Part shown: in pieces, positions 1-64,000 of the stretch | Layout: every line of letters starts with the position of its first letter | Numbering within the stretch: the first letter of the stretch is position 1 | Source of the DNA: Bacteroidota bacterium | GTDB taxonomy: Bacteria > Bacteroidota > Rhodothermia > Balneolales > HLUCCA01 | Assembly: GCA_020832235.1 (NCBI GenBank) | Contig: JAFIEZ010000003.1 | Coordinates: forward strand, 464,264-528,263 | Length of the DNA: 64,000 nucleotides | Reading direction: 5' to 3' | Translations under genes and position numbers: made by a program | The notes under the pieces: generated by a model | What the model was told of the DNA's origin: nothing | Database searches by the model: none | The model's input: the letters and a program-made list of their open reading frames with translations, nothing else

Positions 1-1028
1 CTGCTCTGGATGTTCTCAAAGCCATGTTTAATGCAGAAAACATGGAATTACAGCTTGAAACGTATCTCATTGGAGGTGCCAGTCTGGATGCCTTTGGAGA
101 GCCAATTAAAGACGAGGTCGTGGAGGCTTGTAAAAAAGCGGACGCTGTACTACTGGGCGCTGTGGGTGGTCCGGCTTGGGATAATCTTCCTGCTGAAAAA
201 CGACCAGAGAAGGCATTATTGCGTCTTAGAAAAGAGCTTGGACTATATAATAATCTACGCCCAGTTAAAGTCTATCCATCCCTAACCGATGCTTCTACCC
301 TACGGGAGGAAGTGGTTTCTGGTGTAGACCTGCTTGTGGTTAGAGAACTTACGGGCGGATTATACTTTGGGTTACCCAAAGAAACGAAGCCGCATAAAGA
401 GACCGGTGGCGAGCAAGCCGTGGATAGTATGGTATATCACACCTTTGAAATTGAGCGTATCGTGCGTGACGCATTTGAAGCAGCCAGAAAAAGGAGGCGT
501 AAGCTGACCTCAGTTGATAAAGCAAATATTTTAGTAACCTCTCAGCTATGGCGCAAAACGGTTGAACGACTTGCAAAGGAATATCCAGATGTTGAAGTTG
601 AGCATATGTTAGTTGATAATTGTGCAATGCAACTAGTTCGAAACCCAAAACAGTTTGACGTTATTGTCACTGAAAACATGTTTGGCGATATCCTTTCTGA
701 TGAAGCTGCTATGCTAACAGGTTCGATCGGGATGCTACCTTCAGCCAGCCTGGGTACCGGAACAGGAATGTACGAACCCGTTCATGGTTCAGCTCCAGAC
801 ATTGCCGGCAAGAACATCGCCAACCCTCTTGCAACAATAGCATCTGTAGCCATGATGTTGAGGTTTTCTCTTGATTTACCTGCTATGGCAGATACATTGG
901 AAACAGCTATTCAGGAAATACTTAGTGAGGGGTATCGTTGTGCCGATTTAACACAAGGTGCTGCCCACATAGTTGGAACCAGAGAAATGGCAGAGCTCAT
1001 TAAAGAACGTGTTCTGAAAAAGGTCTGA
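1..1028 (+). CDS. leuB: 3-isopropylmalate dehydrogenase, 5' end cut by window edge
   Basis: The frame is open to the window start. Motifs [37 protein letters not shown] and [15 protein letters not shown] are typical of isopropylmalate/isocitrate dehydrogenases. Confidence 0.9.
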
Positions 1029-1029
1029 G

Positions 1030-1839
1030 ATGAAAATTCAACAGAACATTTCAATTATCGGATCCGGAAAAATGGGTGATACCATCATCTCCGGTCTCCT
1101 TCGAGCTGGAGTTGCTTCGGCCTCACAAATAATAGCTGCAGACCCCTCTTCTAAACGGCTTGATTATATCAAAGAGCGACACGGTGTACGAACTACCATT
1201 AATAACCGCGAGGCTGTTGATGCTGGTGACATCATTATTTTTTGCGTAAAACCACAAAATGCGGAGAATGTATTTACCTCTGTATCTGATCGAGTTCGAA
1301 ATGGCAATATTGTCATTTCGATAATGGCCGGAGTTACCATTTCTCGAATGCAGAGCTGGCTACCGGATGGAAGCTCAGTAATTAGGGTTATGCCAAACAC
1401 GCCAACACAGGTGAATGCCGGCATGAGTGCTCTGGCGCGTGGTAGTCATGTTTCTGAAAGTCAACTAAAGGTTTCAGAAACGTTGTTTGCTGCTGTAGGC
1501 AGAACAATTGTTTTAGATGAAAAACACTTTGATGCGGTTACCGGTCTTAGCGCTAGCGGACCAGCTTTTATATATATTATCATTGAAGCATTAGCCGATG
1601 GTGGGGTTAAAAGTGGCCTGCCCAGGGATGTTGCTATACAGCTGGCCGCTCAGATGACCCTAGGTGCAGCTACGATGGTCTTAGAGACGGGAAAGCACCC
1701 TGCAATACTTAAAGATGACGTAACAACCCCCGCAGGATGTACCACAGATGGTATCTTAGCTCTGGAAGAAGGTGGCGTTAGAGTAACGCTTATCAAAGCC
1801 GTAACTGAAGCCGCAAAGAGAGCTTGCGAATTAGGGTAG
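1030..1839 (+). CDS. proC: pyrroline-5-carboxylate reductase
   Basis: 269 aa. N-terminal IGSGKMG dinucleotide fold and C-terminal TTPAGCTTDGILALEEGG P5CR signature. Starts 1 nt after the leuB stop. Confidence 0.9.
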   Translation: MKIQQNISIIGSGKMGDTIISGLLRAGVASASQIIAADPSSKRLDYIKERHGVRTTINNREAVDAGDIIIFCVKPQNAENVFTSVSDRVRNGNIVISIMAGVTISRMQSWLPDGSSVIRVMPNTPTQVNAGMSALARGSHVSESQLKVSETLFAAVGRTIVLDEKHFDAVTGLSASGPAFIYIIIEALADGGVKSGLPRDVAIQLAAQMTLGAATMVLETGKHPAILKDDVTTPAGCTTDGILALEEGGVRVTLIKAVTEAAKRACELG

Positions 1840-1888
1840 TAATTAGAATTTACCACTAAAACCAACCGTACGTATTTTCTGAGCTGGT

Positions 1889-3211
1889 TTAGATTCTGAC
1901 TTTTTGTTTAGCAAGATGGCTGCCAGACATTTCTGTCTTAACTCGATCTTCCACTACAGGATTTGAGTTCTGCCAATTAGTTTCAGCTTTTGTTATAAAA
2001 ACATGCCAAAATATTGCCGCAATCATAAGTAACCCTCCAAATAACATGATGTTACTTTGAAGGGTTATCACATTAAAATACAATAGACTGGCTGCCGTCA
2101 TTACAGATACGGATTCAATCAACGTGAATAACAGCCATTCTGAGCTGAATACCCTACCCCGATATTCATCAGGAGTGCGCTTTTGGATAAGTATCGTGCT
2201 TATAACCCAGTTAGCTCCAGATCCTGCATGAGCGAAAGTTACTAAAATCAACATAATAATTAAGGTCGAGGAAAGTCCTACCAGTACGTAGCCAAACCCC
2301 ACAAGTGCCATACAAACACCGATGGCTTTTATCCATTTAGATTCATCAGGAAAATATCTTCTTACAACCAGTGGGCCAATCGCTGTACCAAGTCCCCTGC
2401 TTGCATACAGTAAGCCTAATCCGATACTACCCAACATGAGAATCTGATCAGATACTAAAATTAGCATATAAACCAGTGCTCCTATAGAAATTTCAAGCCA
2501 CGCCTTTGCCAATGCAGGTCGTAAAATTTCTGTATGAGACTTTAGGAATCGAAACCCGTTTATAATTCCCTGATACGGACTTGCTATACGTTGCAGATCA
2601 CTTTCTGTACGCAGATAAGGTATAGCGGCCTTAAAAATAAACCAGGCTGATATCAAATAGGTAATAGAATTTAGAACAAATACAGCATCTGTTCCAAGAA
2701 ATGCTGTTACAAATCCTCCGGCGGCCATTCCAAGAGTGAAAACTATGCTCCATGAAAGTGTTGAAATTACATTGGCTGTTACCAGCTCATCTCCACTTGT
2801 AATATTCGGTATTGACGAAGATTTAGCGGGTTCAAACACGGCTGCCATCATCATTTGAACTGAAATCAACGCATATATCAACCATATTTGTGATTCGGTT
2901 TCAATGAAGAGTAATCCGAGTACTATAACTGCTCTTCCCAAGTCACACCAAAACATGAGTTGCCTTCGGTTGAATCGGTCAGTCAGATATCCGGCTACCG
3001 GTGAAAAAACCGAAAAGCTCATAAGTTTGACTACAATTATCAGACCAATGAGAATTTCAGAATCTGTAAACTGCTTAATAAGTGCATAAACAGCAAGCAT
3101 TCCAAACCAGTCACCAAAATTGGCTATAGATTGACTAAGCCATAACCTTCGGAAGTTTACGTTGGTTTTAAGAAGTTGAAAATATGGATTACCCGAAGGC
3201 ATGTATTTCAT
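1889..3211 (-). CDS. MFS-type transporter
   Basis: 440 aa, hydrophobic throughout with about 12 helix-like segments. Start overlaps the dut stop by 4 nt. Confidence 0.7.
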   Translation of the reverse strand: MKYMPSGNPYFQLLKTNVNFRRLWLSQSIANFGDWFGMLAVYALIKQFTDSEILIGLIIVVKLMSFSVFSPVAGYLTDRFNRRQLMFWCDLGRAVIVLGLLFIETESQIWLIYALISVQMMMAAVFEPAKSSSIPNITSGDELVTANVISTLSWSIVFTLGMAAGGFVTAFLGTDAVFVLNSITYLISAWFIFKAAIPYLRTESDLQRIASPYQGIINGFRFLKSHTEILRPALAKAWLEISIGALVYMLILVSDQILMLGSIGLGLLYASRGLGTAIGPLVVRRYFPDESKWIKAIGVCMALVGFGYVLVGLSSTLIIMLILVTFAHAGSGANWVISTILIQKRTPDEYRGRVFSSEWLLFTLIESVSVMTAASLLYFNVITLQSNIMLFGGLLMIAAIFWHVFITKAETNWQNSNPVVEDRVKTEMSGSHLAKQKVRI

Positions 3212-3663
3212 CTCCCGGTACTGCCAAAACCGCCATCACCTCTGTCGGTACGATCGAGGTCTTCACTTTCAACGATAACAGCTTGTTGCACAGGCGCCAT
3301 TATAAGCTGTGCGATACGGTCACCATGGCGAACGGTGTACGGTAATGAACCATGGTTTATTGCAATGACTTTAATTTCACCTCGATAATCAGCGTCTATT
3401 GTTCCAGGTGAGTTGAGCATAGTAATACCGTGTTTAATTGCCAGCCCACTTCTTGGTCTAACCTGCAATTCATAGCCTATAGGAATCTGGGCCTGAATGC
3501 CTGTTGGAATTAGGTATCGCTCACCTGGATGCAGAATGAGCTCAGGTTGTATTAGTGCAGCCCGAACGTCCATTCCTGCTGATTGCGGAGTTTCATACGA
3601 CGGAAATGGTAAATCCGCAGCATGTTCAAGTTTACGAAGCTTCAACTTAATCATATCGCTCAA
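3208..3663 (-). CDS. dut: dUTP diphosphatase
   Basis: 151 aa with dUTPase motifs AGMDVRA, RSGLAIKHG, GTIDADYRGEI and RGDGGFGSTG. Confidence 0.95.
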   Translation of the reverse strand: MSDMIKLKLRKLEHAADLPFPSYETPQSAGMDVRAALIQPELILHPGERYLIPTGIQAQIPIGYELQVRPRSGLAIKHGITMLNSPGTIDADYRGEIKVIAINHGSLPYTVRHGDRIAQLIMAPVQQAVIVESEDLDRTDRGDGGFGSTGR

Positions 3664-4408
3664 ATGAAATTAATCGTACCCTTACATTACCAACCCAAAC
3701 CCTGACGTGCGCTTCTAGTGGTACTCGAAGACCATCTGCCTTATGCCATGCTCTGTAAAATCCTGAGAAACCAAATGGACCGTCAACGGAAGCATTTCCA
3801 CTGCTGAAATATGCGTCTACAGAACCAAAAGCAGGTACGTTTATACGCTCTTTTCTTGATGTAAAGTCCATTTGAACGCTGCCCTCCTCTTCGCTGATGT
3901 AAATAGGGAAGTCTATTCGTTCATCTAATCCCGCATACAGACGTGTAAGAAAAAACAATAGTGGTCCGCTATCAGCGGCCCGTGTAAGAGCGAGTGTATC
4001 TAAAGGTTCTTCATTCTGATAAATAAAAACCTTTTCGGCCTCATAATCATATACATATCGTGAATCATAAAAATCCCCCTTGGCAACATCATGCGTCCAA
4101 AAATTTAATCCAAACAATGAGTCTCCCCTGGCTTGAAACACAGAATGAAAATGTCGCTCCTTATTCCCGACGAACGGTATAGATGCATTTGAACGGATAA
4201 TGGTGCGAAAAGTATGGGCGACTTCACCTTTATAAAGGGTATCTACTACAGCATCGATTTTTACCCATCCGAGCGTTAAAAATCCGTAATGAACTGAAAA
4301 CTCAAGTACTTCTCGCTGTGCAAGCAACTGTTCCATGTTGGGCTGAGCTTGTAAACCACTCAAGAAGGAGCTGCTTGCCACAAAGAAGCATAGTAAAGCC
4401 AATTTCAT
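3647..4408 (-). CDS. DUF3108-like secreted protein
   Basis: I prefer the internal start MKLALLCFFVASSSFLSG (signal peptide) over the track start at 4474, which would overlap the upstream gene by 65 nt. The GEVLEFSVHYGFLTLG stretch resembles DUF3108. Confidence 0.55.
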   Translation of the reverse strand: MKLALLCFFVASSSFLSGLQAQPNMEQLLAQREVLEFSVHYGFLTLGWVKIDAVVDTLYKGEVAHTFRTIIRSNASIPFVGNKERHFHSVFQARGDSLFGLNFWTHDVAKGDFYDSRYVYDYEAEKVFIYQNEEPLDTLALTRAADSGPLLFFLTRLYAGLDERIDFPIYISEEEGSVQMDFTSRKERINVPAFGSVDAYFSSGNASVDGPFGFSGFYRAWHKADGLRVPLEAHVRVWVGNVRVRLISFERYD

Positions 4409-4409
4409 C

Positions 4410-4760
4410 TTAATCCTCAATTTCGAGGAACGCCTTATATGCTTCTTCATCAAATCCAACCATGACGGCCCCATCGTTTACCAAAACGGGTCGTTTAATC
4501 ATAGTTTGATGAGTAACTAATAGATCAAACAATTCCTGATCTGAAAGCTGATCAGCATTTAGATTTAAAGACTTCCATTTGGTTCCGCGTTTATTGAGAA
4601 CCGTTTGCATGCTTAGCTTCTTTACCAGATCAAGCACTTCTTCATCTGTTAGCGGATTTTTCTTCACATCCTGAAAAGTAAAGGAAATGCCATTGGTCTC
4701 TAACCAGTTGAGTGCTTTTTTAACTGTTGAACAGTTCTTAATACCTACTACATGTAACAT
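4410..4760 (-). CDS. ArsC/Spx/YffB-family small thioredoxin-fold protein
   Basis: 116 aa. N-terminal GIKNCSTVKKALNWL and C-terminal IKRPVL pattern are typical of the ArsC family. Confidence 0.75.
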   Translation of the reverse strand: MLHVVGIKNCSTVKKALNWLETNGISFTFQDVKKNPLTDEEVLDLVKKLSMQTVLNKRGTKWKSLNLNADQLSDQELFDLLVTHQTMIKRPVLVNDGAVMVGFDEEAYKAFLEIED

Positions 4761-4820
4761 TTAAATAATAATTTTTAATTAATAGTACTTCGGATTAAAG
4801 TATAGAACAGCAGTCTTAAG

Positions 4821-5450
4821 CTAAAACGATCCCTGTCGGTCTTTTAAATATTTATACAGCATTTCTCTTGCTCTAAAAATATGAGCTTTAACTGTTCCTA
4901 AGGGTAAGTCCATTAATTCAGCTATTTCCTGGTAGCTGAGCTCTTCCATATGTCGGTACTGTATCACCATACGATATTTTTCTGGAAGTGTTTGCAACGC
5001 ATCACGAATAATTTTCTGGCGTTGCTTTTGTATTACAGCTTCATCAGAAGAGGCATCCTCGTCTTCAACATCAACGCGCATCTCACCGTCTTTAGTCTTT
5101 ACGGGATCATCTATTGAGGTAGTCTGAAGTCTCTTTTTTCTGAGAAAATCAATCGTATGATTGGTTGTGATGCGATATAACCAGGTAGAAAAGGCGAAAC
5201 CCGTATTATAGGAATGGATATTATCAAATGCTTTAAGAAAAATTTCTTGCTGTAGATCTTCGATAACATCATCTCTATGAACCATTTTTAAAATATGGTA
5301 GTAAAGTGGTTGGCGGTATTTATCAAATAATGCCTTAAATGCGAGCTGGTCACCTCCTTGGGCTCGTTCAACTAATAGAAGGTCTGCTCTGCTGCTTGCA
5401 GAAGGACCCGCAGATTCGGTATTATGGTCAGATGTGTTAGACGAACTCAT
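4821..5450 (-). CDS. RNA polymerase sigma-70 family (ECF/sigma-24-like) factor
   Basis: 209 aa. Region 2 (FSTWLYRITTNHTIDFLRK) and region 4 HTH (LSYQEIAELMDLPLGTVKAHIFRAR). Confidence 0.85.
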   Translation of the reverse strand: MSSSNTSDHNTESAGPSASSRADLLLVERAQGGDQLAFKALFDKYRQPLYYHILKMVHRDDVIEDLQQEIFLKAFDNIHSYNTGFAFSTWLYRITTNHTIDFLRKKRLQTTSIDDPVKTKDGEMRVDVEDEDASSDEAVIQKQRQKIIRDALQTLPEKYRMVIQYRHMEELSYQEIAELMDLPLGTVKAHIFRAREMLYKYLKDRQGSF

Positions 5451-5748
5451 CTTTGTCTATCTAGTGCTAATCTGGGGTATAGGTTTATTGGACGGTAAAC
5501 GTATCTAAGTTTATAAATTAGATATTTTTGGCATGACAAACTCAGATGTTTTTATATCTGTCAATCTATTTGCCACCTGGCCTTCTATAGAATTAAAAAA
5601 CAATTATTTATTATTTTGTTTTATGGTAATTAAAGTTGTTGTATATTGCGTTCGTATTGTTTAAATGTACTTACAATACAACAGGTGTTCTGGACCAAAT
5701 TACCTAAACACTTGATCACAGAAGTACTGATTTCTAGTTGAGGATTAT

Positions 5749-6036
5749 ATGAATATCTATGTAGGAAACTTACCATACTCTACTGATGAGCAGGTATTAA
5801 CCGAACTCTTTTCGCAATACGGTGAAGTTACACGTTCATCTGTTATAACAGATCGTGCAACTGGTCGTTCAAGAGGCTTTGGTTTTGTTGAAATGGCAAA
5901 TGACGAAGAAGCTCTTTCTGCTATCGAATCTACCGATGGCGCAGACTTTGGTGGTCGTTCGCTCGTTGTTAACGAAGCTAAGCCAAGACAAGAACGTCCG
6001 CAAGGAGGTCGACCAAGAAATGATCGTAGATATTAA
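5749..6036 (+). CDS. RRM-type RNA-binding protein
   Basis: 95 aa. RNP2 IYVGNL, RNP1 RGFGFVEM, and a Gly/Arg-rich tail. Confidence 0.9.
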   Translation: MNIYVGNLPYSTDEQVLTELFSQYGEVTRSSVITDRATGRSRGFGFVEMANDEEALSAIESTDGADFGGRSLVVNEAKPRQERPQGGRPRNDRRY

Positions 6037-6065
6037 GATAATTTCTTAACGTCTGGTTTTTTTCG

Positions 6066-6097
6066 AAGGGTAACGGTTTCCGTTACCCTTTTTTTTT
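6066..6097 (+). terminator. rho-independent terminator after the RRM gene
   Basis: AAGGGTAACGG-ttt-CCGTTACCCTT is a perfect 11-bp stem, followed by a T-run (6089-6097). Confidence 0.85.
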
Positions 6098-6105
6098 GCC
6101 AATTA

Positions 6106-7077
6106 TTAAGAGTACAATGGGGTCAAAAGTGCTCCATGGCGTATACCACCAGTTGAAACGAGAAAATAGTCAGCTCCAAATCGTTTTAATGCTTCGTCCA
6201 GAATAAGACACCCCATAAACATTAGATCTTCCCTGCCCTTCAAAAATACAGGGTTCAAACTAAGAATTTCATCTGGCGTCATTCTCGAGAGTTTATCCAT
6301 TAAATCCTCTACATATTTAACGGGTATGCTTAATCCATTTATAGCCTCAGGCTTGTAGGATTTCATATTAAGATATAGAGCAGCCAACGTAGTTGCCGTT
6401 CCTGCAACCCCCAATAATGGCCGCCGAGCGAAACCAGCCCAATCTAAACGATTGCCAGATTCCGGTTTTCCGTCAAATACCATCTGTATGTACTCCTTTC
6501 CCGCAGAGAGTCTGTCGCTGCTATCATGAACAATATCCAATAAGCGAACAGTACCTATATTATATGAACAGCCGACTATTTCTTTATCAGATAAGAAACT
6601 AAACTCTGTGCTCCCACCTCCAATATCTATACAAACACTGTTTTTCTCAGCAACCTGTGAAACGGCACCTGAGTACGCGCAAATAGCCTCTTCGTTACCA
6701 CTGAGTAATCGTACTCTGTAGCCAGTCCCTTCTTCTACCATCCACAAGAATTCCATTTTATTAGTGGCATCTCTAACAGCCGACGTCGCCGTAACGATCA
6801 CCGGTATCTCACCGTAATTGCTAATTATAGACCTGTATTCCTGCAAAACCATAATAACCGATTCTATACCATCACTGGTTAGATATCCTCGCTTATGTAA
6901 CCCTCTTCCCAATCTGGGTAATCTTTGTTCTTCGTGTATAGGATAAACCTTACCATTTTGAACATCTGCTATTAATAGCAATACGGTGTTCGTGCCAATG
7001 TCTATTGCAGCCTTAATCCCTGACTGTGACCATATAGCACTATATTTTGGGAAGTTATTAAAGTCAGGAAGCTGCAT
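6106..7077 (-). CDS. Ppx/GppA-family phosphatase
   Basis: 323 aa. ASKHA-fold motifs IDIGTNTVLLLIA and IDIGGGSTEF. Confidence 0.8.
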   Translation of the reverse strand: MQLPDFNNFPKYSAIWSQSGIKAAIDIGTNTVLLLIADVQNGKVYPIHEEQRLPRLGRGLHKRGYLTSDGIESVIMVLQEYRSIISNYGEIPVIVTATSAVRDATNKMEFLWMVEEGTGYRVRLLSGNEEAICAYSGAVSQVAEKNSVCIDIGGGSTEFSFLSDKEIVGCSYNIGTVRLLDIVHDSSDRLSAGKEYIQMVFDGKPESGNRLDWAGFARRPLLGVAGTATTLAALYLNMKSYKPEAINGLSIPVKYVEDLMDKLSRMTPDEILSLNPVFLKGREDLMFMGCLILDEALKRFGADYFLVSTGGIRHGALLTPLYS

Positions 7078-7080
7078 CGA

Positions 7081-7932
7081 TTACCGTTTGTCAAACCTTA
7101 GGCATATCCATTCATTTTCCTGCAGTCTGTTCTGAAGCTTTAGAGAAGCGTACTCCGGTGACGATAAAATTACATGCTCGTCTGTTTCAAGTAACCCTGA
7201 GAGTAGTAATCGCCCACCATCACGAACCAAAGATACAATTTGAGAAGTTGTTTCAAGTAGCATATTTCGATTCACATTGGCCAGAACAACGTCGTATTGT
7301 GTACCAGGTGGAATTGTTTCAAATGAACCTTCCTTAACAGTAAACTGTTTTGAGACCGCATTGATTAATGCATTTTCCGTTGCATTGACCGAACTCCACT
7401 CATCAATATCAAAGCCAAAGGCTGTACTTGCATTTAGTTTAAGTGCGGCAATAGCCAGTATACCTGTTCCCGTGCCAATGTCCAGAACATGTTCACCACC
7501 CTTAATAGTCTCTGGCATCATTCTAAGCATACAGCGCGTTGTTTCGTGATACCCCGTACCGAAAGCCATTTTGGGGTCAATCTCAAGTAAATGTGCCCCC
7601 TGCGGAGTTTCAACAGGTGTCCAGGTAGGACGAACAAAAAAAGAGCCCACAAGCATTGGCTGGATGGTTTTTTCCCATTCCTCATTCCAATTTTTGGGTT
7701 CGTATATTCTCTCGCCTCGTATAAAACATGGTACGTTTTGAGCACTTACCCAGGTTTCTATATGCTCCCTGCTAACATCATTGTATCTACTTTGTGGGAT
7801 GTAAGCTAACAAATAATCATCATGTTGCTCGAATCCATCGAAATCCAGCTCCATCAACTCGGATATTAATATTTCGTGATAGTCGGCTGGTATCTCAATT
7901 TCAATTTCCAGATAATTCTGATCAGTTTGCAT
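7081..7932 (-). CDS. prmA: ribosomal protein L11 methyltransferase
   Basis: 283 aa. IDPKMAFGTGYHETT and the SAM motif VLDIGTGTGILAIAA. Confidence 0.9.
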   Translation of the reverse strand: MQTDQNYLEIEIEIPADYHEILISELMELDFDGFEQHDDYLLAYIPQSRYNDVSREHIETWVSAQNVPCFIRGERIYEPKNWNEEWEKTIQPMLVGSFFVRPTWTPVETPQGAHLLEIDPKMAFGTGYHETTRCMLRMMPETIKGGEHVLDIGTGTGILAIAALKLNASTAFGFDIDEWSSVNATENALINAVSKQFTVKEGSFETIPPGTQYDVVLANVNRNMLLETTSQIVSLVRDGGRLLLSGLLETDEHVILSSPEYASLKLQNRLQENEWICLRFDKR

Positions 7933-8932
7933 TTACTTGTATTTGAGGTGCTACTCTATTGTACACAATTTCAGTGACTACATTACCTACGATCTGCAAC
8001 GTTTCAATGTCGATGACATCCATATTATCCATATGTGTATGCCAATGTGACGGAAACTCTACCGAGCGCCCGTCACTGGTAAAATGTATGATGTTTATCA
8101 TGGGTATACCAGCATATTCATTCACAATATAGTGGTCGTCTGCAACAAGTCCGCCAGGCATATCTAAAAAAGTATCTTCGTAGCCAAGCTCAGCAGCAAC
8201 TCTCCAAACGTTATCAACTAAACTCCTAGCATAACGCATCGAGTACCCTTCTTTAGGAAATGTGGCACCTTTTGCGCCTACAATATCTAAGAGAATACCA
8301 AATCGGGGCGCGTATCCAGGTACGGGTGGATTATTAGCCCAATATCGGGCTCCAAGAAAGTATTTATGAAGATCACTGGTCTGACCGTAATCTTCACCGT
8401 CGAAGAGTATGATATCTACACCAATTGGAGGAGGGTTTTGAGCCATTATACGTGCCAGTTCCAGTAAAATACCAACACCGCTACCACCATCATCGGCTCC
8501 CAGTATGGGTTCTTCCCGCCTGACAGGATCGTAATCCTCTTCGGCTCTGGGACGAGTATCCCAATGTGCTGCCAGTAAAATTCTATCGGTAGCATGTGGA
8601 TTGAATGCAGCAATGATGTTAGTCAACTCAAGTAGCTTATCGTCATAACCTTCCGCGGTGAAATCTTGGGCAAAGACATATTGACGACCAGCATATTCAC
8701 GCAAAACCTCAATTAAGTAATTTCGTGTCTGTTGATGTCCGGCAGAATTCGGATTTCTTGGCCCAAAATCTACTTGAGCTTGGATAAAGTCATATGCCGA
8801 CTGAGCTGAAAATGTTGGAACTTCTCTCCCCTGATTTTCCAGATGGAAACGGTCACTTATATTGTCTGATGTATTATTTCCACACCCATTGAATACAATT
8901 ACAAAAAACGTAGCGAGATATAGCTTATACAT
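7922..8932 (-). CDS. M28-family metallopeptidase / glutaminyl-cyclase-like lipoprotein
   Basis: The internal start MYKLYLATFFVIVFNGC (lipobox) avoids overlap with the SDR gene. Contains AHWDTRP, DDGGSGVG and FDGEDYG zinc-site motifs. Confidence 0.8.
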   Translation of the reverse strand: MYKLYLATFFVIVFNGCGNNTSDNISDRFHLENQGREVPTFSAQSAYDFIQAQVDFGPRNPNSAGHQQTRNYLIEVLREYAGRQYVFAQDFTAEGYDDKLLELTNIIAAFNPHATDRILLAAHWDTRPRAEEDYDPVRREEPILGADDGGSGVGILLELARIMAQNPPPIGVDIILFDGEDYGQTSDLHKYFLGARYWANNPPVPGYAPRFGILLDIVGAKGATFPKEGYSMRYARSLVDNVWRVAAELGYEDTFLDMPGGLVADDHYIVNEYAGIPMINIIHFTSDGRSVEFPSHWHTHMDNMDVIDIETLQIVGNVVTEIVYNRVAPQIQVNAN

Positions 8933-8933
8933 G

Positions 8934-9704
8934 TCAACCTTTCCTGTGAATGATAGTTCCAGAAGATTGGGCAGTTGGTACAACAAAGGTGTCTAGGATA
9001 TTCACATGAGGTGGTCTGTTCAACATAAATAGAATTATTTCTGCAATATCACCTGCCGTCAAGGGTTCTATGCCCGAGTAAACAGAATCTGCCTTTTTCC
9101 TATCGCCTTTAAAACGAACCATACTAAACTCAGTTTCCACAGCCCCGGGTGATACAAGCCCTACTCTAATATCCGTATGCCCCACATCCATCTTTAATGA
9201 CCTTGTAAAAGCGTGTACAGCGTGTTTTGTTGCACAATAAATCGATCCCGAAGGATAACTCTCATGACCGGCAATTGAACTGACATTGAGAATATGGCCT
9301 TCATTTCTGGCAAGCATACCTGGAAGAAAGAGCCTGGTCATGTAAATCAATCCTTTAATGTTGGTATCAATCATTTGCTCCCAATCATCTATAGCTGCGG
9401 TCTGCACAGGATCTAATCCAGCTGCAAGTCCAGCATTATTAACCAGAATGTCAACCGGATGATCGGAAAATTCTTGGTAGAAATCTTTACACTCTTGCAG
9501 GTTTGAAATATCAAATGCGGATGTAAACACTTGTACTCCAGTTCGATGTGTTATATCATGAGATATATCTTCTAACCTATCTTTACGCCGGCCAGTTAAT
9601 AGTAGATGTGCACCAGCGTCTGCGAGCTGGTATGCCAGCTCCTTTCCAATCCCGGAGGTTGCCCCGGTGATTATCGCAAATTTACCTTTAAGGCGATTAA
9701 TCAT
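8934..9704 (-). CDS. short-chain dehydrogenase/reductase (SDR)
   Basis: 256 aa. TGATSGIGKE cofactor motif, NNAG, and the YCATKHA catalytic YxxxK. Confidence 0.9.
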   Translation of the reverse strand: MINRLKGKFAIITGATSGIGKELAYQLADAGAHLLLTGRRKDRLEDISHDITHRTGVQVFTSAFDISNLQECKDFYQEFSDHPVDILVNNAGLAAGLDPVQTAAIDDWEQMIDTNIKGLIYMTRLFLPGMLARNEGHILNVSSIAGHESYPSGSIYCATKHAVHAFTRSLKMDVGHTDIRVGLVSPGAVETEFSMVRFKGDRKKADSVYSGIEPLTAGDIAEIILFMLNRPPHVNILDTFVVPTAQSSGTIIHRKG

Positions 9705-9710
9705 GAACGT

Positions 9711-11237
9711 TTATTGTAGTTCTGTAATTCGGCCCGCTTTTAGGATACTTATTTCATCAAAAGCAGCACCCATGAATTGCATCCCGATTGGCAATCCATC
9801 AGAATGAAAACCAATGGGAATACTTATACCGCATATCCCAGCCAGGTTTGCAGAAATCGTATAAATATCATTTAGATACATCTTTATTGGGTCGTCCTGA
9901 TTATCACCAAGGGGAAACGCTGTAGTTGGTGCAGTGGGAGAAACGATAACATCACAAGAAGCAAAAGCCCTGTCAAAGTCCTGGCGTATAAGCCTTCGAA
10001 TTCGTTGGGCTTTGCCATAGTATGCATCGTAGTAGCCGGCACTTAGCACATACGTACCTAACATTATTCTTCTCTTCACCTCAATACCAAAACCTTCCGA
10101 TCGAGTTTCTTTATAAAGTCGAATTAGTGGTGAATCTAGAGCATTGAGTTTCGTATGTATTAGTTGATTTGAAGCTTCATCAGCTAATTTGAGCTCATCT
10201 CTGAGAACTTTTTCTTCAACTTTCAACTCTTCACGTATTTTCTTTTGATCTGCTCTGTGACCGAACCTTACGCCATCGTAGCGCGCCAGATTACTCGATG
10301 CCTCTGCAGTAGCCAAAATGTAATATGTGGCAATAGCATATGGGGTATGCGGCAGACTTACAGGAACGAGAGTAGCACCGTCAGATTCAAATTGTTTAAG
10401 GCGATCTAGTATCTGTTGATGAATTTCGGGGTCGAGACCTTCAGAAAAGTACTCTTTAGGAACTCCAATACGCAGACCCTTTGCAGTAGCATTAAGTGCA
10501 GATAGGTAGTCAGGCACGGTATCAAAAGATGAAGAGCCATCATTATTATCCCTGCCGGCAATTACACTAAGAACAAGAGCGGCATCTTCCACTGTTTGGG
10601 TGAGTGGCCCTATACTATCAAATGACGAGGCATAAGCCACCAACCCATACCTTGAAACTCGTCCATAACTAGGTTTAAGACCTACCACACCACAGTATGA
10701 TGCAGGTTGCCTGATAGATCCGCCTGTGTCTGACCCTAGCGCCGCATTAGCCATGTCTGCCGCTACAGCAGCGGCGCTCCCTCCTGAAGACCCACCCGTG
10801 ACGCGATCTGGGTTATGAGGGTTTCGCGACGGACCATAAATTGAGTTCTCGGTGGATGAGCCCATTGCAAACTCATCCATATTCAAACGACTCAATAAAA
10901 TGGCATCTTCATCAAGTAGTTTCTGTATAGCGGTAGCATTATAGACGCTCTTAAAATTACGCAACATATTAGAAGCGCAAGAAACGACCTTTCCTTTCTC
11001 ATTAAGTACATCTTTTATACCGAATACAGAACCCGCCAGTGTTCCCGCTTTTCCGGAAGTTATCTTCTTTTCAATTTGTTCGGCCCTCGCAATTGACTCT
11101 TCTGGGTAATGCACAACAGAGATGTTTAGCTCTGCATTCTTTTGGTCAATCTGAGATATATAGTGCGAAACAATTTCCTTGAGGGACTCCCCGGCCAGTA
11201 ACTGCTGGCGTGTTTGAACAATACTACGGCTTTTCAA
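9711..11237 (-). CDS. gatA: Asp-tRNA(Asn)/Glu-tRNA(Gln) amidotransferase subunit A
   Basis: 508 aa. Amidase signature GGSSGGSAAAVAA, GSDTGGSIRQPAS, and EGFGIEVKRRIMLGTY. Confidence 0.9.
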   Translation of the reverse strand: MKSRSIVQTRQQLLAGESLKEIVSHYISQIDQKNAELNISVVHYPEESIARAEQIEKKITSGKAGTLAGSVFGIKDVLNEKGKVVSCASNMLRNFKSVYNATAIQKLLDEDAILLSRLNMDEFAMGSSTENSIYGPSRNPHNPDRVTGGSSGGSAAAVAADMANAALGSDTGGSIRQPASYCGVVGLKPSYGRVSRYGLVAYASSFDSIGPLTQTVEDAALVLSVIAGRDNNDGSSSFDTVPDYLSALNATAKGLRIGVPKEYFSEGLDPEIHQQILDRLKQFESDGATLVPVSLPHTPYAIATYYILATAEASSNLARYDGVRFGHRADQKKIREELKVEEKVLRDELKLADEASNQLIHTKLNALDSPLIRLYKETRSEGFGIEVKRRIMLGTYVLSAGYYDAYYGKAQRIRRLIRQDFDRAFASCDVIVSPTAPTTAFPLGDNQDDPIKMYLNDIYTISANLAGICGISIPIGFHSDGLPIGMQFMGAAFDEISILKAGRITELQ

Positions 11238-11265
11238 AATAGGTCGTTAACAGTTGTGTTAAGAA

Positions 11266-11472
11266 TTACTTTACAGCTTCGTCTTTACTTTTTTCGCTGT
11301 TTTTTTGCGTATCTTCCGCTCCCTTCTCAAGTTCTTTGCGTATTTCTGAGGAGGCATTTCGGAACTCGTTAATACCTTGTCCTAGCCCTCTGGCAAGTTC
11401 AGGTATTTTCTTAGCTCCGAAAAGTAACAATACTACCAGTGCTATGACAATCCATTCGGTTGCGCCAAACAT
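11266..11472 (-). CDS. tatA: twin-arginine translocase subunit TatA/E
   Basis: 68 aa. One TM helix then [24 protein letters not shown]. Confidence 0.9.
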
Positions 11473-11663
11473 AATATTTTAACTTTCTTATTAATAATTT
11501 CGGCATAAATACTGCCATTTATTGCTAAGATAAGAAAGATATGCCACAGCGTAGCGGATTCTGCAAAATTATTTTCAAATTACTCCGTTAGGCACTTGAA
11601 TTTGTCAATTTCTCTACTTTATTAACGCTTGAATTATTAATTCACTAACCAAACATTTTTTTT

Positions 11664-11909
11664 ATGATCTGGACTGTTGAACTAGCTGCTACCCTCGAAG
11701 ATGCGCCATGGCCTTCTACTCGAAACGAATTGATTGAATGGGCCGAAAGAAATGGGTGCCCACAACAAGTAATCGATAATTTATACGAGCTTGATGAAGA
11801 GGACGACACCCCCTATGAGAGTATCGAAGAGATTTGGCCAGACTATATTATGAAAGAGGATTTCTTCCATGGTGAAGAAGATGACGGGTTCGATTACGAT
11901 GACGTTTGA
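11664..11909 (+). CDS. small acidic DUF2795-like protein
   Basis: 81 aa. The WPSTRNELIEWAERNGCPQQVIDNL pattern resembles DUF2795. Confidence 0.55.
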   Translation: MIWTVELAATLEDAPWPSTRNELIEWAERNGCPQQVIDNLYELDEEDDTPYESIEEIWPDYIMKEDFFHGEEDDGFDYDDV

Positions 11910-11966
11910 TTTACCTTTGCAAGTCCTCAAGTATTAATTTTTAACAGAAGCGGATGCGTACGTTGT

Positions 11967-14321
11967 ATGTGGTATCCGCTTTTTTTTACTTACGTGACCT
12001 CTATTCGAACCATCCTTATTTTACAAGTACTAGTTCTCATATTATGCCAGGACTTGTATGCTCAGACAAATACATCATCTGGCACGCAAATTACAGAGCA
12101 GAGTGAAAGTGGTATGCGTGTTGGTAGGGTGCGGTTTTCAGGGAACAGTGCTGTACGAAATAATACCCTGCAATCTATAGTTCGAACGCAACCTAACCGA
12201 GAGTTATTATCTATTCCCGGAGCAACCCTGTGGTACTGGTTAAATCAAGTCAATAGCAATTGGGGTGAGGCAGCCAATCAGCTAGACCGCCAGGTTGTTG
12301 CCAACGATATCGATCGAATCATTGCATATTACCGCTCAATAGGGTTTCTAGAAACCACCGTTGATACCATCATTGTTGATTTCAGTCGAAATCGTTACGA
12401 GGTGTCCTTTCTAATCCGCGAAGGAAATCCATCCAGAATACGTACTGTAGCATACAGTGGGTTTCCTGAATTTGAAAATCCTCAGCTGCTTAGTCGATTC
12501 TATAGAAGAAGTACGCTGGCACGTGGATCAATCAATGACACCACTTTTTATGTAAACAGGCGTTTCACCTATGATTTGGTTGGCATTGAAAGAAATAACA
12601 TAATCAACCTTCTCAGAAATAACGGACACGCATCTGTGCAGCGCGACTCCGTGAGAATGGCCGTAAAACCAACGGATGACAATCCATATGAACTGGATGT
12701 GCTTTTTCTCATCCGACCCGGTAAAGTTTACAATTTTGGTGATGTCTTCCTGAATTTAGATGGCCCAGGAAATGTAGTCTCAGATGTGCGTTTTGATACG
12801 GTTGGAAGCCCTAGAACCGTTGAACCGACAAGGATATTCGCTCGAAAAGAAGACGAGGCTGCCACACGTTTCGAATTTTTATATGACATAATGTTATTCA
12901 CCCCCGGTGAACAGTACAATCATGAGCTCTATCTGCAAACCATTCGGCGTTACCAAAGCTTAAATATGCTGGCAGTAAGGCAATTTGGGTTATCACAAGA
13001 TGGAGGATTACCAGATTTCAGTAATGTGAATATACCGGTTAGAATAGACATGCAGTCGCTTCCTCGACAAAGCCTGCGTTTTGACGTTTTTGCTATGCAA
13101 CGATTAGGCTTTGGGGCTGGAACTGGTTTAAGGTATGTTAATACGAATTTATGGGGAAGTGCTGAGACGCTAGAATTAGGTGTGAAAGCCAGCTTCGAAA
13201 ATGCTCCGAATGTACAAGCAGGCTTTCTTCGTAGCTTTGAGGGCTCTATAGAATACAGTATTCCCAGATTAACGTTTCCACTTACCAGGCTAGCAAGTAA
13301 CCCTGATTTTGCTAATGCTCGAACCATTTATCAGATTAATCTTGCTCAAATTAATCAGCTTAATTTTAATGTAAATGCTAACCTTAGGTTTAACTTAAAG
13401 TTCGAAATTTCACACAACGCTTCAACGACCTCAATTCTGGATCTCATCGAATTCGACTGGTTTGATGCAAGTCCCAGTTCGTTATTTCGGCAACGTATCG
13501 AAAATGAAATAACCGACCCGCTGCAACGTGAACGTATATTAAACGATTTCAGTGAGCAATTCAGCTCCACAATACGGTATACACTCAGGAGGAGTACAAC
13601 TAATATTGTGCAAAGAAATTTTGGTTTCTACAATGAATTATCTGTAGAAGCTGGAGGAACCATACCCTACCTTATGGAGAAATATATTGTCAGACCTGGC
13701 GAGCCGCTACAGTCTACAATTCCATCTTTAACACTCGCCGATTCAACATTGAGCTACTCACGCTTTGTAAAAGCATATGCTGATCATCGCAATTATACAT
13801 CCATCACAAATAATACCGTATTTGCATGGAGAGCTTTTGGGGGTGCTGCCATCTCATATGGTATGAACCCCCAACTCCCATTGAATCGACGCTTTTTTGC
13901 TGGTGGAAGTAATGATATACGAGGCTGGGCTCCTTTGAGACTCGGACCTGCAAGCTCCAGTCCCACACAGGCAACTATTAATGGTGCTGATATTAAATTG
14001 GCTGCATATGCAGAGATTCGACAAACTTTTTTGAGAAACTTCCTAAGTACAAATTGGCAATTTGCGCTATTTAGCGATGCAGGCAATATTTGGACAGGTC
14101 CGCGCAGCGAGTTTTCTGAGAGCAAATTCCGTTTTAATCAGTTTTATGAAGAAGTAGCATTAGGAGCAGGATTTGGTTTCCGACTCGACTGGGAGTACGT
14201 GATTTTCAGAATTGATGTTGCCTATAGGATACACGACCCTGCCATTGAGGGAGGAATCAGACGAGGGTGGTTTAACTCTCCAAATCCGTATATTCATTTT
14301 GGAATCGGCCACGCTTTCTGA
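11967..14321 (+). CDS. BamA/TamA (Omp85) family outer-membrane protein
   Basis: 784 aa. Signal-like N-terminus, POTRA-like repeats, C-terminal barrel with RFFAGGSNDIRGW and terminal HFGIGHAF. Confidence 0.75.
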   Translation: MWYPLFFTYVTSIRTILILQVLVLILCQDLYAQTNTSSGTQITEQSESGMRVGRVRFSGNSAVRNNTLQSIVRTQPNRELLSIPGATLWYWLNQVNSNWGEAANQLDRQVVANDIDRIIAYYRSIGFLETTVDTIIVDFSRNRYEVSFLIREGNPSRIRTVAYSGFPEFENPQLLSRFYRRSTLARGSINDTTFYVNRRFTYDLVGIERNNIINLLRNNGHASVQRDSVRMAVKPTDDNPYELDVLFLIRPGKVYNFGDVFLNLDGPGNVVSDVRFDTVGSPRTVEPTRIFARKEDEAATRFEFLYDIMLFTPGEQYNHELYLQTIRRYQSLNMLAVRQFGLSQDGGLPDFSNVNIPVRIDMQSLPRQSLRFDVFAMQRLGFGAGTGLRYVNTNLWGSAETLELGVKASFENAPNVQAGFLRSFEGSIEYSIPRLTFPLTRLASNPDFANARTIYQINLAQINQLNFNVNANLRFNLKFEISHNASTTSILDLIEFDWFDASPSSLFRQRIENEITDPLQRERILNDFSEQFSSTIRYTLRRSTTNIVQRNFGFYNELSVEAGGTIPYLMEKYIVRPGEPLQSTIPSLTLADSTLSYSRFVKAYADHRNYTSITNNTVFAWRAFGGAAISYGMNPQLPLNRRFFAGGSNDIRGWAPLRLGPASSSPTQATINGADIKLAAYAEIRQTFLRNFLSTNWQFALFSDAGNIWTGPRSEFSESKFRFNQFYEEVALGAGFGFRLDWEYVIFRIDVAYRIHDPAIEGGIRRGWFNSPNPYIHFGIGHAF

Positions 14322-14350
14322 AACTCAAACATCAAAGTGATTACCTATTT

Positions 14351-14902
14351 ATGCTTGGATCAGACAAATTCAACTCCCTGAGATTACGGTCAAAGATTAT
14401 TTTTAAATCCCGGTTTCTTAAAGTATTGAATCCGATGGAGCGCCACGAGTTCATGCAGTTATGTAACAAAAGAACCTACAAGGCCGGTGAATATATCTAC
14501 TACCAGGGTGATCCGGGAACCGGAATGTACTTTGTTGAAAACGGCCTGGTGGAATTGGTAGTTGAAACTGGTAATGAAGGTAGTGATGAGCCGAAACCAA
14601 CCTATAAAATTGAGCCTCCAGAAAGTTTTGGCGCTTTATCTATTGGGTATGAGATGAGAAGAATGTCATCTGCAAGATGTGTTACCGATTGTACTGTTTA
14701 TGGCTTTTTCAAGCCTGATTTAACTACGCTGTGCAACAGGCATCCTCAAATCGGAATTAAACTTCTTCAGGTACTGAACATGATTGCTCTTAAACAACTT
14801 CAGATTACCGTTCAACAACTTGCAATACGTACCGATGTAGCTACAGCTCATTCCCTGCAATTTGAAACCTACTACACCGGAAATCACGTTTCCGAAGAAT
14901 AA
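14351..14902 (+). CDS. cyclic-nucleotide-binding domain protein (no HTH)
   Basis: 183 aa. The YKAGEYIYYQGDPGTGMYFVENGLVELV and FGALS pattern matches cNMP-binding domains. The exact start is uncertain. Confidence 0.65.
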   Translation: MLGSDKFNSLRLRSKIIFKSRFLKVLNPMERHEFMQLCNKRTYKAGEYIYYQGDPGTGMYFVENGLVELVVETGNEGSDEPKPTYKIEPPESFGALSIGYEMRRMSSARCVTDCTVYGFFKPDLTTLCNRHPQIGIKLLQVLNMIALKQLQITVQQLAIRTDVATAHSLQFETYYTGNHVSEE

Positions 14903-14908
14903 CTTTAT

Positions 14909-16315
14909 ATGCTAAAAAAGGGAGCAGAAGTAACACTGCACATTGATGATGCCGCTTACGAAGGAAAAGGAATTGGTAAACTGGACGGTATGGCGGTGTT
15001 TGTACCCAACACTGCCCCGGGTGATACCATAAGAACTCGAATCATCAGGAAGAAAAAGCAATTCGCTGAAGGTCAGCTGATCGAAGTTTTGTCTGCCGGG
15101 CCTCAAAGGGTTGATCCGATTTGCTCGCACGCTCGATTTTGTGGTGGCTGCACCTGGCAACACGTCACATATAAAGAGCAGCTACGTTTTAAACGCGCGC
15201 AGGTAGAAGATCACCTCCATCGCATTGGGAAACTATCAAACATAGAACCAGAACCAGTGATTGGTTCTTTAAATGAGCTTCACTATCGGAATAAAATGGA
15301 GTTCACATTCAGCGACAGACAATGGCTTACCCCCGAAGAAATAGCAGGAGGAGAAGAAATACCGCGAGAACTCGCACTTGGACTGCATATACCAGGGCGA
15401 TTTGATAAAATTTTAAACCTGAAAGAGTGTTATTTACAGCCACCTGTTTCTTATGAGATTTTAGATTTTGTGAGACAATATGCTATTGAACATAGTATTT
15501 CCCCATGGAACCCTATTAAAAAAGAGGGATTTCTACGCAATCTTATGATTCGAAATGCTGTGCACACAAAAGACCTGATGGTCAACTTTGTAACATTTAC
15601 AGAGGATATGAGTATTCTCAGGCCGCTTTGCGACGCATTGTTATCAAAATTCCCACAGATTACAACTATAGTCAATAATGTAAATGATACCTTGTCCCCT
15701 ACGTCTGTAGGACGCTTTGAAAATACAATTCATGGGCCGGGTTTCATCACAGAATTTATTGGTGAGCATAGTTTTCAAATAGATGCAAATGCGTTCTTTC
15801 AAACCAATACCCTACAAGCAGAAACACTGTATGAAGTAGCTAGAAGTTATGCCGAAATAAAAAAAGGAGACACTGTTTTTGATCTTTACTGCGGAGTTGG
15901 TTCCTTAACATTATTTGTGGCTTCAAAAGCATCAAAAGTAGTTGGTATCGAAATAAATCCGGTCTCTATTCAGAATGCAATCAAAAATCGTGATCGCAAT
16001 GGAGTTGACCATTGCTTCTTTGAGCAGGGGGATATGAAAGACGTATTTACTCGCGAAATTATAGGGAAATACGGTAGACCCGATGTGATCATTACCGATC
16101 CGCCTAGGGCTGGTATGCATTCAGATGTTATCACACATTTAAACGAGCTATCTGTTGGCAAACTGGTCTACGTAAGTTGCAACACCTCTACTTTGGCTCG
16201 AGATCTGAATTTGCTACAGGAATCCTACGAGGTCATCAAGGTTCAACCCGTAGACATGTTCCCGCAGACCTATCATATTGAAGCGGTTGCTCAACTTCGC
16301 AAAAAAGAAAGCTAA
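14909..16315 (+). CDS. rlmD: 23S rRNA (uracil-C5)-methyltransferase, RlmD/RumA family
   Basis: 468 aa. TRAM domain, Cys cluster CSHARFCGGCTWQH, SAM motif DLYCGVGS, and catalytic VYVSCN. Confidence 0.85.
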   Translation: MLKKGAEVTLHIDDAAYEGKGIGKLDGMAVFVPNTAPGDTIRTRIIRKKKQFAEGQLIEVLSAGPQRVDPICSHARFCGGCTWQHVTYKEQLRFKRAQVEDHLHRIGKLSNIEPEPVIGSLNELHYRNKMEFTFSDRQWLTPEEIAGGEEIPRELALGLHIPGRFDKILNLKECYLQPPVSYEILDFVRQYAIEHSISPWNPIKKEGFLRNLMIRNAVHTKDLMVNFVTFTEDMSILRPLCDALLSKFPQITTIVNNVNDTLSPTSVGRFENTIHGPGFITEFIGEHSFQIDANAFFQTNTLQAETLYEVARSYAEIKKGDTVFDLYCGVGSLTLFVASKASKVVGIEINPVSIQNAIKNRDRNGVDHCFFEQGDMKDVFTREIIGKYGRPDVIITDPPRAGMHSDVITHLNELSVGKLVYVSCNTSTLARDLNLLQESYEVIKVQPVDMFPQTYHIEAVAQLRKKES

Positions 16316-17814
16316 ACTCTGCTCGAATCCACTTTAACATCGCATGCATGAAATGCTGACAGAGCCGCCAGTGGTATACCTCCACCAGGGTGTGTGCTCC
16401 CTCCTACCAACCAAACGTTTTCTACATATGGTGAGCGATTTCTCGGTCGCATAAAAGCAGCGAACATGCTATTGGATGAAGTTCCATAAATACTCCCCCG
16501 GTTGGATTTATACTTATGGTAGAAGTCTCTTGGTGTTATCGTTTCTTTTACAACAATAGATTCTTTGAGGCCTGTTAATCCATATTGCTCCAGTTTATCT
16601 ATGATCAGATTAGAATATCTGATTTCTTCCTCGTCCCAGTCCTGAGTTTCGTGAAGATAAGGGGCATTAACCAAAATGAATAAATTGCTGCCTCCTGATG
16701 GTGCGTGGTCAGGGTCACTGAAAGACGAGTTTGCTACATAAATAGTAGGGTTAACGGGCAATTTATTTTGTTTGAAAATATCATCAAATTCGGCTTTATA
16801 ATTATTGCTGAAAAATATTGTATGATGTGCGAGTTTTTCATTCCATTCACGATTACAGCCCAACATCAGGACAAACCCCGAACAGGATGGTTCAGTTTTG
16901 TCAATCTGCCTCCTTTTAGCCGCTGGGGTTACATAATGAGGCAATAGATGTAGATAAGTTTCATGGGCATCTGCATTTGCAACCACCAAATCAGCCATGT
17001 AGTAACCATCTTCAGTGGTAACGCCTTCGGCAATATCATCATGCATATCGATGCGCCTTGCAATCGTATCTGTCTTTATCTTAACCCCCAGTTTTAAAGC
17101 TAATTTCTCAAGAGCCAGGGCTATCTGATAGAGCCCGCCTTTCACGTAATAGCCACCCTGGTTCATCTCCACATGCGAAATTACATTTATAGTAGCGGGC
17201 GCCATATAGGGAGAAGATCCGTTATAGGTTGCAAATCGTTTGAAAAACTGACGCATATATCCTGACGTCAACATTTTATCTACCCGCTTGCTGACCGTTG
17301 TAAATGCGTCAATTTTAAATGCATCCGATACCGGAAGTTGAAGTAAATCACGATACGATCGCAAAGGATGAAACAAAAAAACATCGGCTGTACGATTGTA
17401 TATTTGCCTGGAATAATCCAAAAATCGCGCATATGCGTCCACGTCCTCTGGTGCAAACTTTTGAATTTCGTTCTGTGTTTTCTCAAGTTGGTCGAAGGCA
17501 TCGAAGCGTGTTCCGTCATCGAAATAATATCTGCATACCGGCTCTAGCGGCAATAGTTCTAAATATTCTTCCATACGTTCTCCGCAATGCTCGAACAGTT
17601 GACCTAGAATACCAGGCATCGTGAGCAAGCTAGGCCCCGTATCAAAGCGGTAGCCGCCTTTTTCGAACTGGTTCATTTTGCCACCAACTCGTTCATTTTT
17701 CTCAATGATAGTCACCTTTGAGCCATTAAAGGCCAATAAACATGCTGCTGTGAGTCCTCCAATACCGGCACCTATTATTACTACGTTCCCGTATTTACGA
17801 TTTGGATGCGCCAT
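16312..17814 (-). CDS. phytoene-desaturase-family (CrtI/CrtD-like) FAD oxidoreductase
   Basis: VVIIGAGIGGL FAD fold and C-terminal GGSTHPGGGIPLAALSA, typical of CrtI. The start could be 17814, 17829 or 17883. Confidence 0.8.
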   Translation of the reverse strand: MAHPNRKYGNVVIIGAGIGGLTAACLLAFNGSKVTIIEKNERVGGKMNQFEKGGYRFDTGPSLLTMPGILGQLFEHCGERMEEYLELLPLEPVCRYYFDDGTRFDAFDQLEKTQNEIQKFAPEDVDAYARFLDYSRQIYNRTADVFLFHPLRSYRDLLQLPVSDAFKIDAFTTVSKRVDKMLTSGYMRQFFKRFATYNGSSPYMAPATINVISHVEMNQGGYYVKGGLYQIALALEKLALKLGVKIKTDTIARRIDMHDDIAEGVTTEDGYYMADLVVANADAHETYLHLLPHYVTPAAKRRQIDKTEPSCSGFVLMLGCNREWNEKLAHHTIFFSNNYKAEFDDIFKQNKLPVNPTIYVANSSFSDPDHAPSGGSNLFILVNAPYLHETQDWDEEEIRYSNLIIDKLEQYGLTGLKESIVVKETITPRDFYHKYKSNRGSIYGTSSNSMFAAFMRPRNRSPYVENVWLVGGSTHPGGGIPLAALSAFHACDVKVDSSRV

Positions 17815-17913
17815 GCTTTTAGAATACATTTTAGTTTGAAATTTGTGGATGCGTTGCGACAATGAGTAACACTGTACCAACATACAGCCTAATAAACAAT
17901 ATTATACATTTTT

Positions 17914-19104
17914 ATGGCTTTTCGATTCAAAAAAAATGATCGTGGATACTCTGATTTAACTTTTCCGTTGCTAAGAAAGCTGATTATAGCTCCCACTCAA
18001 CTGTTTTATAGCCCTGTGCTGGTTAACCCAGAAAACATGCCAACTACCGGCCCTTGTTTTCTTTATGGAAACCACTCTCATTACATGGATCCCTTTTTTA
18101 TAAATGTCTGGATGCAGGATGAGCCTACCGCTGGTGTTATGACTCGAGAGCAATTTCATAAGCCCGTTTCAGCATTGTTTATGGACAGTATAGGTATTGT
18201 TCCCACAACCAAGTATGTACCTGAGCCAGGTGTTATACGGGCGGTAATGAAAATGGCCGATCAACGCAGAATGATTGTCATATTTCCAGAGGGCGGACGA
18301 CGATGGGACGGCAGACCAAAACTGCTGATTGAAAGTACGCTAAAGTTATTCTACAAAATGAACCTTCCTGTCCACCCTGTTCAATTACACGGTTCTTACG
18401 TGAATTGGCCTAGATGGGCGGATTATCCCCGATTTGGGCAGGTTGAGGTCCATTTTATGCCCGTACTTATCCCCGATCGTTTTGCTGACTACGAGACTTT
18501 TGCCACCATATGTAAGAAAGCAATCCGGTTTGATGAATACCACGATGTTCCCGAGCAATGTATCCCTAAGTGGGCTTACAAACCAGCTAGTGGCATACAC
18601 CGGCTTTTGTATAGATGTCCAGAGAGCGGTCTTGATAACGCAATACACTCTCCCGATGGTCATCAGATTGTAAGCAGCGTTACTGGCACTCGTTACAATA
18701 TGCTGGCAAATTCAAGGCTATTAAATACTGGTGGCGAAATCGTTTCATTACTAGACTTATTTGATACCATGAAACAATTACCAATGATAAAGCATAATGA
18801 GGGTTTTTTACTCCAGGAATCAGTTACTCCGCTTTTCCGTCTTACTTCAGAGTACGAACTACTATACAATGGTGATTACAATATTCGTTTGTACGATGAC
18901 GCGATTATAGTACGGAACAGTTTTACCAATATGACTTTTAAGCTTGATGATTTGTTATACATATCAATAGAGCAAAACCATAAACTCAGCCTTACATTTC
19001 AATCCGGCACCTGGCAGTTTTATATCCGCAATGGTAGTGCACTACAATGGCAGCATTTTTTGCGAAGACTAAAGCTAGGTGAGCAATCCGTAAACTCGTT
19101 TTAA
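17914..19104 (+). CDS. PlsC/LPLAT-family acyltransferase with about 180-aa C-terminal extension
   Basis: HX4D motif (NHSHYMD) and FPEGGRRWDG motif. 396 aa, longer than a plain PlsC. Confidence 0.7.
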   Translation: MAFRFKKNDRGYSDLTFPLLRKLIIAPTQLFYSPVLVNPENMPTTGPCFLYGNHSHYMDPFFINVWMQDEPTAGVMTREQFHKPVSALFMDSIGIVPTTKYVPEPGVIRAVMKMADQRRMIVIFPEGGRRWDGRPKLLIESTLKLFYKMNLPVHPVQLHGSYVNWPRWADYPRFGQVEVHFMPVLIPDRFADYETFATICKKAIRFDEYHDVPEQCIPKWAYKPASGIHRLLYRCPESGLDNAIHSPDGHQIVSSVTGTRYNMLANSRLLNTGGEIVSLLDLFDTMKQLPMIKHNEGFLLQESVTPLFRLTSEYELLYNGDYNIRLYDDAIIVRNSFTNMTFKLDDLLYISIEQNHKLSLTFQSGTWQFYIRNGSALQWQHFLRRLKLGEQSVNSF

Positions 19105-19105
19105 T

Positions 19106-20422
19106 ATGGACTTATGGTTGACAACGTTAAGAGCTGGCGACCTATTCACAGATTTCGCTGTTTTAGGATGCCTGTTGCTAGTAGGAGGATTTTTACAATA
19201 TAGCGTTCCTGTTTTTAAACGAAACTACATACCTGCAAATGTTATAGCAGGATTGGTTGGTCTTATTCTGGCAACAACAGGGTTAACTTTTGGTTTAATA
19301 AGCAGTGAAAGGCTCGGTATTTACGTGTACCACTTATTAGCATTGTTATTCATCGCTCTTAGCTTGCGGGAGAATAAAAGTGGAACACGTGCTCAGAGTA
19401 TCAAGATAGGGTTGTTGTTTATTTCAACATACCTCATACAGGCCATTGTTGGACTATCCGTTGCATTTATGTTAATCTACACTGTATATCCCGATCTCTT
19501 TGCGGGTATAGGTCTGCTGATGCCACTGGCTTTTGGGATGAATCCAGGAATAGCATTCAGTATAGGTCAAAATTGGGAATATTTTGGCTTTGAACAGGGT
19601 GGCACTACGGGTCTTGCATTTGCTGCAATTGGGTTCACTGCAGCATATACCATTGGCATTATAATGGTAAAAAAAGGGCTGCACCAAAAAACAAGTACTC
19701 ATATTTTTGGTGATGATAGGCCTGAACCTACTGTATCGCTAAACCCCGAGACCAAGGTACTTCACTGGGCGTTAATTGGAGCGACATACCTGATTACCGT
19801 GATTGTATTAAATGGTGTGGAAATCGTTTTGAAAACTGTGAATATGGATCATGAAATTACCACGCTTTGGTCGTTTCACTTCATTTTTGCTGCACTGACA
19901 GCTCTATTATTCAGAAAAATAATCGATTTCATGAGCTTGAGTCACTGGATTCATGATAAAGAATTATCGGATAATGGAAATATATTAATGGATTTTATGG
20001 TTGTAGCGTCAATAAGTGCCATAACAATAGCAGTTATCAAGCAATATTGGTTAGCACTTATGGTAATGAGCATACTCGTTACCATAGTTACTTGGTTTTA
20101 CCTGAGTAGAATTACACGAATGCTGTACAAGGAACAGGCTCTTGAACGTAACGTTGCCATTTTTGGTAACATGACTGGTACAATGCAGTCAGCACTTGTT
20201 CTATTGCGAATTGTAGACCCGGAACACAAAACCTCTGTTAGCCAGGAGCTTGTCTATGGAAGCGGTCTTGCGTTATTATTCGGCTTCCCCTTACTGCTCA
20301 TCATAAATGCACCTGTACTTTACTTTGAAAACGTCCTAACCGGATTTTGGTTTAGTCTATTGCTGATTATACTATACTTAGCAATAATCATGCTGGCTAT
20401 TTGGCGTTTACGCAGCAGGTAG
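19106..20422 (+). CDS. polytopic membrane transporter, sodium/glutamate symporter (GltS)-like
   Basis: 438 aa and very hydrophobic. The N-terminal segment KRNYIPANVIAGLVGLIL resembles the GltS N-terminus. Starts 1 nt after the acyltransferase stop. Confidence 0.45.
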   Translation: MDLWLTTLRAGDLFTDFAVLGCLLLVGGFLQYSVPVFKRNYIPANVIAGLVGLILATTGLTFGLISSERLGIYVYHLLALLFIALSLRENKSGTRAQSIKIGLLFISTYLIQAIVGLSVAFMLIYTVYPDLFAGIGLLMPLAFGMNPGIAFSIGQNWEYFGFEQGGTTGLAFAAIGFTAAYTIGIIMVKKGLHQKTSTHIFGDDRPEPTVSLNPETKVLHWALIGATYLITVIVLNGVEIVLKTVNMDHEITTLWSFHFIFAALTALLFRKIIDFMSLSHWIHDKELSDNGNILMDFMVVASISAITIAVIKQYWLALMVMSILVTIVTWFYLSRITRMLYKEQALERNVAIFGNMTGTMQSALVLLRIVDPEHKTSVSQELVYGSGLALLFGFPLLLIINAPVLYFENVLTGFWFSLLLIILYLAIIMLAIWRLRSR

Positions 20423-20486
20423 TATATTTTTATCAACAAAATATTGAAAGAGACACCTATTTCATACCAAACAAACTCCTGAGACT

Positions 20487-20960
20487 ATGAATAGCAAAAA
20501 AGGGCAAGAAAGCAGAGTGCCAATATCATTCAACAAAAGCGAGTATAGGGTTTTGGTTCATGCTGTTTACCAGCAATTATTCATGTTAGAGAGTCTTGTT
20601 GACCATCAAAACACTAAGGAATTCGAAAACTTGAATTCCCTCAGCTCAAAACTGATAAAATACGCACCAGAGTTTGCGTCTGGCGATCTAATTGCAAGAG
20701 ATGTGATTGAGAATACAATATATCCTAACTCCGCTTTTTTGGATCTGGTGATGCAAATGATTAATGAGTATGATGAAGTATCTTTTTGGGAAGAGCTTAC
20801 CCATCGCCTGGCCGAACGAGATTTATTAAGAGATTACAAGGGGAAGGAGCTTACCAAGCTATCTGAAGAAGAATACCTCGAACTTCTTTCCGAAAAACTT
20901 GTGTATTACACAAAACTGTTCGGTGAAAATGGTCTTGAGAACGTGGAATTGAAGGACTAA
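20487..20960 (+). CDS. hypothetical helical protein
   Basis: 157-aa ORF. I recognise no motif. Confidence 0.4.
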   Translation: MNSKKGQESRVPISFNKSEYRVLVHAVYQQLFMLESLVDHQNTKEFENLNSLSSKLIKYAPEFASGDLIARDVIENTIYPNSAFLDLVMQMINEYDEVSFWEELTHRLAERDLLRDYKGKELTKLSEEEYLELLSEKLVYYTKLFGENGLENVELKD

Positions 20961-21460
20961 CCTTTGCTGTCACTCAGGTTTACAACATCCATATTCTTTA
21001 GTTTTCCATTATCAACATCGAATCTGACTATAGTTCTGTAAAGTTGAAACCCATGTCGCCCTGCAGCACCGGGGTTCAGGTAGAGCATATTATTAAGTGC
21101 TCTGTCTCTCACTATCTTTAGAATATGGGAATGACCACAGATAAAAACGTCAGGGGTGTCAGACTTTAATTGTGGGTGCACCGGAAGTGCATATCTTCCA
21201 GGGTGGCCACCTATGTGAGTCATAAAGAAATCTACCCCTTCTACTTCCCTTCTCAGAACCAATGGAAATTCCTGACGAATATCTTGTCCGTCGATATTAC
21301 CATAAACACCAAAAACGGGCGCAATTTCCCTCAACTGGTCAGCTATTGTTAGCGTACCAAAGTCGCCAGCGTGCCAAATTTCATCACACTCCTTAAAATA
21401 ATCTGGGATACTCGGGTCTAGATAATTATGCGTATCTGACAAAAGTCCAATTTTTTTCAT
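20957..21460 (-). CDS. YfcE/MJ0936-family metallophosphoesterase
   Basis: 167 aa. SDTHN, HAGD, GNID, HIGGH and CGHSH motifs. Confidence 0.85.
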   Translation of the reverse strand: MKKIGLLSDTHNYLDPSIPDYFKECDEIWHAGDFGTLTIADQLREIAPVFGVYGNIDGQDIRQEFPLVLRREVEGVDFFMTHIGGHPGRYALPVHPQLKSDTPDVFICGHSHILKIVRDRALNNMLYLNPGAAGRHGFQLYRTIVRFDVDNGKLKNMDVVNLSDSKG

Positions 21461-21550
21461 GTATTGTATTTTTTAAACATCGATAAATATACCGTATGCT
21501 TAAGAGAAGTTCGAAATAACTACTGGGATATTTCTATATTTTAACAGTTT

Positions 21551-22585
21551 ATGCAAGGATTCAGCATCATTATTGTTACATGGAACGCGCTGCATCACCT
21601 ACAGCGATTTTTGCCATCGGTAGTGCAGACGCAATACCATGAGTACGAAATTATTATTTCGGATAATGCATCTACGGATGGTTCTGCAGACTGGGTTCGC
21701 TCTGAATATCCGGAAATTAAAATAGTTACACATGAAGAAAACTATGGTTATTGTGGTGGGAATAATCGTGCGGTAGACGCTGCCCATTACAATACACTTG
21801 TTTTTTTGAATAATGATGTTGCTGTTGAACCAGACTGGTTGCAGCATGTAGCCAAGCTTATGGCAGATAACCCACTCATAGATGCTGTACAACCACGGAT
21901 ACGTTCTTATGAAAATCCTGAGCAATTTGAATATGCCGGTGCCGCCGGTGGATTCATAGATAAACTTGGGTACCCTTATTGCAGGGGGCGCATTTTCGAT
22001 ACCGTTGAGTCTGATAATAACCAGTATGATAAAGCAACTCCAATTTTCTGGGCTTCTGGAGCTGCTTTGGTAATAAAAAAAACAATATTCACAACACTCG
22101 GTGGATTTGAAGAAAGCTTTGAATTTCACATGGAAGAAATTGATCTTTGCTGGAGGCTTCAGTTGCGAGGCAGACAGGTCTGGTACTGTCCGAATAGTGT
22201 AGTTTATCACCTTGGTGGAGGAAGTCTATCGGCTGACAATCCAAGAAAAGTCTACTATAACTTCAGAAACAATTTACTGATGCTGGTTCGTAATCATCCC
22301 TCCAGGCACCTGTTTCGTAATATGCTGCTCAGGCTTTTATTGGATGATGTGGCAACCATTCGATTTCTTACTCGTGGCAAATTCACTCACGCACTAGCAG
22401 TTATAAAAGCATTTTTCGGCTTTCTACGCAGATTGCCAAAGGCTATGCACTATAGAAGAGGTAATGACGTTAATTCATCCATTTTGGTCGAACCTAGTAA
22501 TTACTCTATTCTGTGGCAATATTTTGTTCGGAAAAAAGGCAACTACAACGACCTGCCCGGACACGATTATGTGCACTCCCGGTAA
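21551..22585 (+). CDS. family-2 glycosyltransferase
   Basis: 344 aa. IIIVTWN, ISDNASTDGS, NNDV, and the EEIDLCWR motif of the rhamnosyltransferase-like GT2 group. Confidence 0.85.
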   Translation: MQGFSIIIVTWNALHHLQRFLPSVVQTQYHEYEIIISDNASTDGSADWVRSEYPEIKIVTHEENYGYCGGNNRAVDAAHYNTLVFLNNDVAVEPDWLQHVAKLMADNPLIDAVQPRIRSYENPEQFEYAGAAGGFIDKLGYPYCRGRIFDTVESDNNQYDKATPIFWASGAALVIKKTIFTTLGGFEESFEFHMEEIDLCWRLQLRGRQVWYCPNSVVYHLGGGSLSADNPRKVYYNFRNNLLMLVRNHPSRHLFRNMLLRLLLDDVATIRFLTRGKFTHALAVIKAFFGFLRRLPKAMHYRRGNDVNSSILVEPSNYSILWQYFVRKKGNYNDLPGHDYVHSR

Positions 22586-22674
22586 GCAATTAATCCACAC
22601 CTTTTCAACATTGCTCCATTCGAAAGTAAGAATTTCAGTATCTTCAGCATCCCAAACACCAAAAGTTTTAAAAG

Positions 22675-23571
22675 ATGAAATCTGATTTTAGGCACATTAT
22701 CCCTATAGATAAAGTCGGGATTGAGGAACGAGTAGCGCGTTTTAATACCAGAAGTATAAAAAAAGAGTCAAAAATGTTCGCTATGCGTCTTGCGATGCAG
22801 ATGATTGACTTGACCACTCTTGAAGGGATGGATACTGATCGCAAAGTTGAACAATTATGCAATAAGGCCATTCGTCCCTTCAATGGGCCGCACGAAATTC
22901 CCAAAGTTGCTGCAATATGCGTTTATCCTCCATTCGTGAGTACTGCAAAAAAAGCTCTTGGTGATTCTGGCGTACACGTAGCAAGTGTAGCTACATCCTT
23001 TCCTAGTGGTCATGCCAGCATGAGTGAGAAAATTGCCGAGGTTAAGTATTGTGTAAATGAAGGAGCCGACGAAATAGATATGGTTATTTCCAGAGGTGAG
23101 TTTTTAAAAGGCAACTACAATTTCACGTTTGACGAGGTTTGCCAGATTAAAGAAGCTTGTGGAAAAGCACACTTGAAGGTGATACTCGAAACAGGTGAAC
23201 TTCAAACACTCGAAAATGTGCGCAAAGCTAGTGATATAGCAATGTATGCGGGTGCCGATTTCATAAAAACATCAACCGGAAAAGTATCCCCGGCAGCAAC
23301 CCAACCGGTTACTCTTGTTATGCTTGAAGCTATACGCGATTACTATTTAAAAACAGGCATTAAAATTGGCATGAAGCCAGCCGGTGGTATACGAGATACC
23401 AAAACGGCCTTGCGTTATCTGGTAATGGTGAAAGAGACACTTGGCAGCGATTGGCTAAACCCAGATTTGTTCCGTTTTGGAGCCAGTGCACTAGCAAATG
23501 ATTTAATCATGCAAATTGTCAAGCAAGAAACTGGAGTTTATCAATCAGGCGACTACTTCTCAAAGGACTAA
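22675..23571 (+). CDS. deoC: deoxyribose-phosphate aldolase (long form)
   Basis: 298 aa. MIDLTTLEG, FPSGH, EIDMVI, and the Schiff-base region FIKTSTGK. Confidence 0.85.
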   Translation: MKSDFRHIIPIDKVGIEERVARFNTRSIKKESKMFAMRLAMQMIDLTTLEGMDTDRKVEQLCNKAIRPFNGPHEIPKVAAICVYPPFVSTAKKALGDSGVHVASVATSFPSGHASMSEKIAEVKYCVNEGADEIDMVISRGEFLKGNYNFTFDEVCQIKEACGKAHLKVILETGELQTLENVRKASDIAMYAGADFIKTSTGKVSPAATQPVTLVMLEAIRDYYLKTGIKIGMKPAGGIRDTKTALRYLVMVKETLGSDWLNPDLFRFGASALANDLIMQIVKQETGVYQSGDYFSKD

Positions 23572-23573
23572 TT

Positions 23574-25055
23574 ATGCAAAATTCTTCAATAAAAACGGGT
23601 GTAACCATCGATTTTAATAAAATATGGTCATACGCTCCTGCTCCCGAAAGTGCTGACCATGTACACATTAAACCCACCTATGATCTTTATATTGGTGGTA
23701 AATTTGTTAAACCTAAGTCAGGAACTTATTTTAAAACAATCAATCCGGCCAACGAACAAGTTTTATCTGAAGTAGCTGAAGCGAATGAAGAGGATGTAGA
23801 TATTGCAGTAAAAGTTGCTGGAAAAGCCTTTCCTATGTGGTCTGGCCTTCCCGGAAGTGAGCGTGCTAAATATTTATATAGAATCGCTCGGTTAATACAG
23901 GAACGTGCACGTGAATTTGCAGTAATTGAGTCGTTAGACGGTGGAAAACCCATTCGAGAATCTCGTGATATTGATATACCATTAGCTGCGGCACATTTCT
24001 TTTATTATGCAGGTTGGGCTGACAAACTGATTTATGCATTCCCGGGTACAAACCCTAAGCCTATGGGTGTAGCCGGGCAGATAATTCCCTGGAATTTCCC
24101 CTTATTAATGGCTGCGTGGAAAATAGCGCCAGCACTTGCAACCGGAAATACCGTGGTACTAAAACCGGCCGAATCTACCCCATTAACTGCTCTTAAGCTC
24201 GCTGAAATTGTTCATGAAGCCGGCCTGCCGGACGGGGTGGTCAATATTGTAACTGGAGCGGGGAAAACAGGTGCTGCAATTGTAGAACATCCAGAAATCA
24301 ACAAAATTGCTTTTACGGGTTCCACAAAAGTCGGCAAAATTATCCAAAATGCAGTTGCAGGAACAAATAAATCGTATACCCTGGAGTTGGGTGGAAAAAC
24401 TGCAAATATCATTTTTGAAGACGCTGCAATCAATCAGGCTGTGGAGGGTATCGTAAATGGGATTTTCTTCAATCAAGGCCACGTATGCTGCGCAGGTTCT
24501 CGCCTTTTGGTTCAGGAGAGTGTTGCTGAGGAGGTAATTCACAAACTCAAACTACGCATGGATACACTAATTGTAGGTGATCCACTAGACAAAAATACAG
24601 ATATAGGTGCCATCAATTCTAAAATTCAGTATGAAAAAATTAACGAATATTTGAAAATTGGTCAGAACGAGGGGGCCGTTATGTATCAGCCAGAAAGCAG
24701 CCTTCCCGAAAAAGGTTATTTCTGCAGACCCACCATTTTCACAGGTGTATCTCAGTCAAATCGTATTGTGCAAGAAGAAATCTTCGGGCCTGTTCTAACC
24801 ATTCAAACATTCCGCACTCCTGATGAGGCATTAGAAAAAGCAAACAATACCCCCTACGGATTATCTGGAGGTGTTTGGACAGATAAAGGATCCAAAATAT
24901 TTAACATTACTACCAAGTTGCGTGCTGGTGTTATATGGGCAAATACGTATAACAAATTCGACCCTACCTCTCCATTCGGAGGGTATAAGGAAAGTGGTGT
25001 AGGCCGTGAAGGAGGCTTACACGGACTTTTGGCCTACTTAAATTTGGATATTTAA
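23574..25055 (+). CDS. NAD(P)-dependent aldehyde dehydrogenase
   Basis: 493 aa. PWNFPL, LELGGK (general-base Glu), and FFNQGHVCCAGSR (catalytic Cys). Confidence 0.9.
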   Translation: MQNSSIKTGVTIDFNKIWSYAPAPESADHVHIKPTYDLYIGGKFVKPKSGTYFKTINPANEQVLSEVAEANEEDVDIAVKVAGKAFPMWSGLPGSERAKYLYRIARLIQERAREFAVIESLDGGKPIRESRDIDIPLAAAHFFYYAGWADKLIYAFPGTNPKPMGVAGQIIPWNFPLLMAAWKIAPALATGNTVVLKPAESTPLTALKLAEIVHEAGLPDGVVNIVTGAGKTGAAIVEHPEINKIAFTGSTKVGKIIQNAVAGTNKSYTLELGGKTANIIFEDAAINQAVEGIVNGIFFNQGHVCCAGSRLLVQESVAEEVIHKLKLRMDTLIVGDPLDKNTDIGAINSKIQYEKINEYLKIGQNEGAVMYQPESSLPEKGYFCRPTIFTGVSQSNRIVQEEIFGPVLTIQTFRTPDEALEKANNTPYGLSGGVWTDKGSKIFNITTKLRAGVIWANTYNKFDPTSPFGGYKESGVGREGGLHGLLAYLNLDI

Positions 25056-25068
25056 CGCCTACAATATT

Positions 25069-25932
25069 ATGCAAAATAGAATTCCCGTTTTGAAAACGTA
25101 TAAGATTTATATCGCTGGAAAATTTGAACGTTCTGAGTCCGGTCGATACTATGCCCTAAAAGATAAATCCGGAAACCAGATAGCAAATATTTGTTTATCG
25201 AGCAGAAAAGATTTTAGGAACGCTGTTGTATCTGCGCGTAATGCTTTTGCGGGCTGGTCTGCAAAAACAGCATACAATCGTAGTCAGATACTCTACCGTA
25301 TGGCCGAAATGATGGAAGGAAGATCTGCGCAGTTTACGGACGAGTTAATGTTAGAAGGTTTAACAAGAAAAGCAGCCGAAACCCAAGTGGCTGAATCTAT
25401 TGACTGTTTAATATACTACGCTGGTTGGTGCGATAAATATCAGCAAGTGTTTGGTAGTGTTAATCCGGTAGCATCATCACACTTTAATTTTTCTGTACCC
25501 GAACCAGTTGGTGTTGTAAGTATCATTGCTCCTGAGATGAATACGCTAATCGGACTAGTAACGGCAACTGCCCCCGTAATAGCTAGTGGGAATACGTGTG
25601 TTGTATTGGCAAGTCAAGAAAATCCACTTTCAACCTTAACTTTTACGGAGGTTCTGGGTACTTCAGACCTACCTGGCGGCGTTATAAATATATTGACTGG
25701 TAAAAAAGGTGAATTATTAGAACCGTTTTCTAATCACATGGATGTAAACGCAGTTGCATATCACGGTGATGATAGCGAAGAACGTAAGATGATTCAACAA
25801 AACGCTGCGCTAAATGTTCGCAGAGTTAAGATTTATGACAGCAAAAAGGTGTCATTGGTAAAAGCACAAAACCCGTACAGAGTAATGGATTTTACCGAGA
25901 TTAAGACCACCTGGCATCCGATAGGTGAGTAA
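25069..25932 (+). CDS. ALDH-like protein lacking the catalytic domain
   Basis: 287 aa. The ALDH N-terminal and cofactor-domain pattern is present (IAGKF, YYAGWCDKY, PVGVVSIIAP, ASGNTCVVLAS, PGGVINILTG). There is no ELGGK or catalytic-Cys motif. It ends with an ALDH-like C-terminal strand, FTEIKTTW. Confidence 0.7.
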   Translation: MQNRIPVLKTYKIYIAGKFERSESGRYYALKDKSGNQIANICLSSRKDFRNAVVSARNAFAGWSAKTAYNRSQILYRMAEMMEGRSAQFTDELMLEGLTRKAAETQVAESIDCLIYYAGWCDKYQQVFGSVNPVASSHFNFSVPEPVGVVSIIAPEMNTLIGLVTATAPVIASGNTCVVLASQENPLSTLTFTEVLGTSDLPGGVINILTGKKGELLEPFSNHMDVNAVAYHGDDSEERKMIQQNAALNVRRVKIYDSKKVSLVKAQNPYRVMDFTEIKTTWHPIGE

Positions 25933-25944
25933 ATTCAAATAATT

Positions 25945-26487
25945 ATGGTGAGGCATTTTATTCTAGCTATTTCCTGTGTTTTTGCAGTTTACGGCTGTTC
26001 AACGACGGAAGTATTAAAGGAACCTGTTCCTGAAGAGGCTGAAACCCGTGAATCCATGACCGAAGAATTTCACTTTGGTTTTGATATCGACGATTTCAGA
26101 ATTCGTCCGACGGATGCTTTTTTCTCCGTTGAAAATGAGATACCCGAAATTTTCCAGCCTGACTCTACCCTCATTAGCGAATCCGCACGTAACGCAGGGT
26201 TTAGAATACAAATTATTTCATCTCAGGATGTACGTGAAGTTGAGGAGCTCAGAAGAAAGTTTAACCAATGGATATTTGAAGAAATCCCGCAATATGATCC
26301 GGAAACATACATCCTTTTCCGGCAACCGTTTTTCAGACTACGCGTGGGCAATTTCAGGAGCCGGGCCGAAGCAATTGAATTCAACAATATAGTTAAGCGA
26401 AAATTCCCTGAGTCGTGGGTAGTACACGACCAAATTGATCCGGAAAATATAACGCATAGAATCAGCCTTGAGAGTAATGCCGAATGA
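25945..26487 (+). CDS. SPOR-domain lipoprotein
   Basis: Lipobox AVYGC. The C-terminal GFRIQIISSQD...FFRLRVGNFRSRAEA matches the SPOR repeat pattern. Confidence 0.7.
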   Translation: MVRHFILAISCVFAVYGCSTTEVLKEPVPEEAETRESMTEEFHFGFDIDDFRIRPTDAFFSVENEIPEIFQPDSTLISESARNAGFRIQIISSQDVREVEELRRKFNQWIFEEIPQYDPETYILFRQPFFRLRVGNFRSRAEAIEFNNIVKRKFPESWVVHDQIDPENITHRISLESNAE

Positions 26488-26523
26488 ATAGCTATGATGT
26501 AGCTATTCACAGTGTGTACTGCA

Positions 26524-27624
26524 CTATACGTTGAAACGAAAGTGCATTACATCGCCATCAAAAACGGTATATTCCTTCCCTTCAGACCTCATTTTCCCTG
26601 CCTCTTTAGCTGCAGCTTCCGATCCGGCAGTAATGAAATCATCAAACTTTATAGTCTCAGCACGTATAAAACCTCGTTCAAAGTCACTGTGAATAACACC
26701 TGCAGCCTGAGGGGCTTTGAAACCTTTACGTATTGTCCACGCCCGAACTTCTTTTTCACCGGCAGTGAAATATGTGATTAATCCCAGCTCCCTGTAAGCG
26801 GCTTGAATGAGAAGGTCGAGTCCTGCACTTGGAATATTTAACTCTTCCAAGAAGACTTTTTTCTCTTCGGCATCCAGTTCAGCTATTTCTGCTTCAATTT
26901 TGGCGCATACAACTACAACTTCGGAGCCTTGTACTTGAGCGATTTCACGCACTTTATTGACGTACTCATTATTAAGTGCGTCAGGAAGATCATCTTCAGA
27001 GACATTAGTCACATAAAGTACAGGCTTTTCGGTGAGTAGGAATAAATCTGCATACGCCTGAGCATCTTCGGGCGTTACCTGAAGTGAACGTACCGGATTC
27101 CCGTCTTCAACATGAGTATGTAACCGTGAAACTACTTCCAAGTGCTGCTTGACGGTTTTATCGTTCGTTTTGGCTTGTTTACGAAGTTTATCCAGACGTT
27201 TTTCAATACTTTCTAAATCTTTAAAAAGGAGTTCAGCATCGATAATCTGGATATCTCTTGCCGGATTAATACCGCCTTCTACATGAATAACATCGTCGTC
27301 TGAGAAGCAGCGAACTACGTGCACGATAATATCAACTTCTCGAATATGCGAAAGAAAAGCATTACCCTTGCCCTTCCCTTCCGAAGCGCCTTTCACAAGA
27401 CCGGCAATATCTACAAACTCAATGGTCGCTGGTATGGTACGCTTTGGCCTCACCAACTCTGTAAGCTTATCAAGTCGAACATCAGGAACTGGAACAATGC
27501 CAACATTTGGATCTATTGTACAGAAAGGAAAGTTGGCAGCTTCTGCGCCTGCGTTGCTTAGCGCGTTAAATAAAGAGGATTTACCTACGTTGGGTAGTCC
27601 TACGATTCCACATTTGAGACTCAT
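26524..27624 (-). CDS. ychF: redox-regulated ATPase YchF
   Basis: 366 aa. [17 protein letters not shown] and a C-terminal TGS-like RAWTIRKG. Confidence 0.95.
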
Positions 27625-27650
27625 GTTTGAGATAGATATAAATTTATTGA

Positions 27651-28100
27651 TTAGTCAACCAGCCCTCTGCCGGTTTTATTAAAGCGACCCTGCTCTTTAA
27701 GGTTATCTCTGATTACATCAAGTAAACCATTAACAAATTTTCCAGAGTTACCCGTAGAGAATTTCTTAGCAATCTCAATTGCTTCATTAATTGTAACCTT
27801 CGTAGGAATATCATCGAAGTAAAGAAATTCACATATGGCTATGTGCAATACCAATCTGTCTACTAATGCAATCCTGTTCAAATCCCAGTTTTTAAGATTT
27901 GGACTGATAATAGTATCAAAATCCTCACTGCTACGGATGGTTTTCAGGAAAAGATTCTCGGCAAACTTCAGACCTTCTTTATCTTCTTTGGTTTCAGGTA
28001 CTAGAATTGTTTTCAGAATATGGGCCGCATCCCCCCCACCTTGATGGTGAGCATAGACAGCTTTGAGTACGGACTCGCGGAGTGATCTTCTGTTAGACAT
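27651..28100 (-). CDS. nusB: transcription antitermination factor NusB
   Basis: 149 aa. [10 protein letters not shown], and [12 protein letters not shown]...KFVNGLLD. Confidence 0.9.
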
Positions 28101-28143
28101 AAATTGTTCTTGTGCAAAGTCTCAAATATACGAAGAAATGAAC

Positions 28144-28239
28144 GACCTAAGATAATGTAGATTAGTTTTTGCATCTCGAGTATAAATATTTATGGAATAT
28201 TTCATTGTTTATAACGCGCTTCAGTGATTATCTTAGGTC
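28144..28239. repeat. 13-bp perfect inverted repeat (GACCTAAGATAAT / ATTATCTTAGGTC) bracketing 70 nt
   Basis: Arms at 28144-28156 and 28227-28239 are exact reverse complements. The right arm ends 6 nt before the tRNA-Val 5' end. Confidence 0.9.
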
Positions 28240-28245
28240 CTTGAT

Positions 28246-28319
28246 GGGTCGTTAGCTCAGTTGGTTAGAGCGCCACGTTGACATCGTGGAGGTCGATGGT
28301 TCGAATCCATTACGACCCA
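28246..28319 (+). tRNA. tRNA-Val (anticodon GAC)
   Basis: Hand-folded cloverleaf: GGGTCGT/ACGACCC acceptor, GCTC/GAGC D stem, CCACG-TTGACAT-CGTGG anticodon arm, GATGG-TTCGAAT-CCATT T arm, discriminator A. No encoded CCA. Confidence 0.92.
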
Positions 28320-28379
28320 CCCCATCAGAAAGCGCCACCAACAGCGTTATTATTTAATCGTATTTTTAAAAGCAGTTAT

Positions 28380-30329
28380 ATGTCTTCAGGTACCATCATC
28401 CTGACATTTCCCGACGGTTCAAATCGTGAGTTTGATCACGGAGTTACAGGTTTCGATGTAGCACAATCGATATCTCCACGCCTGGCAAGGGAAGCCTTGT
28501 CGGTCACTATAGATGGCACCATTCAGGATATGGACCTTCCAATTACTGATAATGCACACATTACGATAAATACGTGGGATAGTGAGGATGGTCAGCAAAC
28601 TTTTTGGCATAGTTCGGCGCATTTACTTGCAGAGGCTACTCAGGAGCTATTCCCTGAAGTAAAGTTTGGAATTGGTCCGCCTATAAGCAACGGCTTTTAC
28701 TACGATATGGACTTTGGAGACCATAAGGTAACCGAGGCAGATCTACAGAAGATTGAAGCTAAGATGTTGGAGCTTGCCAGATTGAAGTCAACGTTCGAGC
28801 GTGTGGAAATCAGCAAGGATGACGCTATAAAATACTTCCGAGAGAAAGGAGATCCATATAAAATTGATCTTCTGGATGGTCTTGAGGACGGTACCATTAC
28901 TCTTTATAAACAGGGGGGCTTTACGGACTTGTGTCGTGGGCCGCACATCCCGTCTACGGAGTCAATAAAAGCCATTAAGCTGCTGCATATTGCAGGTGCA
29001 TATTGGCGCGGAGACGTCAAAAGCAAGCAGTTGACCCGAGTGTACGGCGTCACCTTCCCAAAGAAATCAATGCTAGACGAGTATTTGGTTCAGCTTGAAG
29101 AAGCCAAAAAACGCGATCATAAAAAACTCGGCCGAGAGTTGGGGATATACCTGATTGACTCAATGGTAGGTCGCGGACTTCCATTATGGCTGCCCAATGG
29201 CACACTTATTCGCAGGACTCTTGAGGCATTTTTGCGAGACGAACAGGTAAAACGTGGATACAAAGAAGTAATTACACCTCATATTGGCAATCTAGAGCTT
29301 TACAAAACATCCGGGCACTACCCTTATTACGCGGAATCTCAATTCGACCCTATTCAGGTAGAGGATGAGCACTACATGCTCAAGCCAATGAACTGTCCTC
29401 ACCATCACCGAATATATTCCTCATCTTTGAGGAGTTACCGGGATTTACCACTTAGACTGGCTGAGTTTGGCACCGTATACCGGTACGAACAATCGGGTGA
29501 ATTAAACGGACTATCAAGGGTTCGTGGTTTCACGCAAGATGACGCACATATTTACTGTACGCACGAGCAGCTTAAAGACGAAATAAAAAACTGCGTTGAT
29601 CTTACCAGGTATGTATTCAATACTTTTGACATGCAGGTTGATATCCGATTGTCGTTCAGAGATGATAAAAAAGAAAAATATGGCGGAGATACGGCATTTT
29701 GGGACCGTGCTCAATCTGAAATTAAAGATGTTGCTGATGATTTGGATCTTAATTATACCATAGCACCTGGTGAAGCAAGCTTTTATGGGCCAAAAATTGA
29801 TTTTATTATAAAAGATGCTCTGGGCCGAAAGTGGCAGGTAGGAACTATACAGGTGGACTATGTAATGCCGGAGCGGTTTGATTTGACATACGTAGGATCA
29901 GACAATCAGAAACACCGCCCCGTGATTATTCATAGAGCCCCTTTTGGTTCGATGGAACGTTTTACTTCAATACTAATTGAGCATTTTGCAGGTGACTTCC
30001 CTTTATGGTTGACACCTTTGCAAATGATGATTATACCGGTGTCTGATCAGTTTGCATCTACGGCCGCATCCTACGAAGAAGAGCTTAAGAAAAAGGGTTT
30101 CCGCGTAGAAACAGATAGCAGAAATGACAAAATAGGTGCAAAAATTCGTGATGCAGAGAACAGAAAAATCCCGTATATGCTTATTATTGGCGAAAGAGAA
30201 CAAAATGATGGTACGGTTTCTGTTCGAAGACATCGAATTGGAGATATCGGAAGTTTGAAATTTTCAGATTTTATAGCTAAAGTTTCAGCTGAAGTAGAAA
30301 ACAGGGAAAACCCGCCAAAACAGAAATAA
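28380..30329 (+). CDS. thrS: threonine--tRNA ligase
   Basis: The start is set at MSSGTIILTFPDG (TGS domain), because the track start at 28278 runs through the tRNA. Class II motifs and HRAPFGSMERF are present. Confidence 0.93.
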   Translation: MSSGTIILTFPDGSNREFDHGVTGFDVAQSISPRLAREALSVTIDGTIQDMDLPITDNAHITINTWDSEDGQQTFWHSSAHLLAEATQELFPEVKFGIGPPISNGFYYDMDFGDHKVTEADLQKIEAKMLELARLKSTFERVEISKDDAIKYFREKGDPYKIDLLDGLEDGTITLYKQGGFTDLCRGPHIPSTESIKAIKLLHIAGAYWRGDVKSKQLTRVYGVTFPKKSMLDEYLVQLEEAKKRDHKKLGRELGIYLIDSMVGRGLPLWLPNGTLIRRTLEAFLRDEQVKRGYKEVITPHIGNLELYKTSGHYPYYAESQFDPIQVEDEHYMLKPMNCPHHHRIYSSSLRSYRDLPLRLAEFGTVYRYEQSGELNGLSRVRGFTQDDAHIYCTHEQLKDEIKNCVDLTRYVFNTFDMQVDIRLSFRDDKKEKYGGDTAFWDRAQSEIKDVADDLDLNYTIAPGEASFYGPKIDFIIKDALGRKWQVGTIQVDYVMPERFDLTYVGSDNQKHRPVIIHRAPFGSMERFTSILIEHFAGDFPLWLTPLQMMIIPVSDQFASTAASYEEELKKKGFRVETDSRNDKIGAKIRDAENRKIPYMLIIGEREQNDGTVSVRRHRIGDIGSLKFSDFIAKVSAEVENRENPPKQK

Positions 30330-30339
30330 ACAGGAGAAA

Positions 30340-30879
30340 ATAGCTATCGGAAAGCGATACAAAGTATATAAGGAAGAAACTCGTGAGCGTCTGAATGCAG
30401 AAATTAAGGCGTTGAAAGTACGAGTAATCAAACCAGATGGTAATCATGCGATGCTTTCATCTGCTGAAGCCCTCAAAATGGCTGAGCAAATGGAACTGGA
30501 TCTTGTTGAAGTCGCGCCCAACGCAGATCCGCCAGTATGTCGCATTATGGATTATGGCAAGTTTCAGTTCGAAAAAAAGAAGAAAGAAAAAGAAGCCAGA
30601 AAAAAACAACATACTGTTACGCTCAAAGAGCTTCGCTTTCGTCCTCATACTGATGACCATGATTATGACTTCAAGCTTAAGCATGCCAAGAAATTCCTTG
30701 AGGATGGAGCCAAAGTAAAGGCAACGGTTCAATTCAGAGGCAGGGATATTATTTACAGTAAAAATGGGGAAGATTTACTCGCACGTTTTGCTGAAGATTT
30801 AACTGATTTGGGTAAAGTTGAACAAAAAGCAACTTTAGAAGGCAAACGGATGTCGCTCATCGTTGCTCCAAACAAGTAA
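30340..30879 (+). CDS. infC: translation initiation factor IF-3 (non-canonical start, ATA 30340 or ATC 30346)
   Basis: The conserved N-terminal RLNAEIKALKVRVI lies upstream of the first TTG (30412). There is no ATG, GTG or TTG in frame between the thrS stop and 30412. AGGAG is at 30332-30336. Confidence 0.8.
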   Translation: MAIGKRYKVYKEETRERLNAEIKALKVRVIKPDGNHAMLSSAEALKMAEQMELDLVEVAPNADPPVCRIMDYGKFQFEKKKKEKEARKKQHTVTLKELRFRPHTDDHDYDFKLKHAKKFLEDGAKVKATVQFRGRDIIYSKNGEDLLARFAEDLTDLGKVEQKATLEGKRMSLIVAPNK

Positions 30880-30907
30880 ACACCTCATCCCTCGTAACAT
30901 TTCCCTC

Positions 30908-30954
30908 AAAGACACTGTATTGCACACGATAATGTGTTGTAATGCAGTGTCTTT
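30908..30954 (+). promoter_or_regulatory. 47-nt near-perfect hairpin between infC and rpmI
   Basis: AAAGACACTG (30908-30917) pairs with CAGTGTCTTT (30945-30954). The stem continues inward to about 20 bp and is followed by a T-rich tract. Confidence 0.7.
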
Positions 30955-31002
30955 ATGTTTATATTGCGAGTCTATCCAAAATTCAAAAAATGAAGCAGGA
31001 TT

Positions 31003-31200
31003 ATGCCAAAATTCAAAAGTAACAGTGGAGCAAAGAAGCGCTTTAAGCTTACCGGAAGCGGTAGAGTAAAGCGTAAAAAAGCTTTTACTTCACACATTCT
31101 AACCAAGAAATCGCAGAAGCGTAAACGCAATCTGCGAAAATCTACGTTGGTGCATCCATCGGAAGAAAAGAACATTAAAGTTCTTATTCCGTATTTGTAA
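31003..31200 (+). CDS. rpmI: 50S ribosomal protein L35
   Basis: 65 aa, [20 protein letters not shown]. Confidence 0.95.
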
Positions 31201-31244
31201 ACAACCGGATTTAATTAACATTAACTAAATAATTATTACGCAAA

Positions 31245-31595
31245 ATGCCACGTTCTACAAATCATGTGGCTTCCCGTCGCCGTCGGAAAAAGATTTTAAA
31301 TCTTGCGAAAGGTTACTGGGGCGCTCGTAGTAAAGTTTATACTGTTGCGAAAAACACGGTCGAAAAAGGTCTTCTGTACCAATATCGTGACCGACGTAAT
31401 CGTAAACGTGAATTCAGAAAACTCTGGATCATACGTATAAACGCTGCCGCACGTCTCAATGGAGTATCCTACTCGCAGCTGATGGGGGCCATGAAGTCCA
31501 AAAACATGGAAATCAACCGCAAGGTTCTGGCCGACCTCGCTGTTCGTGAACCGGAAGCTTTTACAGCTATCGTTCAGGCAGCAACCGGCAAATAA
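31245..31595 (+). CDS. rplT: 50S ribosomal protein L20
   Basis: 116 aa, [18 protein letters not shown]...RINAAAR. Confidence 0.95.
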
Positions 31596-31610
31596 TCCAC
31601 TGCAATTTAA

Positions 31611-31648
31611 CCGGCAAGTACTATCATATGTGCTTGCCGGTTTTTTTA
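31611..31648 (+). terminator. rho-independent terminator after rplT
   Basis: CCGGCAAGTAC ... GTGCTTGCCGG stem followed by TTTTTTT (31641-31647). Confidence 0.8.
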
Positions 31649-31665
31649 TTTCTACAGATCACCTT

Positions 31666-32676
31666 ATGAAACTCGATACCGATTCCATACGCAAATCAAT
31701 ACGTGAATTTGAAATTAACAGTGCAGAGTCACTTGAACAATTTCGTCTGAAATATGTCTCGAGAAAGGGTAAGGTTGCCGAATTATTCTCAAAAATGGGA
31801 ACGCTTGCCGCAGAAGAACGAGCCGCTGCAGGTAAAGTACTCAATGAACTTAAAAATGAAGCCCAGTCTCGTTTTGATCAGGCAAAGATTGATCTGGAGT
31901 CTAACTTATCAACTGAACGTGCGGCTTCTGATGACATTACCCTTCAAGCTCCTGCACGTCCGGTTGGATCGCACCATCCCCTTACGCTTACACTGGAAGA
32001 GATAAAAAGGGTTTTTTATCGACTCGGCTTTTCAATTGCTGAAGGTCCAGAAATTGAGGACGACTTTCACAATTTCACTTCGCTCAACTTCCCCCCTGAG
32101 CATCCGGCTCGAGATATGCAAGATACTTTCTACATCCATAAAGATGAGCACCAGATTGATAAAGACTTGCTTCTGCGTACACACACATCTCCAGTTCAGA
32201 TTCGTAAAATGCTTGAACAAAGGCCACCAATACGCTCGATAATGCCTGGACGTGTGTATCGTAATGAATCTGTAACCTATAAATCTTACTTCCTGTTTCA
32301 TCAGGTTGAGGCTCTATATGTTGACAAAAACGTCAATTTTGCCGAGCTAAAGGAAACACTAGTGATGTTGGCAGAAATGGTCTTTAATAGAAAAGTTGAA
32401 TACCGTTTAAGACCTTCGTTTTTCCCATTTACGGAACCCAGTCTTGAAATGGATATATGGTGGGAACAACCTGGCAAACCTGGCAAATGGCTCGAAATAC
32501 TTGGTGCCGGTATGGTACATCCTAATGTACTTAAATCAGTAGATATCGATCCAGAAGTATACTCTGGATTTGCACTGGGTATGGGCGTTGAGCGTATGGC
32601 TTCATTACGCTATGGAATAGATGATATCCGAATATTTTACGATAACGACGTTCGCTTCCTTGAACAGTTTCAGTAA
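31666..32676 (+). CDS. pheS: phenylalanine--tRNA ligase alpha subunit
   Basis: The start is set at MKLDTDSIRK, because the track start at 31546 overlaps rplT and the terminator. FPFTEPS and GMGVERM motifs are present. Confidence 0.93.
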   Translation: MKLDTDSIRKSIREFEINSAESLEQFRLKYVSRKGKVAELFSKMGTLAAEERAAAGKVLNELKNEAQSRFDQAKIDLESNLSTERAASDDITLQAPARPVGSHHPLTLTLEEIKRVFYRLGFSIAEGPEIEDDFHNFTSLNFPPEHPARDMQDTFYIHKDEHQIDKDLLLRTHTSPVQIRKMLEQRPPIRSIMPGRVYRNESVTYKSYFLFHQVEALYVDKNVNFAELKETLVMLAEMVFNRKVEYRLRPSFFPFTEPSLEMDIWWEQPGKPGKWLEILGAGMVHPNVLKSVDIDPEVYSGFALGMGVERMASLRYGIDDIRIFYDNDVRFLEQFQ

Positions 32677-32694
32677 CAACCAAGCCTATTTTTT

Positions 32695-35115
32695 ATGAAA
32701 GTCTCGTATAACTGGTTAAAAGACTATGTGTCATTTGACCAATCTCCTGAGCAAGTCGCAGAAATTTTGACCCTTACAGGATTAGAGGTAGAAGAAATAC
32801 ATAAAGTAGGTTCTGATCTCACCGGCGTAGTCGTGGGTAGGGTTACAGCTTGTGACCAACACCCCAACGCTGACAGGTTGAAGCTGTGTCGCGTAGATGT
32901 GGGAGAAGCGGAGCCTTTACAAATAGTTTGCGGGGCACCTAACGTTGATGTAGACCAAAAAGTGCTGGTTGCAACAATAGGAACGGAACTACCCGTATCG
33001 CTCCCTGATGGTTCGCCATTGGTTATTCGAAAGTCAAAGATACGAGGTGAAGTATCTCTAGGAATGATATGTGCAGAGGATGAACTTGGCCTTGGTGATG
33101 ACCATGCTGGTATAATGGTACTCAATCCGGAAGCGGAAGTCGGTGCTTCGGCTTCAAGTGTTGTTAATACCAATATTGATTTCATTTTCGAAATCGGTCT
33201 TACCCCAAATAGACCCGACGCATCCTGTCATCTCGGTGTTGCCAGAGATTTAGCAGCTGTTCTCAACAAACACCTCAAAAAGCCATTCAAAACATTATCT
33301 AATCCAGATAACGCTGTTACCGATCATCCCGATATATCTATCACCATTGCTGATACAGATAAATGTCATCGTTATGTTGGTATTTTAGTTACCGATGTAA
33401 AAGTAGGACCTTCTCCAGATTGGTTGTCGAGCAGGCTGAAATCAATCGGTCTACGACCAATCAATAATATAGTTGATGCTACCAACTATGTCTTGCATGA
33501 ACTCGGTCAACCGCTACACGCATTTGATTACAACTTGGTGTCTGAGAAAAAAATTGAGGTAAAAGCATTTGATAAAGAACGCTCTTTCATCACATTAGAC
33601 GAAGTTGAACGCAAGGTACCTGCTGGATCGCTCTTTATATGTGATGGGACCAAGCCGGTTGCAATTGCAGGGATAATGGGAGGTTTAAACTCTGAAATTA
33701 ATGACGACACAAAAAACGTCTTAATTGAGAGTGCTTATTTTGAACCTGTGGGTATCCGTAAAACATCTAAGCTTCTAAATCTTCAAACAGATTCTTCGTA
33801 TAGGTTTGAGAGAGGAATAGACCCGAACATTACTTATGCTGCGGCTCATCGTTGTGCGACTATTATCAGAGATATAGCGGGCGGGAAAATTCAAGCCAAA
33901 TATGTGGATGTTCACCCTGTTAAAACAGAGCCACGCAAAGTAACACTACGATTAAAAAGACTAAATAAGTTACTTGGCACCTCCTTTATGATCAACCAGG
34001 CCGTCTCTGTTTTACGTGCACTTGAGTTTGAAGTGAAGAAAAGCAGCAGTGACGAAATGATTTGTACTGTGCCCACATTTCGGCCGGATGTTACCGATGA
34101 AATCGATTTGATTGAAGAAGTTGCACGTATTTACGATTACAATAAAATTCCCAATCCGGATTATATACATATACCTCGGCCAGAAGTACTTCCATTTCGC
34201 GAGCAGTTTCTTACCCGCCTTCGTGAAGTCGCAAGATCTCTGGATTTCAGGGAGATCTACGCAAACTCATTGCTTCATGAAAATACTGCAACTGCGTTTG
34301 CACAAGATACAGACTTGATCAAGACGCTTAATCCTATTTCCAAAGATACCGCAGTATTAAGACCATCACTTATACCAGGTCTTCTGAAGGCTGCAGGGTA
34401 TAACTTTAATAGAGGTGCAAAAAGTGTGCGTTTTTTTGAAATTGGCAACACATTCAAAAAAGGTAATCCAGGAACCTGGCACAATGGAATCATAGAAGAA
34501 ACCTGGATGATGCTTGGTCTTGGTGGTCTGCGTAGGGAGGAATTTTGGTTTCACAAGGAAGAACCTTATACAATATTTGATTTGAGGAGTGCTGTAGAGG
34601 TTCTGTTAGGGTCTATACACCTAAATAAGAATATTGTAACCAAGAAAATTTCCGACCATGAATTAGGGTTGTATTATGAAAATAAATTCATAGGGTCTAT
34701 TGCTGAAGTAGAGAAAAAAACGCGGGACTACTTTGATGTGAGCGCCCCGTTATTTGTTGCTACCCTTTGTGTTTCAGATATGCTCGAACTGGCTAAAAAT
34801 CTTCCTCCAATGGTTTATAAACCTGTTCCTAAATTCCCGGGCATTGATTTCGACCTTGCTTTACAAGTCTCTAGTAATATTGACGCTGGTGACCTTGAAC
34901 AAACAATTCGTTCAGTTGCTGGCTCAAGGTTAACATCAATCTCAACATTTGATGTATTTGAAGGTAAATCACTGGGGAGCGGGCAAAAAAGTATCGCCTT
35001 TCGACTCAAATTTATTGATGAAATGAAAACATTGACTATTAAAGATGTCGATAGTATAATAACTAAGGTTGTCAGAAAACTATCTGATAGCTACGGTGCT
35101 AAATTACGCAGTTAA
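32695..35115 (+). CDS. pheT: phenylalanine--tRNA ligase beta subunit
   Basis: 806 aa. MKVSYNWLKDYV N-terminus, tRNA-binding domain, B3/4, B5 and FDX-ACB domains. Confidence 0.95.
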   Translation: MKVSYNWLKDYVSFDQSPEQVAEILTLTGLEVEEIHKVGSDLTGVVVGRVTACDQHPNADRLKLCRVDVGEAEPLQIVCGAPNVDVDQKVLVATIGTELPVSLPDGSPLVIRKSKIRGEVSLGMICAEDELGLGDDHAGIMVLNPEAEVGASASSVVNTNIDFIFEIGLTPNRPDASCHLGVARDLAAVLNKHLKKPFKTLSNPDNAVTDHPDISITIADTDKCHRYVGILVTDVKVGPSPDWLSSRLKSIGLRPINNIVDATNYVLHELGQPLHAFDYNLVSEKKIEVKAFDKERSFITLDEVERKVPAGSLFICDGTKPVAIAGIMGGLNSEINDDTKNVLIESAYFEPVGIRKTSKLLNLQTDSSYRFERGIDPNITYAAAHRCATIIRDIAGGKIQAKYVDVHPVKTEPRKVTLRLKRLNKLLGTSFMINQAVSVLRALEFEVKKSSSDEMICTVPTFRPDVTDEIDLIEEVARIYDYNKIPNPDYIHIPRPEVLPFREQFLTRLREVARSLDFREIYANSLLHENTATAFAQDTDLIKTLNPISKDTAVLRPSLIPGLLKAAGYNFNRGAKSVRFFEIGNTFKKGNPGTWHNGIIEETWMMLGLGGLRREEFWFHKEEPYTIFDLRSAVEVLLGSIHLNKNIVTKKISDHELGLYYENKFIGSIAEVEKKTRDYFDVSAPLFVATLCVSDMLELAKNLPPMVYKPVPKFPGIDFDLALQVSSNIDAGDLEQTIRSVAGSRLTSISTFDVFEGKSLGSGQKSIAFRLKFIDEMKTLTIKDVDSIITKVVRKLSDSYGAKLRS

Positions 35116-35129
35116 CCCAAGGCTAAATT

Positions 35130-35384
35130 TTGACAGAGCAACAACGGGCATATTATCAAGAAATTCGGGAAACTATAAAACATCTCGAAGATGCCTGTTA
35201 CCAACTGAAAGACCAGGTTAATCGGCTAAAGTACGAAAATCAGTCACTCAAGGATGAATTGAAACAGCTGGAACATCAAAGAGAGCGTATTCCAATGCCA
35301 TTTGATGACAATCATAGAACAGCGCTCAAACACCAGTTATCTGCCCATATTAAACGACTCGATGACATTTTAAAAGGTTCATGA
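35130..35384 (+). CDS. small coiled-coil protein (possibly division-associated)
   Basis: 84 aa, TTG start, heptad-like LKDQVNRLKYENQSLKDELKQLE. Has a 4-nt ATGA overlap with zapA. Confidence 0.5.
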   Translation: MTEQQRAYYQEIRETIKHLEDACYQLKDQVNRLKYENQSLKDELKQLEHQRERIPMPFDDNHRTALKHQLSAHIKRLDDILKGS

Positions 35385-35698
35385 ATTCAATCCGTGTAAA
35401 TATTTTGGGTAAAGCATATCCTCTTCGTGTAGAGCCTGGCGAAGAACAAGCTATGCAGGAAATTGCCGACTACGTAGATGAACGATTTAAATTGTTTAAA
35501 AGAGAGCTTTCGACCCAACCAGAACAGACAATAATGGTATTGGCTTGCCTAAGCATAGCGGAAGAGCTTTTCGCCCAACGAAGGAGTAACAATCAAGCTG
35601 CAGATCATAATACGAGCAGCGTTGAGCATGATCCTCATCTTGACGAAATATCTACCCGATTACAGAAGATTTTGGGTGACATTAATAAAGAAATTTAG
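35381..35698 (+). CDS. zapA: cell division protein ZapA
   Basis: 105 aa. VNILGKAYPLRVEPGEEQAMQEIADYVDERF matches the ZapA pattern. Confidence 0.8.
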   Translation: MNSIRVNILGKAYPLRVEPGEEQAMQEIADYVDERFKLFKRELSTQPEQTIMVLACLSIAEELFAQRRSNNQAADHNTSSVEHDPHLDEISTRLQKILGDINKEI

Positions 35699-35714
35699 CA
35701 TATTACTTGTAATC

Positions 35715-35903
35715 AGTTTACGCTATTGAGGATTCATAGGTTAAGACATTAACTAACATTTATAACCTTGGTTTGCGTTCTTCGATTGGCTATAACATGC
35801 CTCACGCCTCGGCGTCTAGTGGAAGTTAGCCCCAATTGAGTCGCTTACCACATTATTATTGATAGGGTTATAGTTCTTATCCTTACCTCAATAGCGTTTT
35901 TTT
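35715..35903 (+). ncRNA. ssrS: candidate 6S RNA (ssrS-like) downstream of zapA
   Basis: Long-range helices: CGCTATTGAGG (35721-31) with CCTCAATAGCG (35886-96); AGG/TAAGA (35738-46) with TCTTA/CCT (35875-83); TATAACC (35761-67) with GGTTATA (35866-72). There are also inner helices and a TTTTTTT run at 35897-35903. Confidence 0.55.
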
Positions 35904-35925
35904 ATTATCGACCCGAAACTTTTTC

Positions 35926-36735
35926 ATGGCAGATTCCATTCGCGTTCTTTTCATTTCCGATATAGTCGGTACTCCGGGAATACAAATACTGGACACGCTA
36001 TTAGCCTCATTACTACAAAAGCACAAGCCCAATTTTGTTGTAGCCAATGGAGAGAATTCCCACGAGGGAATGGGCATCAATGAAGAAATCGTAAAGCATT
36101 TATATAGTATCGGTGTAAATGTAATCACCGGAGGCAATCACTCTTTCGACAAATGGAAGATATTGCCTTATATGAAATCGGATAAAAATCTTTTGCGTCC
36201 ACTAAATTACCCTAAGGGTGTAAACGGATATGGGTATGGTATCTACGACGTGCCGGGTAAAAACATAAAGATTGCAGTTCTTAATTTACAGGGAAGAACT
36301 TTTTTGCCCTCAATAGATGATCCATTCAGAACGGCAGATTGGGCACTCGATCGAATTAAAGAAGAAACAAGTTTAATTTTCGTTGATTTTCATGCGGAAG
36401 CTACCGCTGAAAAAGTAGCAATGGGCTGGTACCTAGATGGTAAAGCCTCTGTAATGGTAGGCACTCACACGCATATTCCTACAAATGATGCGCGTATTAT
36501 GCCACGTGGTATGGGATATATTACCGACGCCGGTATGACGGGCTCTTTTAATTCCGTCATTGGCATGGATAAAGACACTGCACTACGAAGATTTATGCTC
36601 AGTACGCCTCAAAAATATCAAAGTGCCAACGGAGACAATAGAATTTGCGGTGTAATTGCCGATATCGATATAGAAAAGGCAACCTGTGTCCATATTGAAC
36701 CACTTATCTACCCCTCTTTTCCAACTTCTAAATAA
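35926..36735 (+). CDS. YmdB-like (TIGR00282-type) metallophosphoesterase
   Basis: 269 aa. RVLFISDIVGTPG, ANGENS, GNH, DFHAEATAEK and GTHTH motifs. Confidence 0.85.
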   Translation: MADSIRVLFISDIVGTPGIQILDTLLASLLQKHKPNFVVANGENSHEGMGINEEIVKHLYSIGVNVITGGNHSFDKWKILPYMKSDKNLLRPLNYPKGVNGYGYGIYDVPGKNIKIAVLNLQGRTFLPSIDDPFRTADWALDRIKEETSLIFVDFHAEATAEKVAMGWYLDGKASVMVGTHTHIPTNDARIMPRGMGYITDAGMTGSFNSVIGMDKDTALRRFMLSTPQKYQSANGDNRICGVIADIDIEKATCVHIEPLIYPSFPTSK

Positions 36736-36739
36736 GTGT

Positions 36740-37414
36740 ATGGAATTGATAAAGGCGATAAATATAACCAAGACATATTCAGGTAAAGCTGGGGCAAATG
36801 ACGTTAAGGTATTGAGGGGAGTCGCCATTGAATTTTCGAAAGGTTCCATGAGTGCTATTATCGGATCTAGTGGTTCAGGCAAAAGTACACTACTTCATAT
36901 CCTTGGAGGTTTGGACAAGCCAACTACCGGTCAGATTTACTTTAAAGACCAGGACATATCATCTTATAGCAGTGAAGAAATTAGCCTATTTAGAAATCAA
37001 GAAATTGGTTTTGTTTTTCAATTTCACCATTTGCTACCTGAATTTACTGCTCTCGAAAATGTAATGATGCCGGGTTTAGCACGAAATTTCGAACTAAACT
37101 CCGTAAAAAAACGTGCAACCGAACTTCTTAGCGAATTTGGATTGTCAGATCGCTTATCGCACCGGCCAGGCATGCTCTCCGGCGGTGAACAACAACGCGT
37201 ATCCATGGCAAGGGCTTTGATTAATAGTCCTTCTGTACTTCTTGCCGATGAGCCAACCGGTAATTTAGATGAAGCCAATACGATGCACCTGATGGACTTG
37301 ATAACTGGCTTGAATAAATCGACCGGACTTACTGTCATAATGGTCACGCATGACAGTAACCTTGCAAGAGTATGTGATATACAAATCAGCTTAAAAAATG
37401 GCGTAGTTGCGTAG
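36740..37414 (+). CDS. lolD: ABC transporter ATP-binding protein, LolD/MacB-type
   Basis: The start is set at [11 protein letters not shown]. Walker [10 protein letters not shown], signature LSGGEQQR, Walker [12 protein letters not shown]. Confidence 0.85.
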
Positions 37415-37501
37415 AACAATCAGTTAGCTTGATAATTGAAAAAGCTTTATTTTTGATGGCTATAGAATATAAACTAACTAACAACCACCACTCAATCTAA
37501 T

Positions 37502-38185
37502 ATGTCCAAACGATTATCTAAAGAAGATCTGGAGTCAGATGTACTCATAACTACATACGCCAGAATATCTATATATGTACAACAAAATACAGCAAAAGTT
37601 GTTGGTACAGCTATCGCTGTTTTAGTCTTGATCGGTTCAGTTGTTGGTTATACAATTCACAGCTCAAACCAGCAACAGGCAGCTCAGGCATTCCTTGGAT
37701 ATTCGGAACAGTACATAAATGTTGGTGATTATGAGGCTGCTCTATTTGGTACCGATAGTGTATTAGGAATTGGTCTTGTAGCCATAGTTAATAATTACGG
37801 TAGAACAGATGCAGGAAATCTTGCCCGATTTTACGCAGCAGTTGCAAAAAAAGAATTGGGTGACAATGATGCAGCCTTAAACTATATGCGAAATTTCAAA
37901 GCTCCAAACGGAGTATTAGGCGTAGGCGCAATATCATTTCATGCTGTTTTACTCGATAACGCTGGCAGACATACCGAAGCTGCTCGAGAATTCAGACGTG
38001 CAGCAAATTGGGATGTTAATTCGAGCACTACACCCCAAAATTTACTCCGTGGTGCACAGTCTGCCATTGCCGGTGATGATTATCGTCTCGCACAGGAGTT
38101 GGTAGAGCTAATTTTGTCCGATTATCCAAATTCGCCACAGGCAACAAATGCCCAACGACTCGCTGGAATGATAGCGGCACGGTAG
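37502..38185 (+). CDS. membrane-anchored TPR-like (YfgM-like) protein
   Basis: 227 aa. One TM helix after about 30 aa, then a helical repeat region. Confidence 0.5.
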   Translation: MSKRLSKEDLESDVLITTYARISIYVQQNTAKVVGTAIAVLVLIGSVVGYTIHSSNQQQAAQAFLGYSEQYINVGDYEAALFGTDSVLGIGLVAIVNNYGRTDAGNLARFYAAVAKKELGDNDAALNYMRNFKAPNGVLGVGAISFHAVLLDNAGRHTEAAREFRRAANWDVNSSTTPQNLLRGAQSAIAGDDYRLAQELVELILSDYPNSPQATNAQRLAGMIAAR

Positions 38186-38210
38186 TCAGGAAGCAATTTA
38201 TGCTAATTCC

Positions 38211-38245
38211 AAAGCCTGGTATTTAGTGATACCGGGCTTTTTTTG
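38211..38245 (+). terminator. rho-independent terminator
   Basis: AAAGCCTGGTAT-ttagtg-ATACCGGGCTTT stem followed by a T-run. Confidence 0.8.
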
Positions 38246-38307
38246 TGCTTAGGCGATTTAAGTGCTATTTTGGGTAATCATCTAACCGAAATACACAATG
38301 TCAACGA

Positions 38308-39990
38308 ATGAAATCAATAATCTACAGCCTACTATTGGTTGTTACATTTGCTGTAACAACCGCCAATGCGCAATTTGTATGGACGGAGCTCACTGAAGAC
38401 GAAAATCTGCCAACCGGAGTTCAGCTATTCCGGGGCGTTGATTCAAACGATCGTGTTATAGCATATTATTTGCTCGCCGATATGAATGAGCCTTCTATTA
38501 TAGTGCATCCTTTTTTAGGTCCTGCACAAGCAACCACTACTTTTACGAGTCGCGTAGGAGCAATTGCAGCCATAAATGCTGGATATTTCAATGTAACTAC
38601 AGGTGAATCGGTAAGTGCATACGTGAGCCCGGGTGGTGTAGTTGGGGCAACGAATATCTTAGCTGTCAATAGAGATGGAGTAAGCTATCCTATCACCCGT
38701 GCTTTTTTTGCGATACATGAAGACCGATCGATGTCTGTTGACTGGATTTATCACTTTGGAAACACCATAAATGACCTTTATTGGTACAGCGAACCCGCCC
38801 AAAACAGGCCTGGTTCGCCAGCACCAACACCAACAAGAGATCAGGGCAACCTATATGAAAACCTGCTTATGGGAGTAGGTGCTGGACCTGTACTCGTTAA
38901 AAATGGAGAGGTAAATTACACCTATGTTGAAGAGGGATTCTTCGGTAATTCCGGTCTTGTAGGAGACCAGCGAAGACCTAGAACAGCCGTAGGGTTTACG
39001 GCCGATAACAAAGTAATCATGTTCGTAGTTGACGCAGGTTCAATTATTGGTGGCTTACCATATAGGGGATTATCACTTCCTCAAGTTGCAGATGTTATGA
39101 TTTCGCTCGGTGCTGTAGAAGCTATGAACCTTGATGGGGGCGGGTCTTCAACCATGGCTGTGGGTAATAAGCTGATAAACAGGCCGAACGGGCAAACGAC
39201 ACAGCGCCCTGTTCCAACCATACTGAGTGTCATTTCAGCCGACTCACTTCAAATACCTCCCCCGCCGTTGGGCGAGGTGATTATTGATACAGAAGATGAC
39301 GGTGTCACATTCACGGGCGAAGATTGGTTTCAGACAGCAAATTTTTCGGACTCTTACGGTGGCGCTGCTTCAGCATCATGGCTTGTAGCACCGGGCGACG
39401 GATCACAGTTTGTTGAATATCAACCAGAGCTATTGAACGCAAAATATGAAGTATTCGGATGGTGGTCAGCTTCATTCAATCGCACCACGAATACCCCCTA
39501 TACCATTGACCATGCTGAAGGTTCAACCACAGTTAGAGTTAACCAGCAAATTAATAACGCTCAATGGGTCTCACTTGGTGAATTTTTGTTTACGGGTACA
39601 CAAACCGATCGGGTTGTAATTTCCAATGATGCATCAGGTGGAGATTTTGTAGTAGCAGATGCTATTCGCTTCGTCCAGACAGAACAAGCTGTTGTTAGCA
39701 TTGATGAACGCAGACAAGAAAGGGTTTCACAATTTCAGCTGCATCAAAACTACCCTAATCCATTTAATCCTTCAACAACCATATCCTTTAATTTGCCGGA
39801 AGCATCGCACGTTGAACTGCAAATCTTCGACGTTACAGGTCGACTTCTGCACACCGCGTTCGCCGGTTTCATGAGCTCCGGCAGCCATGCTGTTCAATTT
39901 AATGCTCAACATCTACCTAGTGGAAATTATTTGTATGCTCTTCAGACAGAGATGGGTAGAGAAATTCGGATGATGACCTTAATCAAATAA
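38308..39990 (+). CDS. secreted phosphodiester glycosidase (DUF2233/NAGPA)-domain protein with T9SS C-terminal sorting domain
   Basis: Signal peptide, INAGYFN, RTAVGFT, and NLDGGGSSTM. The C-terminal domain begins NYPNPFNPSTTISFNL. Confidence 0.75.
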   Translation: MKSIIYSLLLVVTFAVTTANAQFVWTELTEDENLPTGVQLFRGVDSNDRVIAYYLLADMNEPSIIVHPFLGPAQATTTFTSRVGAIAAINAGYFNVTTGESVSAYVSPGGVVGATNILAVNRDGVSYPITRAFFAIHEDRSMSVDWIYHFGNTINDLYWYSEPAQNRPGSPAPTPTRDQGNLYENLLMGVGAGPVLVKNGEVNYTYVEEGFFGNSGLVGDQRRPRTAVGFTADNKVIMFVVDAGSIIGGLPYRGLSLPQVADVMISLGAVEAMNLDGGGSSTMAVGNKLINRPNGQTTQRPVPTILSVISADSLQIPPPPLGEVIIDTEDDGVTFTGEDWFQTANFSDSYGGAASASWLVAPGDGSQFVEYQPELLNAKYEVFGWWSASFNRTTNTPYTIDHAEGSTTVRVNQQINNAQWVSLGEFLFTGTQTDRVVISNDASGGDFVVADAIRFVQTEQAVVSIDERRQERVSQFQLHQNYPNPFNPSTTISFNLPEASHVELQIFDVTGRLLHTAFAGFMSSGSHAVQFNAQHLPSGNYLYALQTEMGREIRMMTLIK

Positions 39991-40046
39991 GCGTAATCAA
40001 TACATCTAAGCCCTGCAAAACAACACTTATTGCAGGGCTTCTGAAT

Positions 40047-41249
40047 TTAATGCTGTGAAGATTTTAAAGCACTAGCAATGTCGTTCTTGATGTCGGTTAT
40101 ATGCTCCAACCCAACACTGATTCTTATTAAACCATCTGATATACCCACAGCCTCCCGATCAGCTATACTTAATTTTGAATGCGTAGTACTTGCAGGATGC
40201 GTAACAATGGTACGTGAATCGCCCAAATTGGCCGTTAGCGAGCAAAGTTTAATATTGTCGAGAAAAGCACGACCACGTTCTAGTCCTCCTTTAACCGAAA
40301 AACAAACCATTCCTCCCCCACTTTTCATCTGTTTTTGAGCCAGGTTGTACTGCGGATATGATTTCAGATAAGGGTATTTAACGGATTCAAGGTGCTGCAT
40401 GTGCTCCGCCTCTAACCATTCGGCCAGATGCATTGCGTTGTTAGCATGCTTCTCCATCCGTATTGACAATGTCTCCAAGCTTTTAGAAAAAATCCACGCA
40501 TTGAACGGTGACATTGCCGGTCCAGAATGACGAGCGAAAAAACGTAGTTCTTTAACAATATCTTTGCGACCTACAATAATGCCTCCAATTGCCCTACCCT
40601 GCCCGTCGATGTACTTTGTAGCAGAATGGGTAATAATATCTGCACCAAACTCAGATGGCTTCTGCACAAACGGTGTAGCGAAGCAATTATCGATATTGAG
40701 AAGGATATCATGCCGTTTGGCTATCTGACCAAGCATCTGTAGGTCTAATAGATCGAGTCCTGGATTGGATGGTGTTTCAGCAAAAATCATTCTAGTATTG
40801 GGCTGTATGGCTTTCTCCCAATCTTCTTCTGAAGCGGATGTATCAACATAGGTGTGCTTTATTCCCCATCTCGGTAAGAGCATCGTTAATACCTGATGTG
40901 TAGATCCAAATACAGCCCTTGACGCTACTACATGATCACCCTGCTTAAGAATCCCTGCAAGACTCACAAAGACGGCGGCCATACCAGATGCCGTTGTTAA
41001 TCCATCTTCTGCATCCTCCAAAAGGCACATCTTTTCAATTAACTCATTGGAGTTGGGATTTGAAAAGCGCGTATAGATATTTCCCTCGATTTCATCGGCA
41101 AACATGGCTCTGGCCTGCTCCGCATCGTCAAACATGAAACTGGATGTCATGTAAATAGGAACCGCATGCTCTCGGTTACCGGATCGTTCAGTTTGAGCAC
41201 GTATAGCTATCGTTTCAGGATGAAATCCGTCTGGCAAATCATTAGGCAT
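40047..41249 (-). CDS. PLP-dependent trans-sulfuration enzyme (O-succinyl/acetyl-homoserine sulfhydrylase or cystathionine gamma-synthase family)
   Basis: 400 aa. HSATKYIDGQGR is the PLP-lysine motif of the Cys/Met metabolism family. Confidence 0.85.
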   Translation of the reverse strand: MPNDLPDGFHPETIAIRAQTERSGNREHAVPIYMTSSFMFDDAEQARAMFADEIEGNIYTRFSNPNSNELIEKMCLLEDAEDGLTTASGMAAVFVSLAGILKQGDHVVASRAVFGSTHQVLTMLLPRWGIKHTYVDTSASEEDWEKAIQPNTRMIFAETPSNPGLDLLDLQMLGQIAKRHDILLNIDNCFATPFVQKPSEFGADIITHSATKYIDGQGRAIGGIIVGRKDIVKELRFFARHSGPAMSPFNAWIFSKSLETLSIRMEKHANNAMHLAEWLEAEHMQHLESVKYPYLKSYPQYNLAQKQMKSGGGMVCFSVKGGLERGRAFLDNIKLCSLTANLGDSRTIVTHPASTTHSKLSIADREAVGISDGLIRISVGLEHITDIKNDIASALKSSQH

Positions 41250-41251
41250 TA

Positions 41252-41671
41252 TCAGGTAAATTGTACTTCGTGGGTAATTTCTGCAGTGTTTTCAAGCATT
41301 TTAGACACAGAACAGTACTTTTCCATAGAAAGTGCCGCCGCTTTAAGCGCTTTTTGCTTCTGATCTTCCTCTAAACCACCAAGCTTAAAAATAACATGGA
41401 TTTTCTTGAACAAAGCGGGGACTTCTGCGGGATCTCTGTCGCCTGTAATCTCTACATCGATAGTACTAAGTTCGACTCTCTGCTTTCTTAAAATACTGAT
41501 GACATCGATGCTACTGCATCCACCTACACCCATAAGCAACAACTGCATGGGTCTGGCACCAAGATTATGACCGCCAATAGCGGGATTACCGTCCATGTGA
41601 ACCACATTTCCGGAATCATTTACAGCTTCCATGTGGAAGTCATTATCAATTCGTTTAACATGTACTTTCAT
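41252..41671 (-). CDS. OsmC-family protein
   Basis: 139 aa. GGCSSIDV and MEKYCSVSKML are the paired-Cys pattern of OsmC/Ohr. Confidence 0.8.
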   Translation of the reverse strand: MKVHVKRIDNDFHMEAVNDSGNVVHMDGNPAIGGHNLGARPMQLLLMGVGGCSSIDVISILRKQRVELSTIDVEITGDRDPAEVPALFKKIHVIFKLGGLEEDQKQKALKAAALSMEKYCSVSKMLENTAEITHEVQFT

Positions 41672-41682
41672 AGTGGTATAAA

Positions 41683-42597
41683 TTAATGAGCGTAATTAAA
41701 AACGGCGGCCTCTACACTTTCTTTGACCTTGAGTTCACCAAGCCAAGCACCTGGAAGAATTTCCTTTCCATGCAATGCACCAAGCAAACTGCCAAGATAG
41801 AAACCAACGGCTCCGCTGGTACCGCCAAGATTCGATGTAGCAACTAGTGCTTCTTCAAAGCTGTTATGATATTTAAAGAATGCACTTCCCACAAAGGCAA
41901 GCACGTTGTCTGCGTTATTATTGATATTTCCACAAGCTTCCGCAACTTTATCAAGCGGAGCGCTGAGTAAGGGTTCCGTGAGTTGCATTCGACGTTTCAT
42001 CTTGTAGTCGTGCGGAAAATGTACTTCTGCCTCATCTGCATATTCAATGGCTTTTCTTACAAACATAATTTTGTCAAAACTGGAGGGATCTGATTTGAAT
42101 AGATCAGCCAGTAACCTCAAATAAATCCACACACCTTGCTGCCAGACGACAGAAACTGGCGACAAACTTTTGAGCCAGTCGGCCATATCGCTTACGGAAT
42201 TTTTTCCTGCGCACAAGCGGTAAGCCGCAGGCATTGCAAAAGCGAATGTGTAATGCCCTTCATCAGGGAAAGGAGGCCAGGGGAATGTAGCACTTTTGGG
42301 CCAAAGCATCTGAAATCGGTTAAAGCTGTCTTTAATGTTAAAAGCAAATCCTTGCAAATCGGGTAAAGGTCGTGAGGCTTTTAAGACGGCGAGCATCGCT
42401 TCAGTTTGGCGGGCTGTGCTTCCGGCAGGAAGGGCATAAAAGGTCTCGGACTCTGGTCTGGGCACAAGATTTTCAATCTTCGTAAAGGTAGATTTAACTT
42501 GATCGGGTGTCATTCCTTCAGCGGGTAAGGCAAAGCTTTCCCCCAATGAAGCAGCCAGACAGCTGGCTAAAAAACGGTCATTTAAATTCGAACTCAT
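41683..42597 (-). CDS. ADP-ribosylglycohydrolase-like protein with substituted metal-site residues
   Basis: 304 aa. The N-terminal LAASLGESFALP stands in for the usual G-D-A-x-G. The C-terminal NLGGTSGAVGFYLGSLLGALHGKEILPGAW stands in for GGDTDT...GA.G...IP..W. Confidence 0.5.
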   Translation of the reverse strand: MSSNLNDRFLASCLAASLGESFALPAEGMTPDQVKSTFTKIENLVPRPESETFYALPAGSTARQTEAMLAVLKASRPLPDLQGFAFNIKDSFNRFQMLWPKSATFPWPPFPDEGHYTFAFAMPAAYRLCAGKNSVSDMADWLKSLSPVSVVWQQGVWIYLRLLADLFKSDPSSFDKIMFVRKAIEYADEAEVHFPHDYKMKRRMQLTEPLLSAPLDKVAEACGNINNNADNVLAFVGSAFFKYHNSFEEALVATSNLGGTSGAVGFYLGSLLGALHGKEILPGAWLGELKVKESVEAAVFNYAH

Positions 42598-42647
42598 GAT
42601 TGTGTATTAACCTGTATTAAATGAATTGCCTGATCATATCGTATAAC

Positions 42648-44006
42648 TCAGTGCAATAATGTATGTAATTTATTTTCTTGTTTTGTTGATTCCGTTTCGA
42701 ACCAGTTCAAGATTTCACCAATCTGATTGCTTTGACTTGATTTTGCCATTATTCCAGGTGAACCTTTTATTAGGTAACTGCTTTTAAGCTCATCGTGTAC
42801 AAGCACTTTAGCATCAGATACCATTTTTGCGGCCAACCGATAAGCTTCTCTAAACGGCATACCCTGTGAAACCAATTTATTGGCCTCATGTGTGGCAAAT
42901 ACTTCCGCCGTAAGACTCCGCTCACAAGCCTCAACATCCACATCAACCCCGCGCAACGCCCGCTCAACAGCCGTAGCAAGCTCCTCAGCCGCAAACACCG
43001 CATCCATCACCGCACGCTTGCTGACCTGCAAATCCCGGTGATAACCCGACGTCAAATTAGCCCCCACCGAAGAAAGCTCCGCTGAAATTCCCGAAAACCG
43101 ATGATACGTCGCTCTGATCAACTCCCAGGCATCCGGATTGCGTTTCTGAGGCATAATACTGCTCCCGCTCGTCTGATCTTCACTCAGGCGCAGATACCCA
43201 AAAGCAGGATTCACAAACAAAATAACATCCGCAGCCAGACGGTTAAACGTAAGAGCAGCATAACCTAAAGCATCCACCACTCGTTTTTCCAAAACGCCCC
43301 TACCCGGCTGAACCGCCGTCACAGGCCACTGCACTTCGCTGAAACCCATCAAGTCCGCCGCAAGACCCCGCTCCAAGCCAAAATAGGGAACACCGTATCC
43401 TGCAGCGCTCCCCAACGGAGACCTGTCCACTTCCCGATACACCCCCAACACAGAACGCATATCAGCCAGCATCAAATCTTGCCAACCGGCCGCCCACGCA
43501 TCAACGGAAGAAGGCATCGCCGGTTGTGTATGCGTCATTCCTGCAAAAAAAACACCCTCATATCGCTCACCAAGCTCGCCCATCACCTGAAATATCCGTA
43601 TCCACGAACCAACAAGCTCACGCATGCGGTGCTTTAGAAACAAACGCACATCCGTAGCAACCTGATCATTTCTGGACCTGCCGGTATGAATACGCTTCCC
43701 CGCCTCTCCACAATCCGCAATGAGGTGCCGCTCAACACAGGAATGTACATCTTCATCGTGTTCCTCCAATTGGAATTCACCCATTTCCCATGAGCGATAG
43801 TACCGTTTCAATGCCTGTGAAACGGCGTCGTATTCTTGCTGAGAATAAATTCCGGCTTGTTTCAGAATGGCTGCCTGCGCCAGATTGCCGAGTAAATCAT
43901 AGGTTATCAGATACTGATCGTAGCTACGGTCTTCCCGGGTTGTAAATCGGTCAAACCAGTCGCGATTAAGCTGCGATTTATCGTCCTTTTGCCAAATTTT
44001 ACTCAT
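42648..44006 (-). CDS. argH: argininosuccinate lyase
   Basis: 452 aa. TGRSRNDQV, MTHTQPA and GSSIMPQKRNPD motifs. Confidence 0.95.
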   Translation of the reverse strand: MSKIWQKDDKSQLNRDWFDRFTTREDRSYDQYLITYDLLGNLAQAAILKQAGIYSQQEYDAVSQALKRYYRSWEMGEFQLEEHDEDVHSCVERHLIADCGEAGKRIHTGRSRNDQVATDVRLFLKHRMRELVGSWIRIFQVMGELGERYEGVFFAGMTHTQPAMPSSVDAWAAGWQDLMLADMRSVLGVYREVDRSPLGSAAGYGVPYFGLERGLAADLMGFSEVQWPVTAVQPGRGVLEKRVVDALGYAALTFNRLAADVILFVNPAFGYLRLSEDQTSGSSIMPQKRNPDAWELIRATYHRFSGISAELSSVGANLTSGYHRDLQVSKRAVMDAVFAAEELATAVERALRGVDVDVEACERSLTAEVFATHEANKLVSQGMPFREAYRLAAKMVSDAKVLVHDELKSSYLIKGSPGIMAKSSQSNQIGEILNWFETESTKQENKLHTLLH

Positions 44007-44010
44007 ATCA

Positions 44011-45114
44011 TCATGCCTGATTTATTCGTTCGAAATACATTTTAATAATGGATTTGTATAAAGAGACACCCGCATTCAATTGGGAGATTTCAATATGCTC
44101 ATTGTGCTTATGTGATAACTCGCTATGACCGGGACCTATTTTAACAACAGGGATGTCCGACAAGAACACCCAGTCTGAGGCTGTAGGACTCCCAAAAAAG
44201 ACCTGTCCTGATGCATCGAGCGCGCATTGTGCAATTATCGATTGATCATCGGTTTGCGTGCTGACAAAACGGTCACTGATAACCTCGACTTCGCACCCAA
44301 TTGCTGATTGTATGGTATGAAGTATACGCTCATTAGGAATTTCCGGAATGGTTCTGATATCTAAAATTACATCGGTGCTCTCGGGCATTGCGTTGTTTAC
44401 AGTACCAGCCGAAATCTTCGTGGGCGTTATTTTAATATTTCCAATAAATGGATTTTGCTCTGAAAATTGTAGGTCCCGAAGTTTTTGCAGTACATCTGCC
44501 ATCTCATAGATAGCATTTTTGCCATACACGCGAGCAGCATGACCCGATTCACCTCTTGTAGTGAGACGCACAACGAGGAGTCCTTTTTGAGCAACACAGG
44601 GTGCTAAAGACGTGGGCTCACCAATAAGAGCCGCATCGGGTCTTGGAAGCCTTCCCTCGTCCATCAGGGTTCTCAGATAAGCCATACCGTTAAATTCCCC
44701 CGAAGTTTCCTCGCAGATTGTAAGTGCGAAGCTCACTTTTCCGGCATTGGGCTTCCAGCCTTCATGGGCAAGTTCAAGCAGAGATCGTAGCATTGCCGTT
44801 CCACATCCCTTTGCATCTGTTGTGCCCCTGCCCCAAATACACCCATCTCTTTCCTCCGGACTGAACGGATCGCCGTGGTGATTTGCAGATGGTGGTACAA
44901 CATCGGAGTGGGAATTTAATAGCAGCCACCGACCGGGTTTCCCAGAGTCTATACTGAAAATGATATTGTCACCATAGCGATCCGTGTGCAAGAGTTTGGT
45001 TTTGGAAACAGCCTCCTCCAGCCAGTCGACCAACTCCTGTTCATTCGTGCTCAGACTTGGGAAACGCACCAGGGCTTTAAGTAATTCTTTTGGATCTTCC
45101 TGTAATAAGTTCAT
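44011..45114 (-). CDS. argE: M20-family deacylase (ArgE-like by context)
   Basis: 367 aa. HSDVVP, GRGTTDAKG, CEETSG and GESGHAA motifs. Confidence 0.75.
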   Translation of the reverse strand: MNLLQEDPKELLKALVRFPSLSTNEQELVDWLEEAVSKTKLLHTDRYGDNIIFSIDSGKPGRWLLLNSHSDVVPPSANHHGDPFSPEERDGCIWGRGTTDAKGCGTAMLRSLLELAHEGWKPNAGKVSFALTICEETSGEFNGMAYLRTLMDEGRLPRPDAALIGEPTSLAPCVAQKGLLVVRLTTRGESGHAARVYGKNAIYEMADVLQKLRDLQFSEQNPFIGNIKITPTKISAGTVNNAMPESTDVILDIRTIPEIPNERILHTIQSAIGCEVEVISDRFVSTQTDDQSIIAQCALDASGQVFFGSPTASDWVFLSDIPVVKIGPGHSELSHKHNEHIEISQLNAGVSLYKSIIKMYFERINQA

Positions 45115-45115
45115 A

Positions 45116-45892
45116 TCACGAATGGATTAACAGTGTTCCACGATGTTTCTTGAGGCCGGTCGGATTGGTTAGCCTTACAGCTCCTATCCCGGAAGCTAAT
45201 GCTTGAAACCCGGTATGCAGCTTGGGTATCATGCCTTGGTTTATCCATCCCTCCTGAATGCCTTTATCTCGTAAATCGGATGTCATCCGCGCAATGGGTT
45301 CGCCGGTGTGCCCAAGAACGGCCTCAGGCTCCATTAACATAACGATTTCTGACGCATTTAAGGCTGAAGCAATAGCGATTGAGAACGTATCAGCGTTAAT
45401 GTTTAATGTTCCTTCGTTTGCTGACCATGTAAGGCAACCGATAACCGGAATGAATCCTGCGTTGAGCAGTACGTGTAACAACGTTGGATTAACATGGTCA
45501 ATTTCACCTACAAGCTGAAAATCTACTGGCTTTCCATCCATAAGCAGCGGTTCTCTTCGGAGTGCAGTCGTAAGCTCTCCATCCGTGCCATTGAGACCTA
45601 CAGCGGAGATACCCTGTTTTCTCAGTGCGCTTACCAGGTTATTGTTTACACTTCCACCAACAGTGTACCGAAGCACCTCAAGAGCCTCAGGTGTAGTAAC
45701 CCTCCTGCCCTGTACCTGTACCGATTGCTGTCCTAATTTAGCAGATAAAGCGTTTATCTGTTTACCGCCTCCATGCACAATGACAACAGGGCGCGTGTGT
45801 TGGATGCAATCATCTACAAAGGAAAATATATGCTCCAGCGCTTCAGGCTGATCGGTTAAGCTTCCGCTGATTTTTACAACGACAGGTCCCAT
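45116..45892 (-). CDS. argB: acetylglutamate kinase (short form)
   Basis: 258 aa. VVKISGS, IVHGGGKQI, and NINAD. Confidence 0.9.
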   Translation of the reverse strand: MGPVVVKISGSLTDQPEALEHIFSFVDDCIQHTRPVVIVHGGGKQINALSAKLGQQSVQVQGRRVTTPEALEVLRYTVGGSVNNNLVSALRKQGISAVGLNGTDGELTTALRREPLLMDGKPVDFQLVGEIDHVNPTLLHVLLNAGFIPVIGCLTWSANEGTLNINADTFSIAIASALNASEIVMLMEPEAVLGHTGEPIARMTSDLRDKGIQEGWINQGMIPKLHTGFQALASGIGAVRLTNPTGLKKHRGTLLIHS

Positions 45893-46905
45893 AATTGCAT
45901 TAGGATTGATTTTTGAACATGCAGGCGGTTTTCAGCTTCATCAATATGTCGAGCATTGGGACTATCCAGCACGTCATCGCTCACGACAACATTTCGTCGA
46001 ACCGGCAAACAATGCATGAAATAGGCTTCGTTTGTATATTGCATTTTATCAGCGTCCAATGTCCAGTACTGATATTTTTCTTTGCGTAAACGTGCTTCTT
46101 CGAGCGGATTTTGATACACAATTGGAGATGCCCATGATTTGGCATATACCACATCGGCGCCGGTAAGGGCAGACTGTTGATCGTGGTCGATAACAAGGTT
46201 GTTTCCGTAGGTTGCACATTGCTGTTTAAATCGGTCTATAAACTGTGTATCGGGCACCATTTCGGGTGGGCAAGCCAGAGTTACCTGTATGCCACTTCTG
46301 CTAGCCATATCCAACACCGATACAGGAACCGCCTGTGGTAGTGGTGAGGGATGGGGCGCCCAGGTTAGAACTAGTTTCTTATCAGGCAATGCGTTCTTGC
46401 CAAATAACTCGCGTATGGTCATCCAGTCGGCCATAGCCTGACAAGGGTGCTCCATGGCACTCTCCATGTTGATAACCGGTACCTCGGCATAATGGGCAAC
46501 GGATTTCATGAGGCGCTCAGTGTAATCGGCATCTTGGTCTTTTAGCGTTGAAAATGCTCGAACACCGATGGCATCACAGTACCTGGATAACACCTGTATG
46601 GCCTCTTTGAGATGTTCTGTTTTATTGCCATTCATAACGGCGCCAAATTCGGTCTCGAGTGTCCAGGAACCGGATCCGGGTGAAATTATGGATGAACCTG
46701 CACCTAAGTGAATTGCCGCAGCCTCAAATGATACTTTTGTTCGCAATGAAGGGTTGAAAAACAGCAGTCCGAGGACCTTCCCCTCTGCCTTTCGGCTTCG
46801 GTAGCGAAGTTTTTTTAACTCATCGGCCCGGTCTAATAAAGCCAGAAGGTTTTGATTTGACCAGTCGTTTAGACTTATGAAATGTTTATTTTGAGATGAC
46901 ATCAA
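45874..46905 (-). CDS. N-acyl-L-ornithine carbamoyltransferase (AOTCase/SOTCase class)
   Basis: NPSLRTK carbamoyl-phosphate motif and HCLPVRRN. The proline-rich TWAPHPSPLPQAVP loop is, as far as I recall, characteristic of acyl-ornithine rather than classical ornithine transcarbamylases. Confidence 0.8.
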   Translation of the reverse strand: MMSSQNKHFISLNDWSNQNLLALLDRADELKKLRYRSRKAEGKVLGLLFFNPSLRTKVSFEAAAIHLGAGSSIISPGSGSWTLETEFGAVMNGNKTEHLKEAIQVLSRYCDAIGVRAFSTLKDQDADYTERLMKSVAHYAEVPVINMESAMEHPCQAMADWMTIRELFGKNALPDKKLVLTWAPHPSPLPQAVPVSVLDMASRSGIQVTLACPPEMVPDTQFIDRFKQQCATYGNNLVIDHDQQSALTGADVVYAKSWASPIVYQNPLEEARLRKEKYQYWTLDADKMQYTNEAYFMHCLPVRRNVVVSDDVLDSPNARHIDEAENRLHVQKSILMQLWDLSL

Positions 46906-48061
46906 TCAGTTCTTTTGCAAACTCCTCAATGGTTTGCGTTGGTGTTATAATGGGGGGCATGATGCGCATGACATCTGCTACATCAGATGTGCCGGTAATC
47001 CAGCCTCTGTGGAAAAGCTCGCGCACAACGGTTTTCGCTTCTACTGGCAATTTGAGCCCGATAAGGCATCCCCTTCCACGAATTTCAATAGGGGTATCTT
47101 TTAGTGCCTCAAGGAGTGTGTTAAACACCAGGGGAGCATGTGCCATGTGGTTCTTAACATCGATTTCCTCCAGCGTAGCTTCACAGGCCGCGCTAGCCAG
47201 CATTCCTCCAGCAAATGTTGACCCCAGATCCCCGTTACTCAGCTGACCGGCGATTCGGTCGGGCATCAAAACTGCACCAATAGGGAACCCGGCCGCAAGG
47301 CTTTTGGCCAAGGTGATAATGTCGGGTTTCATATTCACATGTTCACAAAACGAGAAGGTGCCGGTTCGTCCTACGCCGGTCTGTATTTCATCGAAGATGA
47401 GTAGCACGCCGTATTCGTCGCATATTGCACGAACATCTTGGTAATAGGCATCTTCAGCCATATTACACCCATTTATGCTCTGAATAGGTTCTATAATAAA
47501 TCCGGCAACATCGGTATTCATACTAAGAAATTCCCTTAGGGCAGATGCATTTCCAAACGGAACAAAGGAAACATCCGGCATCGCGAAACGATATGGTAGG
47601 CGCAGCTTCTCGCTATGTGTTACAGAAAGGGATGCAAGCGTTCTGCCATGCCAACCGCCTATCGTTGAAACTATTCGAGTTTTCCCGGTTATTTTCCAGG
47701 CCAGTTTGATGGCGTTTTCGTTGGCTTCCGTTCCAGAATTGCAGAAAAAAACTTTATCGAATCCTTCGGGGGCCATTTCAATGAGTTTCCGGGCTGCTTT
47801 TCCACGCGATGGATGATAAATTACATTGGAATAAAACATGAGCTGTTTAGATTGCTCATGAATTGCGTCAATCACACGCTGAGGGGAATGGCCTAGTATA
47901 GAAACGCAATGGCCACCATATAAATCGGTATATTTTTTCCCGTCGATATCGAACAAATAGATGCCTTCTCCGTGAGTAAATACAACGGGATATCGCGCAT
48001 AGGTAGCCGCTTCGTACTGGTCTTCTAAAGCTTTCCAGTCTATGTTTATATTATTTGTCAT
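46886..48061 (-). CDS. argD: acetyl(succinyl)ornithine aminotransferase
   Basis: 391 aa, class-III aminotransferase. NSGTEANE, FDEIQTG and TLAKSLA (PLP Lys) motifs. Confidence 0.9.
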   Translation of the reverse strand: MTNNINIDWKALEDQYEAATYARYPVVFTHGEGIYLFDIDGKKYTDLYGGHCVSILGHSPQRVIDAIHEQSKQLMFYSNVIYHPSRGKAARKLIEMAPEGFDKVFFCNSGTEANENAIKLAWKITGKTRIVSTIGGWHGRTLASLSVTHSEKLRLPYRFAMPDVSFVPFGNASALREFLSMNTDVAGFIIEPIQSINGCNMAEDAYYQDVRAICDEYGVLLIFDEIQTGVGRTGTFSFCEHVNMKPDIITLAKSLAAGFPIGAVLMPDRIAGQLSNGDLGSTFAGGMLASAACEATLEEIDVKNHMAHAPLVFNTLLEALKDTPIEIRGRGCLIGLKLPVEAKTVVRELFHRGWITGTSDVADVMRIMPPIITPTQTIEEFAKELIDVISK

Positions 48062-48084
48062 ACAACCTACATTATCTTTATGTA

Positions 48085-49107
48085 CTACAATATGATACCT
48101 GGATACATGAGCCCGGTTTCTTCAGGTAAATCGAACATCAAATTCAGGTTTTGAACCATCTGTCCTGCTGCACCTTTCCCCATGTTATCAATGGCCACTC
48201 CGATGCTGAATATATGTTTATCCTGCTGCCATCCGATGTCTGTAAATGCTGTTCCAACTACCGGCTTGAGCTCTGGCAAAGAAGAACGAAGTCGCACCAG
48301 CGGCGAATTATAATAAACACTTTCAAACGACTCTGTAAGGTCGTGAGTTTTCTTTAGTTCACCGGAAATATTCATCCAGATTCCGCGCACAAATGGACCA
48401 GATACAGGGGTAAAATGTATATCGGCTTCTACGCCAGCGATGCGCTGGGTATGGCGACTAACCTCACCGAGATGCTGATGTTTGAATACTTTGTAGGCTT
48501 TCACGTTTCCAAATCGATTCGAAAAGTGCGTTGTTTCTGAAGGCTTGGCACCCGACCCCGATGAACCTGTCATTCCGGTCACAAAATACCGATTGGAGAG
48601 TTCCGATAGCATCAACGGCAGTATTCCCATTTGAAGTGCCGTAGCAAAACAACCTGGATTGGCTACGTAGTCGGCATTGCGTATTTGCGCGCGATTATAC
48701 TCGGTGAGCCCGTAGGTAAATCGATTTAGTAATTGTGGATGAGGATGCTTACTTCCGTACCAGGTCAGGTAGTCATCTGGGTTCGGAAGACGGAAATCTG
48801 AACCGATATCGATTATCTTACCCTTATACCCTGCTTGGATGAGTTCATGCGCTGCATCTGCAGATTTTCCGTGAGGGAGAGCCAAAATCACAGCGTCGGA
48901 TGCATCGGCGGCGAGTTTTGATAAGGGCAGTATCGTCTGATGAAGGATTTCAGCGAAAGCCGGGTATATTTCATCGACGCTCTTCCCTGCCGAATCGTGA
49001 CCATAGAGATGGTGGATTTCAAATATAGGGTGCTGGAGCAGATATCTTATGGTTTCCATACCGGTATATCCGGAAGCACCTGCAATCGAGAGTTTAATTT
49101 TATTCAT
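48085..49107 (-). CDS. argC: N-acetyl-gamma-glutamyl-phosphate reductase
   Basis: 340 aa. GASGYTG, and ANPGCFAT with the catalytic Cys. Confidence 0.9.
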   Translation of the reverse strand: MNKIKLSIAGASGYTGMETIRYLLQHPIFEIHHLYGHDSAGKSVDEIYPAFAEILHQTILPLSKLAADASDAVILALPHGKSADAAHELIQAGYKGKIIDIGSDFRLPNPDDYLTWYGSKHPHPQLLNRFTYGLTEYNRAQIRNADYVANPGCFATALQMGILPLMLSELSNRYFVTGMTGSSGSGAKPSETTHFSNRFGNVKAYKVFKHQHLGEVSRHTQRIAGVEADIHFTPVSGPFVRGIWMNISGELKKTHDLTESFESVYYNSPLVRLRSSLPELKPVVGTAFTDIGWQQDKHIFSIGVAIDNMGKGAAGQMVQNLNLMFDLPEETGLMYPGIIL

Positions 49108-49109
49108 GG

Positions 49110-50189
49110 TTATACTCTAAAATCGTCGTTCGCAGTTGAAGGGAGTGTTAATGCCGACTCTGCGACCCACTCGCCAAGCTTTTGTGGATCACTCACGGCA
49201 TTGACCGCACGAATACCCATGGTATTCTGAATAAACTGAATGCCTACCAGGTTATCCGTTACCGGACCGGTAATGATGGTGATTCCCCTGCTGTATCGCT
49301 TTCTGAAAAAATGGTCGGCTGCCCAGCATCCCATAAAGTCCTGCGCGGCTACAACATGTACTGAGGTAAATTTTTGAATTTCTTTGTCCATAAGCAGACT
49401 GTCTACACCGTATGCTCCGATAATACCATCTCCAAATTCCAAGACAATTAAATCGGGATTCTGCTTGTTCAGGTGCTTGATGAGTCCTTTGGCCATTGGC
49501 AGAATATTTTTCCCGGTAGTTGATACCAGTCCAGCTTCTGAGAAATGCGTACAGGCTATGGCACCCTGGTCCATCATAGAACGCACATCCCGCATCAACG
49601 ATGCACCGGTTAGTTTTGCGGCGGCAACTTTGTACCCTTTGGCCGACAATTGTTTAACAATCTGAGTTGCGGCCATGGTTTTACCTACGTTCATGCAGGT
49701 ACCGGTTACGGCAATCAAAGGTACACTATTCGTTAGTTCATATTCCCATTCAATAGCAAAATCTTGAATACAAGCGTGCTTCATGATGTCATCATCTTTT
49801 ATCATCACAGCACCAACAACTTCCGCCCGCATTGCGGGACCGAAATCAGGATGTGGTGATTGACAGAATCCAATGATTCCACCCATATTGAGTATATGAA
49901 GTACATCTCCAGCTTTAATAGCACGTGGTACAACACCGCTATAACCGCGCAAGGCCTGTCGCTCACCGAGAGCACCTACAACGATATCTCCTTTTTTATA
50001 GGCAATAAAGTTGCCTTCTGCATTCTCAATTTTGTTATAGGTTTCTTTATCATCCAGCAGCTTAACCGCCACAACGTACCCTTCCTGGGCCACTATGCTT
50101 TTGGAAACTGGTAATTTCCCCTGCAGTTTAACGGCTCCTGAACTGGATGCGATAATATCGGCGGTTATGGTCTCAAATTCTGTAGTCAT
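49110..50189 (-). CDS. uncharacterised 359-aa protein with GT-x3-VGKT P-loop-like motif, embedded in the arg operon
   Basis: Motif IAVTGTCMNVGKTMAATQIVKQLSAKGYKVAAAKLTG, then DLIVLEFGDG. Overlaps the argG stop by 4 nt and lies 2 nt from the argC start. Confidence 0.75.
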   Translation of the reverse strand: MTTEFETITADIIASSSGAVKLQGKLPVSKSIVAQEGYVVAVKLLDDKETYNKIENAEGNFIAYKKGDIVVGALGERQALRGYSGVVPRAIKAGDVLHILNMGGIIGFCQSPHPDFGPAMRAEVVGAVMIKDDDIMKHACIQDFAIEWEYELTNSVPLIAVTGTCMNVGKTMAATQIVKQLSAKGYKVAAAKLTGASLMRDVRSMMDQGAIACTHFSEAGLVSTTGKNILPMAKGLIKHLNKQNPDLIVLEFGDGIIGAYGVDSLLMDKEIQKFTSVHVVAAQDFMGCWAADHFFRKRYSRGITIITGPVTDNLVGIQFIQNTMGIRAVNAVSDPQKLGEWVAESALTLPSTANDDFRV

Positions 50190-51385
50190 GATAGCTTATT
50201 CTGATGTGCAATTTTTGAAGTTAGGCCGTATAGTTTAGAGAAAGCGCGGGCTTCTTCGCCGGTCCATCCGGTGCTTTCTTCTCCATATTTTGCGAAGCTG
50301 GCATTCATAAGGCTATTTGGAGATGAAGCACCTAGTGGAAACAGGTTTCCATGACCAATGTATAGTCTGGAATCTCCCTTAACCAGCTGCTGGGAACTGT
50401 CAAAGAATGCTTCAATGTCGCGCATTACAGGGTCATAATAATGCCCTTCATGCAGGAGCATCCCATACATGTCGGCTTGTTGATCTTTTAGCTGTCGTTG
50501 CCACTTGGTTAACACTAGTTTCTCTAGTTCTTTGTGGGCAAGATATACAATGGTGGCGACTGGAGCTTCAAATCCAATGCGGCCCTTGATGCCAATAATG
50601 GTGTCACCCAGGTGCATTCCCCTGCCAACACCATGTTTTCTGCCACATTCTAGCAAATACTGAAGTAGTTCCTTGTTCTTCATCTTTTCGCCATTGACGG
50701 CAAATGGCAACCCATTGTGGAACGATATCGTGAGCTCCTCAGCCTGCTCTGTAAACTGCGATGGCGATTTAAGATGAGGAAATGCATCAAACGGTAGCGA
50801 CTGATCAGAAGTTGTGGTTTCTTTACCACCAATGGTTGTGCCCCAAATACCGTCATTAATCGAATACTGTGTTGTTTTCTCCTCTACATGAAACCCCTTG
50901 CTTTGAAGATACTTCGTTGTATCGGTTCGCGTTAACTCTTTGTCTCGAATAGGTGTAATAATTTCAGCACCAGGAATTAACGTACGTAATGCCGCATCAA
51001 ATCGAACCTGATCATTACCGGCTCCGGTGGATCCATGAGCAACAGCTTCTGCACCAATACGTCGGGCATATTCAGCAATCTGTTCTGCCTGAATGAAACG
51101 CTCTGCTCCAACCGATAGCGGATATGTTCTGTCGCGAAGAACGTTCCCTTTAATTAAATTTGAGATTATTCTATCGTAGAGCATGTCAAAGGCCGGAACA
51201 CACTCAAAATGCGCTGCCCCCAACTCTTTTGCCCGCTTATCAACAAGCTGTATTTGCTCATCATCCATCCCAAGACAATCAACCAATACGGCATGAATTT
51301 CAGCCTGGTAGTTTTCAATTAAGTACGGAATACAAAAACTGGTGTCTAGTCCGCCACTATAGGCAAGTACAATCTTTTTAGTCAT
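50186..51385 (-). CDS. argG: argininosuccinate synthase
   Basis: 399 aa. LAYSGGLDTS, AHGSTGAGNDQVRF. Confidence 0.95.
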   Translation of the reverse strand: MTKKIVLAYSGGLDTSFCIPYLIENYQAEIHAVLVDCLGMDDEQIQLVDKRAKELGAAHFECVPAFDMLYDRIISNLIKGNVLRDRTYPLSVGAERFIQAEQIAEYARRIGAEAVAHGSTGAGNDQVRFDAALRTLIPGAEIITPIRDKELTRTDTTKYLQSKGFHVEEKTTQYSINDGIWGTTIGGKETTTSDQSLPFDAFPHLKSPSQFTEQAEELTISFHNGLPFAVNGEKMKNKELLQYLLECGRKHGVGRGMHLGDTIIGIKGRIGFEAPVATIVYLAHKELEKLVLTKWQRQLKDQQADMYGMLLHEGHYYDPVMRDIEAFFDSSQQLVKGDSRLYIGHGNLFPLGASSPNSLMNASFAKYGEESTGWTGEEARAFSKLYGLTSKIAHQNKLS

Positions 51386-51399
51386 CTGTAAATATCCCT

Positions 51400-51437
51400 A
51401 AAATAAAAAAGGACAGAACCTTTTGAAGATTCTGCCC
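51400..51437 (-). terminator. attenuator terminator in the argG leader
   Basis: On the minus strand, GGGCAGAATC-ttcaaaa-GGTTCTGTCC is followed by TTTTTTATTTT. It ends 14 nt before the argG ATG. Confidence 0.75.
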
Positions 51438-51472
51438 TTTCGATAAAGTTACATTCCACGATGCAAACAACA

Positions 51473-51553
51473 TTAACTTTCGGACATTATCTTCTCAAAG
51501 GAGATTTCCCTGCGAAGACGGCGCCTGATTATAATATTAATTGTTTGGATCAT
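51473..51553 (-). CDS. arginine-codon-rich leader peptide MIQTINIIIRRRLRREISFEKIMSES
   Basis: 26 codons from ATG to TAA. Codons 10-15 are AGG CGC CGT CTT CGC AGG. The 3' end of the ORF can pair with the 5' arm of the downstream terminator. Confidence 0.65.
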   Translation of the reverse strand: MIQTINIIIRRRLRREISFEKIMSES

Positions 51554-51658
51554 GCGTAGTAGATACCAACTATTTCAACAGATTGCAACCAGTTTTTGTA
51601 TTTTTTTGATAAAGAATTCAAGCAGCTCTGGCTGATCTCCAAATTAACTGGCTAAATA

Positions 51659-52612
51659 ATGACGCAACAAGAAAAACTCACAGAACTTGTCAGGCAACGA
51701 GCGGCAGCTTTGGGTTTCGAGGCATGCGGATTTTCGAAGGCGCGCCGATTAGTTGAAGAAGAGTCGAGACTAGAAACCTGGCTCAAGGAATCGAGACATG
51801 GTAGTATGTCGTATATGGAGCGCAATTTCGACAACCGTTTAGACCCTGCTCGTCTTGTTCCTGGTGCAAAGTCAGTCGTTTCGGTTTTTTGCAGTTACAA
51901 TCAGCCCAATTTGTTCCGGCAAACCAAGAACAGAGCAGACATCCCAAGAATTTCCAATTACGCACTTGGTGAAGACTATCATACCGTTTTGAAGGAGAAG
52001 CTATTCGAACTATATAACTATACCGAAGAGCTTACCGGTAGCGAAATTAACGGTCGAGTGTTTACAGATTCCGCTCCGGTATTAGATAAAGCCTGGGCAC
52101 GGCTGTCGGGACTGGGGTGGATTGGCAAGAACAGTAATTTACTGAATAAAGAGATGGGTTCTTTTTTTTTCATTGGGGAGATGATTATAGACGTAGACTT
52201 TGAATACGATACCCCTGTAGCCGATCATTGCGGAAGATGCACCAAATGTATTGATGCTTGCCCAACCCAAGCCATTTATGAGCCATACAAAGTCGATGGC
52301 AGCAAATGCATTTCCTATCTTACCATTGAGCTTCGAGAAGCTATCCCCCAGGAGTATCATTCGGCAATGGGACAGTGGATGTACGGCTGTGATATCTGCC
52401 AGGATGTTTGTCCGTGGAACCGAAAGGCAAAAGCCGGAAGTGAACCTCGCCTTATGGCAGATGCATCCATAACCATGCAAGATGCGGTCTTTTGGGATGA
52501 GCTGGACTTGCATGAATATCGCAGGCTTTTTAAAAACAAAGCCATCAAAAGAGCAAAATTTGATGGAATAAAACGAAACATCGCTATTGTGAACAACAAT
52601 CTGAGTTCATAA
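51659..52612 (+). CDS. queG: epoxyqueuosine reductase
   Basis: 317 aa. The two ferredoxin-type clusters are CGRCTKCIDACP and CDICQDVCPWN. Confidence 0.9.
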   Translation: MTQQEKLTELVRQRAAALGFEACGFSKARRLVEEESRLETWLKESRHGSMSYMERNFDNRLDPARLVPGAKSVVSVFCSYNQPNLFRQTKNRADIPRISNYALGEDYHTVLKEKLFELYNYTEELTGSEINGRVFTDSAPVLDKAWARLSGLGWIGKNSNLLNKEMGSFFFIGEMIIDVDFEYDTPVADHCGRCTKCIDACPTQAIYEPYKVDGSKCISYLTIELREAIPQEYHSAMGQWMYGCDICQDVCPWNRKAKAGSEPRLMADASITMQDAVFWDELDLHEYRRLFKNKAIKRAKFDGIKRNIAIVNNNLSS

Positions 52613-52664
52613 AACTCGTTTTCCATATCTTTAGCTAAGTATCTAGTTACCATATGCAACCTTA

Positions 52665-53165
52665 ATGCCAGCTAAAAGAATACTCGCCTTTTTATTTATC
52701 CTCTCAATTGTGATCGGCTGCTCCAGAGACTCCGACCAGGAGGAATTTGAGCGTCAGGCTTTTTCTGCGCCTGAGAATATTACGCGCACCTCTGCATCTG
52801 GAGAGGTATTGCAAACAGACCCGGACGATTGGAGAATAGCTCCAATGTTTCAGGGGTTTGTAGAAGTCATTCAGCCACCTTATCCAAATCCATCTGCAGG
52901 ACAGCGATTCACACTTGAGATTCTGATTACAGGATTGGAATCCATCTTCGGGTTGGAAGTTTATACCCGAAATGCATTCGGCAGACCGGTTATGATATAC
53001 AATGACACCAGAAGACCATTGCCACCCGGAATATCAGATATTAATATTGAACCGTCTTGGTTAAGTACCAACGGCACTTACAGCGGAGCAATCGGGTTAC
53101 ATAGAATCTTTATTTATGATGGCAGTGGAAATATGATAACCTATGGCGACCTGGAGGTTCAATAG
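52665..53165 (+). CDS. small lipoprotein with Ig-like/T9SS-CTD-like motif
   Basis: Lipobox VIGC. The internal PYPNPSAGQRFTLEI resembles the start of FlgD-Ig/T9SS CTD beta-sandwich domains. Confidence 0.45.
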   Translation: MPAKRILAFLFILSIVIGCSRDSDQEEFERQAFSAPENITRTSASGEVLQTDPDDWRIAPMFQGFVEVIQPPYPNPSAGQRFTLEILITGLESIFGLEVYTRNAFGRPVMIYNDTRRPLPPGISDINIEPSWLSTNGTYSGAIGLHRIFIYDGSGNMITYGDLEVQ

Positions 53166-53452
53166 TGAGAAAACTAACACCCTCTGAGAGAGTTGTATTA
53201 GCCAAGCTTTACCATATGGAATCAATGCAGACCCTTCTGGATGAAACCGGTCTTCAGTACGGCGAGTTGCGAGATGATCTTACAAATTTAATCAGCAGTC
53301 GACTTATTGAGGTGTATGATGGCTCCACAGGTCCGCAGAACGGCTTTTATGATCTGGATAACCTGATGGATTATTATTTTCGAATTACACGCTTAGGAAT
53401 TACTACATTAGTTACATCAAATGGAACTTCAAGCAACATACAAACGAACTAA
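53165..53452 (+). CDS. hypothetical 95-aa protein
   Basis: ORF with GTG start abutting the upstream stop. No motif recognised. Confidence 0.35.
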   Translation: MRKLTPSERVVLAKLYHMESMQTLLDETGLQYGELRDDLTNLISSRLIEVYDGSTGPQNGFYDLDNLMDYYFRITRLGITTLVTSNGTSSNIQTN

Positions 53453-53915
53453 GCGAGATTATAAGGTAGTAGGTAAAGACCTTCAAGCAAATCATCAGTC
53501 TATTGAATATTGGTTGGAGCCTTATGGAGACGACGGATATATTCTATCTATAAACGGAGATATGTACCAAGTTTATGATGTTGATATCGCTGAAGATACT
53601 ATCTCATTTACACTTGATGGAGCTCGTTACTCTATAGGGTTAAAAGACGAACAAACATTGTTATTGGAAAAAATGGGCTTTAAGTCCGGGTCGAAGAAAA
53701 CGGAAGGTAATATAAAAGCCCCGATGCCAGGAAAAATACTTCGCGTCGAAATTTCGGAGGGTGATTCAGTTGATGCGGGTCAGACTGTAATCGTATTAGA
53801 GGCTATGAAAATGGAAAATGAACTGAAAGCTACTGCCTCCGGAAAAATTCTCAAAATTTATGTAGCTACAGGTGAGTCAGTAGAAAAAAACACAACGTTA
53901 ATTGAAATCGGATAA
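53421..53915 (+). CDS. biotinyl-domain (BCCP-like) protein
   Basis: 164 aa. The C-terminal biotin attachment motif is VLEAMKMENELKA. Confidence 0.8.
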   Translation: MELQATYKRTKRDYKVVGKDLQANHQSIEYWLEPYGDDGYILSINGDMYQVYDVDIAEDTISFTLDGARYSIGLKDEQTLLLEKMGFKSGSKKTEGNIKAPMPGKILRVEISEGDSVDAGQTVIVLEAMKMENELKATASGKILKIYVATGESVEKNTTLIEIG

Positions 53916-53935
53916 ATTCATTGGATAAATTCATT
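53910..53935. repeat. perfect 13-bp tandem duplication GGATAAATTCATT x2 at the BCCP-like stop / murA start
   Basis: Positions 53910-53922 and 53923-53935 are identical. Confidence 0.95.
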
Positions 53936-55189
53936 ATTGAAGGTAACACCCCACTCAAAGGGAATATTACTGTTAGCGGTTCTAAAAATGCGGCACTGCC
54001 ACTCATGGCTGCAGCACTTCTTGGCAACACCCCTTCTGTTTTAGAGAACATTCCCAGACTAAACGATATTTACACATTCAACAATGTTCTACGAGTAACC
54101 GGAACCGTGGTTGACTTTAATGAGGGTGGTAATCAGTTAACTATAAACCCCTCAAATTTATCATTTCCTGAATCACCTTATGATCTGGTGCGAAAAATGA
54201 GGGCGTCATTTTATATGTTAGGTGCACTTCTAGCTCACAGCGGTTACGCTAAGGTTTCTCTCCCGGGCGGTTGTGCCTGGGGGCCCCGTCCTGTAAATCT
54301 GCACCTTGAAGGGCTTAAGGCATTGGGTGCTGAAATAACGATGGATAAGGGCTATGTTATTGCAAAAGCGCCGAACGGTCGTTTACCTGGTGGCAATTTC
54401 AAGCTTGAGCCGAGCAGTGTGGGTGCTACGGTAAATATCCTGCTCGCGGCCGTGAAAGCACAGGGAGTATCTGTGATTCGTAATGCTGCTCGTGAACCAG
54501 ACGTAGTTTTACTTTGTCAGGCATTGAATTCAATGGGTGCCAGAATCAAAGGTTTGGGAACATCAGAGTTAACTATTGAGGGTGTTTCGGAATTACAAGG
54601 CACAACGTTCAGAAATGCGCCAGACCGAATTGAAGCCGGAACGTTTATGATTGCTGCTGCTATGCATCCGGAATCTGATCTTACCATAGATAACATAGAT
54701 CCATCTGACTTAGGTCATTTTCGTCAAACTTTCGATCAAATAGGTGTAACCACAACCTATTCCGACAATGCTGTACGGGTTCAACCTCCTGAAAAATTGA
54801 ATGCAGTATCCATAAAAGCTGAAATCTATCCAGGCTTCCCTACCGATCTGCAGGCCCAGTGGGCCACAATGCTTACGCAGGCTCATGGTGAAGCTACAGT
54901 GACAGACCATATTTATTATGACCGATTTAGCTATGTCCCCGAGTTGGGCAGATTGGGTGCCAATGCTGTATTACATGAAAACACAGTCACTATTAAAGGC
55001 AAAACTCCTCTTCAGGGAGCATCGGTGATGAGCACAGACCTCAGAGCAAGTGTAAGTTTGGTTATGGCGGGGATGGTGGCCGAAGGAACTACTGAGGTAC
55101 TTCGGGTGTACCATCTGGATCGCGGTTACGAAAACCTGGAGAAAAAACTAAATGCGGCAGGTGCATTGATTTCCAGAGTATCTGAGTAA
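53921..55189 (+). CDS. murA: UDP-N-acetylglucosamine 1-carboxyvinyltransferase
   Basis: 422 aa, TTG start. MDKFIIEG, SGSKNAALP, and the active-site loop LPGGCAWGPRPVNLH. Confidence 0.93.
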   Translation: MDKFIIEGNTPLKGNITVSGSKNAALPLMAAALLGNTPSVLENIPRLNDIYTFNNVLRVTGTVVDFNEGGNQLTINPSNLSFPESPYDLVRKMRASFYMLGALLAHSGYAKVSLPGGCAWGPRPVNLHLEGLKALGAEITMDKGYVIAKAPNGRLPGGNFKLEPSSVGATVNILLAAVKAQGVSVIRNAAREPDVVLLCQALNSMGARIKGLGTSELTIEGVSELQGTTFRNAPDRIEAGTFMIAAAMHPESDLTIDNIDPSDLGHFRQTFDQIGVTTTYSDNAVRVQPPEKLNAVSIKAEIYPGFPTDLQAQWATMLTQAHGEATVTDHIYYDRFSYVPELGRLGANAVLHENTVTIKGKTPLQGASVMSTDLRASVSLVMAGMVAEGTTEVLRVYHLDRGYENLEKKLNAAGALISRVSE

Positions 55190-55622
55190 AGTCGTACAAT
55201 ACCGTAATTCTAGCATTACGAATTGGATATTTTATATCAGACAATATCGGTGTATATTGACACAACCTGAATACATCAGGCCAAAAACTTGTTACACCAA
55301 TTAACGCTCCAGGAATATACATTGAATCAAAATCAATTATATCACGGTTTTATAGACGCTGCGACGCGTTTATTGGTAATACTTTTCAGAATTGTTCAGA
55401 CCACTACTCTACCTGGTAGGTATATAATACCTGAACATTCGCCCGCACCCTATCCGGTTGGTCTACAACCAATTAACAGAAATTCAGAACCAACAGGTAC
55501 TCGGTCTTCACAAGGGTCAACTACACCGTTTTACATACTATTTTTCAGGATGAGGCATTATATTGAATTAATGCCACGAAACTGTGCTGTACTGAGTACC
55601 TGCTTGCATATTGTCAAGTTAA

Positions 55623-58490
55623 ATGAAAAATCAGATTATAATTCATGCCGCTGGAAAACAGACGCGCATCGCCTTACTTGAAAACAATGAACTAGCACAA
55701 CTTTTTATTGAGTCTCCGGAGAATCAGCGTACAGTTGGCGACATATATGTAGCCGAGGTACGAAAAGTAATGGGTGGCATAAGAGCCGCTTTCATTGACA
55801 TGAACACTCCCAAGGATGCCTTTCTTCACTACTCTGACCTAGGTGAGCATCTCGACGATTACCTTGTTATGCTCAATGGTCAAGACTCAGTACCTCAAGA
55901 TGCTGTAAAGAGACTTCGTGAATACCGCGATAAAAAAGACGACTCTCAAAACACCAAAAATGGCACGAACGCAGAAGAGCAAAACCTGCTGGGAAATCTG
56001 CTTAAACCAGGCCACAAAGTCCTTGTTCAAATCGTTAAAGAGCCTATTGGATCAAAAGGCCCCAGAGTCTCTACAAACATCTCCATAGCCGGACGCTTTC
56101 TGGTGCTAATTCCAATGGGAGATTATGTAGCTGTATCAAAACGTATACGAAGCTATAAAGAGCGCCGTCAATTACGTCAAACTGTTTCAGACATCTTGCC
56201 TGAGGGTTTTGGGGTTATCGTTCGAACGGTAGCTGAAGGTGTTGACCAGAAGCTCATCGAGCAAGATCTCAATGATGTCTTAGAGAAGTGGAACAACATC
56301 GTTAAGAATCTCCAAGGGGCTAAGCCACCTACTCTCCTGCATCGTGACCTGGATATGACTGAAAGTCTGGTTCGCGATTTGTTCGCGAAAGATTTCGACC
56401 GAATATTAGTGGACGATTCAAAGATGCATAAAACGCTTAAGCACTACGTGTCTAAGATTGCCCCGAATATGCTGCCAAATATTGAATTGTACAAAGGTCG
56501 GAATCATATCTTCGACCATATGAATATAATGCAGGATGTTGAGTCGGTATTTAGTCCTAGAGTTAAGATGCCAAGTGGTGGTTATCTTATCTTTGAACAA
56601 ACCGAGGCAATGTATGTGGTCGACGTTAACTCGGGCAGATATGCGGCAAAGAAAGCACAGGAAGACAACTCCCTGAAAACAAATCTGGAGTCGGCACGGG
56701 AGATTGCTAAGCAACTACGTTTACGTGATATTGGTGGTATCATTGTTGTTGATTTTATCGATCTGAGGGATGATGTAAATAGAAAAAAAGTTTATGACGA
56801 ACTAAAAAAAGAGTTTCGTAAAGACAGAGCCAAAACCAATGTCTTGCCTATGAGTGACTTTGGTTTAGTTCAAATCACACGTCAGCGTATTCGCCCAAGT
56901 GTGGTAAAATCCGTTAGCCGCGTATGCCCGATGTGTGGCGGCGGCGGCAGTATAGTTTCTCAAAACACTATACTGTCTGACATCGAGAGTTGGTTGTCTA
57001 AATTCCGAAGCAGCACAACATTCCGTTCCGTTGATCTACATATCAACCCTTATATGCGAGGAATGCTCACTAAGGGCTGGATTAGTCAACATTTCAAATG
57101 GATGCTTAAATACCGTTTACGAATCGGCATAATTGAAGATTTGACTCTTTCCATGAACGACTACAAGTTTACCCTTGCGGGATCTGACATCGACATTACG
57201 GAGACAATACTTCATGAGCAATCTATAGAGTCGGCTATCAAGGCTGCAGAGAAGAGTATTGCTGAGCTGGAAAGCGAGCACAAGCGTGATAGTACAACGC
57301 TCGACATCTACAAAAAAGAGAAATCAAAGTCAGACCAGACACAAGGCCGCAGAAGTGATAATTCAAACAGGAGTGAACGCCGAAGCGATGTCGATAATCA
57401 ACGCGGTGGACGTCGCCGAGATAATGAGCAGACTGCTGACGATGAACGTTCTAACCGAAGAGTTCAGCTGGATGTACCATCGAATCGACAGGTTGGTAAA
57501 TCACCAATGCCGAAAGTGCAGGAAAAACAGCAGGAAGATCCTCTGAAAGAAACTGCTGCAACGACCGAGAGTAAACAGCAGTCGGATTCTCGTCGTAATC
57601 AAAAAATCTCTAAATACTATAAAAAAGAGAATGATGAGCAGACCAATAATGAATCTCCGCGTGAACGTGCCTCAAATAAAGAGCATGTAGTACAAACGCC
57701 AAAATCGCAGGACCAGGTAAAACCAGTTAGTGATGCAAGTAATGCTGAAATCCCAGAAGAACTAGCCCACTTGAGGTCAGCTTGGGAAGTAGCTAAAGAG
57801 TACAAGATTAAGCGAGATAAAGAGCTCCAATCTCAAAACGATACAGCTAAATCCACTAATCCTGAATCAGAAGAAAAGTCTGAAGAAGCGGGACCAGTAT
57901 CTAAAAGTGAAACCATAGAAGATGTGGCACAAACTGCCTCTACACGTGAACACTCTGAAGATGTAGCACAAACTGCACTAGTAAGTGACGATGCTACAAA
58001 CGTACAGGAAGTGCGCACAGGTTCAAAGAAAGATCATTCGGAGCAAGGACCTGACGACTCTACGATGCAAAATGTCGAAGATCAGGCCACAACTAAGCCT
58101 GTGAAAACAAAAAAAGCTCCGAAAAAATCTGTTGAGGCAGCTTCATCAATCGTTCAGGCGCTTGTTGCATCTTCTAAATTGAAAGAGGAAAAAGAGTCTG
58201 ATGATAAAAAAACTGATGAATCAACCGAAGGTGGTACGTCTGGGAGTACAGAAAGCCCTGACAAAGCAGATATCACTTCTCAAAAAGATGTAGACGCAGC
58301 GGATAAGAAAGCCGCCCCTAAAGCAAAAAAGAAACCTGCTCCACGTAAAAAAGCTAAAACAGCAGAAGAGGTAGCGAAGAAAACAGCATCTAAACGAAAG
58401 CCTGCAGCAAAAAAAGAAAATAAAAAAGAGAACAAATCTGAAGCAGAAGACGTTACTAAGAGTGATGAAAACACTCAGGAGGAGAATTAA
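55623..58490 (+). CDS. rne: RNase E/G-family endoribonuclease with about 430-aa disordered Lys/Glu/Ser-rich C-terminal tail
   Basis: 955 aa. S1 domain (GDIYVAEVRKV), catalytic core (VVDVNSG, IVVDFID), and Zn-link CPMCGGGG. Confidence 0.88.
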   Translation: MKNQIIIHAAGKQTRIALLENNELAQLFIESPENQRTVGDIYVAEVRKVMGGIRAAFIDMNTPKDAFLHYSDLGEHLDDYLVMLNGQDSVPQDAVKRLREYRDKKDDSQNTKNGTNAEEQNLLGNLLKPGHKVLVQIVKEPIGSKGPRVSTNISIAGRFLVLIPMGDYVAVSKRIRSYKERRQLRQTVSDILPEGFGVIVRTVAEGVDQKLIEQDLNDVLEKWNNIVKNLQGAKPPTLLHRDLDMTESLVRDLFAKDFDRILVDDSKMHKTLKHYVSKIAPNMLPNIELYKGRNHIFDHMNIMQDVESVFSPRVKMPSGGYLIFEQTEAMYVVDVNSGRYAAKKAQEDNSLKTNLESAREIAKQLRLRDIGGIIVVDFIDLRDDVNRKKVYDELKKEFRKDRAKTNVLPMSDFGLVQITRQRIRPSVVKSVSRVCPMCGGGGSIVSQNTILSDIESWLSKFRSSTTFRSVDLHINPYMRGMLTKGWISQHFKWMLKYRLRIGIIEDLTLSMNDYKFTLAGSDIDITETILHEQSIESAIKAAEKSIAELESEHKRDSTTLDIYKKEKSKSDQTQGRRSDNSNRSERRSDVDNQRGGRRRDNEQTADDERSNRRVQLDVPSNRQVGKSPMPKVQEKQQEDPLKETAATTESKQQSDSRRNQKISKYYKKENDEQTNNESPRERASNKEHVVQTPKSQDQVKPVSDASNAEIPEELAHLRSAWEVAKEYKIKRDKELQSQNDTAKSTNPESEEKSEEAGPVSKSETIEDVAQTASTREHSEDVAQTALVSDDATNVQEVRTGSKKDHSEQGPDDSTMQNVEDQATTKPVKTKKAPKKSVEAASSIVQALVASSKLKEEKESDDKKTDESTEGGTSGSTESPDKADITSQKDVDAADKKAAPKAKKKPAPRKKAKTAEEVAKKTASKRKPAAKKENKKENKSEAEDVTKSDENTQEEN

Positions 58491-59033
58491 ATGACTTTAT
58501 CGCTTCACGCAACCACCGTTGTTGGTATTATTCACAACGGCAAAGCTGCTATTGGTAGTGACGGGCAGGCCACTTTAGACAAAATGGTCATGAAATCAAC
58601 CGTTCAGAAAGTGCGAAAGTTGTACGATGGTAAGATTTTGGCTGGATTTGCAGGTTCAACCGCTGATGCTTTCACACTTTTTGAGAAATTCGAAGAAAAA
58701 GTAAATCAGTACAACGGAAACTTACAAAGAGCAGCTGTAGAGTTGGCCAAAGAATGGCGACAAGATCGTTACTTACGCAGGCTTGAGGCTCTTCTTGTAG
58801 TTATGGACAATCAGAAAGGTCTGCTTATATCAGGGCAGGGAGATGTTATTGAAACCGATGATCAGATTTTAACTATCGGTAGTGGAGGCTTCTACGCTTT
58901 AGCAGCTGCCAGGGCACTTAAGAAGCATGCACCACAACTAACTGCCAAAGAGATTATCAAGGAAGCCTTGGGAACCGCTGCCGATATTGACATATACACC
59001 AATCATAATATTACGATTCTGGAGATTGACTAA
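58491..59033 (+). CDS. hslV: ATP-dependent protease subunit HslV
   Basis: 180 aa. HATTVVG with catalytic Thr, and [10 protein letters not shown]. The ATG directly follows the rne TAA. Confidence 0.93.
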
Positions 59034-59035
59034 TT

Positions 59036-60448
59036 TTGAAAAGTATTGATTCTCTTACACCCAGCCAGATTGTAGCCGAGCTGGATAAATATATCATCGG
59101 TCAGGGTAATGCAAAAAAAGCCGTTGCTATCGCGCTTCGGAACCGTTGGAGACGGATGATGTCTGATGATGCCATTCGTGACGATATCATGCCAAATAAT
59201 ATTATACTTATTGGTCCAACCGGGGTGGGTAAAACCGAAATTGCACGTCGACTAGCTCGATTGGCTAGAGCACCGTTTATTAAAGTTGAGGCCACGAAAT
59301 ACACAGAGGTGGGTTATGTTGGCAGAGATGTTGAGTCTATCATTCGTGATTTAACAGACCTTTCTATCACTATGGTGAAAACTGAAATGCAGGAGCGCGT
59401 TAAAGACAAAGCTGCAGAGAATGTGGAGGAACGAATCTTGGATTTGCTTATTCCGCCTCTTAAAAAACCAGCGGGTTTTGGAACGTCCACGCAACGATTA
59501 AGTAGCTCTACTGATTCAGAATTCAACCCTAATGTTGCTAGTGATGAAGAGTTAAACGAGAGAACCCGTGAAAAATTTCGTGAAAAGCTACGTAAAGGTG
59601 AGCTAGACGACAGAACAATTGAATTGGATGTTAAAGCAGGTGGAAATCCCACCATGCAGATATTTGGTCCGGCTGGTATGGAAGAGCTTGGAATGAATAT
59701 TCAGGACATGTTGGGCAATCTCGCTCCTAAGAAAACCAAGAAGAAGTCCGTTAAAATTAAAGACGCCAGAACATTATTGCTTGCAGAAGAAGCTGAAAAA
59801 TTGGTTGACAATGATGCGGCTGTTCAGGAAGCGCTGGAACGTGTTCAAACATCCGGCATTGTATTCATTGATGAAATTGATAAAGTAGCAGGTGGCATAT
59901 CGGGCTCCGGCCAAGGTGGTCCTGACGTTAGTAGACAAGGCGTACAGCGCGATTTACTCCCTATTGTGGAGGGTTCATCTGTGTCTACAAAGTATGGCCT
60001 GGTTAAAACAGATCATATTCTGTTCATTGCTTCCGGTGCATTTCACGTTTCTAAGCCATCAGACCTCATACCTGAACTACAGGGGCGTTTTCCTATTCGT
60101 GTGGAAATGGATAGTTTGAATGAAGAAGATTTCTACAACATTCTTACAGTACCCAAAAATGCACTAACCAAACAGTATGAAGCAATGCTTGCCTCCGAAG
60201 GTGTGACGTTGACTTTTAATAATGAAGCCATTCGAGAAGTAGCCAAACTTGCCGCTGAAGTTAATTCTTCTGTTGAAAATATTGGCGCCAGGAGGTTACA
60301 CACTATTCTTACTACCATACTGGAAGAGCTCTTGTTTCTTGTTCCCGATGACATCCATGAGGGCACGATTCTTATTGATAAAGATTATGTAACCAAACAG
60401 ATCGGCTCAATAGTTAAAGACCGAGATCTGAGTCAATATATATTATAA
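59036..60448 (+). CDS. hslU: ATP-dependent protease ATPase subunit HslU
   Basis: 470 aa, TTG start. LTPSQIVAELDKYIIGQ, Walker A GPTGVGKTEIARRLA, IVFIDEIDK. Confidence 0.93.
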   Translation: MKSIDSLTPSQIVAELDKYIIGQGNAKKAVAIALRNRWRRMMSDDAIRDDIMPNNIILIGPTGVGKTEIARRLARLARAPFIKVEATKYTEVGYVGRDVESIIRDLTDLSITMVKTEMQERVKDKAAENVEERILDLLIPPLKKPAGFGTSTQRLSSSTDSEFNPNVASDEELNERTREKFREKLRKGELDDRTIELDVKAGGNPTMQIFGPAGMEELGMNIQDMLGNLAPKKTKKKSVKIKDARTLLLAEEAEKLVDNDAAVQEALERVQTSGIVFIDEIDKVAGGISGSGQGGPDVSRQGVQRDLLPIVEGSSVSTKYGLVKTDHILFIASGAFHVSKPSDLIPELQGRFPIRVEMDSLNEEDFYNILTVPKNALTKQYEAMLASEGVTLTFNNEAIREVAKLAAEVNSSVENIGARRLHTILTTILEELLFLVPDDIHEGTILIDKDYVTKQIGSIVKDRDLSQYIL

Positions 60449-60569
60449 CTGCCGGAAACTTTTTTTCAATTCAATGCTTTATTGTGTATATAAAAAAGGT
60501 GCTGCATACCACATGCATTTTTGTTGCGTTTAAACAACATAACTAACCGAAATATCGAGTTTTATTTTT

Positions 60570-62474
60570 ATGTCAATCCGTCGATTCCTCGCTCCTAACA
60601 TTATAGCTGTTCTAATTCTTGGCTTTGCATGGTTTTTGGGCCACGAAAATATTCTTAAAGAAGAGCGTAATGATCAGATAAACCTTCAGAAATATATTCA
60701 GGTTCAACGCGTAATACTTGACAACCATTTCAGTGAAGTAAATGTAAATGATCTATACAGGAGTAGTTTAAAGGGCTTCATTAGAAACATAGAGACTGAA
60801 GGTCTCGATTTCAGTGCTACACCACTCGACACATCTGTCACGAATCACCGTGTGAGTACATTAAGAGAGGCTGTTCAAAGTTTTGAACGTGCGTATCGCT
60901 TTCTCGCAAGTGTTGCACCTGGTGAAGATCTTGCTGCAAGAACTGATGACGCTATTATTGGCATGTTTGCCATGCTAGACCCACACTCAAATTATCTGGA
61001 ACCGGAGCGAGCTGAACGAGAACAGGAGCAATTTTCCGGGAGATTTCAGGGAATTGGTGTGCAATTTGATATCATAGCTGACACCATTACCGTTGTTTCA
61101 GCTATTTCTGGCGGACCATCTGATAAGCTAGGAATACAATCTGGTGACCGAATCATACAAATTGACGATGTATCCGCAATTGGATTTACAAATCAACAAG
61201 TTGTTAGTCATCTTCGAGGACCGAAAGGTACTACTGTAGATGTGGTTATAAGAAGGCCTCGTATGGCAAATCCTCTTAATTTTACTATAACCAGAGATAA
61301 TATCCCTATCTACACTGTAGACTCAAGTTACATGATTGACGATGATACTGGTTATCTGAAAATCAGCAATTTTGCCACTACAACGTATGATGAATTCATG
61401 CAGGCGATGGAGTCACTGAAAGACCAGGGTATGAATCGTCTCGTACTAGATTTAAGAAGTAACCCAGGTGGATACCTGATTCAGGCTTTCAGAATAGTAG
61501 GTGAATTCTTTCCTGCGGGAACCCCAATTGTGGCTACAGAAAGCCGTCATGCCCGATTTATATCAGAGTACAATACCCAACGAAATGGACAGTTTAGAGA
61601 TCTTCCCCTCATCGTTATGGTTGATGAGGGCTCTGCATCAGGATCTGAAATTGTTGCAGGTGCCATACAGGATTTTGACCGCGGGCTTATAGTAGGTCGA
61701 AGAACATATGGGAAAGGGCTTGTTCAGGTTGAGTTTTCGCTCGTTGATAACAGCAGTGTACGAATTACTACTTCTCAGTACACAACTCCATCAGGTCGCC
61801 TCATTCAAAAACCGTTTTTGGATGGCCGTGAAGCCTATGCCTATGAGTTGTTTGAAAGAGAAGATGCATTAACAGACGCTAGTCATTTCGTTGCTAACGT
61901 ACCAGATTCACTTCGCTTTTCAACCAGAAGCGGTCGACCTATATTTGGTGGCGGAGGAATTTTACCAGATCACATCCTGCAAAGAGATACAACGCGTAGT
62001 TTTGTGTTTGGATTTATGAGACAACGAAACCTGAATACCGAATTTGTGCGCTCTTACATGGATGAATATGGTGACGAAGTTCGTTCTAGGTGGAGAGACG
62101 ACTTCCCAAGCTTTTTGGAAGAATTTACATGGTCTGATGAATTTGTAGAAGGTGTAAGAACCCGTATGATTGCAAATGGTTTGGTGCTCACAGATACGGT
62201 ATCAATAAACAGTCCCATACTGGAAGGAGATCAACTATTTATAAACCCAGAAGCTTTTGAGCGTGATCGCTGGATTTTAGAAGGCTCGCTGAAGGCTGAA
62301 TTATCCAGACAAATTTGGGACACTCAACATTATTTTCAGGTTTTTAATACCATATTCGATACCACTTTGCGTGACGCTGTTACCCTTTGGGAAGAGGTAA
62401 ATGAGCTAAAAGCACTAGCTGACCAATCATCCCCCCCACGAAGGTCATCTACCAGTTTATACCAACAGCAGTAA
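60570..62474 (+). CDS. S41-family C-terminal processing peptidase
   Basis: 634 aa. PDZ (GIQSGDRIIQID), LDLRSNPGG, the catalytic Ser region SASGSEIVAGAIQD, and GKG. Confidence 0.85.
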   Translation: MSIRRFLAPNIIAVLILGFAWFLGHENILKEERNDQINLQKYIQVQRVILDNHFSEVNVNDLYRSSLKGFIRNIETEGLDFSATPLDTSVTNHRVSTLREAVQSFERAYRFLASVAPGEDLAARTDDAIIGMFAMLDPHSNYLEPERAEREQEQFSGRFQGIGVQFDIIADTITVVSAISGGPSDKLGIQSGDRIIQIDDVSAIGFTNQQVVSHLRGPKGTTVDVVIRRPRMANPLNFTITRDNIPIYTVDSSYMIDDDTGYLKISNFATTTYDEFMQAMESLKDQGMNRLVLDLRSNPGGYLIQAFRIVGEFFPAGTPIVATESRHARFISEYNTQRNGQFRDLPLIVMVDEGSASGSEIVAGAIQDFDRGLIVGRRTYGKGLVQVEFSLVDNSSVRITTSQYTTPSGRLIQKPFLDGREAYAYELFEREDALTDASHFVANVPDSLRFSTRSGRPIFGGGGILPDHILQRDTTRSFVFGFMRQRNLNTEFVRSYMDEYGDEVRSRWRDDFPSFLEEFTWSDEFVEGVRTRMIANGLVLTDTVSINSPILEGDQLFINPEAFERDRWILEGSLKAELSRQIWDTQHYFQVFNTIFDTTLRDAVTLWEEVNELKALADQSSPPRRSSTSLYQQQ

Positions 62475-62479
62475 CTTCC

Positions 62480-62513
62480 AAGCCGGACTCATTTCAGAGT
62501 TCGGCTTTTTTTT
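62480..62513 (+). terminator. rho-independent terminator
   Basis: AAGCCGGACTC-atttca-GAGTTCGGCTT followed by a T-run (62506-62513). Confidence 0.85.
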
Positions 62514-62613
62514 CGATATAACAAAAGTTATTTGCCGTAGATGTTGGCTGAAGAAAGTGATAACTTTGCCTTACCTATTTGCTAACTATACAGACTGAAC
62601 ATTTAAAGCACCC

Positions 62614-63216
62614 ATGAATCTTCTTGATTTGGGCGAATATTTCGACCCAGCTGTTTTCGACTATATCATACTTCCTGCATTGATTTTCTTCGCCCGAATG
62701 GTAGACATGACCCTTGGTACTATTCGAATTATATTTGTAGCAAGGAGCATGAAAACAATTGCCCCAATAGTTGGTTTTTTTGAGTCGCTTATCTGGCTAT
62801 TTGCAATATCTCAGATAATTATGAATCTGAGCAACTTAGCTACTTACATCGCATTTGCGGCAGGATTTGCAGCAGGCAATTATGTCGGAATTTATCTAGA
62901 GAGCAAATTAGCTGTTGGATTGTTATCTATTCGAGCGGTAACAACCAATGATGCATCGGATCTCATAAGTTATCTTCGTGAACATAATTTCGGAGTAACA
63001 AGTGTATCAGCCTTGGGAGTCACCGGCAGGGTTCGCCTTATAATTTCAGTGATTAAGCGTAAAGACCTTGATGAGTACATACAAATTGTAAAGAAATTCA
63101 ACCCTAAAGCCTTTATTTCTATTGAAGATGTGAGAAGCGTACAAGAAGGTTTTTTTCCAACATCACAACAGAAAAGAGAAAGTCAGTTCTTTAAAACCTT
63201 TACGGTAAGAAAATAA
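62614..63216 (+). CDS. UPF0316/DUF2179-family membrane protein
   Basis: 200 aa. Three N-terminal TM helices (FFARMVDMTLGTIRIIF) plus a soluble C-terminal domain. Confidence 0.6.
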   Translation: MNLLDLGEYFDPAVFDYIILPALIFFARMVDMTLGTIRIIFVARSMKTIAPIVGFFESLIWLFAISQIIMNLSNLATYIAFAAGFAAGNYVGIYLESKLAVGLLSIRAVTTNDASDLISYLREHNFGVTSVSALGVTGRVRLIISVIKRKDLDEYIQIVKKFNPKAFISIEDVRSVQEGFFPTSQQKRESQFFKTFTVRK

Positions 63217-63265
63217 GCATAGCATTTTTAAAGAACTCAAATAGCGTCTTATAGTCATCGGGGAA

Positions 63266-64000
63266 TTATTTCAGAAGAGTCAGGGATCGACTATAAGATA
63301 TACCGTTGACTCGCAAAATATAGTAATACACGCCAGAAGATAGATGACTTCCATCAAAAGTACGCTGGTGAACACCCTGAAATAAAAATTCATCAGCTAA
63401 TACACGAATAGATCGGCCTATAGCGTCAAATACCTCCAACGTAACATCCGCATTTTCTGGTATTTCGAAGCGGATGGTCGTGACAGGATTGAACGGATTA
63501 GGATAATTTTGGTCTAATTTTACTTCTTGTGGGCTATTTACATACTCCTGCTCAACAGATACGGTCTTTGCGAACACAGCTGTCAGAGTTATATCATTTT
63601 GGTCAGGAGTTATTCTCATTGAATGGAGTGAGTCAGGATATTCCTGCCAGTAGTCAAATACCCATCCATCTTTTGGTACAGCGGTAACGGTAATTGTATT
63701 GTCAGTGAAATAAGCTCCGGACCAACGGGATGGATTGCCAATATTGTTAATTCCAGGAGTAGATTCACGTATATCTATACTGTTCACCTGTATATATCCC
63801 ATTGTTGTATCATTTACTCCTGCATGCAGAGTGGAAAAACCTTTAAATCCGAGGTGGCGACGCATTTGTTCATTCAACGTATCCGGTCGGTCTACTGCAA
63901 ATCGGCGCATAAAACCCACGGCTTCGTCCCACTCTTCAATCGTTTGTGGTAAACGCCATCGGTCATCGTGGAATCCCATTCGATTCATATGTTCTTGAAT
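63266..64000 (-). CDS. secreted protein (CotH-like C-terminal region) with T9SS C-terminal sorting domain, N-terminus beyond window
   Basis: The frame is open to the window end. The C-terminal domain begins NYPNPFNPVTTIRFEIPE and ends LTLLK. Confidence 0.6.
   Translation of the reverse strand: MQEHMNRMGFHDDRWRLPQTIEEWDEAVGFMRRFAVDRPDTLNEQMRRHLGFKGFSTLHAGVNDTTMGYIQVNSIDIRESTPGINNIGNPSRWSGAYFTDNTITVTAVPKDGWVFDYWQEYPDSLHSMRITPDQNDITLTAVFAKTVSVEQEYVNSPQEVKLDQNYPNPFNPVTTIRFEIPENADVTLEVFDAIGRSIRVLADEFLFQGVHQRTFDGSHLSSGVYYYILRVNGISYSRSLTLLK

Follow-up and report, generated by a model that had tools for sequence, protein, structure and literature searches.

Gene X, a candidate non-GNAT N-acyl-L-glutamate synthase with a P-loop domain, in an arginine operon of a Balneolales-type bacterium

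Arginine biosynthesis varies most in its first step, and this step is repeatedly left as a gap when metabolism is reconstructed from genomes. To our knowledge, no amino-acid N-acyltransferase with a P-loop catalytic domain has been characterised apart from DgcN, which was reportedly described by Yu et al. in ISME J in 2023. DgcN is classed as a D-glutamate N-acetyltransferase (EC 2.3.1.312) of the DUF1611 type (PF07755 with PF17396, PDB 7XRJ). GNAT proteins of the BT3761/Cabys_1732 type (N-succinyl- or N-acetylglutamate synthases) are found in Bacteroidota, and for BT3761 there is genetic support in the form of fitness defects that are rescued by arginine. For a protein of Steroidobacter (ACG33_RS14135), the function of an "alternative N-succinylglutamate synthase" was put forward as a prediction only (GapMind 2026 preprint).

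The window considered here is the whole stretch of DNA that was analysed (64 kb). An arginine operon on its minus strand is arranged in the order argG-X-argC-argD-argF'-argB-argE-argH, in which the genes neighbouring the ORF named gene X were identified with the aid of Pfam and NCBIfam (Table 1). Gene X is translationally coupled to both of its neighbours: it shares 4 nt with the end of argG (ATGA, the X start codon overlapping the argG stop codon), and its own stop codon (TAA) lies 2 nt ahead of the argC ATG. The ORF length and both junctions are as originally predicted, and the two peptides quoted in that prediction (IAVTGTCMNVGKTMAATQIVKQLSAKGYKVAAAKLTG and DLIVLEFGDG) are both present in X. 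All arginine-specific steps are encoded in the operon except the N-acylation of glutamate. With respect to the operon identities and to the absence of ArgA, ArgJ and GNAT proteins, Pfam and NCBIfam agreed with the earlier assignment: no GNAT, ArgA or ArgJ was detected in the operon or among 20 further size-appropriate ORFs of the window, and the X protein itself gave no match to a GNAT (Acetyltransf) or ArgJ domain at E≤0.01.

Table 1. Positions of the arginine operon, of gene X with its domains and motifs, and of the leader region within the window.
Feature	Positions	Strand	Basis and remarks
gene X, 359 aa	49110..50189	-	ORF list; ATG start; candidate non-GNAT N-acyl-L-glutamate synthase ("alternative ArgA")
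N-terminal all-beta domain of X, aa 1-145	49755..50189	-	domain-only AlphaFold model, pLDDT 87.5, pTM 0.84
C-terminal BioD-like / SIMIBI P-loop domain of X, aa about 150-349	49143..49742	-	full-length model, Foldseek, hhalign
Walker A GTCMNVGKT of X, aa 163-171	49677..49703	-	G169 and K170 invariant, T171 at least 90% conserved, in 67 diverse members
Lys192 of X, on strand beta-2	49614..49616	-	invariant; aligns with BioD Lys37 (GYK-PV)
Walker-B-like EFGDG of X, aa 251-255	49425..49439	-	E251 invariant; aligns with BioD E115 (VLVEGAGG)
argG, argininosuccinate synthase	50186..51385	-	TIGR00032, 285 bits; stop overlaps the X start codon
argC	48085..49107	-	TIGR01850, 331 bits
argD-type N-acylornithine aminotransferase	46886..48061	-	Pfam/NCBIfam
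argF', N-acylornithine carbamoyltransferase	45874..46905	-	NF003384, 427 bits
Thr96 codon of argF'	46618..46620	-	position of Xanthomonas AOTCase Glu92 (alignment to the E92 mutants 3l02/3l05/3l06)
argB, N-acylglutamate kinase	45116..45892	-	TIGR00761, 180 bits; would use the proposed product of X
argE-like M20 deacylase (ArgE/DapE-type)	44011..45114	-	Pfam/NCBIfam
argH, argininosuccinate lyase	42648..44006	-	Pfam/NCBIfam
leader peptide MIQTINIIIRRRLRREISFEKIMSES*	51473..51553	-	5 Arg in 6 consecutive codons
terminator-like hairpin, 16 pairs then T-run	51407..51441	-	about 20 nt ahead of the argG ATG

The preferred reading is that X is the missing first enzyme, i.e. an N-acyl-L-glutamate synthase that is related neither to GNAT-type ArgA nor to ArgJ and that uses an acyl-CoA; we put its probability at roughly 60%. 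The analysis itself shows the place of X in the operon, its domain architecture and invariant residues, the synteny, the fusion and the leader region described below; the reaction, the acyl group and its donor are inferred. The substrate would be L-glutamate, which X would modify at its alpha-amino group, most probably by succinylation; ArgB would then phosphorylate the product, ArgC reduce it and ArgD transaminate it, before its carbamoylation by ArgF'. The acyl group would be removed by the M20 ArgE-like enzyme, which is probably an N-acylcitrulline deacylase, and ArgG and ArgH would complete the pathway. In the preferred mechanism, for which DgcN serves as the analogy, succinyl-CoA or acetyl-CoA would be bound in the P-loop domain through its 3'-phospho-ADP moiety, and the acidic substrate would be placed where this domain meets the beta-domain, with the invariant arginine as a potential ligand of a carboxylate. 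The same step is assigned to the GNAT proteins of the BT3761/Cabys_1732 type, which are likewise encoded beside argG in an operon of this kind, within a pathway that proceeds through an acyl-ornithine carbamoyltransferase. The fold of BT3761 (GNAT) is, however, unrelated to the beta-domain and P-loop of X, and the function of X is predicted only.

According to the AlphaFold model of full-length X (pLDDT 89.4), the protein consists of two domains: a family-specific all-beta N-terminal domain and a BioD-like P-loop domain. The first 145 residues are modelled nearly entirely as strands, in line with the beta-rich N-terminus noted in the original prediction. This part contains the invariant residues E55, R77 and P88 and the motif GALGERQALRGYSG. 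It is without a solved structural relative, because the best Foldseek match in the PDB had an E-value of 0.35, with TM≤0.3. The second domain is a BioD-like / SIMIBI fold with a Walker A motif, a lysine on strand beta-2 and an acidic Walker B motif. Foldseek matched X to SRP54/FtsY, HypB and BioD at E-values of about 1e-5 and probabilities of up to 1.00 (HypB: TMt 0.61; BioD: E about 5e-5, TMt 0.5-0.6), and hhalign aligned X with E. coli BioD over 118 columns at a probability of 79%. When PDB sequences were searched with X and two family profiles, generic P-loop matches only were obtained (BioD, FtsY, MobB). The P-loop likeness to BioD and DUF1611 that had been claimed earlier is present, but at the level of domain profiles it stays below threshold throughout (CbiA 21 bits, DUF1611_C 18 bits, bioD 20 bits); the dethiobiotin synthetase equivalog TIGR00347 in particular scored 20.3 bits against a cut-off of 83.3. 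In common with BioD and with enzymes of the CobB/CobQ type, X has a Walker A of the form GTxxxVGKT, the beta-2 lysine and a Walker B of the form hhhhEGxGG, whereas the extra 145-aa beta-domain and the genomic context set it apart from BioD.

Acyl-phosphate chemistry is that of BioD, of CobB/CobQ and of the synthetase domain of CTP synthase. X could accordingly be read as an ATP-dependent carboxylate-amine ligase, by which succinate (or acetate) would be converted on the P-loop into an acyl phosphate that is then attacked by the alpha-amino group of glutamate, without any acyl-CoA. The P-loop of X aligns best with BioD-type enzymes (FtsY and BioD in the PDB profile search, together with the hhalign and TMt values given above), and the residues that are invariant in 67 family members correspond to the BioD residues that bind ATP-Mg and the activated oxygen. 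Lys170, Thr171, Lys192 and Glu251 match this ATP-Mg site, so that X is compatible with ATP chemistry no less than with CoA binding. Conservation of the Walker motifs would, however, also be expected of a pocket for the ADP moiety of CoA, and the gene neighbourhood is mute on the acyl donor. Moreover, a free-acid ligase for this step is known in no arginine pathway, and DgcN, the one characterised P-loop amino-acid N-acyltransferase, is classed under EC 2.3.1.312 as a transferase of the acyl-CoA type. Archaeal members of the X family are located outside arg clusters and are translationally coupled to genes for RimK/LysX-like ATP-grasp enzymes, which are ATP-dependent amide-forming ligases acting on glutamate-type substrates; because of these neighbours, the chemistry of the family may be broader. 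On balance the ligase is considered unlikely. Equally doubtful is its extension to a new enzyme class, in which an unseen beta-fold joined to a BioD-like P-loop would form N-succinylglutamate by ATP-dependent ligation of succinate, while the archaeal relatives, together with the RimK-like ligases, would build other N-acylated acidic amino-acid compounds.

As regards DgcN, the analogy invoked for the preferred CoA-dependent synthase, both proteins have a P-loop-type domain and a glutamate acceptor (proposed in the case of X), whereas DgcN acts on D-glutamate in catabolism and X is encoded in an L-arginine biosynthetic operon. The DUF1611_C profile scored 18 bits on X against a Pfam cut-off of 25 and covered profile positions 12-56 of 201 only; comparably weak matches were obtained for 17 of the 67 family members and were no better than those to CbiA (27) or MobB (26). 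DUF1611_N (PF17396) matched neither X nor any of the 67 members. In the Foldseek search, 7XRJ was outside the top 50 matches of X (all at E≤2.4e-4: SRP GTPases, HypB and BioD); in the search of PDB sequences with the family profile, 7XRJ was not retrieved at E≤10, and structures of DUF1611 proteins never were. Membership in DUF1611, which the original prediction had raised as a possibility, was rejected because the matches of ten of the most divergent members are confined to the Walker A region. For the window protein the link to DgcN is weak. The match of the Steroidobacter orthologue to 7XRJ is likewise given as weak (Foldseek, E 1.4e-7, rmsd 5.6 Å; GapMind 2026).

Gene X is regarded as a real gene because 527 homologues were retrieved at E≤1e-3 in a word-indexed search and 1582 cluster representatives in an exhaustive profile search. 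A look-up of cluster members showed the distant representatives to be annotated almost solely as "hypothetical protein". Of 166 loci from two phyla, about 95% have argG and argC on either side of X: in Balneolales/Rhodothermales (86 loci), X has argG directly upstream in 74 of 75 cases and argC directly downstream in 71 of 72, and in Steroidobacteraceae (80 loci) the counts are 65 of 74 for argG and 70 of 71 for argC. This arrangement is kept even though the Steroidobacteraceae proteins are just 36-40% identical to the window protein; further branches of the family, at 33-37% identity, likewise lie among arg genes.

Homology to the family of the GapMind prediction was measured on orthologues from Steroidobacteraceae MAGs, which stand in for ACG33_RS14135. 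One of these (P0130) shares 38% identity with the window protein over 349 aa (BLASTP E 2e-78, profile E-value 5.4e-93), and its close relatives (75-92% identity) all come from Steroidobacteraceae or related gammaproteobacterial MAGs. Judged by the full-length homology, by the location in an arg cluster and by an ArgF' without Glu92, window X is a member of the same family as the synthase predicted by GapMind. The function of the family has already been predicted there for a proteobacterial member (GapMind 2026), and the window adds a member from a second phylum. The slot is the same in both clades (argG-X-argC-argD-argF'-argB), and ArgF' lacks Glu92 in both, with Ala at this position in the Steroidobacteraceae and Thr in the window. 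In contrast to the former, the window belongs to a MAG of the Balneolales type (Bacteroidota/Rhodothermota), the ArgE-like deacylase is part of its cluster, and the operon is seemingly controlled by a leader-peptide attenuator, whereas argR lies upstream of argG in the one Steroidobacteraceae locus that was checked (L088). The function of X is a prediction in both clades.

A natural fusion protein of 673 aa (L174, positions 7860-9881), which recurs unchanged on four contigs originating from at least three samples, joins a complete X to an amino-acid-kinase (AAK) domain of the ArgB/NAGS type (TIGR00761, 127 bits). The AAK plus GNAT layout of classical ArgA and of NAGS/K is mirrored here, with X as the putative acyltransferase module; compared with these enzymes, however, the order of the domains is reversed and the catalytic module is unrelated to GNAT, and window X is a stand-alone protein. 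A further protein (P0255, 687 aa), present on one contig only, looks like a fusion of X with a partial ArgC and was left out of the argument.

The AAK fusion is also compatible with a regulatory partnership with ArgB, and X might then be an accessory or regulatory NTPase (for instance a SIMIBI metallochaperone serving the M20 deacylase, or else a partner of ArgB that senses nucleotides), with the acylation being carried out by the product of an unlinked gene. The fold matches to HypB and to SRP-type GTPases, the relatives of which are chaperones and regulators, are in keeping with such a role, and the search in which no acyltransferase was found covered the operon and 20 further ORFs of the 64-kb window. 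On the other hand, neither a guanine-specificity motif nor a metal-binding Cys/His motif is conserved in the X family, and a substrate site is suggested by the strong conservation of the beta-domain, in which an Arg and a Glu are invariant. The predicted synthase and ArgA homologues are reported never to co-occur (GapMind 2026), as would be expected for a replacement and not for an accessory protein. Furthermore, X is kept in the Steroidobacteraceae although an argE-like gene was found in none of 56 loci, which argues against a chaperone for ArgE; given these clusters and the lack of metal and guanine motifs, a HypB-like metallochaperone was rejected. An accessory role of any kind is thus judged quite improbable. 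The original hypothesis had left it open whether X "supplies or regulates" the first step: synteny, the fusion, ArgF', attenuation and the GapMind prediction speak for supply, and nothing specific was found for regulation.

That the clusters of Steroidobacteraceae contain X and no deacylase gene has also been remarked by others (GapMind 2026), and removal of the acyl group is still needed there. This could be accounted for by an ArgJ-like transacylase that would transfer the acyl group from N-acyl-citrulline or N-acyl-ornithine to glutamate and so recycle it. Such an activity would not require an intact nucleotide-binding P-loop, however, and the cycle would need a priming synthase anyway; in addition, an M20 deacylase is encoded in the window operon and beside X in 44 of the 49 long Balneolales/Rhodothermales loci. 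We consider the transacylase highly improbable.

If X is the N-acyl-L-glutamate synthase, the nature of the acyl group may be read from ArgF'. In the Xanthomonas AOTCase, Glu92 is the residue that specifies the acetyl group; the corresponding position is occupied by Thr96 in the window, and among 125 loci by Ala (92), Thr (23), Gln (8), Ser (2) and Glu (0). The product of X is therefore likely to be N-succinyl- rather than N-acetylglutamate, the basis for the window clade being the threonine in the ArgF' sequence. With Thr at this specificity position, the acyl group in the window is uncertain, with succinyl favoured. Of the original proposal, which had named acetyl and succinyl side by side, the acylation step is retained, and an N-acetyl product has become less likely since ArgF' never carries Glu92.

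Upstream of argG, the window contains the leader peptide and the hairpin listed in Table 1, the latter being a probable attenuator terminator. Arg-rich leaders are conserved at this place in most Balneolales and Rhodothermales loci. The leader folds at -54 kcal/mol (z = -5.1); an Rfam search of the region gave no family match, and one insignificant DapZ match was the only one returned. With an Arg-codon leader and a terminator ahead of the operon, X is expected to be expressed in response to the supply of arginine. The conservation of the Arg-codon attenuator points to ribosome-mediated attenuation, rather than ArgR, as the means by which arginine synthesis is regulated in these Bacteroidota-related lineages.

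The function of X is directly testable, for which the X-AAK fusion, the structurally unmatched N-terminal domain and the residues R77, K170, K192 and E251 are available as experimental handles. If X is the synthase, a third way of protecting the amino group, neither GNAT nor ArgJ and built on a P-loop scaffold, would be added to the pathway. Arginine prototrophy could then be called for Balneolales, Rhodothermales, Steroidobacteraceae and many uncultured lineages; without X in this role, the carriers of a family of 1582 cluster representatives would be scored as auxotrophs.

X, a gene for a 359-residue protein, lies between argG and argC in a minus-strand arginine operon of the window; its start codon overlaps the argG stop codon in the sequence ATGA, and its TAA stop is separated by 2 bases from the ATG of argC. 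This ORF, its overlap with argG and the 2-nt gap were confirmed from the ORF listing and the sequence, and both peptide motifs quoted in the original prediction were found in X. No GNAT, ArgA or ArgJ protein was detected with Pfam and NCBIfam among the operon neighbours, nor in any of 20 other ORFs of suitable size within the 64-kb window, which bears out the earlier description of an arg operon devoid of these enzymes. The longest ORF of the N-acylornithine carbamoyltransferase (ArgF') has a TTG start and shares 20 nt with the end of argD; because its second codon is ATG, the true start may lie one codon downstream. Three further same-strand genes follow argH at short gaps (40047-42597); the 400-aa ORF among them is taken, from the look of its sequence, to encode a PLP enzyme of Cys/Met metabolism. 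Two ORFs of 438 and 157 aa elsewhere in the window gave no Pfam match at E≤0.001.

Features of the window (window coordinates)
Feature	Position	Strand	Remarks
Leader peptide MIQTINIIIRRRLRREISFEKIMSES	51473-51553	minus	5 Arg in 6 consecutive codons
16-bp terminator hairpin and T-run	51407-51441	minus	~20 nt before argG ATG
argG	50186-51385	minus	Pfam and NCBIfam
X	49110-50189	minus	359-aa ORF
argC	48085-49107	minus	Pfam and NCBIfam
ArgD-type transaminase	46886-48061	minus	Pfam and NCBIfam
N-acylornithine carbamoyltransferase (ArgF')	45874-46905	minus	NF003384, 427 bits
argB	45116-45892	minus	Pfam and NCBIfam
M20 ArgE/DapE-type deacylase	44011-45114	minus	Pfam and NCBIfam
argH	42648-44006	minus	Pfam and NCBIfam
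ADP-ribosylglycohydrolase-family protein	41683-42597	minus	downstream of argH
OsmC-like protein	41252-41671	minus	downstream of argH
400-aa ORF	40047-41249	minus	downstream of argH
157-aa ORF	20487-20960	plus	
438-aa ORF	19106-20422	plus	

Homologues of X were collected in two ways: a word-indexed search returned 527 (nearly all labelled "hypothetical", mostly from Balneolales and Rhodothermales), and 1.84 billion cluster representatives, searched exhaustively with a profile, gave 1582 matches at E≤1e-3, 205 of them at E≤1e-30. Judged from these homologues, X is a strongly conserved protein, despite the fact that the curated libraries (Pfam, NCBIfam) contain no family that recognises it above threshold. 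In 67 members with identities as low as 25%, P88, G169, K170, K192 and E251 are invariant, and the near-invariant residues include E55, R77, T171, D201, D218 and D284. One homologue of 687 aa (P0255) resembles X fused with a portion of ArgC; only one ENA contig carries it, and the profile aligns to it in three separate segments, so that it may be a frameshift or gene-calling artefact.

The position of X is retained across the family. When the count was restricted to loci with 1.5 kb or more of sequence on the side in question, argG adjoined X upstream in 74/75 and argC downstream in 71/72 of the Balneolales/Rhodothermales cases (86 loci); the corresponding figures for Steroidobacteraceae (80 loci) were 65/74 and 70/71. 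Other branches (33-37% identity) show the arrangements argG-X-argC-argF'-argB-argE, argH-X and argG-X-argF-argH-argS. Among long Balneolales/Rhodothermales loci, argD is in the cluster in 32/49; between argC and argF' it is present in the window and its closest relatives and missing in many Balneolales clusters (L012-L015, L018, L021-L033 and others). An argE-like M20 gene is present in 44/49 Balneolales/Rhodothermales loci and in none of 56 Steroidobacteraceae loci (among L087-L166, counting those with 7.5 kb or more downstream), in agreement with the remark that Steroidobacter also has no recognisable N-acylcitrulline deacylase (GapMind 2026).

In the same preprint a hypothetical Steroidobacter protein encoded in the arg cluster (ACG33_RS14135) was predicted to be an alternative N-succinylglutamate synthase. 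The prediction drew on its gene neighbourhood, on the mutual exclusion between it and homologues of ArgA, on a weak match to 7XRJ in Foldseek and on the residue at position 92 of ArgF' (GapMind 2026). X is 38% identical over its full length (E 2e-78) to the cluster representative P0130, whose close relatives in reference genomes belong to Steroidobacteraceae and related gammaproteobacterial MAGs, and the Steroidobacteraceae locus L088 has the order argR-argG-X-argC-argD-argF'-argB-argH; together these argue that X, from another phylum, is orthologous to the published family, as compared through P0130 rather than through ACG33_RS14135 itself. The proposal that X supplies the missing glutamate N-acylation is supported by comparative evidence, and was made independently in the preprint for an orthologue. 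The simplest interpretation is that X would make the N-acylglutamate consumed by ArgB; an accessory or regulatory role is less likely, as is an ArgJ-like transacylase activity.

The acyl group was assessed from ArgF'. According to the preprint, Glu at the specificity position denotes acetyl, and A, P, S or V shift the enzyme to succinyl; Thr and Gln lie outside the published E92 mutagenesis. By alignment to the Xanthomonas AOTCase E92 mutant series the residue in the window is Thr96, and in 125 ArgF' proteins adjoining X homologues it is A (92), T (23), Q (8) or S (2), and never Glu. On account of this residue, succinyl is favoured over acetyl as the group probably transferred by X.

The 273-nt leader of argG contains a leader-peptide ORF followed by a hairpin, and folds far better than shuffled controls (z = -5.1); no Rfam family matched it. 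In most Balneolales/Rhodothermales loci argG is likewise preceded, at much the same distance, by an Arg-rich leader ORF, which none of the Steroidobacteraceae loci has; L088, the only one of the latter whose upstream gene was checked, has argR in the leader's place. An Arg-rich leader with a terminator hairpin is the signature of arginine ribosome-mediated attenuation, and the element is therefore regarded as a candidate attenuator that would place X under arginine control.

A further link to the pathway is found in a 673-aa ORF (L174, 7860-9881, plus strand), in which a complete X is joined to an amino-acid-kinase (AAK) domain. Its X part carries all family motifs (34% identity to the window protein, E 5e-59), and its kinase part scores best, among NCBIfam models, with argB (127 bits against a cut-off of 151) and with the kinase-like domain of ArgA. 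Four contigs, which come from three or more metagenome samples, carry an identical called product of 626 aa (L174; also L175 and L176), so the fusion is not an assembly artefact; the gene stands alone and diverges from a gene of the arginase family. In classical ArgA and in bifunctional NAGS/K an AAK domain is fused to GNAT, and in L174 X sits in the place of GNAT beside the kinase domain.

An AlphaFold2 model of X (28-sequence alignment; pLDDT 89.4, pTM 0.88) consists of a domain made up almost entirely of beta-strands (residues 1-145) and an alpha/beta P-loop domain (residues ~150-349). Foldseek matched the whole model in the PDB only to SIMIBI-class P-loop proteins (SRP54/FtsY, HypB and BioD; E ~1e-5). 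The N-domain modelled alone was still confident (pLDDT 87.5, pTM 0.84) and gave no significant PDB match (best E 0.35, TM ≤0.3).

The statement in the original prediction that a DUF1611 member N-acetylates glutamate was essentially right: this is DgcN, a D-glutamate N-acetyltransferase (EC 2.3.1.312). Membership of X in DUF1611 was rejected. Sub-threshold matches of X cover residues ~156-200 only (CbiA 21 bits, bioD 20, DUF1611_C 18 against a cut-off of 25, MobB 18); PF07755 is touched weakly by 17/67 family members, no better than CbiA (27) or MobB (26), and in ten divergent members the DUF1611 matches span only profile positions ~7-56 of 201, the Walker-A region. DUF1611_N matched no family member, DgcN (7XRJ) was absent from the best 50 fold matches, and family profiles did not find 7XRJ among PDB sequences at E≤10. 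Any kinship to DgcN would be remote and restricted to the P-loop domain. The catalytic core appears BioD-like instead: the X profile matches E. coli BioD with 79% probability over 118 columns, with the Walker A GKT aligned to the BioD P-loop, K192 to the lysine of "GYK-PV" and E251 to the glutamate of "VLVEGAGG"; in BioD these are the ATP-Mg and substrate-activating residues.

Two chemistries are compatible with this anatomy. ATP-dependent ligation, in which free succinate or acetate would be activated as an acyl phosphate as in BioD and CobQ, is a serious rival, the BioD-like ATP-Mg residue set being conserved in X. Acyl-CoA transfer, in which, by analogy with DgcN, the ADP-3'-phosphate moiety of acyl-CoA would sit in the P-loop pocket, is favoured: this class of reaction is the one used by DgcN, to our knowledge the sole P-loop amino-acid N-acyltransferase characterised so far, and every known ArgA analogue works with acyl-CoA.

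Two distant archaeal members (L167, 7132-9092; L173, 7001-9878; on a Bathyarchaeota contig and GCA_046540935.1) have no arg genes nearby and are translationally coupled, through a 4-nt overlap, to genes for RimK/LysX-like ATP-grasp ligases; the substrate range of the family may thus be wider, and these branches, to which no function is transferred, possibly have a different one. X itself is a new member of a family of putative enzymes that had already been predicted. What this analysis adds is the X-AAK fusion, an N-domain with no significant structural match, the putative BioD-like core in place of DUF1611, the candidate Arg-leader attenuator, and a family range that now includes Balneolales and Rhodothermales with ArgF' of the Thr and Gln types.

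Follow-up and report, generated by a model that had tools for sequence, protein, structure and literature searches.

In textbooks, arginine biosynthesis is placed under the control of the ArgR repressor, whereas the trp, his, leu, thr, ilv and phe operons are controlled by attenuation. The leaders of the latter operons, trpL, hisL, leuL, thrL, ilvL/ivbL and pheL (Rfam families Trp_leader, His_leader, Leu_leader and Thr_leader, with Bacteroid-trp in Bacteroidetes), contain a cluster of codons for the end product within a short ORF, the helices 1:2, 2:3 and 3:4, a terminator that immediately precedes the first biosynthetic gene, and a stop codon beside segment 2. These features, helix 1:2 only as a predicted fold, are shared by the leader of the argG gene described here, which differs from the classical attenuators in that arginine would be the amino acid sensed, that there is no shared sequence and no Shine-Dalgarno sequence, and that the start codon is predicted to lie at the 5' end of the transcript. 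Control by ArgR or AhrC at ARG boxes resembles the proposed switch in that the arg genes are off when arginine is plentiful; however, ArgR/AhrC acts at the promoter, where it binds DNA and detects free arginine, whereas the argG leader is proposed to act at the RNA level, as a switch that the ribosome operates according to the charging of tRNA-Arg. The arginine attenuator peptide (AAP) of fungi, encoded by the upstream ORF of arg-2/CPA1, also confers an arginine response on a gene of the arginine pathway. In this eukaryotic system, a conserved nascent peptide senses free arginine, stalls the ribosome at termination and blocks scanning; unlike the argG leader, it includes no run of Arg codons, no terminator and no alternative helices.

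Among the Bacteroidota, leader-peptide attenuation has already been reported for the ilv, his, trp and aromatic operons of Flavobacterium (PMC9723704). Outside this phylum, the mycobacterial leaderless short ORFs that encode polycysteine (bioRxiv 10.1101/834739) are similar to the argG leader in the predicted location of the ORF at the 5' end of the transcript, the enrichment for codons of a single amino acid and the cis-acting attenuation before the operon for that amino acid. The differences lie in the phylum, the amino acid and the evident canonical terminator and antiterminator of the argG leader, the leaderless status of which is only predicted. In Salmonella orf34 (speFL), upstream of speF (PMC6386406), and in Staphylococcus aureus rbfL (PMC13009471), slowing of the ribosome at Arg codons of an upstream ORF alters the folding or accessibility of the downstream mRNA, so that Arg codons can serve as arginine sensors in bacteria. 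These two systems, however, control polyamine synthesis or a biofilm regulator, depend on two Arg codons and act through Rho, RNase G or occlusion of the ribosome-binding site rather than through a 1:2/2:3/3:4 switch.

At the locus analyzed here, reading of the sequence and comparison with relatives reveal a leader ORF, a cluster of Arg codons, three alternative helices with their covariation (not countable for helix 1:2) and a downstream operon for arginine biosynthesis. The interpretation that we consider likely, albeit on sequence evidence alone, is that this leader acts as a ribosome-mediated (leader-peptide) transcription attenuator, sensing arginine via charged tRNA-Arg and controlling read-through into the operon from argG to argH. 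Full-text searches of the literature yielded no description of an Arg-codon attenuator before an arginine-biosynthesis operon.

Organization of the Leader and the Operon

The leader occupies the intergenic region upstream of argG, the first gene of an eight-gene operon (Table 1; coordinates are those of the window, the entire 64-kb stretch of DNA that was analyzed). Homologues of ArgG were found, and the gene order of the arg operon, as judged from Pfam labels, is the same in the relatives.

Table 1. Coordinates of the argG leader, its predicted promoter and the arginine operon.
Feature	Coordinates	Strand	Description and basis
Intergenic gap	argG ATG (51385, -) to queG start (51659, +)		273 nt
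Promoter-like -35 hexamer	51583..51588	-	TTGCAA; prediction only
Promoter-like -10 hexamer	51560..51565	-	TATCTA; spaced 17 nt from -35; 6 nt upstream of the leader ATG; prediction
Leader ORF	51473..51553	-	26 codons + TAA, MIQTINIIIRRRLRREISFEKIMSES; read from the sequence; counterparts at the matching position in 16 of 16 Balneolales-type loci
Putative regulatory codon cluster	51509..51526	-	AGG CGC CGT CTT CGC AGG (R R R L R R); 5 Arg in 6 consecutive codons
Segment 1 (5' arm of anti-antiterminator)	51514..51525	-	GGCGCCGUCUUC; within the Arg codons, pairs with segment 2; MFE structures
Segment 2	51482..51494	-	GAAGAUAAUGUCC; partner either segment 1 or segment 3 (antiterminator); stop codon starts 7 nt beyond its end
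Segment 3 (terminator 5' arm)	51425..51441	-	GAAAGGGCAGAAUCUU (51441..51426) plus C 51425, which is in the loop yet pairs in the antiterminator
Segment 4 (terminator 3' arm)	51407..51422	-	AAGGUUCUGUCCUUUU; terminator scan
U tract	51400..51410	-	TTTTTTATTTT; predicted site of premature termination; ends 14 nt before the argG ATG
Operon	42648..51385	-	eight genes: argG, P-loop protein gene, argC, argD, argF', argB, argE, argH; ORFs and translations
argG	51385..50186	-	first gene of the operon
P-loop protein gene	50189..49110	-	unknown 359-aa P-loop protein; second gene of the operon
argH	44006..42648	-	last gene of the operon

The 26-codon ORF and its density of Arg codons, which an earlier note on this DNA had described, are borne out by the sequence. 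Among the 813 small ORFs of the window (six-frame search, ATG start, 10-60 aa), the leader ORF is alone in having five Arg codons in six. A second Arg-rich small ORF (31432..31337, minus strand) is antisense within rplT and was discarded as spurious.

Alternative Helices in the Leader RNA

The 191-nt region that encompasses the leader folds with a free energy of -56.3 kcal/mol (z = -4.4 relative to 200 dinucleotide shuffles), and its minimum free energy (MFE) structure includes both the terminator and helix 1:2, the 5' arm of which contains the Arg codons. GTCTTC (51519..51514) in segment 1 and GAAGAT (51494..51489) in segment 2 are joined by five Watson-Crick pairs and one G-U pair; in the fold of the untranslated, truncated leader, 9 of 10 segment-2 bases are paired with lead positions 29-39. 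In the alternative antiterminator, segment 2 (51494..51482) and segment 3 (51437..51425) form 10 Watson-Crick pairs and one G-U pair, with two mismatches (-11.6 kcal/mol by RNAduplex). This duplex is not exceptional in the window alone, given that 12% of mononucleotide shuffles are as good, and its support accordingly comes from the relatives.

The positions and pairings that the earlier note had assigned to the segments, including the 11 of 13 pairs of helix 2:3 and the 14-nt distance from the U tract to the argG start codon, all hold on the sequence, and the folding that it had proposed as a check shows the terminator and helix 1:2, with the 2:3 duplex weak when taken by itself. The terminator hairpin, followed by the U tract, is located where that note had placed it, but its length of 10 bp was an underestimate: the terminator scan detects an intrinsic terminator at 51441..51407 (minus strand) with 16 pairs and a loop of three.

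No usable match to 51401..51506 was obtained in Rfam 15 at E-values up to 10, the best being DapZ (21.7 bits, E = 0.45; the gathering score is 56), and the 16 related loci yielded no match at the gathering thresholds, in agreement with the earlier remark that no standard annotated family of Arg leaders is known. The DapZ and snoRNA matches are sub-threshold noise over the terminator.

Conservation in Relatives

The relatives were retrieved through the similarity of their ArgG proteins (60-85%), not through the leader, which yielded 16 distinct Balneolales-type loci. A scan of genome contigs with ArgG provided 3 loci, and a scan of metagenome contigs with an ArgG alignment and universal ArgG motifs produced 80 distant loci (46-52% identity) that were used as an outgroup.

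Conservation of the small ORF and its Arg run in relatives, together with compensatory changes in the stems, had been named in the earlier note as a check on the attenuator, and all three are observed. An ATG ORF at the corresponding place, along with a terminator, is present in 16 of 16 distinct loci; at least two adjacent Arg codons are found in the leader ORF of 15 of the 16; and substitutions on both sides of the stem occur in helices 2:3 and 3:4. In every relative, the hairpin is followed by a T run. The Arg codons themselves vary, from AGG CGC CGT..CGC AGG in the clade of the window to CGT CGT CGC (L091), CGC CGT CGC CGT..CGC CGT CGC (L092), CGC CGC CGC..CGT AGG (L093) and CGA CGA CGA..CGA CGT (L012), which indicates that the amino acid is conserved but not the nucleotides. 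Of the leader residues, 21.9% are Arg, vs 4.7% in the proteins of the operon. The run is short in L008 and L090, which contain just RR and one or two further Arg. Three loci whose ArgG is 49% identical to that of the window (L012, L019 and L067) possess Arg-run ORFs and terminators of unrelated sequence, and L019 forms a perfect 12-bp antiterminator (-22.8 kcal/mol).

Among 14 sequences, 96.4% of the antiterminator positions are paired, compared with 41-58% in slid controls, and four pairs of helix 2:3 are changed on both sides. For the terminator helix 3:4, the pairing amounts to 92.3%, with four compensatory pairs. Three columns of the alignment in segment 3 (113, 120 and 121) covary with both their segment-2 and their segment-4 partners. 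RNAalifold identifies the terminator as the consensus structure and, once segment 4 is left out, recovers helix 2:3, the two arms of which are separated by a variable spacer of about 50 nt. These results are qualified in several respects. The shuffle controls for the pair counts are not probabilities, and the independent substitution events are few; in five loci (L012, L067, L091, L095 and L096), the best 2:3 duplex is no better than those of shuffled sequences; and the last hairpin of L095, L096 and L019 was delimited by hand, owing to enclosing helices. Furthermore, the place of segment 1 varies, with segment 2 pairing with codons upstream of the Arg run in L092, L097 and L008; because segment 1 moves between lineages, the covariation of helix 1:2 cannot be counted from an alignment.

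Among more distant loci of the Bacteroidota type, there are leaders of arg operons that end in ..RRP-stop or carry a conserved 40-aa peptide with ..RPRRRP...

Predicted Transcription Start and Proposed Mechanism

A promoter-like pair of the form TTGnnn-17/18 nt-TAnnn[AT], ending 5-8 nt before the leader ATG, is present in 14 of 19 loci, and the spacing between the -10 hexamer and the ATG is fixed at 5-6 nt in the ten closest loci. Judging from this spacing alone, the leader ORF is predicted to be leaderless or nearly so. The conserved TTGCAA-17-TATCTA was preferred to TTGAAA-18-CATGAT, a candidate from a generic promoter scan that was rejected because it overlaps the leader ATG. Upstream of the -35 hexamer, the window contains an ARG-box-like imperfect palindrome, TGAATTCTTTATCA (51620..51607), and L006 has TGATAAAGCTTATCA at the matching position; the palindrome in the window is single, weak and found by eye. 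The hallmark of an ARG-box operator is a pair of 18-bp boxes overlapping the promoter.

The attenuation mechanism remains an inference from anatomy and conservation, given that neither the response to arginine or charged tRNA-Arg, nor the translation of the ORF, nor the transcription start has been demonstrated; the stalling of the ribosome and the pausing of the polymerase are likewise inferred. According to this model, transcription would start at or just ahead of the leader AUG, as suggested by the conserved -35/-10-like pair, and segments 1 and 2, once transcribed, would form a hairpin that holds the Arg codons and would be melted by a ribosome as it reads the 26-codon ORF. With ample Arg-tRNA, this ribosome would reach the UAA codon (51475..51473), 7 nt past segment 2, and cover this segment, so that segments 3 and 4 would form the 16-bp terminator and the polymerase would stop in the U tract, releasing an RNA about 150 nt long. 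Under a shortage of Arg-tRNA, the ribosome would stall on the five Arg codons and cover segment 1 while leaving segment 2 free, because the latter begins 17-18 nt downstream of the first base of the final such codon. The free segment 2 would pair with segment 3 as it emerges, the terminator would not form and the eight arginine genes would be transcribed. In the absence of translation, helices 1:2 and 3:4 would both form, resulting in termination.

The spacing between the Arg codons, segment 2 and the stop codon is compatible with this scheme in all 19 loci. When the first base of the final Arg codon is taken as the origin, segment 2 begins 18 nt downstream in the fold of the window leader (17 nt with the boundary at 51494 of the earlier note) and 16-33 nt downstream in the relatives. 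The stop codon starts 7 nt beyond segment 2 in the window, and its distance from the end of this segment ranges from -16 to +18 nt in the relatives. When a ribosome footprint was simulated by masking the leader up to 14 nt past the last Arg codon, segment 3 paired with segment 2 in 19 of 19 loci; without a ribosome, segment 2 paired upstream, inside the ORF, again in 19 of 19. The geometry advanced in the earlier note, in which a ribosome stalled on Arg frees segment 2 and one at the stop codon covers it, thus fits throughout, with stalling itself an inference.

Alternative Explanations

The switch could be real but flipped by a trans-acting factor or a small ligand that binds the leader RNA, in the manner of PyrR, TRAP or a riboswitch, with no sensing role for the ORF and its Arg codons. 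We regard this as unlikely, although several observations are compatible with it. In the closest clade, the string CAGGCGCCG and a GGGAAA loop are invariant at the nucleotide level, a pattern also compatible with an RNA motif. In L094, with an ArgG 67% identical, there are only two scattered Arg codons, yet promoter-like site, ORF, segment 2 and terminator are all still present, so the RNA switch can outlast the Arg run. Finally, the leader ATG is not preceded by a Shine-Dalgarno sequence. Beyond the closest clade, however, the nucleotides are wholly different, yet Arg remains in frame and the ATG ORF ends beside segment 2. Apart from the Arg run, the stretch from the ATG to segment 2 shows no conservation between lineages, which leaves no candidate aptamer or protein-binding site, and Rfam 15 contains no riboswitch, T-box or protein-binding leader that matches at E-values up to 10.

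Sensing by a translated leader peptide might alternatively depend on free arginine, detected by the nascent chain in the exit tunnel as in the fungal AAP, TnaC and SpeFL, rather than on the scarcity of charged tRNA-Arg. The peptide is indeed Arg-rich, Arg-containing arrest peptides are known (Salmonella orf34/speF; PMC6386406), and the distant Bacteroidota-type leaders with ..RRP-stop or ..RPRRRP.. look more like conserved peptides. An arrest peptide, however, requires a conserved sequence, whereas the peptides of the Balneolales-type loci show no conservation outside the Arg cluster. This explanation, which we consider very improbable, also predicts the wrong direction of the response, in that a stall at high arginine would free segment 2 and turn a biosynthetic operon on; the layout fits the starvation-sensing design of trp and his.

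That the hairpin and U run are merely a constitutive or leaky terminator or a stabilizing 5' structure, with regulation at the promoter only (e.g., by an ArgR-type repressor) and a coincidental Arg-rich ORF, is hardly credible despite the ARG-box-like palindromes and the classical role of ArgR in arginine biosynthesis, considering that adjacent Arg codons recur, through different codons, in 15 of 16 ArgG-anchored lineages, that, in 705 kb of strand sequence at the retrieved loci, small ORFs with at least four Arg in six codons have a frequency of about one per 15 kb, that a plain terminator needs no covarying alternative partner for its 5' arm, and that ArgR control at the promoter could coexist with attenuation and is hence not exclusive of it. 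A chance origin of the leader is rejected by its recurrence across lineages.

Distribution and Implications

A broader interpretation, which can be offered only tentatively, is that an entire lineage, the Balneolales and related Rhodothermota-like bacteria, has its arginine biosynthesis under an undescribed Arg-codon attenuator, with the leader ORF translated from a leaderless transcript. This attenuator would be the "arginine member" hitherto missing from the classical set; the leaders of other arg operons in Bacteroidota would then perhaps be divergent solutions, perhaps replacing ArgR.

If the attenuator interpretation is correct, ribosome-sensed control has been recruited for arginine too, in a little-studied lineage of the Bacteroidota-Balneolota-Rhodothermota group. 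The argG leader would also be a compact natural sensor of tRNA-Arg charging, of about 150 nt, and a likely case of a leader peptide produced from a leaderless mRNA outside Actinobacteria. The three-way covariation provides a clean test case for the prediction of alternative structures. On the practical side, the analysis supplies an annotation rule, a small ORF and a terminator before argG, as well as a seed alignment for a new RNA family, and it highlights an uncharacterised gene co-regulated with the arginine pathway.

The arg operon and its leader ORF

The minus-strand gene order is argG, a gene for an unknown 359-aa protein, argC, argD, argF', argB, argE and argH, ending at 42648; a queG-like gene runs divergently from 51659 on the plus strand, leaving a 273-nt gap before argG. 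ORF listing and sequence agree on the small ORF that the earlier note had placed in this gap, coordinates included (ATG ATC CAA ACA ATT AAT ATT ATA ATC AGG CGC CGT CTT CGC AGG GAA ATC TCC TTT GAG AAG ATA ATG TCC GAA AGT TAA; peptide MIQTINIIIRRRLRREISFEKIMSES). Across its six frames the window has 813 ATG ORFs 10-60 aa long, of which only this one has five Arg in six codons. Another Arg-rich ORF, 31432..31337, lies antisense to rplT and is spurious. The Arg cluster opens (51526..51524) and closes (51511..51509, both minus strand) with AGG, which the genes of the operon use least among the Arg codons (13 of 136), and the closest clade keeps AGG at both places; these terminal codons may sharpen sensitivity via a minor tRNA-Arg.

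Features of the argG leader in the window and at argG loci (L handles) from other genomes and metagenomes
Feature	Position	Strand	Description
argG	51385..50186	minus	399 aa, first of eight closely packed genes
Unknown gene	49110..50189	minus	359 aa, between argG and argC, overlapping each by a few bases
Leader ORF	51553..51473	minus	26-aa ATG ORF in the queG-argG gap, from ORF listing
Terminator	51441..51407	minus	16-pair hairpin, then TTTTTTATTTT
-35	51588..51583	minus	TTGCAA, promoter-like, prediction
-10	51565..51560	minus	TATCTA, promoter-like, prediction; leader ATG at 51553
Palindrome	51607..51620	minus	TGAATTCTTTATCA, imperfect
ORF-start pairing	51549..51553 with ~51459..51463; 51542..51547 with ~51464..51469	minus	
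L004 leader peptide			MIQTIMISLRRRLRRETCRDEIVSES
L001 leader peptide			MIVTRYVSVINRRRLRRKNCC
L006 leader peptide			MQIFVNPFTIRRRLRRESCG
L002 leader peptide			MQRNTACISQTRRRLESRMGQYRILSDRA
L091 leader peptide			MNNITVQFPRPNIRRRPSPGKRSCGGYVL; Arg codons CGT CGT CGC
L092 leader peptide			MTYNLCNDSRRRRFRRRLERDLCKDCV; Arg cluster CGC CGT CGC CGT TTT CGC CGT CGC
L097 leader peptide			MINQHTINIRISNRRRRFRLRLWVGLCEDCV; Arg cluster CGT CGC CGA CGT
L093 leader peptide			MKIVELHNNRIDVRRRPRRVVNRKAVP; Arg cluster CGC CGC CGC CCA CGT AGG
L096 leader peptide			MRITFNNKRRVYRRSIRALGLALS
L012 leader			MTRNAHSFFRLRRRVRRLSKRTYGSAARALA; CGA codons, 12-bp terminator
L019 leader			MTRRLSHIAPTTRRRARRVRRLHTS..; perfect 12-bp antiterminator, -22.8 kcal/mol
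L067 leader			..NSRRSRRQF..; terminator present
Segment 3 substitution	column 113		G to A; C to U in column 64 (segment 2) and column 141 (segment 4)
Segment 3 substitution	column 120		A to G in L093; U to C in columns 57 and 134
Segment 3 substitution	column 121		U to C in L091; A to G in column 56, G kept in column 133
CGNCGNCCNTAAGGG element	L022 776-790, L025 783-797, L032 755-769, L034 722-736, L054 784-798, L075 772-786		
MSNILTHTKQFAFHAPITSGVYAVGYDVFTFSRPRRRPVC ORF	L038 556-678, L044 554-676, L074 555-677		40 codons

The terminator/antiterminator switch

The minimum-energy structure of the 191-nt region (-56.3 kcal/mol; z = -4.4 against 200 dinucleotide shuffles) consists of a hairpin of segments 1 and 2 and the terminator. 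This is the folding that the earlier note had proposed to check, and the coordinates and pairings of its four segments were recovered as described; the terminator hairpin with its T tract is likewise present, but has 16 pairs rather than the 10 bp claimed.

In a 14-leader alignment that begins at the Arg run and ends with the T run, the antiterminator helix of segments 2 and 3 is 96.4% paired over 167 cells, with both sides changed in 4 of 12 pairs, against 41-58% pairing in controls slid by 1-3 columns. The terminator helix of segments 3 and 4 is 92.3% paired, also with four compensatory pairs, so both stems show the compensatory changes by which the proposal was to be judged. Three segment 3 positions covary with both alternative partners at once (see the table), and RNAalifold, supplied with no structure, recovered the terminator and, from sequences cut before segment 4, the antiterminator helix (11 pairs, 4 compensatory) across a variable spacer of ~50 nt. 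The shuffle control of these pair counts is not a probability, and the substitutions represent few independent events. The antiterminator duplex of the window (-11.6 kcal/mol, two mismatches) is equalled by 12% of shuffles; the helix is cleaner in most closer relatives, with 0-3% of shuffles equal in 10 of the 13 other aligned loci, 7% in L008 and L097 and about 50% in L091. The helix of segments 1 and 2 was found in every fold; the position of segment 1 is not fixed (in L008, L092 and L097 the partner of segment 2 is formed by codons 5' of the Arg run), so this helix cannot be tested by column counts. We judge it nearly certain that the terminator/antiterminator switch is real.

In the window and most relatives, the minimum-energy fold also pairs the start of the ORF, AUG included, with the spacer just past the stop codon, which turns the whole leader ORF into a single long imperfect hairpin. 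This pairing, for which there are no covariation data, could mean that only the first, co-transcriptional ribosome translates the leader.

Conservation of the leader ORF in relatives

The ArgG of the window is 100% identical to a protein of a MAG labelled 'Bacteroidetes bacterium', and its named near relatives are Balneolales. Loci were gathered by ArgG similarity only, ignoring the leader: L001-L003 from a genome scan and the rest via twelve exact-protein look-ups, with identity from 85% down to 60%. Once duplicate places were dropped, 16 distinct lineages remained, the window included. Each has, 5' of argG, an ATG ORF of 20-31 codons with a promoter-like site before it and a terminator (hairpin plus T run) after it, and at least two adjacent Arg codons are present in 15 of the 16, so the ORF and its Arg run, whose absence from relatives would have refuted the proposal, are conserved. 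The clusters of L008 and L090 are weaker (RR plus one or two more Arg). The exception is L094 (1328-1420; ArgG 67% identical), with leader MQINTLHTNLVKGSAFVRSNPGEGCVRYLE, where the promoter-like site, the ORF in place, segments 2 and 3 and the terminator are all kept, and the Arg run is lost, leaving only two scattered Arg codons; this may reflect sensor decay, an assembly error or a switch workable without an Arg run.

The string CAGGCGCCG is invariant in the closest clade, which by itself would also suit an RNA or DNA motif, as in a switch controlled by a factor or ligand. Outside this clade the nucleotides differ and the Arg reading is kept, and we regard such control as improbable. Across lineages nothing besides the Arg cluster is conserved between the ATG and segment 2; a nascent-peptide sensor of arginine appears distinctly less plausible still. 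Arg makes up 104 of 475 residues (21.9%) in 18 non-redundant leaders versus 4.7% in the operon proteins, a figure that is partly ascertained, the three most distant leaders having been chosen for Arg richness. As a background rate, the 352 kb of fetched loci contain roughly one small ORF with four or more Arg in 6 codons per 15 kb of strand, on both strands alike and mostly in high-GC contigs. A coincidental ORF with promoter-only control is the least credible reading of all. A switch read by the ribosome through the Arg codons is the best-supported explanation and a probable one, with translation and stalling inferred.

An additional spacer separates the attenuator terminator from the annotated argG start in L092 (~230 nt, ~1765-2000) and L097 (~90 nt, ~1415-1500); the gap is ~5-25 nt in the other Balneolales-type loci.

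Geometry of the proposed ribosome stall

The RNA of 19 loci was masked from its start to 14 nt past the point where the last Arg codon of the cluster begins, cut before segment 4 and folded. In 19 of 19 the 5' arm of the terminator then pairs with the upstream segment 2, which in unmasked folds is mostly paired further upstream within the ORF. Counted from the first base of the last Arg codon, segment 2 starts after 16-33 nt (for the window, 18 nt by fold, or 17 nt to the boundary at 51494 set by the earlier note), and the stop codon begins anywhere from 16 nt ahead of the end of segment 2 to 18 nt beyond it (7 nt beyond in the window). The contention that a ribosome stalled on the Arg run frees segment 2 for segment 3, and one reaching the stop codon covers it, fits these folds and spacings. 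In L001, L006 and L007 the stop codon directly precedes segment 2, and segment 2 would still lie under a terminating ribosome. The layout is that of the trp and his attenuators.

Predicted promoter and leaderless start

A TTGnnn-17/18-TAnnn[AT] pair ends 5-8 nt 5' of the leader ATG in 14 of the 19 loci, the gap always being 5-6 nt in the ten closest, and the leader ATG of the window has no Shine-Dalgarno sequence ahead of it. From this spacing and this absence, the leader ORF is predicted to be translated from a leaderless or nearly leaderless RNA, the transcript start being inferred. The poly-Cys short ORFs of mycobacteria are a described precedent for a leaderless leader ORF (bioRxiv 10.1101/834739).

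An imperfect palindrome followed by an A-rich stretch lies just 5' of the -35 element, with a counterpart, TGATAAAGCTTATCA, ~55 nt 5' of the leader ATG in L006. It resembles half an ARG box or an UP element, and promoter-level control on top of attenuation is possible.

Relation to known attenuators

Leader-peptide attenuation is a textbook concept, and the argG leader, inferred to operate as the classical systems do, meets every one of their criteria testable at the sequence level. No Rfam 15 family matched it, consistent with the earlier statement that no standard annotated Arg leader family is known. Leader-peptide attenuation of ilv, his, trp and aromatic operons is described in Flavobacterium psychrophilum (PMC9723704), and sensing through Arg codons in Salmonella orf34/speF (PMC6386406) and S. 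aureus rbfL (PMC13009471). No description of an arginine-biosynthesis attenuator was found in the full-text literature; subscription journals were mostly outside this scope and an earlier report is possible. Within that scope, there is no description of an attenuator of this kind for arginine, of its probably leaderless start or of its lineage-wide spread.

The gene between argG and argC

Nearly all Balneolales-type arg operons have a counterpart of the 359-aa gene at this position (355-361 aa), L095 and L096 being without one; the distant locus L012 has a 353-aa ORF after argG. Above threshold the protein matches nothing in Pfam or NCBIfam, and it has no PDB relative; there are only weak P-loop matches (CbiA, DUF1611_C, MobB, BioD) at residues ~156-200. 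Speculatively, it may be an uncharacterised arginine-pathway enzyme, e.g., for the missing N-acetylglutamate synthase step.

Candidate arginine-rich leaders beyond Balneolales

Among 80 distant ArgG loci (46-52% identity) from a metagenome scan, three (L012, L019 and L067) have the same architecture in unrelated sequence. Elsewhere among Bacteroidota-type loci, the operon start has Arg-containing elements of other kinds. In six low-GC loci, an invariant CGNCGNCCNTAAGGG, then ..TAGGTG(A/T)GTCC, lies ~700 nt 5' of argG, just before a ~205-aa gene preceding argG. It reads ..(F/A)(P/R)RRP-stop, with no in-frame ATG upstream in 3 of the 6 loci and no obvious intrinsic terminator downstream; it may be either a coding leader or an RNA motif. 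L025, L034 and L054 additionally carry another ORF upstream, whose Arg run reaches the stop or lies one codon short of it (MKLPKNKIQFVIPGLPERFRRR* and similar).

Three further loci share an ORF, MSNILTHTKQFAFHAPITSGVYAVGYDVFTFSRPRRRPVC*, 5' of the arg operon, with an RRR cluster near the C terminus. The L044 and L074 copies differ at many nucleotides yet encode nearly identical peptides, which points to a peptide that is translated and conserved; the ORF may be a different, peptide-dependent arginine leader.
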